Part shown: piece by piece, positions 1 to 27,518 of the stretch
Position numbering within the stretch: the first letter of the stretch is position 1
Layout of the letters: the number at the start of each line of letters is the position of its first letter
Source: a virus
Taxonomy: Duplodnaviria > Caudoviricetes
Reading direction: 5' to 3' (one strand)
IMG/VR virus record: IMGVR_UViG_3300025610_000117
Coordinates: 1-27,518 of that record
DNA length: 27,518 nucleotides
Position numbers and translations under genes: made by a program
The notes under the pieces: model-generated
What the model saw: only the letters and a program-made list of their open reading frames with translations
Told to the model about the DNA's origin: nothing
Database searches by the model: none

Positions 1-576
1 GCAAGTGTAACACCTCCTACACCACAGTTTGCTGATCCAGACTTAGCTACGCCTGATATGTCAGTAGCATCAGAAATAAAAACAGAGTCTTTGTTATCTC
101 CTAAAGTCGATGTAACTCCTCCTGCAGTTGGAGACCCTTCTGCGGTAGTTAATCGAAAGCTTATGACAGACGCAGAATTTTTAGATATTGCACAGCCAGA
201 TTTTACTGACACTACTAAACGTGGTTTTTTTGGAAAAACATATGACCGTCTTAAAACTTCAGCTACTGAAATGATTCAAGAAGCTCCTGAAAAAGCTATG
301 GACAAATTAGGATCAACAATTACAGACATGCCTTCTCAATTTGCTAGAAGGGCTGTTGGACTTGATCCAGATCCAGTATACAACCAAGTGTCTTACGCTA
401 CTGTTGTGCCAACAATCCAAGAGGCTCCAATGGTAGGCTCACAACCAATGATGGACCCAGTGCAGTATGTAGCTAATAATCAAGAATCTATGGCCTTACA
501 GCCCTTTGGTCTCAACGCTAACATGTATAATGCAGCAACTTACATGAACACAATGCGTAAGTATGGTTTCGCATAA
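1..576 (+). CDS. virion-module protein, 5'-truncated (Pro/Thr-rich; putative internal virion protein)
   Basis: Frame is open from base 1 (ASVTPPTPQF...) to TAA at 574-576; lies in the structural arm. Confidence 0.6.
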   Translation, partial: ASVTPPTPQFADPDLATPDMSVASEIKTESLLSPKVDVTPPAVGDPSAVVNRKLMTDAEFLDIAQPDFTDTTKRGFFGKTYDRLKTSATEMIQEAPEKAMDKLGSTITDMPSQFARRAVGLDPDPVYNQVSYATVVPTIQEAPMVGSQPMMDPVQYVANNQESMALQPFGLNANMYNAATYMNTMRKYGFA

Positions 577-589
577 GGAACAATAACAC

Positions 590-1192
590 ATGAACGAAGA
601 ATACAATCAAATGGTTTTAACGGGTGGAAGACCTGTTCCGGGTCAAAGCCTGACAACAGACCCTTCTAATCCTGCGCCTTATGAGCAAGCCCCAGAGTAT
701 ACTTCAATTCACGAAGCCTCTGAAGAAATCTTTAGCGGTCTTATCGACGAGCAAACCTATAGGGAAGTTATAGGTTTGTTAGCCGATGACGTTCCTGTTA
801 TGGATATTGTACAGACTCTTTTGTTTGCAGGATTTAAAGAAGGTAAATGGAACCCTGATTTGATGCTGATGCTTGTAGAGCCTGTGGCTTATATGCTATT
901 GGCTTTGGCTGAACGTGCAGGAATTGACCCAAAGATCTATCAAGGCGAAGAAGAAGATGAAGCTGATGAGCGTGTGTTTGGTGTTGAATTAAATGCAGAA
1001 AAATTATCACGCATCAAAAAGCTTGCTGCGCTTGGTAAGACGCCTTCAAGTGCTATTACAGAAGAAATGGTAGAAACTATTGAAAATCTTCCGACGCCTA
1101 GTTTGATGGAGCAGCCTCCACAAGAACCAGAACAAGAGCCTGCTTCACAAAGTTTAATGGCTCCACCACCCGTTGAAGAGGAACAAGTATAA
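590..1192 (+). CDS. conserved virion-module protein (putative internal virion protein)
   Basis: AAGGA RBS; RPVPGQSLT..P...PYE motif recalled from marine podovirus structural modules; stop overlaps next start (TAATG). Confidence 0.6.
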   Translation: MNEEYNQMVLTGGRPVPGQSLTTDPSNPAPYEQAPEYTSIHEASEEIFSGLIDEQTYREVIGLLADDVPVMDIVQTLLFAGFKEGKWNPDLMLMLVEPVAYMLLALAERAGIDPKIYQGEEEDEADERVFGVELNAEKLSRIKKLAALGKTPSSAITEEMVETIENLPTPSLMEQPPQEPEQEPASQSLMAPPPVEEEQV

Positions 1193-2583
1193 TGTCTATT
1201 GAACAGTTTGGTGAATCTCTTTTAGGGGATATCCGCAAAAGACGACAAGATGAAGAACGGCGGGCTAGAAGGCGAGCAGACCGCCAAGCGCTGTTGGGCC
1301 TTGGTGTAGGCATTGCTGCTAAAATAGGCAATGAAATGTTGGCTAATAAAACTAAAGATTTTTTAAAACAAGAAGAAAAGTTAGTAGATAACTTAGCTCG
1401 AAATAAATCTACAAACTATGTTGGTCAATTAAATTCATATCGCAATGCAATTACAGCAGGCGGAGATGATTACGCTGCTGGAGATGTAGTAGGCTATGCA
1501 ATGACTAATTTAGGCGGCCTTGATGCCCAAGCAAAAGAAAATTTATCTAACGTGTATATGGAAGATTCAAGAGCATATGATGCTGTAATTCGTAAAGAAA
1601 AACAGCGATTAGCAGAAGAATGGGCAGCTGATTATAATGAAGCTATAGTGTTAGCTGACGAAGTTGCTGATAATGATTCTTTCGAAGCTATGCTTAAATT
1701 AAATGCAAAAAAAGCTAATCCTACTAATATAGGATCATACATAACACGAAAAGTTGCGAGTATGTTTGGTGGCAAATCAAAAGAAGAATTTAAAGAAGAA
1801 GCTTTTGAAGCCATTACTGATGAAATGGAAGACACTGAAAAACTAAATACATTTATGGCGTCTTTCCAAACTTTTGGAGATATGGTAAGGGCGTATGAGT
1901 TTACTGAAGGCGTTTTTCCTGAAGAAGCTTTTAATGAAAACAAAACTACAAAAACTAGCAGCAAAGACGATTTTATACAACAAGGAGATAATTTTTATCG
2001 TATAAAACGAGTAAAAACAGAAAATCTATTAGATCCTACTCAGTCTAGCGATGAAACCATACAGTATTTAGATAAAGATGAAAAAGGAAATCCATTACCT
2101 ATAGTCAGTGACAGCCTTGAAGAAACTTTAGAAAAAAAATTACTAGCAGATTTAACTAAATTTAATCCGGCTCAAATTGCACGTAAAGAATTTTCAGAAG
2201 GTGGATTAACAGAATTTTTAAGACTAACAGAAAAAGCAAATATATCTAATCCACACATGCCTGCAGATTATGAAGAATACCTCAGAGTTGGGCAAATTTT
2301 TAATACTCTACTAACTAAAGGAAAAGGGATTCTCCGTAATGAAGATAGAGGAAGAATTGTGTCTACTATATTTGAAGCAGGCATGACTAATTTAATGACA
2401 ACTAAAATTATAAAAGATCAAATGCAAAACATGACCGAAGAACAACAAAACACAGCCCTGCTAAATATAATGAATAATTTAGAAAACACTGCTAGTACAG
2501 TTCTTGATAAAACAGAATTTCCAGAAGATGATGAATATGGCTTTATTGATTATTCACGAATAGACTCTGCTTTAAATCAATAG
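1192..2583 (+). CDS. putative internal virion (ejection) protein, helical
   Basis: 463 aa; N-terminal charged helix then Gly/Ala hydrophobic stretch (ALLGLGVGIAA); directly upstream of the largest virion gene. Confidence 0.55.
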   Translation: MSIEQFGESLLGDIRKRRQDEERRARRRADRQALLGLGVGIAAKIGNEMLANKTKDFLKQEEKLVDNLARNKSTNYVGQLNSYRNAITAGGDDYAAGDVVGYAMTNLGGLDAQAKENLSNVYMEDSRAYDAVIRKEKQRLAEEWAADYNEAIVLADEVADNDSFEAMLKLNAKKANPTNIGSYITRKVASMFGGKSKEEFKEEAFEAITDEMEDTEKLNTFMASFQTFGDMVRAYEFTEGVFPEEAFNENKTTKTSSKDDFIQQGDNFYRIKRVKTENLLDPTQSSDETIQYLDKDEKGNPLPIVSDSLEETLEKKLLADLTKFNPAQIARKEFSEGGLTEFLRLTEKANISNPHMPADYEEYLRVGQIFNTLLTKGKGILRNEDRGRIVSTIFEAGMTNLMTTKIIKDQMQNMTEEQQNTALLNIMNNLENTASTVLDKTEFPEDDEYGFIDYSRIDSALNQ

Positions 2584-2610
2584 TAATAAAATTTAATGAG
2601 AATATAAAAT

Positions 2611-5600
2611 ATGTCTAGAATTGTGCTAACACCTGACGGTCAGAGTCTTATTGGCGTTCCTGATAATGTTTCTGATGAAGAAGCAATTCAAAATTATTTA
2701 AAAGTTAAAAATAATGGCGTTACTGATTTTACAGTCCCAAAGCCAGAAACAGTTGCGCCTGAAGAACCAGAGCTTTTTGTTTCTGAAAAGCCTGTTACAC
2801 CTCAAACAGAGGCTATTATAAAAGATGTGGTTGAAGAAGACCCTAATGTCGTTACAGATATTGTTAGGGGTTTAACGCAATACGGCTCTTTTGTGCCTAA
2901 AATTTTAACAGATGTTTTAGGAACACCAGAAGGTTTTGAAAACCAACAACAGTTTATAGGTCAAACTAGAAAAGCTTTTACTGAATTGGTGACTGATGTT
3001 TTTCCAATCGCTGGGACACCTGAAGACATAGTAACCAAAGAAAACAAAGTAAAAGAAAGGGGAATTGTTGGTACGGGAACTGAAATAGTACCATATATTG
3101 TTGGCGGCGGTATTATCCAAGGAAGTAAATATGCGGCGCAAACCCCAAACTTAGTTCGTGCTGCTGTTGAAGGTACTTTATTAAGTCAGCTGTTTTATAC
3201 TGGAGATAAAGAAGAAACATTTTTTAACGTTTTAGAAGAAAGCAGTAAAGATACTGCTGATGGAACAGCAAAATCTTTAATTGAATTTATGTCTATTGAT
3301 GAAGATGATACTGTGTTGGAGGAAAGAGTAAAACTGCTTGCAGAAAATGCTGTGCTTGGCGGAGGTGGAATGGTCCTTTTAAGACTTATAGAAGGTGCTG
3401 TACCTAAAGCTGTAGAAGCTTTTAAAAAACCCATACATCGGCTTACTGAAAAAGAACAAGTTAAAGCAATTGTAGACGGCTTAAAAATTAATCGTGGCAA
3501 AGCTGCTGATAATTATGATCCTGCAAAAGTTACTGAATACATAAAAATTGATGAGGATGCTGCACAAGTATTTTTACAAAATAAATTTAAACCAGAAATG
3601 CCCTATACGTTTCACAGCGGTCCTCTGCGCCGTTTTATGCAACGAACTTTCACATCTCGTGGATACTGGACACCAAAAGCTTTCAATGCTTTTAACGATG
3701 CAGCCTATGCACAACGACAGATTGTTGCTCAAGCAGAGCATATTTCTAACAGACTTAAAAAATCTTTAGATAATTTAAATAGCAATATTGAAACTAAAGT
3801 GGCAACTGAAAATGTTCAGCGGGCTTTGTCTGAAGATTTAGACTTTCATCCTCAAGTTTCTCAAGAATCTCGAATTAACTTTGTAATGGATAAGTACAAA
3901 GTTACTGAAGAAATTGCTGAAGAAGTTTTAAATGCTCGTAGTCTTATTGATGACTTATCAGGAAAAGTTGTTAACTCAAATCTAGTTTCCCCAGACTTTA
4001 AAGAAACTATTGTCGATAACATGGGGATGTATATTCGTAGATCATATCGCATGTATGAAGATGCTGGGTATCGCCCCTCATCTGCTGCAGTAAAAGAAGC
4101 GACAGAATATTTTAGGCAGCAAGCAAGGAATCAAGGAAAAACTGAGCTAGAAGAAATAGAAGAATTTGCATCTAACAAAGTTCAAGAAGTTTTAAAAAGC
4201 ATAAGCAATATAGATGATAATAAAAAGTTTGAAAGTTACTACGACAAAGTTAGTAGATTAAACAAAAGTATTTTACAAAAACGAGAAGAAATTCCTCAAG
4301 CAATTAGAAACTTGATGGGAGAAATAAAAAATCCTAGTGAAAATATTATTTTGACAGTTTCAAAACTTTCAAGGCTTACAGAAAATAATAGATTTTACAA
4401 CGAGCTTTATCAGCTGGGCAAGGGTAAGTATATTTTCGATGAGTCTAAAAGCAATGTAGGCGCAGATGTTGTTATTAGCGGAACTAACTCTTTTCTAGAC
4501 GGCAAGTTTACTACAAAAGAACAAGTTACTGCTATACAAAACAAAGTAGCTCGACTGTCAGCTTTAGATAATTCTTTTTTTACGGGCTTTGCTAATCTAA
4601 AAGGCATGTCTCAAAAACAAAAAACCGTATATAGCATTACTACACACGCTAGAAACATAACGGGAGGCGCACAGTTTGGTGCGTTTAACGGAATAAATCC
4701 CTTTGCTAATGGTAATACAACAAGACAAGTGTTGTGGAACAGAATTAATAGGGGCGGGGATGCAGAGCTTGATGCTATGTATGAAAAGTATCTTCGTCTT
4801 GGAATTATAAATACTAGCGTAAGAGCTAATGAAACTCGTGAGCTATTGAAAATAGGCGCAGAAGCAGACGCAGATACTTTTATTACTCGTCTAGGTCAAA
4901 AAGCTGTTGGTTATGGTGTGCCTAAAAAGCTAGTAGGAGTAACTGAAGCTGTTGATGATGCATTGACTAGCACATATATGGCTGTTGATGATTTTTATAA
5001 AATTAACATGTTTGAGTCTGAGTTAGCTACTTTTAAAAGGGCCTATCCTAATGAGTCTATAGACGTTTTAGAGGAAGAAAGTGCTTGGCTTGCTCGTAAT
5101 ATGCTTCCAAACTATGATCTTGTTCCTCCTACAATTAAACAACTTCGATATCTTCCTGTAGGTAATTTTGTTTCGTTTCCTGCAGAAATTATGCGTACTT
5201 CTGCAAACATGTTAAAACAGTCTGCAAAAGAAATTGGATCTGGAAATGATGTTATAAGAAGAAGGGGATTACAACGTCTTGCAGGAATAAGCACAGGGGC
5301 CTTTGGATTTACTTTAGGAGCAACGGCAACTTATCAGCTTGCAGGATTTGATTCAGAAGAGCAAAAAGCAATTGAAAGATTAGCGGCAACTCCTTGGTCT
5401 AAAGCGCCCAAGAATGTTGTTCGGATAGATGATAAGTTATATGTAAATGATACTCAGTATATAGATAGTTACAGCGCTGTGAAAGAACCTTTTGCAGAAA
5501 TAGCGCGTCAAATAAAAGAGGGCAAGCTTAAAGGTGAGCAATTAGATGAAAGATTAGGCGATGCTATATATCAAGGCATTACAAATATTTTAGCGCCTTA

Positions 5601-6924
5601 CTTTGGTGAGTCTATGGTAACTGAAGCTATGTTAGATATTCAACAAGCTGCTAGAGGAAGTGGATATACTAAAGAAGGAAAAGAATTATTTGTAGAAGGG
5701 ATGTCTTGGCCTGATAGGGCTGTAGCTTCAATGTATCACTTATTCGAATCTTTTGAACCCGGTACTTATACTTCTTTAAAAAACTTTGCAGACGCTGTAG
5801 GTGGTAAGCAACATCCTGTAACTGGTAAAATTAAAGATCCTTTTATCGAAGCTGCTGGTTCTCTTACTGGTTTTAAGCTTACTGAGTTTGATGCACGAGA
5901 TTCTTTTAGGTACAAAGTAAAAGGATATAAAAGGAAAAAAAATAACATGCTTTTAACATCGCCTTCGTTTGGGCAGTTATCTACTGATATGGTTGAAAGG
6001 TATGTATCACGCCAAGAAGCACTATACAACCTTCAACAAGAACTATACATGGATTATTTAGCGGCTGATACTTTATTGGGTGACACAGCTGGAGCTATTT
6101 TAATTGATAATTTAGGTAAAGACCAAGCTGAAATGATAATGATTGGTACGTTTAAAGAAGATGATCAATTAACAGATAATAAACTTTCAGGCGTTTTTGA
6201 AAAAATGAACATGGATGTAGACAAACACGTTGATTATACCAGCAGAATTATTGAAGCTCAATCAAAAATGTTACTAACGCCTTTAATGAATCCTGATCCA
6301 GACGAAATAGATTTAATATTTAACAGAGATACAGTTAAACTTTTAGATACTTCTATGGAAGGCGTTGAAAACTTACCAACCGAAGACGAAGAAAAAGAAC
6401 GTCTCGGGTATGCTAAAGGCGGTGAAGTCACAGTACCTAATGCACCTGCTGAGCCTGACGAACGTATCGACAAGATGACAGGTCAGCCCTATAACATTCA
6501 AGCTGGGTCGGCTTTTGTAGACGAAGAAGACCCCGAAAAGCGCATGTTATTCAAAGAAGGTGGTTTTGTATCAGAAGCCTTAGGCATCTCTGAAGACGAC
6601 ATTAAATGGGCTAAGAGCCTTAGCAAAAAGTTCCCAGAGAATGAAGAGCTAGATGGTCGTGGTGATGCTGCTCGACACTTAGCCCTTGGATGGCTGGCAA
6701 AACAATCTAAGTATCCATCAGCCGCTAAGTTTGCTGCAAATGCCCGTGAATTTGTAGAGCTAGATGTTAAGGGCGGTCCTATGGATGTTGCCAATAACAA
6801 CAAAGGTTTCAAGATTGATGCTGGCTCACGCGAAGATGCTGAAAAAGAAATTATGAAAATGATTAGAAATAAAGAGGTGTTGTACTACACACCCAAAGAG
6901 AGCAAAGGCAGAAGAGGTTACTAA
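2611..6924 (+). CDS. large internal virion/DNA-ejection protein with C-terminal DUF6973-like domain
   Basis: 1437 aa; position just before lysozyme as in T7-like podoviruses; C-terminal DAARHLALG...MDVANNNKG motif. Confidence 0.65.
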   Translation: MSRIVLTPDGQSLIGVPDNVSDEEAIQNYLKVKNNGVTDFTVPKPETVAPEEPELFVSEKPVTPQTEAIIKDVVEEDPNVVTDIVRGLTQYGSFVPKILTDVLGTPEGFENQQQFIGQTRKAFTELVTDVFPIAGTPEDIVTKENKVKERGIVGTGTEIVPYIVGGGIIQGSKYAAQTPNLVRAAVEGTLLSQLFYTGDKEETFFNVLEESSKDTADGTAKSLIEFMSIDEDDTVLEERVKLLAENAVLGGGGMVLLRLIEGAVPKAVEAFKKPIHRLTEKEQVKAIVDGLKINRGKAADNYDPAKVTEYIKIDEDAAQVFLQNKFKPEMPYTFHSGPLRRFMQRTFTSRGYWTPKAFNAFNDAAYAQRQIVAQAEHISNRLKKSLDNLNSNIETKVATENVQRALSEDLDFHPQVSQESRINFVMDKYKVTEEIAEEVLNARSLIDDLSGKVVNSNLVSPDFKETIVDNMGMYIRRSYRMYEDAGYRPSSAAVKEATEYFRQQARNQGKTELEEIEEFASNKVQEVLKSISNIDDNKKFESYYDKVSRLNKSILQKREEIPQAIRNLMGEIKNPSENIILTVSKLSRLTENNRFYNELYQLGKGKYIFDESKSNVGADVVISGTNSFLDGKFTTKEQVTAIQNKVARLSALDNSFFTGFANLKGMSQKQKTVYSITTHARNITGGAQFGAFNGINPFANGNTTRQVLWNRINRGGDAELDAMYEKYLRLGIINTSVRANETRELLKIGAEADADTFITRLGQKAVGYGVPKKLVGVTEAVDDALTSTYMAVDDFYKINMFESELATFKRAYPNESIDVLEEESAWLARNMLPNYDLVPPTIKQLRYLPVGNFVSFPAEIMRTSANMLKQSAKEIGSGNDVIRRRGLQRLAGISTGAFGFTLGATATYQLAGFDSEEQKAIERLAATPWSKAPKNVVRIDDKLYVNDTQYIDSYSAVKEPFAEIARQIKEGKLKGEQLDERLGDAIYQGITNILAPYFGESMVTEAMLDIQQAARGSGYTKEGKELFVEGMSWPDRAVASMYHLFESFEPGTYTSLKNFADAVGGKQHPVTGKIKDPFIEAAGSLTGFKLTEFDARDSFRYKVKGYKRKKNNMLLTSPSFGQLSTDMVERYVSRQEALYNLQQELYMDYLAADTLLGDTAGAILIDNLGKDQAEMIMIGTFKEDDQLTDNKLSGVFEKMNMDVDKHVDYTSRIIEAQSKMLLTPLMNPDPDEIDLIFNRDTVKLLDTSMEGVENLPTEDEEKERLGYAKGGEVTVPNAPAEPDERIDKMTGQPYNIQAGSAFVDEEDPEKRMLFKEGGFVSEALGISEDDIKWAKSLSKKFPENEELDGRGDAARHLALGWLAKQSKYPSAAKFAANAREFVELDVKGGPMDVANNNKGFKIDAGSREDAEKEIMKMIRNKEVLYYTPKESKGRRGY

Positions 6925-6926
6925 CA

Positions 6927-7352
6927 TTGCAAAGACTTATTGATACTTTAAAGCGTCATGAAGGCGTTAAATATTATGTCTACAAAGACCATCTAGGCTA
7001 TGAAACTATTGGCGTAGGGCGTTGTATTAAACAAAACGTAGGTCTAGGGCTAACACACGACGAAGTAGACTATCTTTTGATGAATGACATTAAGCGTTGT
7101 ATTGAAGAGCTTGATGCAGCCTTTTCGTGGTTCAAAGATCTTACTCAAGTTCGACGCGAAGCAATGGTAAATTTATGTTTTAACTTAGGCCTCACACGCC
7201 TTCGAAAGTTTGAAAATGCACTTGCGGCTATGGCAATCCATAACTACGAGGAAGCAGCAGATGAATTTTTGGATAGCCGGTGGGCTGTTCAGGTTGGTCA
7301 ACGTGCAATAGAAGTAACTGAAATGATTCGCACCGGAGAAACCTATGACTAA
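6927..7352 (+). CDS. endolysin, GH24 (T4-like) lysozyme
   Basis: HEG..YVYKDHLGYETIGVG = catalytic E-x8-D-x5-T; NLCFNLG and DSRWA.QVG.RA motifs; TTG start. Confidence 0.93.
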   Translation: MQRLIDTLKRHEGVKYYVYKDHLGYETIGVGRCIKQNVGLGLTHDEVDYLLMNDIKRCIEELDAAFSWFKDLTQVRREAMVNLCFNLGLTRLRKFENALAAMAIHNYEEAADEFLDSRWAVQVGQRAIEVTEMIRTGETYD

Positions 7353-7635
7353 GAAAAAAGATCCAAGGCTAGAAAGGGCAGGAGTAAGTGGCTATAACAA
7401 ACCGAAACGTACACCCAATCACAAAACAAAGTCACACGTCGTGGTGGCAAAAGAAGGAGACAAAGTTAAAACAATACGCTTTGGTCAGAAAGGCGCGAAA
7501 ACTGCAGGCAAGCCAAAAGCAGGAGAGTCAGCACGTATGAAAGCAAAGCGAAAGTCGTTCAAGGCAAGACACGCTAAAAACATAGCCAAAGGAAAAATGT
7601 CAGCGGCTTACTGGGCTGACCGTGTAAAATGGTAG
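7345..7635 (+). CDS. small highly basic conserved phage protein
   Basis: Lys/Arg-rich; IRFGQKG...SFKARH...SAAYWA motif seen in marine phages; GGAG RBS. Confidence 0.75.
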   Translation: MTKKKDPRLERAGVSGYNKPKRTPNHKTKSHVVVAKEGDKVKTIRFGQKGAKTAGKPKAGESARMKAKRKSFKARHAKNIAKGKMSAAYWADRVKW

Positions 7636-7820
7636 TAGATTTATTTACAAAGCATCCAAAGTCTGCTAATGAAACATATTGGCAGCATCTAAAGCGAGCA
7701 GCTATGCTTTCTGGATGGTTGTTCTTGGGAGGTCTTGTATGTGCAGTTCATGCAGTCTTTCCTTTTTTATTCACTCAAACTGCAAGTAAGATAGTATGTA
7801 AATTATATACTAAATACTAA
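7629..7820 (+). CDS. small membrane protein, DUF6356-like
   Basis: FTKHP.S.NETYWQH...VHAVFPFLF..TAS motif; one hydrophobic helix. Confidence 0.7.
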   Translation: MVVDLFTKHPKSANETYWQHLKRAAMLSGWLFLGGLVCAVHAVFPFLFTQTASKIVCKLYTKY

Positions 7821-7834
7821 GCCGTGAGTTAAAA

Positions 7835-8029
7835 ATGACAGCAAAGAAAAAAACAAAGACAAAATCTCGTGTCAACGAAGCAGGCAACTACACCAAGCCT
7901 ACTATGCGTAAGCGCCTCTTCAACAAGATAAAGGCTGGTTCAAAGGGTGGTAAAGCTGGTCAGTGGTCAGCCCGTAAAGCTCAAATGCTTGCTAAAGAGT
8001 ATAAGGCTGCAGGTGGAGGTTACAAATAA
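7835..8029 (+). CDS. basic protein, N-terminal half of DUF5872-like family
   Basis: YTKP..R......AGSKGG..GQWSARKAQ.LA.EYK..GGGY motif. Confidence 0.75.
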   Translation: MTAKKKTKTKSRVNEAGNYTKPTMRKRLFNKIKAGSKGGKAGQWSARKAQMLAKEYKAAGGGYK

Positions 8030-8280
8030 TGGCTCTCAAAAAGTCTCAGAAGTCTCTTAAGGCTTGGACAAAACAAAAGTGGCGTACTAAGTCGGGCAAG
8101 AAATCCAGTAAAACTGGTGAGCGTTATCTACCTGAAAAGGCTATCAAGTCTTTGTCAGCTAAAGAATACGCCGCTACTACCCGCAAAAAACGCGAAGATA
8201 CAAAAAAGGGCAAACAACACAGCAAGCAGCCGAAGAAGATTGCCCAAAAGACTCGAAGGTATAGATCTAAAAAGTCCTAG
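8029..8280 (+). CDS. basic protein, C-terminal half of DUF5872-like family
   Basis: QKSLK.WTKQ.W.TK.G....RYLP.KA..LS motif; GGAGG RBS; TAATG coupling. Confidence 0.75.
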   Translation: MALKKSQKSLKAWTKQKWRTKSGKKSSKTGERYLPEKAIKSLSAKEYAATTRKKREDTKKGKQHSKQPKKIAQKTRRYRSKKS

Positions 8281-8503
8281 TGTTCAACGCATCTAGTTCT
8301 CTTTCGATCTTTTCATGTAACCCTTCGAGATGATAAAGAGCCTGCTCAAGAACTGTTGTAATTATTTTTTGTTCTTCAGGCTCTTTAAATAATTTGTCTA
8401 CCTCATTCTTTGGAATCTTATTAAACTCAGTCATCAAGTTTCCAGAAGCATCAAAGAAAATCCTAAAACCGACAAGGTTCCCTTCCTGTTTATTACTAGC
8501 CAT
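8267..8503 (-). CDS. hypothetical phage protein (78 aa)
   Basis: ATG at 8503 (MASNKQEG) overlapping upstream stop; last gene of - arm. Confidence 0.65.
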   Translation of the reverse strand: MASNKQEGNLVGFRIFFDASGNLMTEFNKIPKNEVDKLFKEPEEQKIITTVLEQALYHLEGLHEKIERELDALNTRTF

Positions 8504-8723
8504 TGCGCGTTTCCATTTCAATACGAACAATGTCTAGCCCGTCAAGATAATCTTTAGACTCTATCAAAAGCTTTAGCTGAGATTCAATTGCCTCGTAAAA
8601 AGCGTCGTGGTCGTGAAAGGCCATAGGGTTACTAATAATAACCTCAACTGCCATTGCGTGTTTTTTTATGTCTGCTTCGTAATAGCTTCTCATTGTCTTC
8701 AGTATTTGGTTTGGATTCAACAT
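8496..8723 (-). CDS. hypothetical phage protein (75 aa, helical)
   Basis: ATG at 8723 (MLNPNQ) with AAGGA upstream. Confidence 0.65.
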   Translation of the reverse strand: MLNPNQILKTMRSYYEADIKKHAMAVEVIISNPMAFHDHDAFYEAIESQLKLLIESKDYLDGLDIVRIEMETRNG

Positions 8724-8820
8724 CTTTTTTATCCTTAAAAATTCTATCCCAGTTAGAGTCAAATTTATTTTTGTTTACTTGGCGAGGGGACGAACCCTTC
8801 CCGCCGTGCCATGCACTCAT
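8644..8820 (-). CDS. small conserved phage protein (58 aa), not in ORF track
   Basis: Manual translation MSAWHGGKGSSPRQVNKNKFDSNWDRIFKD...; WHGGKGS.PR...F..NWDRIF is a recurring phage motif; starts 1 nt after the RNR stop. Confidence 0.7.
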   Translation of the reverse strand: MSAWHGGKGSSPRQVNKNKFDSNWDRIFKDKKDVESKPNTEDNEKLLRSRHKKTRNGS

Positions 8821-8821
8821 A

Positions 8822-10693
8822 CTATATCTCGCAGTTGTTACCAGTGCAAGCTAAAGTCTGTGAGCCTTCAGTCATGTCGCTTTCTTCTGTGATGTCCCAA
8901 GACATTTCAGTTGGGAAGTTAGCAGACATTTCTGCATATTCTTCTGCGCTAATAGGCTCATACGGTGCTTGTTGGTAAGTATGCTCAGAGTAAGGCAAGA
9001 AAGACACACCACTAATTTTGTCAAACTTATTATAGAGCCACTGACCTACTTCAAGAAACTCTTCATCACGATAGTAACACGTCATTGAAGGCTTGTGTTC
9101 ACACCAAAAGTCTTGGTATATCTCCCATAGTTCTAACTGTTCCATAGCACCCATCTCAGAGGCCACCACAGCCCCGTCAGGAGACTTTATAGGGAAGCTG
9201 AATACCTTGGTACTGGGTGACATTACATCGTCCTCTACGGGGATTCCCGCTGCTTCCAGTACTTGACACAATGGGTCTCTTGCATCTGCTCGAACTCGTC
9301 TAATGTACTGATCTGAGTATCTAGGGTGGATACCAGAAGCAGAATCAACCAGCTGACTAACAGTACCGGAAGGTTTAACAGCAGTAATGGCAGTGCTAGG
9401 ATTAATACCAAGCTTTGTAGCCCAATGCTTGTTAGTTTCAATAGCCTCTTCTTTAAGCTCCGTGAGCCAAGTTTTAAGAACACCTTTGTCTCTCCTTCCT
9501 GATAGCGTTGGGTGATCCATAATGCCTGTAAGACTAACACCCAACAAAGCCTCTTCTTGTGTGTTGTTCTGCCATACCTTTCTTAAGTACCTAAAGTCTG
9601 TGAGGGTAGCCTGTAGAGTTCCAAGGATAGTCGCAACACGTATTTTTCGTTTAAGGTCTGACAGCGTATCGGTTGACCTGACAACAACTTCCGACAGGTT
9701 GCAGAACTGATAGGGTCTGAGGATAATTTCACTGCATGGATTAGTTCCAAAATCATAGGTAGCATCTCGTCGCTCGTTCTTTGCAGCTTGCTTTTGACTT
9801 GCGACTCTAGAGAACATACCTCGTTCTCCGGAGCGGGACTCGTATAAACTTTTCCACTCATTTAAAAATGCCTCAAAGTCTGGCTTCTCTGTATAACACG
9901 CACTGTTGTTTGCTAGTCCTCGTTGGGGATTGTCTTGCCACCACTGGCCTGACTTGCATCGTCGGAGTCTATCGTCAGTGAGGTTACTAAGACTGATGAG
10001 AGCACTTCGCCTAACTCCTCCGACGACAACGATTTGTGCAATCTTACAGCAGATATCGTGACACTCGATGGAGGAAAGTTTACGTCCAGCAGCTTCCCTA
10101 AAGATTTCTGTGGTAAATTTAAAGAGGTCAACAAGAGGCTCCGCACCAGACGCTCTACCTCCAAAGGTTTTAAGGGCTGCCCCTGCAGGTCGTACTCCAG
10201 ATACGTCCCACTTTGGAAGCTGACCCGAATACAACAAGCTAATAAGTTCTCGATATGCTTTAGCCCATCCAATTTTGCTGTCAGCGACGTGTATAACGGT
10301 ATCTGTTTCATGAAACTCTTCTGCTACCTCCGGTAATTTAGTTACGTATTGTCGTTCAACACTAAAGCCTACGCCTGTTCCGCACATAAGTACATACATC
10401 ATCTCGTCAAACGCTTTAGGGTGATCAATAGGCATATAGCTACAGTTAAAGCCTGCAACATTATCACGATCCAATGCTTCACCAGCGGTCATTAAGGCTC
10501 GCATAGATGGCATGACGCTAAGGTCGTGAATGTCTGCAAAAATACCGTTGGCCTCTTCAAGAGTAAGTTTGTTTTTTTCAATCCAAAAGTTTAAGTAGCG
10601 ATCAATTGTTTCTTCCCATGTCTCACGCCGCTGCTCGTCTGGCAGATACCTAGCGTATCGTGACTTGTGAATATATTGTTGGTAGAGGTCCAT
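8822..10693 (-). CDS. nrdJ: ribonucleotide reductase, class II (adenosylcobalamin-dependent, monomeric RTPR-like)
   Basis: FNCS, GTGVGFS, GGVRRSA, TNPCSE (radical Cys), CNL, VKPSGTVS, C-terminal CTGNNC redox pair; no NrdB beta subunit in the window. Confidence 0.9.
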   Translation of the reverse strand: MDLYQQYIHKSRYARYLPDEQRRETWEETIDRYLNFWIEKNKLTLEEANGIFADIHDLSVMPSMRALMTAGEALDRDNVAGFNCSYMPIDHPKAFDEMMYVLMCGTGVGFSVERQYVTKLPEVAEEFHETDTVIHVADSKIGWAKAYRELISLLYSGQLPKWDVSGVRPAGAALKTFGGRASGAEPLVDLFKFTTEIFREAAGRKLSSIECHDICCKIAQIVVVGGVRRSALISLSNLTDDRLRRCKSGQWWQDNPQRGLANNSACYTEKPDFEAFLNEWKSLYESRSGERGMFSRVASQKQAAKNERRDATYDFGTNPCSEIILRPYQFCNLSEVVVRSTDTLSDLKRKIRVATILGTLQATLTDFRYLRKVWQNNTQEEALLGVSLTGIMDHPTLSGRRDKGVLKTWLTELKEEAIETNKHWATKLGINPSTAITAVKPSGTVSQLVDSASGIHPRYSDQYIRRVRADARDPLCQVLEAAGIPVEDDVMSPSTKVFSFPIKSPDGAVVASEMGAMEQLELWEIYQDFWCEHKPSMTCYYRDEEFLEVGQWLYNKFDKISGVSFLPYSEHTYQQAPYEPISAEEYAEMSANFPTEMSWDITEESDMTEGSQTLACTGNNCEI

Positions 10694-10845
10694 TAGTCTT
10701 CCTTTTCGGTTGGTTGAAAAACAACTACTGTAGCATCACAAAAACTACAGGTCAATGTTGTTTCGATTATATTGTTGTCGTCCATGTCTGTGGAGTCTAT
10801 ATCGCCTCCCCAAATTAATTCAGAATTACAAACGTAGCATTTCAA
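10693..10845 (-). CDS. small Zn-ribbon protein (50 aa), not in ORF track
   Basis: TTG start with GGAG RBS; MKCYVCNSELIWGGD...LTCSFCDA; TAATG-coupled to RNR. Confidence 0.7.
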   Translation of the reverse strand: MKCYVCNSELIWGGDIDSTDMDDNNIIETTLTCSFCDATVVVFQPTEKED

Positions 10846-10966
10846 TCATTTTTCTCCTTTGTTCATCAGTATACTTACTCCAGTTAATAATCTGTTCTTT
10901 TGTTCTGCCGCAGCCCGAACATTTATCATTCACTAATTTGCATTCTTTGACGCAAGGAGATTGCAT
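10826..10966 (-). CDS. DUF1289-like Cys-rich protein (46 aa), not in ORF track
   Basis: MQSPCVKECKLVNDKCSGCGRTKEQIINW matches SPC..C...C.GC.RT..I..W. Confidence 0.75.
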   Translation of the reverse strand: MQSPCVKECKLVNDKCSGCGRTKEQIINWSKYTDEQRRKMIEMLRL

Positions 10967-11060
10967 TTTCTTTTCTTTTCCTAGGAGGCGTTTCTCCTTT
11001 GTGTTTAAATTTCTTTTTACGATTAAACTTGTCAGAGCGTTCTTGTTTACGATCTATCAT
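10926..11060 (-). CDS. small basic hypothetical protein (44 aa), not in ORF track
   Basis: MIDRKQERSDKFNRKKKFK...; ATGA overlap with endonuclease stop. Confidence 0.55.
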   Translation of the reverse strand: MIDRKQERSDKFNRKKKFKHKGETPPRKRKENAISLRQRMQISE

Positions 11061-11533
11061 AGTCCTTCTTCTTTATAATCCTTGTCAATCCATTCGTCCG
11101 GTAATGATTCTTCACTAAACCACCTAAATCCTTTTGAGCTTGCCCACTCTGCGTGAGACCTTTTAGTTCCGTCTGTACGTCTTTTTGCTTGGGGCATTGG
11201 GGCGTTAGGGTCAGAAAACAAAAAGACTAGCTCGTAGTTTTTGGGCAGCGCCTTATTTATCCAGACGTATTTAGTATATTCGGGGGCATCCCAGAAGCGT
11301 CCTTTGGCTTCAAGCAGTATTGTTTTACCGTCTATCTCTTTAACAAAGTCTGCATGATAGGTGTGTTCTACAACGTAGTCAACCTTTTTTGTGTGGATGT
11401 CCCACCCAGACAGTGGGCCAGAATGTAGTTTATATTCCCAGTGAGAGTCGTAACCAACCGCTACATCTTTTTCTCTGGGCCTAACGACTCTTTTTTTGCG
11501 GTATCCTTTTCGAATGTTTGGCGCTTTACTCAA
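11057..11533 (-). CDS. endonuclease I (T7 gp3-like Holliday junction resolvase)
   Basis: YDSHWE...YHADF...LLEAKGRF...LVFLF...WA...GFRW. Confidence 0.85.
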   Translation of the reverse strand: MSKAPNIRKGYRKKRVVRPREKDVAVGYDSHWEYKLHSGPLSGWDIHTKKVDYVVEHTYHADFVKEIDGKTILLEAKGRFWDAPEYTKYVWINKALPKNYELVFLFSDPNAPMPQAKRRTDGTKRSHAEWASSKGFRWFSEESLPDEWIDKDYKEEGL

Positions 11534-11700
11534 TGTACTATCGCTCCTCTGCGTTCTATTTCTAACTCTAGAGCAGCATGAAGGTCATATAGCGCTTCAT
11601 CTTCTACGGTATTAACGTCATTACCACTTGTAAAGTGTGCAGCAAAACCAAGGATAATTATTTCAAGCGGGATTAGAACTCCCTGTTGATCATCTTCCAT
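11530..11700 (-). CDS. hypothetical protein (56 aa), not in ORF track
   Basis: MEDDQQGVLIPLEIIILGFAAHF...RRGAIVH; fills the gap and overlaps both neighbours. Confidence 0.55.
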   Translation of the reverse strand: MEDDQQGVLIPLEIIILGFAAHFTSGNDVNTVEDEALYDLHAALELEIERRGAIVH

Positions 11701-11981
11701 GTCTGCATCTCAGCTTTAATATCTTCTAGAGTGTATGTATTAATAGGTCTTTCAGGCTGTCGAGCCACCAAACCCTTTAGTTTTTTGCGCACCCAGCGTG
11801 GAGAAAAGGTGCTAAGAAAAAACTTGTTGTTGGCAAAAACATGCGTCTGATCAGGGAGAAGTTCTTTGTAATTATCTAAAGTGATCTTCTTGGCTTCTTC
11901 TTCAGAGACTAATGTTTTTAACCAATCAACAAGAATAGGTCCAACTTGTTTGTTGATTTGCTTTATTTTCTTTCTGTTCAT
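11673..11981 (-). CDS. hypothetical basic phage protein
   Basis: ATGA overlap with exonuclease stop; 102 aa. Confidence 0.65.
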   Translation of the reverse strand: MNRKKIKQINKQVGPILVDWLKTLVSEEEAKKITLDNYKELLPDQTHVFANNKFFLSTFSPRWVRKKLKGLVARQPERPINTYTLEDIKAEMQTWKMINREF

Positions 11982-12838
11982 AAAAGAATCTCTTCAACTC
12001 TTGGCTCTACCGCAACTTCAGTAAAATATACGGGGCCGTTAGAATATCTAAATGCTCTAAGTCCTTCGCCTTCGTTCGCGTCTGAGTAGCATTCAAACTT
12101 ATAAGGACAGTATGCACAACCAGAAGGTAGCTTCATGTTTCCTTTTTTACCTTCAGGTATAGGAGCATAACACCTGTCAGGAGGCGTGTCAACGGCAATT
12201 GCTGCCTTGACCTTTTTGATTTTTTCTTTTACGTTTGGCTTCTCTAGGTCGTCGGGCCGAAACAAACACAACTCACCGCTCTCTTTGTTGATAACAAGAA
12301 AGCCGCCGTTTTTTGTTTCTTCAGCAGTCTCGTATCCAGACAGCTGTGCAAGATATCCAAAAGGATCGTTGTTGACTAGTGAGCCATCTTTAAATTTATT
12401 AAAAGAAAACCTTGAGGCTGTCTTAACGTCTACGACTTGACCGTCTATCTTGCAGTCCATGTGTCCTAGTATGCCGTCTACGTTTACTTCTTTCTGTTCT
12501 GAAGTAACTTCATGGCCTGCCATTCGGACTAACATCAAAACTATTTCTTCTAGGACATGCCCATAAAGAAATTTAATTTGTGTTGAGCCGCTAACGGCGT
12601 GAGGGTTTGAAGAGCTTTGGCTTTCATACCACAGCTGTCGTAAAGGTCTTCCGATGTTAGACATTCGAAGCCTAAAGCTGTTGTCAACTTCTCGTGGTTT
12701 TGACCAAGCAAGTATGCTTTCTTTCATACGCGAAAGAGTTAGGTCTAGTTCTTCTTCAGAGATATTTAATGCTTCTCCAGACGAAAGACCTTCGAGGCTA
12801 GAATATATATCTTGTATTAAAGTATCTAATGTTTTCAT
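11978..12838 (-). CDS. PD-(D/E)XK exonuclease, Cas4/RecB-like
   Basis: LRMSNIG..RQLWY, GHMD..IDG..VDVKT, GY..QL..Y, C-terminal CAYCPYK.EC; likely start MKTLDT at 12838 (ATGA overlap). Confidence 0.85.
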   Translation of the reverse strand: MKTLDTLIQDIYSSLEGLSSGEALNISEEELDLTLSRMKESILAWSKPREVDNSFRLRMSNIGRPLRQLWYESQSSSNPHAVSGSTQIKFLYGHVLEEIVLMLVRMAGHEVTSEQKEVNVDGILGHMDCKIDGQVVDVKTASRFSFNKFKDGSLVNNDPFGYLAQLSGYETAEETKNGGFLVINKESGELCLFRPDDLEKPNVKEKIKKVKAAIAVDTPPDRCYAPIPEGKKGNMKLPSGCAYCPYKFECYSDANEGEGLRAFRYSNGPVYFTEVAVEPRVEEILL

Positions 12839-13179
12839 TTTTTGTGTTCTATCCATGATAGTTTGCGGTCGTCTGGATTAAAGGCTAAAAAGACAACGCC
12901 AAGTTGTTTTTGTTCCTCTGTTCTATAATCTTTAATTCTTGACACGTTATCTCGATAATCTTTTCTTTTAGTTTTGACATCTATAAGAACTGTTTCGCCA
13001 TCTTTAAATGCTATCATATCTATAGGTCCAGTGCTACCAGAATTTATAAAAACTTCATAGCCTTGATCCCACAACCAAGTTACAGCGTAGAACTCTGCAA
13101 AGTCTCCTTTTCTGCTAGGACTTTCTTTGATGGGTGTAATTCTTGATCCATCATCATTAAGGTTTACTGTATGCGTCAT
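12835..13179 (-). CDS. small PD-(D/E)XK endonuclease (Hjc-like)
   Basis: KGD.AE....WL...GYEVF....GPIDMIA......IDVKT. Confidence 0.8.
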   Translation of the reverse strand: MTHTVNLNDDGSRITPIKESPSRKGDFAEFYAVTWLWDQGYEVFINSGSTGPIDMIAFKDGETVLIDVKTKRKDYRDNVSRIKDYRTEEQKQLGVVFLAFNPDDRKLSWIEHKK

Positions 13180-14939
13180 TAGTGTGTATCAGCCCAGCTT
13201 GTACCAACGCTGTACTCTCCTGTTAGTTCACATTTTAAATTAAAGTCTCTACCGGCTTGTTCGATTGCGGCAACACCTAGCTCACCTACCTTATCCGCTA
13301 CGTCTTTGTGTGCTTCAATCTGCCACTCATCGTGGACGTTAGCAACAAAGTATGCGTCTAAGTCTTTCATAGTTTCTTGTAGGTTGACCACCGCTTGTTT
13401 CATAACAATAGCGCCAGCGCCCTGTAATAAGGTATTTAACGCTGCATGTTCTGACCGAACAAATAACTTACGTTTGTCCAGTCCTTTGAGGTATCCCCTT
13501 TTAGCTGCTCCCGCAACTCTGTCTTTAAGATGTTTAAATGCAGGGAGATTATCGAAGAAAGATTGTCTAAGTCTTCCACCATCTTTTGCGTCTCCTCCAA
13601 CCACTGAACCAAGTTTAGCGTCTCCTGCTCCGTATAAGAGTGCATAGATGAAAGTTTTTGCCTGAGGTCTTGATTCAAGTCCCGCAGCAATTTGATTTGC
13701 TGTGTGTATGTCTCCGTTGAGAAGCTCATAAGTAAATCCCTCGTCGTTCATGTAGTGTGCTAACATTCGTAGTTCTAAGCCGCTGGCATCAATGCCTACT
13801 AATTTGTAATCATCTTCAACTGTCCAACATTCTCGACACTCTTTACCGTAAGGACTGCTTGTGCTTGGAACCTGTGCCATGTTGGGGCCGCTGTGTGTCA
13901 TCCGGCCTGTAACTGCGCCGTTAGTATTTACATAGCCGTGAATACGTCCATCGTCTTCCATCTCTTTGAACCAAGAATTTATCTGAGCAATACGCTTTTG
14001 CAGCATTAAATACTCAGCGATGATAGCAGCTTCAGGTATATGTTTTATCTGCGATAATACTTTTTCATCAACAATTGGCTGTCCCGTGGGCGTAAATTTT
14101 GCAGGCTTCCAACCAAACTCCACGAGATATTCTCCAATTTGTTTGCGAGAGCCAAGGTTAAAAGGTTCAGAATCACGACGAACAAGATAATCATTCGGAT
14201 TCTCACACGCTTTTTGGTACTCTTCATCAGACAGTCTGACCTTCTTGGTTTCGCCTTTGACTTGCGCCATCTTAGAAACCTTACCTGCCTTGGTCATTGT
14301 TGGAACCAAAGTAATAAATGTTTCGCGTGGCTTGAATGTTTTATGCACACGCTTTTCGGCCTTATCAATCTTTTGATTTAGCTCTGCTAAAAGACTCATC
14401 GCATGTTGTTGATCTAGCTTGAATCCTCTATCACGTTGTGCGTTAAGAATACGGTACACATCGTGTTCTAGCTTTATTGCTTGTGGACTAAACCCGACAG
14501 ACTCTGTACGAGAAAGATGACGATAAACTTTATAATTAAGAGATACGTCCTGCGCACAATACTTTAACATCTCAGGTGTGTAATACTCAAAGTTATCATA
14601 CTCAATCTTTCGGTGGCGTAGCCTGTAGCCCCAGCCCTCAAGACCATGACCCCCTTCTCGTGTTGGATTAAACAGTCGAGAAAGCACAAGAGTATCTACG
14701 ATCTTTATGCTGCCATCGTCAAGATTAACGTCCATAAGATTTTTTATCACAGGTATATCGTACCCTAAGATATTATGTCCGATTAGTTTGTCTGCGTTTT
14801 GTAAAAGTTGAATTCCTTTATCTATACATTCGGGACCGTACTCGTAGGCCTTTCCGGTTTCTGTATCCATTGCAACTAAACAAAAAATCTTTGTTGGCTG
14901 CAAGCCGTTTGCTTCAATGTCAAAGACATAAGCTGTCAT
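13179..14939 (-). CDS. polA: DNA polymerase family A (T7 gp5-like) with 3'-5' exonuclease
   Basis: ExoI FDIE, GHNILGYD; motif A DASGLELR, motif B RPQAKTFIYALLYG, motif C VHDE. Confidence 0.96.
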   Translation of the reverse strand: MTAYVFDIEANGLQPTKIFCLVAMDTETGKAYEYGPECIDKGIQLLQNADKLIGHNILGYDIPVIKNLMDVNLDDGSIKIVDTLVLSRLFNPTREGGHGLEGWGYRLRHRKIEYDNFEYYTPEMLKYCAQDVSLNYKVYRHLSRTESVGFSPQAIKLEHDVYRILNAQRDRGFKLDQQHAMSLLAELNQKIDKAEKRVHKTFKPRETFITLVPTMTKAGKVSKMAQVKGETKKVRLSDEEYQKACENPNDYLVRRDSEPFNLGSRKQIGEYLVEFGWKPAKFTPTGQPIVDEKVLSQIKHIPEAAIIAEYLMLQKRIAQINSWFKEMEDDGRIHGYVNTNGAVTGRMTHSGPNMAQVPSTSSPYGKECRECWTVEDDYKLVGIDASGLELRMLAHYMNDEGFTYELLNGDIHTANQIAAGLESRPQAKTFIYALLYGAGDAKLGSVVGGDAKDGGRLRQSFFDNLPAFKHLKDRVAGAAKRGYLKGLDKRKLFVRSEHAALNTLLQGAGAIVMKQAVVNLQETMKDLDAYFVANVHDEWQIEAHKDVADKVGELGVAAIEQAGRDFNLKCELTGEYSVGTSWADTH

Positions 14940-16579
14940 ATTTCATCTCCAAACTCATCAATCATAGTATCCATGTCTACCTCTGATAAGCGTCCGGTTT
15001 CTTTGTCGTAAAACAAGTGTGTTGCAAGTCCGACATCGCCTGTGTATCTAGACTTCAGTACACGTACTTTAGTTGTACAGGCAACCATAGGGTCGTCAGA
15101 CTGTTGGTTACGCTCTAAGCTTATCACACAATCGCTTAGTTGCGCAATAGATTGAGACCCACGTAAATGATTTAGTGCTGTCTCAATACCATTCTCGTGA
15201 CCTCGATCACCCTGTGTACGTCGCAAGTGTGAAACAAGAATCATTCCACAGCCTGTCTCTTCTACAAGAGTTCGAAGTCTGTGCATAATCATGTCAATAG
15301 CTTTACGCTCATCGGGGTCATCGGACAAAAGAACTAGCATGTGGAGGTGGTCAAGAACTATCCACTTGCAGTCACAACCAATGATCATGTACCGCAGTTT
15401 GCTAAATACACTTTCGAGGTCGTTCATGCCGAGGTGACCATAGACCCACACACGATCTTTATTGTCGCCGTCAAACATTTGGTGGTGTATCTGGCGAAGA
15501 TCGTCTTGATCAAAAAGATTACGAACACTGTCGAGGTGCAGTCGGGCATCAGCTTCAATAGAAAGTATGCCGTCGATTGTACGCTGCCAGTTTTCTTCGA
15601 GAGCCATAACGCCCACGTTGTCTCTAGTCTTTTTGATCAGCCAGTGTTCCAGTTCTCGTGTGACACTAGACTTACCAAGACCAGTACCACCCGTCAAAGT
15701 AACTAACTCACCCGCACGTAAGCCCTCAAGCTTTTCATTGAGGCCCTTCCACGGAAAGGGAATAGAGTCTTTGCGTGTACGGTGAAGATAGTTATCAACA
15801 TTTTCTGACACATTGAGAACACCCGAAGGTGTGTAGAGCTTGGCGTTCCACCAGTTGTGTACAAAAGCTTTGTGCTGTGAGCCACGCAACATATCGTTAG
15901 CATCTTTGTAGTCTACCGGAAGCTCCATAATTTTAGCTTTGCCGGGCCTTAAAAGCTTTGCGACTTTCTTTGCAGCGTCACGACCATGCTTGTCGTTGTC
16001 AAAGCAAATAATAATATTATCGAAAGATTCTAGAAACTCTAGGCTGTCTTTCACATCACGATCTGCTGACTGTGCGCCATTGCGAATAGATACCACAGGC
16101 CATTGCGACCCCATCAATTCGTAGGCTGACATGGCATCTACTTCACCCTCAACAAGGGTAACGTATTTACCACCGGATTGAAAAAGCTGTTGACCGAAAA
16201 GGCCAGCACCTTTGTTAGTTCCTGTCCACAAAAAATTCTTATCGGGCTTGCGAATCTTAGAACCAATCTGCTCGTTGCCAGAGTAATAGGGATATACATG
16301 CTCAACAATCTTGCCTGTTGAATCTTTAACGGAACGAACTCTGTATTTCTTTGCGGTTTGTAGGCTGATACTTCTATCAGTTAGGGGGTAAAACTCTCCG
16401 TGATTTGTATTCATGGGTGCCTTCTGGAAGTTAGTAATAGAAGTCACATTGTTTTCCTGTTTAGGTTTTGGAGTAAAAACTCCGCAGCTAAAACATTTGA
16501 CAGATCCATCATCGTTCATAGCTGCGCAGTCAGAACCCCCACACTCAGTGCAGGGGATATGAGTTTGAACAAAAGACAT
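14936..16579 (-). CDS. DNA primase-helicase (T7 gp4-like)
   Basis: N-terminal CxxC..CxxC Zn finger; TOPRIM EGEVD/FDND/KDAND; Walker A GGTGLGKS; LDHL; LRGS..IAQLSD; KSRYTG. Confidence 0.96.
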   Translation of the reverse strand: MSFVQTHIPCTECGGSDCAAMNDDGSVKCFSCGVFTPKPKQENNVTSITNFQKAPMNTNHGEFYPLTDRSISLQTAKKYRVRSVKDSTGKIVEHVYPYYSGNEQIGSKIRKPDKNFLWTGTNKGAGLFGQQLFQSGGKYVTLVEGEVDAMSAYELMGSQWPVVSIRNGAQSADRDVKDSLEFLESFDNIIICFDNDKHGRDAAKKVAKLLRPGKAKIMELPVDYKDANDMLRGSQHKAFVHNWWNAKLYTPSGVLNVSENVDNYLHRTRKDSIPFPWKGLNEKLEGLRAGELVTLTGGTGLGKSSVTRELEHWLIKKTRDNVGVMALEENWQRTIDGILSIEADARLHLDSVRNLFDQDDLRQIHHQMFDGDNKDRVWVYGHLGMNDLESVFSKLRYMIIGCDCKWIVLDHLHMLVLLSDDPDERKAIDMIMHRLRTLVEETGCGMILVSHLRRTQGDRGHENGIETALNHLRGSQSIAQLSDCVISLERNQQSDDPMVACTTKVRVLKSRYTGDVGLATHLFYDKETGRLSEVDMDTMIDEFGDEI

Positions 16580-16580
16580 A

Positions 16581-16811
16581 TTAGTCCTCTACTGGTTCAG
16601 ATTCCTCTTCTGTGACAATAGCTTCTTCAGTTAGAAACTCTTGTACTTTTGCGTGTAGTGCAACAGCCGCAGCTTGTGCGATAACCGTGCGGTCTTCAAG
16701 ACCTCGCACATCCTGCTCTGCCGTGACTAAAAGCTGGAAGGCCTTCTGGCCCTCCGGTACTAAAAATTCTACATTATATGTAGCGCCTTCATGTACATAA
16801 GTAACGCTCAT
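16581..16811 (-). CDS. hypothetical protein with acidic tail
   Basis: Coupled between ssb and primase (TAATG). Confidence 0.7.
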   Translation of the reverse strand: MSVTYVHEGATYNVEFLVPEGQKAFQLLVTAEQDVRGLEDRTVIAQAAAVALHAKVQEFLTEEAIVTEEESEPVED

Positions 16812-17233
16812 TATATTTCATCCTCTTCTTCTTCAACATCAAACTCAGCACCGTCTGGTGCATCGTACTCTACAAGATCTAGAACTTGCATAGCTTGAAA
16901 ATCTAAGCCACGAAAGTCTTGACCATTCCATTGTGTTTCCCATTCTTTGTACTGAACTTTTACGTGAGAACCATTGCCAACTGTTACGTTGATTTCTCGC
17001 TTGCTTTTGTCGTAAAGCTTTGGTGCCTCACGAATCATGCCACGAGGACCGTCAACTTTACGCTTTATAATAAGCGCTGGGCCTTCGTCCATGTCTTTTA
17101 CGGTAAAGCCACGGTTGCGAAAACTGTCGGCAACCTCGTCATCGACTACGAGATTAACAGAATACGCTGGTGTGTATTTAGTGTTTGGCGTAGTGACAAA
17201 CGACCAGTACGCTCTGCCTTCAAGAACTGCCAT
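16811..17233 (-). CDS. ssb: single-stranded DNA-binding protein (T7 gp2.5-like)
   Basis: VGNGS.VKV, QAMQVLDLVEY, acidic C-terminal tail; GGAG RBS. Confidence 0.85.
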   Translation of the reverse strand: MAVLEGRAYWSFVTTPNTKYTPAYSVNLVVDDEVADSFRNRGFTVKDMDEGPALIIKRKVDGPRGMIREAPKLYDKSKREINVTVGNGSHVKVQYKEWETQWNGQDFRGLDFQAMQVLDLVEYDAPDGAEFDVEEEEDEI

Positions 17234-17236
17234 ATT

Positions 17237-17455
17237 TTATCTCCTGTATAGATAATTAATAAAGTTTGGTATTTGCTTGAGGATAAAATCCTCGTTTAGT
17301 TCGACACCTTGATCGACTGCCTCCATCTTAATCCATGTCTGCATCAATGTCAAGGCCGGTTGGTTTGGTAGATGTACGCCCAGCATCATAGCAAACGCAC
17401 GGGCAATGACATCTTCTATTACTTCATCTTGGGTTAGCTCATTGTATTCATACAC
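17237..17455 (-). CDS. hypothetical protein
   Basis: GTG start with AAGGA RBS; 72 aa. Confidence 0.6.
   Translation of the reverse strand: MYEYNELTQDEVIEDVIARAFAMMLGVHLPNQPALTLMQTWIKMEAVDQGVELNEDFILKQIPNFINYLYRR
17325..17353 (-). promoter_or_regulatory. sigma70-type promoter for ssb/replication genes
   Basis: TTGACA (17353-17348), 17 nt, TAAGAT (17330-17325). Confidence 0.7.
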
Positions 17456-17460
17456 TCCTT

Positions 17461-17706
17461 TTACTCCGCTATAGTTGCTGTAATAAGAGCATTAAGTTTG
17501 ACGGTATCTAAAAGAAAATTAAACTCTTCAGCTCCTAAGTCAGAAGACATAGTAATTGCTCCATCTGTTTCTGTCAATAGTATAAAAGTACCATATGTAT
17601 TATTACCAACTTCTTCTGTAATTTTTACAGTAGCTCTTTCAATCTTAGATAAAAGTGTTAGTTCTTCTGGTTTGTTTTTAGTAAAGTCTCCATTGACTAC
17701 CTTCAT
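17461..17706 (-). CDS. hypothetical protein (81 aa)
   Basis: MKVVNGDF start at 17706, GAGG RBS, ATGA overlap. Confidence 0.65.
   Translation of the reverse strand: MKVVNGDFTKNKPEELTLLSKIERATVKITEEVGNNTYGTFILLTETDGAITMSSDLGAEEFNFLLDTVKLNALITATIAE
17549..17577 (-). promoter_or_regulatory. sigma70-type promoter (intragenic)
   Basis: TTGACA (17577-17572), 17 nt, TACTAT (17554-17549). Confidence 0.65.
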
Positions 17707-17993
17707 AAATTTACCTCTTGTAATAAACGATCTAAATACCACTTGCATTTTCTTAGATCTTCTATGGGTTTACCTTTATAATCATATCTCCAAAGATACT
17801 TTAGGGCATTTCCTTTTAGATAGCCTCTGAATTCATTCTCGGGCATAGAAGCTTTAATAGCTTCAATAGCTTCAATAGCGCCATTGTTATAATGATCAGG
17901 TCGCATAACAGGATCAGGACTTTTTCGAATAGAAAGATCATTGAGTTTTTTCATAGCGTCCCACTGGTCTGGGCTTGCACTATCTATAGACAT
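17703..17993 (-). CDS. DUF3310 (SaV-like / T7 gp1.7-related) protein
   Basis: P.HYN.G.IEAIEAI...GN.LKYLWRY.YKG..EDL.K..WYL. Confidence 0.9.
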   Translation of the reverse strand: MSIDSASPDQWDAMKKLNDLSIRKSPDPVMRPDHYNNGAIEAIEAIKASMPENEFRGYLKGNALKYLWRYDYKGKPIEDLRKCKWYLDRLLQEVNL

Positions 17994-18163
17994 TAGTATT
18001 CTCCTTCACGAATTTTCTGCAGTATATCATAGGTCTGTTGGTAACTCAAGTTTAAAGCTTCAAGACCTTTGAGTATTGCAGCATAGTTTGGGCTTTCGCT
18101 ACAATAGATATTCATAAACACAAGGTCTGAAATAATGGCTTCAACATCGGTTGCTTCAAGCAT
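17993..18163 (-). CDS. hypothetical protein (56 aa), not in ORF track
   Basis: GGAGG RBS; MLEATDVEAII...IREGEY; TAATG coupling. Confidence 0.65.
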   Translation of the reverse strand: MLEATDVEAIISDLVFMNIYCSESPNYAAILKGLEALNLSYQQTYDILQKIREGEY

Positions 18164-18171
18164 AATGCCTC

Positions 18172-18450
18172 CTAAATTATATTTACATAATCATCGTTGA
18201 TAATTGTCTGTATATGGATATAACCTTCGGGCCAGTAAGTGTAGGTTTCTTTAAGAGCCTTTGCTGTTCTATGTACTGATGCCTCAAAGTGTTCAAACAT
18301 TCCTAGCTCTTCTTTACAGTACCAAAAAGGTATGCGAAGTACTGGCTCAGCTGGTCCATGTTCTTCATAGTAAACAACAATTTCAGCGTCGTTGCTAACT
18401 GCATTGTCGTTTCCAAAGTGTTTAGTGTGTTTGTTTTCTGGCTGTTTCAT
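18172..18450 (-). CDS. hypothetical phage protein
   Basis: ATGA overlap with AOX stop; 92 aa. Confidence 0.65.
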   Translation of the reverse strand: MKQPENKHTKHFGNDNAVSNDAEIVVYYEEHGPAEPVLRIPFWYCKEELGMFEHFEASVHRTAKALKETYTYWPEGYIHIQTIINDDYVNII

Positions 18451-19010
18451 AAAGACATTCTCATATTAGCGTCAGCATGGCGCTGTTCATCGGCCCTAAC
18501 ATAGCGAATCATTGTGGCTAGGGTTGCTTCTGGTCCAAGACCGTAATAGTTACGGGCAGAGGCTGGGCAAACAACGTCTTCTGCTTTGCCACTTTCTACA
18601 AGATTTAAATATTCAGTATAACTATTAACTGCTTCTTGTTCAAAGTATGCTACCATACGATGCGCTGTTTTGGAAGAGCAAATGTATAATAGCAGGTAAA
18701 AATGCCAAAAAATAAATTGGGCCGCAGTAATTAAAAATCTTTCAAACACATTGGGCTGTGCAATTTCTAAAAAAAACATAAGATGCATACGCTCGTTCTT
18801 AGCTTCTTCAAGCATTTGATTTATGTAAGGATCATAGCCCCGCCGAAGGCGACGTAAACTTTTAAGATGTAACATCATGCCAGCCACCATAGCTGGAACA
18901 GCCGCTACTGTTTCAAGAACTACAGCACGGTGACCGTACCTTTTTGCAAAGAAAGTATCTGCTGTCCATTTAAAAAAGCTCGTCATGCTGCGAGCAAAAA
19001 AGTCTTTCAT
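18447..19010 (-). CDS. aox: alternative oxidase (ubiquinol oxidase, di-iron carboxylate)
   Basis: LETVAAVP.MV, EEA.NERMHL, YFEQEAV.SY and RADE..H motifs; GGAGG RBS. Confidence 0.93.
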   Translation of the reverse strand: MKDFFARSMTSFFKWTADTFFAKRYGHRAVVLETVAAVPAMVAGMMLHLKSLRRLRRGYDPYINQMLEEAKNERMHLMFFLEIAQPNVFERFLITAAQFIFWHFYLLLYICSSKTAHRMVAYFEQEAVNSYTEYLNLVESGKAEDVVCPASARNYYGLGPEATLATMIRYVRADEQRHADANMRMSL

Positions 19011-19313
19011 TTACACCTCCTTTATTAAAGCTACTATTAACATAAAAAATGATATGCCGTTCAACATTATCAAAGCCCTATCTCGCCAGATGACAGAGAC
19101 CCAAGTCCACAAGGCTATCCCTACTGTACCAAACATAAGATCGTATATCCTATACTCTGGACCAGCAGACCTCAAGGCTAAACTACAAAGAACTACAATA
19201 GATGCAACCCACTTTAAGTACCAATCAAAATTATCAGGATACCAATTCCTATCGGGCTTGTTGCGACCCAGAGCGCGAACTACTGGGTCTCCTTTTCCTT
19301 CGTTGCCCTTCAT
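19011..19313 (-). CDS. small integral membrane protein (DUF6552-like, ~3 TM)
   Basis: DWYLKWVAS...LW..VS..WRDRALI.LN; three hydrophobic segments. Confidence 0.7.
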   Translation of the reverse strand: MKGNEGKGDPVVRALGRNKPDRNWYPDNFDWYLKWVASIVVLCSLALRSAGPEYRIYDLMFGTVGIALWTWVSVIWRDRALIMLNGISFFMLIVALIKEV

Positions 19314-19642
19314 AAGTCGCTAGGCCAAGCAACAGTTAAATCAGATCTATAATAACTAATGATGCTGTCTGTAATTAACGATAAAAACTCTCGTTGTTCT
19401 GTGACCTCCATCTTTTTAAATAAAGATAAAAGGCTTGCTCCCGTTGTACAAACAGGGCGATACTCTATATCTAACTGTCGTGCGGCCTCCTGAAAATCAG
19501 GAAGCTCCCAGCAATGAATTTTTAGTATATCAACAATTGAAATATAATTGTTTTCCATTATATCAACTACTTCTTTTGCATTTTTTAATTCAATGTCTGT
19601 AGCATCAATAGGAATATCATCGACAATATAAACTCTAGCCAT
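19310..19642 (-). CDS. hypothetical protein
   Basis: 110-aa ORF tightly packed in the operon. Confidence 0.6.
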   Translation of the reverse strand: MARVYIVDDIPIDATDIELKNAKEVVDIMENNYISIVDILKIHCWELPDFQEAARQLDIEYRPVCTTGASLLSLFKKMEVTEQREFLSLITDSIISYYRSDLTVAWPSDL

Positions 19643-19643
19643 G

Positions 19644-20573
19644 TTATGCCGCCTTTAAATATTTACGCAAAGTTGAAATAGAATCTTGCTGGCGCTTGAA
19701 CTGAACAGACGCAAGGGTATCTTTGTTACGAACATTATCAGCGTGGGTTGTGTAATCTGTTACTGCGTTATATGCAGCCCACTCTGTATTACCTAGTCGA
19801 GGTACATAAGTATCATAATAAACATTAAGAAGGTAATTAAAGCCTGTGTTTTGACGCTTAAGATGGTGTCGAACCATGTAGGGGCTAACGCCCTCGTTGA
19901 AGATAAGATCTTCTACTTGATCACCAATACCAACAATGTCTGCAAACATTAGACAAGCGTGGATAGGCTCAATAGAGTTTGTATACATACGCTTCCAAAC
20001 TTCACGCTCTTCTGTAAAGAAATCTAAAGACTTTACAATGGTTCTTGAAGCTTTATCAAGATCTAAGTTAAGGGTGTGATTACCTTTGAAGACCGCAACC
20101 TCCCCAGAAATAAATACTTGGAGATTCGTACACGCTTGTTGGATTGCCGCCGCACTGATGACAAACGGAAAGCTACTGTCAATAGATGTTGTAGCCAGTA
20201 AACCCAATGAGGCGGTATCACCATCTGGAGTTTCATAAGTATGAGCAGGCAACTTATACTTTACAAAAGATCTTGCACCGTCGTGACTCACTGCGATCTG
20301 TTCGCTGATGCCATCGGTATTCAGGCCACTACGCAATATAATTTCTCGCGCAGTTTTGATAACGTCTTTAGGGGCTACCGCTTTGTGACGAGACGAGTGA
20401 ATACCTAAAGCTTTCTTAGTATCGGTGCGATAGGTCACCCACTTATCAGTTTCATGATAACTATAATCAGAACTAAACAACGCAGGTGTTGTAGCAATAT
20501 CAAAGTCTGCGTCACCAAAGCCCCCGAAAGTATCGGAGGCGTTAGAGTTAAACATATTAAACACATTAGACAT
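19644..20573 (-). CDS. DUF932/DUF945 family protein
   Basis: ACTNL and WAAYNAVTDYTTH motifs; GGAG RBS. Confidence 0.85.
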   Translation of the reverse strand: MSNVFNMFNSNASDTFGGFGDADFDIATTPALFSSDYSYHETDKWVTYRTDTKKALGIHSSRHKAVAPKDVIKTAREIILRSGLNTDGISEQIAVSHDGARSFVKYKLPAHTYETPDGDTASLGLLATTSIDSSFPFVISAAAIQQACTNLQVFISGEVAVFKGNHTLNLDLDKASRTIVKSLDFFTEEREVWKRMYTNSIEPIHACLMFADIVGIGDQVEDLIFNEGVSPYMVRHHLKRQNTGFNYLLNVYYDTYVPRLGNTEWAAYNAVTDYTTHADNVRNKDTLASVQFKRQQDSISTLRKYLKAA

Positions 20574-20589
20574 GGTTGTCTCCTAAAGT

Positions 20590-20775
20590 TTACTGTAAAA
20601 TAAGCTTACCTTCTGGTGGCACATCAGCATCACCATTTAATTCTTTAGAATGAGTTATTGATATTGTATCAATTAGCTCATATTCTCTACAGTAGTCGTT
20701 ACAAACTACTGCTTGCGATAAATAACAAGAAGGTAATTTTATAAGTGCATCTATTAATTCTTGATAAGTCATCAC
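20590..20775 (-). CDS. hypothetical protein
   Basis: MTYQELIDALIKL start typical of phage early genes; GGAG RBS. Confidence 0.6.
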   Translation of the reverse strand: MMTYQELIDALIKLPSCYLSQAVVCNDYCREYELIDTISITHSKELNGDADVPPEGKLILQ

Positions 20776-20780
20776 AACTC

Positions 20781-20987
20781 CTACGCTGCACGTTCAACAA
20801 TTAATTGGCGTGGAATATCTACAAGCTTTCGGAATCCAATCGGACGCGACTTGGAATGCTGAAGATAAAAACCATACTTGCCAATCTGAAAACTGTAAAA
20901 ACATTCGCCTTTTGAGACGCTGTAGCGATTCTTTACTTTACGCTTACGAATCATGTAGCTTTTGTTAAACAACTTTCCTGTATTCAT
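20781..20987 (-). CDS. small basic hypothetical protein (68 aa)
   Basis: Start MNTGKL at 20987 with GGAG RBS; the longer track ORF runs over the promoter. Confidence 0.65.
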   Translation of the reverse strand: MNTGKLFNKSYMIRKRKVKNRYSVSKGECFYSFQIGKYGFYLQHSKSRPIGFRKLVDIPRQLIVERAA

Positions 20988-21043
20988 GTTCACTCTCCTA
21001 TGAGTTTGGTAGTTTGAAAGCCCCACTGCTTCGAGGCCATTAC

Positions 21044-21072
21044 AAGGTAACACGATTGCCGCTTGCTGTCAA
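21044..21072 (-). promoter_or_regulatory. sigma70-type promoter with extended -10
   Basis: TTGACA (21072-21067), 17 nt ending TGT, TACCTT (21049-21044). Confidence 0.7.
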
Positions 21073-21263
21073 GCCCAATCACGCCCATGTTTTTTTCTAT
21101 ACAGCATCTCGAAGGCATCAAGATAATCCAAATACTTATCTATTTCATCTTTGAAATATCTTTTATAATACATCTTCTCAACACCGATAGCTATCTGTTT
21201 GTCGTGAGAAAAACTAAACTCCCACGCCTGCTTTAATAAACTTAATCTAAGATCTTTTCTCAT
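21069..21263 (-). CDS. hypothetical protein
   Basis: MRKDLRL start by ATGA overlap (alternative start 21275). Confidence 0.55.
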   Translation of the reverse strand: MRKDLRLSLLKQAWEFSFSHDKQIAIGVEKMYYKRYFKDEIDKYLDYLDAFEMLYRKKHGRDWA

Positions 21264-21463
21264 GGCTGACCCCATTCCTTGCCTAACCTATCTACAGCCT
21301 TTATAATATTATCATGGTCTTCGTCGGTGAGTAGCGGCAATACATCACCAAGCTCAGGATATTTATCAAATACAACAGAATCTAATTCAATAATTTTGTC
21401 GTAAGGGCAATAAGTATAACTTACAGTTATATTTAAACTAAGCCTAATGTTTTCAGTCTGCAT
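21260..21463 (-). CDS. hypothetical protein
   Basis: MQTENIR start with GGAGG RBS. Confidence 0.6.
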   Translation of the reverse strand: MQTENIRLSLNITVSYTYCPYDKIIELDSVVFDKYPELGDVLPLLTDEDHDNIIKAVDRLGKEWGQP

Positions 21464-21632
21464 CTGCATCCTCCAAAATAAAGTCATCACATAATTCTAC
21501 ATCGAGCGTGTGTACTTTTAAAAACTCATCCCAGTCTGCAAACTCATCGAACAACTCTTGAGCATGGTCTCGATTCTCAGCTCGTACTTTAACCTCAAAA
21601 ATTCTAGTTAAAAATATTTGATATGTTTTCAT
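21453..21632 (-). CDS. acidic hypothetical protein (59 aa), not in ORF track
   Basis: MKTYQIFLTRIFEVKVRAENRDHA...; ATGA overlap; GAGG RBS. Confidence 0.6.
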   Translation of the reverse strand: MKTYQIFLTRIFEVKVRAENRDHAQELFDEFADWDEFLKVHTLDVELCDDFILEDADAD

Positions 21633-21787
21633 TCTACTAATCCTCTATGGTATAAATCATTTGAAAGTGTTACCATCATTTTTTGTAAACGCATTACATC
21701 TTCTTCTAAAGAATCTACTTCAAGATCATCTAACAAACAAGCAATCTCTAATTCAATATCATAAACTAAATCGGATAGTGTCGTCAT
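21629..21787 (-). CDS. acidic hypothetical protein (52 aa), not in ORF track
   Basis: MTTLSDLVYDIELEIACLL...; GAGG RBS. Confidence 0.55.
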   Translation of the reverse strand: MTTLSDLVYDIELEIACLLDDLEVDSLEEDVMRLQKMMVTLSNDLYHRGLVE

Positions 21788-21795
21788 GTCAAACC

Positions 21796-22398
21796 TCATT
21801 GCACTAAATAATTATAATGAGCTTCAGAAACTTCAAAGCCATTGTTCCACGATTTGTCTCTATCTCCTAGAAAATTACACCAATTGTTCCAAAGTTGTTC
21901 GGTCCCAATACTGTGACAAATGTTTACATATTGATTTATTTTTGAGCGTCGAAGATCTTCAGACTTCAAAGTGTTCGGAAGCTTTAAATGTTTTTCATTA
22001 ATACCATACATTCTAATATTATGAGTGTCGATACAGCCAACCAGCCCCGCCGTCAATTGACAAACAAATCCAGCCTTAGCAAGTCCAAGCCCCGGCACCC
22101 TAAGAAATATTCGCATGAGCGTTGCAGCTTTATCGGCTTCGGATTTATTAGAGTTTACAACGGCCATAAACTGACCGTACATAAAATCTTTACGAGCCTG
22201 AAGATACTTGTATGTTTTCTTTTTATTGCCCCACAAGAATCGTGAGTCGCCGCCTTCGGCTTGAACATCTTTCATCTGATAACCTACGGTTGACCAATTT
22301 TGCTGAATGCTGAGAGCCACCATGAGTATCACATTTGATAAATTATTTGCAGACTCTTGAGCATATTGCTGGATTGCTATGCCGTGAATGTTATACAT
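21796..22398 (-). CDS. HhH-GPD superfamily DNA glycosylase-like protein
   Basis: HhH motif FLRVPGLGLAKAGF followed by GCIDTHN (catalytic Asp position); GGAG RBS. Confidence 0.7.
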   Translation of the reverse strand: MYNIHGIAIQQYAQESANNLSNVILMVALSIQQNWSTVGYQMKDVQAEGGDSRFLWGNKKKTYKYLQARKDFMYGQFMAVVNSNKSEADKAATLMRIFLRVPGLGLAKAGFVCQLTAGLVGCIDTHNIRMYGINEKHLKLPNTLKSEDLRRSKINQYVNICHSIGTEQLWNNWCNFLGDRDKSWNNGFEVSEAHYNYLVQ

Positions 22399-22612
22399 TG
22401 CGTATCTCCTGTAAAAATTTACTTACACTTAAATTAGAACTTGTCACTGCCTCGTGGAACTCGTAAACATCGACCATCGTCCAAGATTGGTTGAGCCTCT
22501 TGCCCCACGCCTCTACTAAGATACCACAGAAATCGTCGTCGTCAAGGCAGTAACGCACCTTGCGTTCGTAATTTAATTTCTTGATTCTTTGAAGATTACC
22601 AACACTCTTCAT
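22391..22612 (-). CDS. hypothetical protein
   Basis: MKSVGN start with GGAG RBS. Confidence 0.6.
   Translation of the reverse strand: MKSVGNLQRIKKLNYERKVRYCLDDDDFCGILVEAWGKRLNQSWTMVDVYEFHEAVTSSNLSVSKFLQEIRNV
22518..22545 (-). promoter_or_regulatory. possible sigma70 promoter upstream of the glycosylase gene
   Basis: TTGACG, 16 nt ending TGG, TATCTT (extended -10). Confidence 0.4.
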
Positions 22613-22850
22613 CGGTCTTTCTCCCAAACAATTCTGTTAATCTTTCTTTGGACGGAGCTTCGTGAAGTTTTAATTCTCTAGCTGAATAAGTATATACAAC
22701 CTTATCACTAACCTCTCGAACTCGATAACCTGCGTTTTCTTTTAGCGCCCTTCGGCCTGCTTCGACCTTGGCCTCTTCATAATATATTGTAGTTAACACT
22801 TCAGTCCAATTACCTTCACCGTTTTCTCTTTCAAGAATATATTCTTTCAT
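22596..22850 (-). CDS. hypothetical early protein
   Basis: GGAG RBS; 84 aa. Confidence 0.65.
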   Translation of the reverse strand: MKEYILERENGEGNWTEVLTTIYYEEAKVEAGRRALKENAGYRVREVSDKVVYTYSARELKLHEAPSKERLTELFGRKTDEECW

Positions 22851-22945
22851 TTTGAATAACTCCCTACAATAAAGCCAAAGCCTATTGACACCATGCTTAC
22901 CAACACATGGGCTGCTAAAAATATTTCAAGTTGGAAACAAACCAT
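22847..22945 (-). CDS. hydrophobic peptide (32 aa), not in ORF track
   Basis: MVCFQLEIFLAAHVLVSMVSIGFGFIVGSYSK; GGAGG RBS; ATGA overlap. Confidence 0.5.
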   Translation of the reverse strand: MVCFQLEIFLAAHVLVSMVSIGFGFIVGSYSK

Positions 22946-22946
22946 A

Positions 22947-23063
22947 TTACTGGCCTCCCATAACTTTAAAATTATATTTTAACATTGCCCACGCATGATG
23001 ATCGTCGGAGCAAGCAGATATAAAACTTAGTAAATCATCAATAGTCATCATATTGGTATTCAT
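22947..23063 (-). CDS. hypothetical peptide (38 aa), not in ORF track
   Basis: MNTNMMTIDDLLSF...; GAGG RBS; fills gap. Confidence 0.45.
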   Translation of the reverse strand: MNTNMMTIDDLLSFISACSDDHHAWAMLKYNFKVMGGQ

Positions 23064-23067
23064 AATA

Positions 23068-23295
23068 TTATTCCTCATCCCAAGGTATCATTTTCTCCCA
23101 ACAGGGAGGACAGTGATAAACGCCACTGTCAGCCCCAATAAGTATTTCACGATCATTCGCATCCAGCCAAGGAAATATATTTTGAACCAAGGCATTGCGG
23201 TCGGCTTTGTAATATTCCCAATATTTTCTGGGGACATCGACGGCCTGTAAAGATTTACACATGTTGCATTCAACCATAACAGCTGTGTGTTCCAT
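23068..23295 (-). CDS. small Zn-finger protein
   Basis: CNMC...QNIFPWL...REILI...CPPCW. Confidence 0.7.
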   Translation of the reverse strand: MEHTAVMVECNMCKSLQAVDVPRKYWEYYKADRNALVQNIFPWLDANDREILIGADSGVYHCPPCWEKMIPWDEE

Positions 23296-23495
23296 TACAT
23301 TAATTCCTCTAATTCTAAATATTGATCGTGAATTTCATCGTACCATTCATTTACGATATCAATGCAATCTTCTAAGCTTTCAGCTTCAGTCCAAACATCG
23401 CCCTTGTCATCCATGATGAGCCAAAAGAATTGTATATTCTTTAGGGTGAAGTAGCGATACTTGTAAAGTTTAGAATTTAATTTTTTTAATTCCAT
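23295..23495 (-). CDS. hypothetical early protein
   Basis: AAGGA RBS; TAATG coupling. Confidence 0.6.
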   Translation of the reverse strand: MELKKLNSKLYKYRYFTLKNIQFFWLIMDDKGDVWTEAESLEDCIDIVNEWYDEIHDQYLELEELM

Positions 23496-23507
23496 GATAA
23501 TAATTCC

Positions 23508-23708
23508 TTAAAATTCAAAGCCAGCAAAACATTCTGTTTTACCTTTACGGTAAACAACCTTGTTAGCATCAACCCACGAAGTCAACTCATAAGCTTTACT
23601 GTATCTACAGTATTCACCTCGAATATAAACATTAGCTGTCGGCTGTCCTTTACGGACAAGTTTAACGAAGTCGCCTTGCTTAACATTTTTAATGTTAGTT
23701 TGCTGCAT
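23508..23708 (-). CDS. hypothetical early protein (beta-rich)
   Basis: GAGG RBS; IKNVKQGDFVKL...VYIRGEY. Confidence 0.65.
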   Translation of the reverse strand: MQQTNIKNVKQGDFVKLVRKGQPTANVYIRGEYCRYSKAYELTSWVDANKVVYRKGKTECFAGFEF

Positions 23709-23743
23709 AATATTATCCTCAAGATTAATTAAAAGTTTATGAA

Positions 23744-23764
23744 ACCCTGATTAAGCATCAGGGT
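23744..23764 (-). terminator. hairpin over the stop of the first early gene (weak terminator or processing site)
   Basis: ACCCTGAT-5 nt-ATCAGGGT 8-bp stem followed by TTCATAAACTTTT. Confidence 0.4.
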
Positions 23765-24266
23765 CAGTTTCGAGGTAAGCCATAATAATATCAAGCTTCG
23801 CTTCGAAGGTAGCAAGTTTCTTGTCGGTTGCATCCTGTCGCTTTGTGATGGCATCAAACCGTGCTTGGAACTCAGAGAGTTCTGACGTATCCGCTTGAAT
23901 CTTTTTAACGGTGGTTGTTTTCTCAGCCTTCGGCTTCGAAACCTTCGGAGTATCCTTAATGACAGCCTTAGTCTTCTTAGCCTTAACAGGCTTAGAAGTC
24001 ATCATGTTGGTAAACTTCTTTGGAATCGTTTCAGCTTCGAAGAAGCGACTCACATCGGCATGAGTGATAGGAGTTTCAGTATTTTCATTCTGAAACTTTA
24101 AGAGGATAGCGCTGAAGATTTTGGAGAGTCTGTAAGACTCCGAAGGTGTTTTGCCACCGACCTTACCAAAGTGCTTGGCTACAGCATAAAGCTGTCGTGA
24201 TGAGGCGGTGCGATTCCCATCGACGTTAACGAAAATCTCTGATTTTTGAAGGTTCGAAATGCTCAT
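23751..24266 (-). CDS. first early gene; protein with Lys-rich linker and C-terminal coiled coil
   Basis: GGAG RBS 8 nt before ATG at 24266; KPVKAKKTKA...KPKAEK tract. Confidence 0.75.
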   Translation of the reverse strand: MSISNLQKSEIFVNVDGNRTASSRQLYAVAKHFGKVGGKTPSESYRLSKIFSAILLKFQNENTETPITHADVSRFFEAETIPKKFTNMMTSKPVKAKKTKAVIKDTPKVSKPKAEKTTTVKKIQADTSELSEFQARFDAITKRQDATDKKLATFEAKLDIIMAYLETDPDA

Positions 24267-24325
24267 GTTCATTACTCCGTAATGGTTTTAGGTTTGAAGC
24301 AACGCTCTGTCGCTGTTGCCATTCC

Positions 24326-24355
24326 ATTAAGGGCAGAGTTTCGAAATTTTTGCAA
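24326..24355 (-). promoter_or_regulatory. candidate early promoter
   Basis: TTGCAA, 18 nt, CTTAAT upstream of a structured leader. Confidence 0.4.
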
Positions 24356-24435
24356 CCTCTTTCCCTGCGCATTATGCGGTTGTGAAAGAGCGTGTGATGT
24401 GATCGGGTGAGAAAACTCAGCGGTGGATTTTTACT

Positions 24436-24755
24436 CAATATAGAATATATTGGAAGTTGTTGGAATCATTGGAGATTTTGGAATCGAGTTATAAATCTTT
24501 AAAGATTTCTAAAGGTTTCTGGAGCTGTCCACTAGAGAGTCTTTAAAAATTTTATAAATTTTCTATACGCCTCATGCGAGACTGAGAAAATCTTTAGAGA
24601 TTTTCGAAGTCTTTAGGGGTACGCAGGTGCCCATGCCCCCTCCCCCGTATATATATACATGCTCAAACATTTTTGGAGATTTTTGGAGTGTCTACCAGTT
24701 GGCCCCACAGACCTTTAAAGCCCAGACATAAAAAAAGGCCCACCGGCCTTTAAAG
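24436..24755. repeat. short-repeat and palindrome region; probable genome terminus/terminal-repeat junction
   Basis: TTGGA at 24450/60/69/78 and 24673/83; CTTTA(A/G)(A/G)(G/A) six times; palindromes 24493-24508, 24586-24605, 24647-24658; located between the divergent arms upstream of terS. Confidence 0.6.
24730..24751 (-). terminator. intrinsic terminator
   Basis: AAAGGCC-GGTG-GGCCTTT stem with a run of 7 U on the - strand. Confidence 0.8.
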
Positions 24756-24810
24756 AGACACCCACGATAGTGGGCGAGTAGATGTATATATATGCACCTC
24801 TGACGGGTAC
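24730..24810 (-). ncRNA. putative ~81-nt small RNA with three stem-loops
   Basis: Bounded by a perfect sigma70 promoter and an intrinsic terminator; no AUG or RBS inside. Confidence 0.7.
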
Positions 24811-24817
24811 AAATATT

Positions 24818-24846
24818 ATTATACACCTGTATTTCAATTTTGTCAA
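24818..24846 (-). promoter_or_regulatory. consensus sigma70 promoter (leftward)
   Basis: TTGACA (24846-24841), 17 nt, TATAAT (24823-24818). Confidence 0.88.
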
Positions 24847-24879
24847 TGAAATAATACCAAAAAAAGATAAATAAAGTTC

Positions 24880-24908
24880 TTGACAAAGATACAATATAGG
24901 TATATAAT
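24880..24908 (+). promoter_or_regulatory. consensus sigma70 promoter (rightward, packaging operon)
   Basis: TTGACA (24880-24885), 17 nt, TATAAT (24903-24908). Confidence 0.88.
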
Positions 24909-24915
24909 GTATAAC

Positions 24916-25320
24916 ATGGAAACTAAAAAAGAATTGACAGTAAAACAACAAGACTTTCTTGACAATCTTATTGCTTGTGGAGGCAATGCACGTCAAGCTG
25001 CTGAACTAGCAGGCTATGCAGCAGGAAGCTACACAGCAGTTGTAAAAGCTCTTAAGTCTGAGATACTAGATTTAGCTGAAGGCGTGTTGGCCGTAAACGC
25101 ACCTAAAGCGGCTCTGAAGCTCGTTCAAGTTATGGAGAGCGATGAGCCTATCCCTCAAGCTAATATTCGTGTACAAGCCGCACAGACGCTCCTAGACCGT
25201 GTAGGAGTTGCAAAGAAAGAAAGGCTTGATGTTAAAGTTGAAACGCCAAGTGGATTGTTTATTCTTCCGGCTAAAGCTCCGACTATTATTGAAGATGTAG
25301 AATATGAAGAGACGGACTAG
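24916..25320 (+). CDS. terS: terminase small subunit
   Basis: HTH LTVKQQDFL...GGNARQAAELAGY; AAQTLLDRVG; upstream of terL; ATG 24916 at the predicted +1. Confidence 0.8.
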   Translation: METKKELTVKQQDFLDNLIACGGNARQAAELAGYAAGSYTAVVKALKSEILDLAEGVLAVNAPKAALKLVQVMESDEPIPQANIRVQAAQTLLDRVGVAKKERLDVKVETPSGLFILPAKAPTIIEDVEYEETD

Positions 25321-25531
25321 TAGTACAATTCCATTTGGTTACAGGTTAGTAGATAATGATTTTGAACACATCGAAGAGATACCCAGCGAACTTGAAGCTT
25401 TAAACAAGATACTACCGATGATTAAATCAAAATCTTTGTCTCTACGCGAGGGTGCGTTGTGGTTGACCCATGAAACTGGTCGCTCTATATCCCATCAAGG
25501 ATTACAAAAAATAATCAAAAAAGATGGATAA
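25304..25531 (+). CDS. small DNA-binding protein (recombinase-domain/HTH-like)
   Basis: STIPFGY...SLRE.A.WL..ETGRSISHQGL. Confidence 0.7.
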   Translation: MKRRTSSTIPFGYRLVDNDFEHIEEIPSELEALNKILPMIKSKSLSLREGALWLTHETGRSISHQGLQKIIKKDG

Positions 25532-27206
25532 GAACGATTGGGATTTAAACCCACAAAACTATTTACAAAATGAAGACGGTAGCTTTAAGCTAAAAGCTGA
25601 TGGCACCCCCAAGAAAAAACCCGGAAGGCCAAAAGGCTCAAAGGGCAGGGGATACAACTATCACTCAAGAACTAAAGCAAAACAAGAAGCTTCAAAAAAA
25701 GTAAGGACAAAAAAGAAAAAAATAGCGCAGGCACGTTCCGCTATCTCACGATACCAAAAATCTGTTGAGAATACCGAAAAAGCCCTAGACTTGCTAGAAG
25801 ACAACAACAAAAGTAAAGTTGTTGAAGAGACGTTTGTAGAAGAAGCAGCATCTTCGCTCAAGACTGAGTTGAAAGAGAATGTTATATTTAGTCCTAATGA
25901 GGGACCACAAACTGATTTCTTGGCTGCGGGTGAAACAGATGTATTGTACGGCGGTGCGGCTGGTGGAGGCAAAAGCTATGCGATGTTGGTTGATCCACTT
26001 CGCTTTGCACATAGGGGAGCGCATAGAGCATTAATCCTGCGACGTTCTATGCCAGAGTTACGAGAACTTATCGACAAATCTCGTGAACTTTATCCCAAAG
26101 CCTTTCCCGGCTGCAGATATCGTGAAGTAGAAAAGCTTTGGAATTTTCCAAGCGGTGCAAAAGTTGAATTCGGTTTCTTAGAACGAGATGCAGACGTATA
26201 TCGTTATCAAGGACAAGCATACAGTTGGATAGGTTTTGACGAAATTACCCATCTCCCAACCGAATTTTCTTGGAACTATTTAGCTTCACGATTACGAACA
26301 ACTGATTCAGAAATAGTACCTTACATGCGCTGTACAGCAAACCCCGGCGGTTCTGGCGCACAATGGGTTAAGAAAAGGTACATTTCACCATCACCACCTA
26401 ACGAGTCTTTTATGGGTGATGATGGAATTACACGTAAGTTTATTCCAGCAAGATTGAATGACAATCCGTATCTGGCACAAGATGGTCGATACGAACAAAT
26501 GCTAAAAAGCTTGCCGCCTACTCAGCGCAAACAGTTGCTTGAGGGTAACTGGGAAATTGCAGAAGGCGCAGCATTTACAGAGTTTGACAGGCATCTCCAT
26601 GTCGTTGAGCCGTTTGAAATCCCACTACACTGGGAACGAACCAAAGGACTTGACTATGGTTATGCATCAGAATCAGCTTGCGTTTGGGCCGCACTTGACC
26701 CTAGCGACGGAACGCTGATTATATATAGAGAGTTATATAGAAAGGGTCTTTTAGCTACAGAGTTAGCAGAAATGCTTACTAACATGGAACTAAATGATCC
26801 AACTTCTGTCAGAGGCGTATTAGATACAGCGTGTTGGTCACGCACAGGAACTACTGGCCCGACAGTTGCAGAAACCCTAATACAAGGTGGACACAAATTA
26901 CGTCCTGCAGATAAGAACCGTGTTGCAGGAAAAATACAGATACATGAACACTTAAAAGTTCAACCATCTGGCAGGCCACGAATGCAGATATTTAATACTT
27001 GTCCTAATCTGATTCGTGAACTACAAGGCATTCCGCTTGATAGAAATAATCCTGAGGATGTTGATACACACGCTTCGGATCACGCTTACGACGCACTACG
27101 ATACTTAATTATGTCTAGGCCACGAATAAATGATCCGCTAAGTCAAATACGTAATTTACAGCGTGAACAACACTTTCAGCCTTTCGACTCGACGTTTGGT
27201 TACTAA
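25524..27206 (+). CDS. terL: terminase large subunit
   Basis: Walker A YGGAAGGGKS, Walker B WIGFDE, TANPGG coupling motif, RNase H GLDYG and DHAYDALRY. Confidence 0.95.
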   Translation: MDKNDWDLNPQNYLQNEDGSFKLKADGTPKKKPGRPKGSKGRGYNYHSRTKAKQEASKKVRTKKKKIAQARSAISRYQKSVENTEKALDLLEDNNKSKVVEETFVEEAASSLKTELKENVIFSPNEGPQTDFLAAGETDVLYGGAAGGGKSYAMLVDPLRFAHRGAHRALILRRSMPELRELIDKSRELYPKAFPGCRYREVEKLWNFPSGAKVEFGFLERDADVYRYQGQAYSWIGFDEITHLPTEFSWNYLASRLRTTDSEIVPYMRCTANPGGSGAQWVKKRYISPSPPNESFMGDDGITRKFIPARLNDNPYLAQDGRYEQMLKSLPPTQRKQLLEGNWEIAEGAAFTEFDRHLHVVEPFEIPLHWERTKGLDYGYASESACVWAALDPSDGTLIIYRELYRKGLLATELAEMLTNMELNDPTSVRGVLDTACWSRTGTTGPTVAETLIQGGHKLRPADKNRVAGKIQIHEHLKVQPSGRPRMQIFNTCPNLIRELQGIPLDRNNPEDVDTHASDHAYDALRYLIMSRPRINDPLSQIRNLQREQHFQPFDSTFGY

Positions 27207-27209
27207 TAT

Positions 27210-27518
27210 ATGAATGAAGACATCTTAGACAGCGCAGACAATATTTATTTCACAGAAGTTGAAAATGAAGATGGTCTTAATGTTGAGTTAGACGAAAGCC
27301 TCAAATCTAATCTTGCAGGTCTTATCGAAGCGCGTTTTACTAGTGCAGAACAAGCGCGTGAACACGATGAAGATCGCTGGATTAATGCTTATCATAACTT
27401 TCGTGGTGTGTATCCAAAAGGAATTCCTTTCCGTGAAAGCGAAAAGTCTAGAGTCTTTATTAAAATTACAAAGACTAAAGTATTAGCAGCATATGGACAG
27501 TTGATTGATGTTATCTTT
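27210..27518 (+). CDS. portal protein, 3'-truncated
   Basis: MNEDILDS...RW..AY.NFRG.Y....EKSRVFIKITKTKVLAAYGQLIDVIF; directly after terL; open to the window end. Confidence 0.8.
   Translation, partial: MNEDILDSADNIYFTEVENEDGLNVELDESLKSNLAGLIEARFTSAEQAREHDEDRWINAYHNFRGVYPKGIPFRESEKSRVFIKITKTKVLAAYGQLIDVIF

Follow-up and report, generated by a model that had tools for sequence, protein, structure and literature searches.

Introduction

Phage T7 ties the processing of its genome ends to its own RNA polymerase. The T7 promoter phiOR doubles as an origin. The M-hairpin, about 190 bp to the left of the terminal repeat, is the basis of a hairpin model for terminal-repeat duplication. At the T7 right end, phiOR lies at 39229 with a TA-rich stretch behind it and then gene 19.5; further on come a long imperfect palindrome near 39587, CCTAAAG repeats and the terminal repeat, from 39778. 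The pRNA of phi29 has about 120 nt, a conserved multi-helix fold and loop-loop pairing.

According to PMC3276506, the T7 polymerase pauses at the concatemer junction and engages the terminase; the M-hairpin is mentioned in PMC4281155. Among the Zobellviridae, the terminal repeats of ICBM1, ICBM2, RIO-1 and VpV262 measure 172, 159, 121 and 138 bp. PMC6775973 places the terminal repeats of these related two-arm phages where the arms diverge and describes a conserved G+C-rich 5' end. For T7-like podoviruses without a polymerase, which include abundant groups of SAR11 and SAR116 phages, we found no description of how the ends are marked.

In the present study, we analysed one virus record in full (IMGVR_UViG_3300025610_000117; 27.5 kb, about 53% complete), which is called the window below. 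A preliminary description of this DNA had noticed a small RNA with a degenerate inverted copy of part of its sequence in a putative genome terminus, and had asked whether it is a guide, decoy or packaging RNA.

Results

Phage type and gene context

The window belongs to an HTVC103P-type podovirus. Its - strand encodes a T7-type DNA polymerase, a primase-helicase and a ribonucleotide reductase, its + strand encodes TerS and TerL, and the two diverging arms are separated by 24272-24937 (Table 1). TerS is 55-57% identical to the putative TerS of HTVC103P and HTVC115P. No RNA polymerase was matched among the 30 proteins of the window, in a genome about 53% complete, and none was annotated among the HTVC115P genes seen. 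The search of the window for tRNA and tmRNA was negative, and Rfam gave no match in it at E values up to 1. A minimum of GC skew near 24000 was considered as a marker of the end and set aside, as the skew tracks gene direction.

An ORF of 75 aa without PHROG or Pfam match stands between terS and terL (25304-25531, +), and ORFs of similar size occupy the same place in HTVC103P and HTVC115P. On the - strand, the window also carries a gene of the DUF932 family (19644-20573) and a gene resembling alternative oxidase or plastoquinol oxidase (18447-19010; PF01786, E 5e-60), the latter likely an auxiliary metabolic gene.

Table 1. Positions of the genes and of the promoter, hairpin and box features in the window
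Feature	Position	Strand	Basis or remark
First gene of the replication arm, 173 aa	23751..24272	-	no family match
Tentative direct terminal repeat, rich in CTTTRRAG-type repeats	24470..24660	.	hints; borders uncertain by tens of bases
TGGC.WCCTGC core and tail of the box; forms the GGGTAC-GCAG-GTGCCC hairpin in the window's clade	24617..24635	-	
11-nt G tract of the box	24636..24646	-	
(TA)n tract within the box, forming the left arm of the 12-bp match and the predicted site of the mature left end	24647..24660	-	
AAAATGT motif of the box	24667..24673	-	sequence
CTRGTWDACA-type motif, part one of the box	24689..24698	-	single copy in genome
Predicted intrinsic terminator, giving an RNA of about 80 nt in the window's clade	24730..24751	-	terminator-like hairpin 24751-24734
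Second hairpin of the predicted transcript, window's clade	24759..24776	-	fold
(TA)n tract behind the hairpin, right arm of the 12-bp match	24782..24793	-	alignment
5' hairpin at the predicted transcription start (about 24811-24810)	24793..24811	-	fold
End-facing sigma70-type promoter, TTGACA-17-TATAAT	24818..24846	-	consensus match, 12/12
Second sigma70-type promoter, facing terS	24880..24908	+	consensus match, 12/12
Terminase small subunit (terS)	24937..25320	+	phrog_51, E 1.8e-5; PF03592 below cut-off
Terminase large subunit (terL)	25524..27206	+	62-66% identity to HTVC103P/104P/115P

Promoters, 5' hairpin and predicted transcript

Among the 79 terS relatives that had 220 nt or more of upstream sequence, 78 carried both back-to-back promoters. 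The single relative without the module, L078, has unrelated sequence ahead of terS.

RNAalifold on a MAFFT alignment of 61 5' ends gave no consensus structure because the stem registers shift in the alignment, and we therefore used an arm-swap test. In the 56 of 61 clusters that it covered (the remaining five had no landmark), the 5' hairpin had a mean energy of -7.0 kcal/mol with its own arms and -5.7 kcal/mol with swapped arms (0 of 20000 permutations). The 5' hairpin thus co-varies across clusters. The sense strand folds better than the antisense strand in 41 clusters and the reverse holds in 14. TATA occurs at +22 to +47 in 50 of 61 clusters, against 16 of 61 in a control window. The conserved part of the RNA is this hairpin and TA tract, only about 30 nt.

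The preliminary description spoke of a small RNA. A promoter and a terminator-like hairpin do bracket about 80 nt, which fold into three hairpins (z -3.9, 0 of 200 shuffles); the discrete transcript is a prediction only. No discrete transcript was seen in the read data: the RNA runs X15-X18 consist of contigs, some of which bridge the two promoters and may thus derive from DNA, and they speak neither for nor against the RNA. A terminator was predicted in 13 of 98 clusters, spread over several lineages, and by a looser rule in 17 of 131 distinct elements; as predicted in this way, a discrete 80-nt RNA is the exception among the clusters. Rfam searches of 18 related loci gave nine sub-threshold matches, none at the gathering score.

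No conserved ORF was found in the module, and the 98 clusters held four unrelated short frames. In L066 (about 2058-2327, -), L067 and L074 hairpin and box are separated by a 90-codon frame in which a VAGIRG motif is repeated; the frame has no Pfam match and is placed where T7 has gene 19.5.

The box and its distribution

At 130-340 bp past the end-facing promoter stands a box composed of GTATATATA, a G- or C-tract and TGGC.WCCTGC. Spacing within the box is kept. On the promoter side, the spacer up to the box core measures anything from 130 to 337 nt, and CTTTRRAG-type repeats occur in 47 of 61 spacers. A motif related to CTRGTWDACA is present in 44 of 61 clusters. Of the 131 elements, 85 have an 11-nt tract rich in G and 32 one rich in C; in the other 14 it is mixed. 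Its polarity is opposite in L114 and L125 despite the same 5' RNA, with the flanks keeping their orientation, which suggests micro-inversions or a need for the geometry of a GC run over its sequence. As a possible protein-binding site, judged from sequence, we note a CTAGTTWACA-type motif that recurs about three times in the end regions of L081 (HTVC103P) and L083 (HTVC115P), once beside the terS promoter. The box itself was considered as a sigma70 or sigma54 promoter and rejected on inspection for misfit of the spacing.

For the comparison, 80 loci were gathered through terS, 120 through a pattern for the box and 120 through a pattern for promoter plus hairpin; about 260 and about 490 stored stretches match the box pattern and the promoter-plus-hairpin pattern, respectively. 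By our rule, promoter and box occurred together in 172 of 201 candidates, 120 of which had been found through the box itself, and these gave 131 distinct elements in 61 clusters. The 29 misses include truncated contigs, chance hits of the pattern, three loci with an inserted frame, and variants. Loci found through promoter plus hairpin had terS adjacent in 101 of 116, and the box was downstream in 45 of 76 by the rule and 57 of 76 by a profile, against 0 of 78 in the control direction. The 19 profile misses comprised four loci without terS and 15 with a variant box by eye. The fixed order of promoter, hairpin, TA tract, CTTTRRAG repeats and box beside terS is shown in about 100 clusters from a large group of aquatic phages, and the non-coding unit and the box are conserved on that scale.

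HTVC103P, HTVC115P and HTVC033P are cultured carriers of the module, with promoter, hairpin and box-like motif in the same order by eye. The box is present in HMO-2011 and CRP-1, but no end-facing consensus promoter was found in these two, in phiM6 or in ICBM1; the promoter is therefore not needed in all relatives. A subfamily of 17 clusters is without the (TA)n box. In a subfamily including L241, L254, L258, L260, L262 and L265 we observed a TTGCA-type alternating stretch, a GC tract and a TG(G/T)CCC core, and predicted terminators are more frequent there.

A host origin of the element was rejected: in prokaryotic genomes totalling 596 Gb the pattern matched about 120 times, and none of these places (0/120) had terS or the box. 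When the region and one box were compared with cultured phages by blastn, all matches were at chance level. The fetched records of HTVC103P-type and HMO-2011-type phages carry no annotation at the module, and a look for mapped ends of these phages returned none.

The inverted match between RNA and box

The reverse complement of 24649-24660 recurs exactly at 24782-24793 (12 bp) and that of 24625-24630 at 24794-24799 (6 bp), and 24617-24632 reads GGGTAC-GCAG-GTGCCC, all as first noted. The wording "inverted copy" holds for the two matches taken singly; they are colinear only with 18 nt looped out, since they abut in the RNA but are 18 nt apart in the box, and those 18 nt (24631-24648, the C/G tract) are without counterpart in the RNA. 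The best local alignment of RNA and box is the 12-mer alone. This 12-mer, mostly (TA)n and self-complementary, is matched in direct orientation too (D6, 12 of 13).

Shuffling the intergenic region 2000 times with dinucleotides preserved gave an exact inverted pair of at least 12 nt in 1.8% of cases; the match thus exceeds simple chance. Some inverted pair of at least 12 nt is present in 17 of 58 homologous regions. The window RNA matches 10 of 61 cluster boxes at 12 nt, its own included, and all 61 at 8 nt or more.

Tests of pairing between RNA and box

About 25 pairing tests were made in all, and the p values below are uncorrected. For the TA tracts, the longest inverted match averaged 6.84 nt with the own box and 6.88 nt with foreign boxes (p=0.67), direct matches were about as long as inverted ones, and the duplex energy of the TA segment with its own TA box gave p=0.16. 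The 12-mer is broken on either side without compensation in the near relatives L005, L014, L015 and L020. The co-variation looked for between RNA segment and DNA box was thus absent for this tract, and the guide, DNA-mimic or dimer role suggested for the AU tract is unsupported. Since both sides conserve (TA)n, which is its own complement, co-variation is blind to generic (TA)n pairing, which is compatible with this result; its 6-8 mostly A-U pairs would be weak.

For the 5' hairpin, by comparison, pairing with the own G/C tract is favoured over foreign tracts by about 1 kcal/mol out of 16 (p=0.0014 in 61 clusters; p=0.006 in 37 further clusters). Within subfamilies the excess gave p=0.0007 in 94 of 98 clusters, four being too short and dropped. 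It appears in the inverted orientation only and is lost on shuffling, six controls were null, and composition and run length, tried as its cause, do not account for it. No fixed register was found (best mean 7.3 of 21 matches). A swap between sister pairs gave p=0.02 on the tested sequence itself and 25 against 19 (p=0.68) on independent sequence, and L116 and L117 are counter-examples, ranking 61 and 59 of 61.

The 5' module can fold back on the box over at least 8 bp in 20 of 98 clusters, the window included, and over less than 2 bp in 47 of 98; the own box did no better than a foreign one (p=0.17). As single-stranded DNA, the - strand of the window pairs both TA tracts (z -2.4).

The box as a genome end

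The region had been taken for a putative terminus, and this remains likely from the ORF-free gap between the arms, hints from contig and read ends, and the likeness by eye of the box to repeat starts of related phages. Contig depth over 24489-24643 was 114 against 42-52 in DNA run X2 and 394 against 99-182 in X5; in X1, one contig spans the whole region. Contigs end at 24650 (X15) and 24655 (X12), and a branch enters adapter at 24647 (X16). Of the 120 box loci, 15 have a contig that stops in the flank past the box and 4 one that stops ahead of it (p=0.019; L186 was left out, as it is not a contig end), and early-gene loci gave no informative contig ends. Perfect palindromes with arms of at least 12 lie within 250 nt beyond the box in 14 of 53 relatives, against arms of at most 6 in 28 control coding windows. 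Such palindromes could break assemblies and mimic contig ends, and strain mixtures or duplicate reads could mimic the raised depth and the end signals.

The mapped repeats of ICBM1, ICBM2 and RIO-1 open with alternating purines and pyrimidines together with a C tract, and by eye their sequences resemble the box; the VpV262 repeat start looks different. The box profile gave no score on ICBM1, ICBM2, RIO-1, VpV262 or phiM6 and no match at the ends of MQM1, Lyrsu02, RHph_N3_19, CHOED and Slicky01. In phiM6, a box-like motif recognised by eye precedes the PhageTerm cut by about 56 nt; the authors of the phiM6 work termed this cut a pac site (PMC6256558). For the box as a genome end there are several hints, none decisive.

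Discussion

Among the described systems, the right end of T7 and T3 is the closest in layout. The analogy to transcription-coupled T7 end processing is apt. Both have an ORF-poor end region, a promoter that faces the terminal repeat (whose position is predicted here), a TA-rich stretch directly behind it, short repeats (CTTTRRAG-type here, CCTAAAG-type in T7), and a T7-type DNA polymerase and primase-helicase. In contrast to T7 and T3, the promoter here is of the sigma70 host type and not one for a phage polymerase, some lineages have a predicted terminator, and no conserved 19.5-like gene is present. The hairpin stands at +1, whereas the T7 promoter is 360 bp from its palindrome, which is also longer; the hairpin here is short, and 109-314 bp separate it from the box. 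Here promoter and terS point away from each other, whereas the T7 promoter is co-directional with terL. Because the promoter is not of the phage-polymerase type, the module is not a member of the phiOR family.

The Zobellviridae share the two-arm genome with ends in an ORF-free gap, but ICBM1 has neither an end-facing consensus promoter nor the hairpin, and the box profile recognises none of the four. Of the HTVC103P-type pelagiphages (HTVC103P, 104P, 115P, 033P), the first three have a TerL 62-66% identical to that of the window phage. The analogy to phi29 pRNA gained no support: both are small non-coding units near a genome end, but the window phage has a two-subunit terminase, there is no Rfam match, and a conserved multi-helix fold is absent from the short conserved part.

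From this comparison we give about an even chance to the reading that the module works in cis, as a T7 phiOR-like right end that is read by the host sigma70 RNA polymerase. Reading by the host polymerase is favoured because no polymerase gene was seen in the window or HTVC115P. The box would mark the concatemer junction as a DNA signal, and cutting in, or just before, its TA tract would produce the mature left end. The host polymerase would fire from the end-facing promoter toward the genome end, and the open complex, or a short nascent RNA with its hairpin, would mark the right end for terminase loading and/or the start of replication. Read-through into the box would be dispensable, because several lineages have a predicted terminator 55-110 nt past the promoter. 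The 12-bp inverted match would arise from the self-complementary TA tract in both modules; occasional template switching may have contributed, the region being rich in palindromes.

A stand-alone RNA would account equally well for the terminators predicted in 13 of 98 clusters. Such an RNA would bind a phage or host protein in trans through its 5' hairpin and AU tail, as a decoy, regulator or packaging helper, and its location at the end would be historical. The perfect promoter, the co-varying hairpin, the better folding of the sense strand (41 against 14) and the terminators predicted in several separate lineages and in HTVC115P all suit it. We nevertheless hold it unlikely: conservation is limited to about 30 nt, 85 of 98 clusters are without predicted terminator, the spacer length varies widely, RNAalifold gave no consensus and Rfam no match, and the element remains beside terS and the box.

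The hairpin could also act as DNA, with a nicked or folded-back strand priming terminal-repeat duplication, as in the M-hairpin model of T7, and transcription opening the site. Its distance from the TA box (109-314 bp, median 168) recalls that of the T7 imperfect palindrome from its repeat, about 190 bp; both TA tracts pair in the single-stranded - strand of the window, and the long palindromes and the tract flips point to fold-back events. Against these stand a stem that is weak as DNA (mean -3.5 kcal/mol) and a fold-back that is nearly absent from about half of the clusters and equally good with a foreign box, so that we regard this role as quite unlikely.

We see a slim chance that, in marine podoviruses lacking an RNA polymerase, a short host-transcribed RNA engages the box or the terminase, either by loose pairing of G/C and AU stretches or by serving as a tag bound by protein; here the hairpin and AU tail would license cutting and terminal-repeat duplication, as an RNA-assisted end-processing system distinct from pRNA.

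The RNA guide originally proposed, in which an R-loop with the - strand of the box, or mimicry of the box by the RNA, would steer end processing, appears improbable. It draws on the 12-bp match, on TA tracts conserved on both sides and on the replicated own-partner excess of the hairpin with the G/C tract. The TA tracts themselves gave no co-variation (p=0.67; p=0.16), the excess has no fixed register and failed in the independent sister swap, the G/C tract flips with the RNA unchanged, and breaks of the 12-mer stay uncompensated. The 17-cluster subfamily without (TA)n box, and the box without end-facing consensus promoter in HMO-2011 and CRP-1, also argue against it. The palindromes and tract flips suggest that the excess could be a mutational footprint of template switching. 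The RNA-DNA match is thus real but likely a by-product, not a guide; the element is real and wider than first noted, and the specific guide idea is weak.

A plain promoter that serves early genes across the concatemer junction or insulates the terS promoter, with hairpin and box unrelated to it, is highly improbable, for although it points at the replication arm across the junction and L066, L067 and L074 have a 90-codon frame behind it, the predicted terminators would block read-through in 13 of 98 clusters and the co-variation of the hairpin demands a separate cause.

With the cis-acting, host-read right end as the preferred reading, the module is a candidate end-marking system made of a host promoter, a conserved RNA hairpin and an end box, and the box would predict the genome ends of a few hundred metagenomic contigs. 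In a search mostly of literature outside subscription journals, we found no published description of a promoter-hairpin-box element, and the accessible parts of PMC9960094, PMC10914365, PMC2366019 and bioRxiv 10.64898/2026.02.12.705533 contain none. The sequence behind T7 phiOR (L479, 39229-39265) resembles the 3' arm of the hairpin with its TA tract in some relatives, L139 among them, a likeness that may be due to chance.

What the first reader, a model, noticed from the sequence alone, without database searches (positions are those of the whole stretch)
24730..24846. Undescribed ~81-nt phage small RNA divergent from the terminase operon
A perfect TTGACA-17-TATAAT on the - strand predicts +1 at G24810. 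Transcript: GUACCCGUCAGAGGUGC (stem 1) AUAUAUAUACAUCUACU (single-stranded) CGCCCAC-UAUC-GUGGGUG (stem 2) UCUCUUU AAAGGCC-GGUG-GGCCUUUUUUU (terminator). It has no AUG or RBS. A maximal-strength promoter closed by a terminator 80 nt later is hard to explain except as an RNA gene. The three-stem-loop layout resembles Hfq-type sRNAs; I do not recognise a known family.
Basis: partly seen in the sequence, partly recalled or inferred. Interest (0 to 1): 0.85.

Follow-up and report, generated by a model that had tools for sequence, protein, structure and literature searches.

The report
Outward promoter at phage genome end
A perfect host-type promoter, conserved across a large group of aquatic phages, points at the predicted end of the packaged genome and likely makes a short untranslated RNA that works locally on that DNA end, rather than being a conserved free-acting regulatory RNA.

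Summary
The promoter, three hairpins and U7 tract are there as described, and Rfam has no match. The phage is HTVC103P-type. The near-perfect outward promoter is present in 133 of 133 checkable related loci, and a sense-strand 5' hairpin folds in 58 of 63 sequence clusters. The terminator occurs in only 5 of 63 clusters and is missing in the sister clade; stem 2 was seen only in the window's own clade. The promoter points at a predicted ~164-bp direct terminal repeat (about 24652-24489). Evidence: 2.2-4-fold DNA depth in two runs, a 10-bp motif found only at 24698 and 24535, the same motif repeated 160-280 bp apart in relatives, and two contigs ending at the predicted cuts. Best reading (0.5): a host-sigma70 counterpart of T7's right-end promoter phiOR, whose short transcript likely opens or primes DNA beside the repeat. 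An ~81-nt RNA is plausible in this clade but is not a conserved sRNA gene. No RNA data test it. Three DTR-type or related phages lack the promoter, so it is not universal. The scan filed a similar terminus region in a soil phage (e1-372215). New variant of a known kind; interest 0.42.

The parts
24818..24846 (-). Outward sigma70-type promoter TTGACA-17-TATAAT (-35 at 24846-24841, -10 at 24823-24818)
24793..24811 (-). Hairpin 1 at the predicted 5' end of the transcript; the only family-wide structure
   Evidence: (58 of 63 clusters at or below -4 kcal/mol; sense strand better in 52, antisense in 10)
24785..24793 (-). Alternating TA tract after hairpin 1 (candidate easily melted stretch; inferred)
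   Evidence: Sequence; similar tracts in many relatives
24759..24776 (-). Stem 2, seen only in the window's clade; CCCAC/GTGGG core kept with variable loop
   Evidence: 15 of 15 close relatives by eye; not recovered by RNAalifold
24730..24751 (-). Intrinsic-terminator-like hairpin plus U7, built on one CTTTAAAG repeat copy
   Evidence: a terminator in 5 of 63 clusters, 25 of 129 loci
24713..24755 (-). Two CTTTAAAG short-repeat copies (starting 24755 and 24720)
   Evidence: CTTTRRAG 10.9 per kb in these segments against 0.31 per kb in the window, present in 52 of 63 clusters
24615..24698 (-). Conserved end block: motif 1 CTRGTDKACA (24698-24689), AAAATGT, TA tract, G- or C-run, TGG.CACCTGC; spans the predicted cut near 24652
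   Evidence: Profile hits; 129 rows carry promoter plus block, two of them placed by hand
24489..24652 (.). Predicted direct terminal repeat, about 164 bp (boundaries approximate)
   Evidence: Depth 114 against 42-52 (X2) and 394 against 99-182 (X4); contigs L239 and L233 end at the predicted cuts; motif period 163 bp
24526..24535 (-). Motif 2, second copy of CTRGTDKACA, about 37 bp before the other predicted cut
   Evidence: Only two copies in the whole window; 31 of 40 downstream hits at 160-279 bp in relatives
24880..24908 (+). Divergent perfect promoter of the terminase and virion arm; terS mRNA predicted leaderless
   Evidence: at least 10/12 in 63 of 63 clusters; ATG 6-9 nt after the -10 in 48 of 63
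24916..25320 (+). Terminase small subunit
   Evidence: phrog_51, E 2.8e-7; 53-57% to HTVC103P/104P/115P TerS
25524..27206 (+). Terminase large subunit
   Evidence: phrog_979, E 8.5e-63; 62-65.5% to HTVC103P/104P/115P
23751..24272 (-). First ORF of the early and replication arm, on the far side of the predicted repeat
   Evidence: no PHROG family

Best explanation
This is a conserved outward-facing host-type promoter next to the predicted right-hand terminal repeat of an HTVC103P-type podovirus, and it likely acts in cis, like T7's phiOR, by making a short untranslated RNA that would open or prime the DNA at the genome end. Shown here: the promoter, its conservation, the lack of an ORF, the 5' hairpin, the patchy terminator and the repeated end motif. 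Strongly inferred: a ~164-bp direct terminal repeat starting about 160 bp downstream of +1. Inferred and untested: the phage has a T7-like polymerase and primase-helicase but no RNA polymerase hit among the 44 ORFs scanned, so host sigma70 polymerase would do phiOR's job. It would initiate here, melt the TA tract and leave a short RNA, protected by the 5' hairpin, that primes replication or repeat duplication or helps load terminase on concatemers. Terminators gained in some lineages (and perhaps Rho on the C-rich filler in others) would keep this strong promoter from reading into early genes once the ends are joined.
For: Promoter 11-12/12 in 133 of 133 checkable rows. SD-plus-ORF in 1 of 63 clusters. 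The body varies from 70 to 252 nt with no folding signal past about +30. Terminus evidence: depth against a simulated 2.4-2.8-fold; motif period; two contig ends. T7 has the same order of parts: phiOR 549 bp before a 160-bp repeat with CCTAAAG copies on both sides. phiOR plus the junction are used to package plasmids (bioRxiv 10.1101/2024.04.20.590424, passage), and paused polymerase recruits gp18/gp19 (PMC3276506, passage). Cobavirus ICBM2, with PacBio-mapped repeats (PMC6775973 passages), has a 12/12 outward promoter 385 bp before its right repeat.
Against: ICBM1 (threshold 10/12), HMO-2011 and phiM6 (threshold 9/12) have no outward promoter and RHph_N3_19 only 9/12 matches, so it is not obligatory in relatives. 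An efficient terminator in this clade would stop polymerase about 80 bp short of the repeat, unlike the T7 pause model. A conserved sense-strand 5' hairpin suggests RNA stability matters, which also fits a free RNA or a long leader. 10 of 12 nearby contig ends's metagenome set, and all 7 in its viral set, are not at the predicted cuts. One boundary of the deep contig is set by a strain variant, and run X12 shows no depth rise. The end block does not match mapped cobavirus repeats significantly. No transcript, primer or R-loop was observed.
Confidence: 0.5

Rival explanations
1. A trans-acting small RNA: a stable 80-95-nt RNA with a protective 5' hairpin that binds host mRNAs or sponges a host protein.
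For: Perfect gene-less promoter. Sense-strand hairpin with recurrent G-U pairs. Three unrelated terminators end 81-96 nt after the -10 in this clade, L032 and HTVC115P. The stem 2 core survives loop changes in 15 of 15 close relatives.
Against: 58 of 63 clusters have no intrinsic terminator. The body is unconserved in length and sequence. 0 of 13 pairs show compensatory change in the clade. The linker pairs with 42 phage start regions no better than chance (98 of 100 shuffles as good). No Rfam family. Host targets were not testable because the host is unknown.
Confidence: 0.2
2. A read-through early promoter: once the ends join by the repeat, it drives the early arm through a ~500-nt leader stabilised by the 5' hairpin.
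For: It is the strongest promoter facing the early arm; the best sites inside the left arm score 7-11, mostly 8-9, in 52 clusters. 58 of 63 clusters lack an intrinsic terminator.
Against: Terminators sit between it and the early genes in 25 of 129 loci, this window included. The filler is C-rich (C 1283, G 817; C>G in 54 of 63 clusters), which would favour Rho termination (inference). On linear incoming DNA it lies at the opposite end from the early genes.
Confidence: 0.17
3. The transcript is incidental: the divergent promoter pair serves to supercoil or tune the terminase promoter, or to hold polymerase.
For: Both promoters co-occur in 63 of 63 clusters and form a 29-nt, 79% inverted repeat here.
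Against: It does not explain the strand-biased hairpin. The gap between the two promoters varies widely (-35 position 45-166 nt from terS).
Confidence: 0.09
4. A structural packaging RNA like phi29 pRNA, or a guide that pairs with the cut site.
For: Position next to a genome end. In this window the linker's longest complement anywhere (12 nt) is the TA tract at 24660-24649.
Against: Linker and cut site do not co-vary: own-pair mean 6.11 against 6.20 permuted, 1608 of 2000 permutations as high. There is no conserved fold beyond one hairpin, the phage has TerS and TerL, and Rfam gives no hit.
Confidence: 0.04

Closest known systems
T7 right-end region: promoter phiOR, short CCTAAAG repeats, 160-bp terminal repeat, concatemer junction
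   Same: An outward promoter upstream of a ~160-bp terminal repeat (predicted here), with short xxTAAAG-type repeats around it, in a phage with a T7-like polymerase and primase-helicase.
   Different: A host sigma70-type promoter rather than a phage-polymerase promoter; about 160 bp rather than 549 bp from the repeat; no gene between (T7 has 19.5); conserved 5' hairpin; a terminator before the repeat in this clade; virion genes run away from the end instead of towards it.
Cobavirus (Zobellviridae) ends, ICBM1 and ICBM2, repeats of 172 and 159 bp
   Same: Two-armed genome, repeat in the gene-free gap. ICBM2 has a 12/12 outward promoter, a hairpin and a terminator-like stem before its right repeat.
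   Different: ICBM1 lacks the outward promoter. The end block found here does not match their repeat starts significantly; the likeness is by eye only.
Hfq-type base-pairing sRNAs (properties recalled)
   Same: Own promoter, 80-nt size, hairpins and a U-rich terminator in this clade.
   Different: No conserved seed, terminator or length across relatives; no Rfam match.
phi29 pRNA (recalled: transcribed towards the genome end by host polymerase)
   Same: An untranslated RNA from an end-facing host promoter.
   Different: No conserved multi-helix fold, no Rfam hit, and a two-subunit terminase phage.

Membership tests
Hfq-type trans-acting sRNA gene | Own promoter and no ORF | tested here: met
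Hfq-type trans-acting sRNA gene | Intrinsic terminator conserved among homologues | tested here: not met
   5 of 63 clusters; absent in the sister cluster
Hfq-type trans-acting sRNA gene | Conserved single-stranded seed with complementary targets | tested here: inconclusive
   No conserved body and no phage target; host targets not tested
Hfq-type trans-acting sRNA gene | Discrete transcript, Hfq binding | not testable with these tools
   RNA runs were available only as contigs, and in two runs a contig crosses the gap between the promoters
T7 phiOR-like right-end promoter | Lies upstream of and points at the right terminal repeat | tested here: met
   Repeat inferred; not physically mapped
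T7 phiOR-like right-end promoter | Recognised by a phage RNA polymerase | tested here: not met
   Sigma70 consensus; no RNA polymerase hit among 44 ORFs scanned, genome incomplete. Hence an analogue, not a member
T7 phiOR-like right-end promoter | Short repeats flanking the terminal repeat | tested here: met
   CTTTRRAG 35-fold enriched upstream; related copies inside the predicted repeat
T7 phiOR-like right-end promoter | Needed for replication or packaging from that end | not testable with these tools
   Needs genetics; absence in ICBM1, HMO-2011 and phiM6 argues it is not universal
T7 M-end hairpin site (recalled) | Fold-back on the strand that templates rightward synthesis (the antisense strand here, by my reasoning) | tested here: not met
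   Sense strand folds better in 52 of 63 clusters, antisense z +0.10; the T7 site itself was not recovered by a perfect-repeat scan
phi29 pRNA | Conserved multi-helix fold matching the family model | tested here: not met

The most novel reading that the evidence does not exclude
A family-wide end RNA: HTVC103P-type phages, lacking their own RNA polymerase, use host polymerase to make a short hairpin-capped RNA at the right end that is itself the working part, either the primer that duplicates the terminal repeat or a stable RNA that recruits terminase or disables a host protein. The locus and the predicted cuts (24652 and 24489) would make the open question of how such phages restore their terminal repeats directly testable.
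Probability: 0.25. Interest if true: 0.75.

Novelty: new variant of a known kind. Interest (0 to 1): 0.42.

Why it matters
The HTVC103P-type preprint reports circular assemblies and never mentions termini, terminal repeats or promoters (passages of bioRxiv 10.1101/2019.12.14.876532). This work predicts the terminal repeat to within a few bases and a repeated motif that gives repeat length in relatives. It also names a candidate for how DTR phages without their own RNA polymerase supply the transcription that T7 uses at its right end. It shows that a promoter-plus-terminator cassette at an arm junction need not be an sRNA gene.

Tried and rejected
Rfam at gathering score and at E up to 5 and ARAGORN: nothing. 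blastn of 24200-25000 against cultured phages: three chance-level promoter matches, E 0.8. Exact terminal repeats in the HMO-2011, MQM1, phiM6, HTVC103P and HTVC115P records: none, so these records do not show mapped ends. Profile of the end block against ICBM1, ICBM2, HMO-2011, RHph_N3_19 and phiM6: not significant, best E 0.25; it also missed HTVC103P (E 1.2) and HTVC115P, which were placed by hand. Four RNA runs with small shares: contigs only, from strains that differ; X18 and X20 do not cover the element; X15 and X16 cross the gap between the promoters, so DNA is probably in the libraries; no evidence for or against an 81-nt RNA. The adapter-flanked end at 24647 in X16 is only a hint, since a priming hot spot could give it. 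Guide-RNA co-variation and phage mRNA targets: negative. M-hairpin analogy: wrong strand. Host assignment: 5 genome-bin hits in unrelated taxa, probably mis-binned phage contigs. Paper searches returned nothing, and 74 returned unrelated eukaryotic papers.

Full report
Observation. A 12/12 sigma70-type promoter lies at 24846-24818 on the - strand, and a second 12/12 promoter at 24880-24908 on the + strand; they are the only two perfect sites among 47 in 15000-27518. The predicted RNA, 24810-24730, is 81 nt without ATG and folds into three hairpins, z -4.0, 0 of 200 shuffles as good. Rfam has no match.

Context. PHROGs on 44 ORFs shows a two-armed podovirus: terS, terL and a weak connector hit to the right; small ORFs, primase-helicase, DNA polymerase, nucleases and ribonucleotide reductase to the left; no RNA polymerase hit. 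TerL is 62-65.5% identical to pelagiphages HTVC103P, HTVC104P and HTVC115P. The finding lies in the 640-bp gene-free gap where the arms diverge. The host is unknown.

Relatives. TerS searches gave 78 loci and the best 80 of 555 confirmed stretches. I dropped 12 distant or partial matches with another upstream context (L066-L068, L070-L078) and 12 repeats of contigs already held, and added the window, HTVC103P and HTVC115P: 137 rows. An outward promoter of 11-12/12 was found in 132. The 129 rows with promoter and end block form 63 clusters at 80% identity (the two cultured phages were placed by hand). An SD-plus-start ORF follows in 1 of 63.

What is conserved in the transcript. Hairpin 1 folds at -4 kcal/mol or better in 58 of 63 clusters, though only 24 of 63 reach z below -1.5. 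It is strand-biased: sense better in 52, antisense in 10, mean z -1.15 against +0.10. Sliding windows show a clear excess only at about +2 to +30. On a MAFFT alignment of 61 clusters the covariation score was 0.204 against 0.159 (1 of 500 shuffles), with 69% of cells paired against 29-49% when slid. Two other measures were not unusual (40 and 248 of 500), and the tool warns that relatedness alone can give such scores. The rest is not conserved. The distance from the -10 to the end block is 70-252 nt. An intrinsic terminator was found in 5 of 63 clusters (25 of 129 loci): three of the window's clade, L032 and HTVC115P, with unrelated sequences ending 81-96 nt after the -10. The label needs three changes on the TerS tree. 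The sister cluster L022 (84-85% TerS identity) keeps the promoter and hairpin 1 but not stem 2 or the terminator. The 5' arm of the terminator is a copy of CTTTRRAG, a repeat at 10.9 per kb in these segments against 0.31 per kb in the window.

The promoter faces the genome end. The motif CTRGTDKACA occurs only twice in the window, at 24698 and 24535, 163 bp apart. In the clusters, 31 of 40 downstream hits lie 160-279 bp from the first copy and none at 20-159 bp. In DNA runs a contig at 24489-24643 has depth 114 against 42-52 on its flanks (X2) and 394 against 99-182 (X4). X1 has one spanning contig at 87.5 against 43-59, and X12 is thin and flat. A simulation of sheared linear DNA with a 164-bp repeat gives 2.4-2.8-fold. 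The 24613/24643 boundary coincides with a strain variant, so these edges are approximate, and the runs may be one campaign or include the source sample. Of 34 metagenome loci (one probably the window's own record), 12 end within 400 bp: L239 starts at the equivalent of 24652 and L233 ends 38 nt after motif 2, the positions expected from the motif register; the other 10 are scattered. None of 7 nearby ends among 32 viral loci is at a predicted cut, the nearest being about 12 bp away. RNA-run contigs stop at 24643-24650, one followed by adapter at 24647, a weak hint only. Together these point to a direct terminal repeat of about 164 bp at roughly 24652-24489, beginning about 80 bp past the terminator.

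Comparison with mapped ends. T7 has phiOR 549 bp before its 160-bp repeat and CCTAAAG copies on both sides. Passages read: phiOR plus the junction allow plasmid packaging (bioRxiv 10.1101/2024.04.20.590424; similar in PMC13236587); paused polymerase at the junction interacts with gp18 and gp19 (PMC3276506); cobaviruses have PacBio-mapped repeats of 159-173 bp (PMC6775973; its supplement with the repeat alignment was not read and may bear on the end block). ICBM2 has a 12/12 outward promoter 385 bp before its right repeat, with a hairpin and a terminator-like stem. ICBM1, HMO-2011 and phiM6 have none, and RHph_N3_19 only 9/12 matches. The end block resembles their repeat starts by eye but not by profile. 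The T7 M-hairpin, phi29 pRNA and Hfq-sRNA properties are recalled, not read here.

Mechanism. The fixed parts are the promoter, the first ~25 nt and the position beside the repeat; length, body and 3' end are free. That fits a cis role better than a base-pairing RNA. I favour (0.5) a sigma70 counterpart of phiOR: host polymerase opens the TA tract and leaves a short hairpin-protected RNA that primes replication or repeat duplication, or helps load terminase. Terminators, or Rho on the C-rich filler (C>G in 54 of 63), would insulate the early genes. These steps are inferred. Rivals: free sRNA (0.2), read-through early promoter on joined ends (0.17; left-arm promoters score only 7-11), incidental transcript of a divergent pair (0.09), pRNA or guide (0.04; no co-variation with the cut site). 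Against my reading stand the relatives without the promoter, the terminator that stops short of the repeat, and the conserved hairpin, which implies RNA stability matters.

Novelty. Ten searches of the held library showed no description of this promoter, an RNA or the termini of HTVC103P-type phages; subscription papers are not covered. An earlier scan note (e1-372215) reached a similar terminus reading for a soil phage; I did not test it. Verdict: real and strongly conserved, a new variant of a known kind of phage end region, interest 0.42.

Noticed in passing
window 24880-24918 (+): terS looks leaderless: the ATG lies 7 nt after the -10 hexamer here and 6-9 nt after it in 48 of 63 clusters.
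   Followed up: partly
window 24637-24655 (-); L033, L154, HMO-2011 (L083), HTVC103P (L079): The run after the TA tract at the predicted cut is G-rich in some relatives and C-rich in others, which suggests a double-strand DNA shape signal rather than a strand-specific one.
   Followed up: no
window 24325-24360 (-) and equivalent left-arm sites (L039, L052, L058): Early-arm promoters keep a good -35 (TTGACA or TTGCAA) but have poor -10 elements without the final T. From memory this is typical of alphaproteobacterial promoters and may hint at the host.
   Followed up: partly
window 18447-19010 (-): 187-aa ORF with a weak hit to phrog_4235, plastoquinol terminal oxidase (E 6.9e-5); possible auxiliary metabolic gene.
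   Followed up: no
window 23751-24272 (-): The first early gene encodes a 173-aa protein with no PHROG family and a Lys/Pro/Ala-rich middle part.
   Followed up: no
L038, L050, L058, L060 between promoter and end block: One to three copies of a ~45-bp imperfect palindrome (TAACCGGACA...TGTCCGGTTA type) are inserted, changing the segment length by up to 130 bp.
   Followed up: no
window 8280-8822: Convergence point of the two arms, where cumulative GC skew peaks; cobaviruses have a bidirectional terminator at the equivalent place (PMC6775973). Not scanned here.
   Followed up: no
L117 (OQ628262.1) 184-1883: Aeromonas phage MQM1 carries eight tRNA genes between terS and terL.
   Followed up: no
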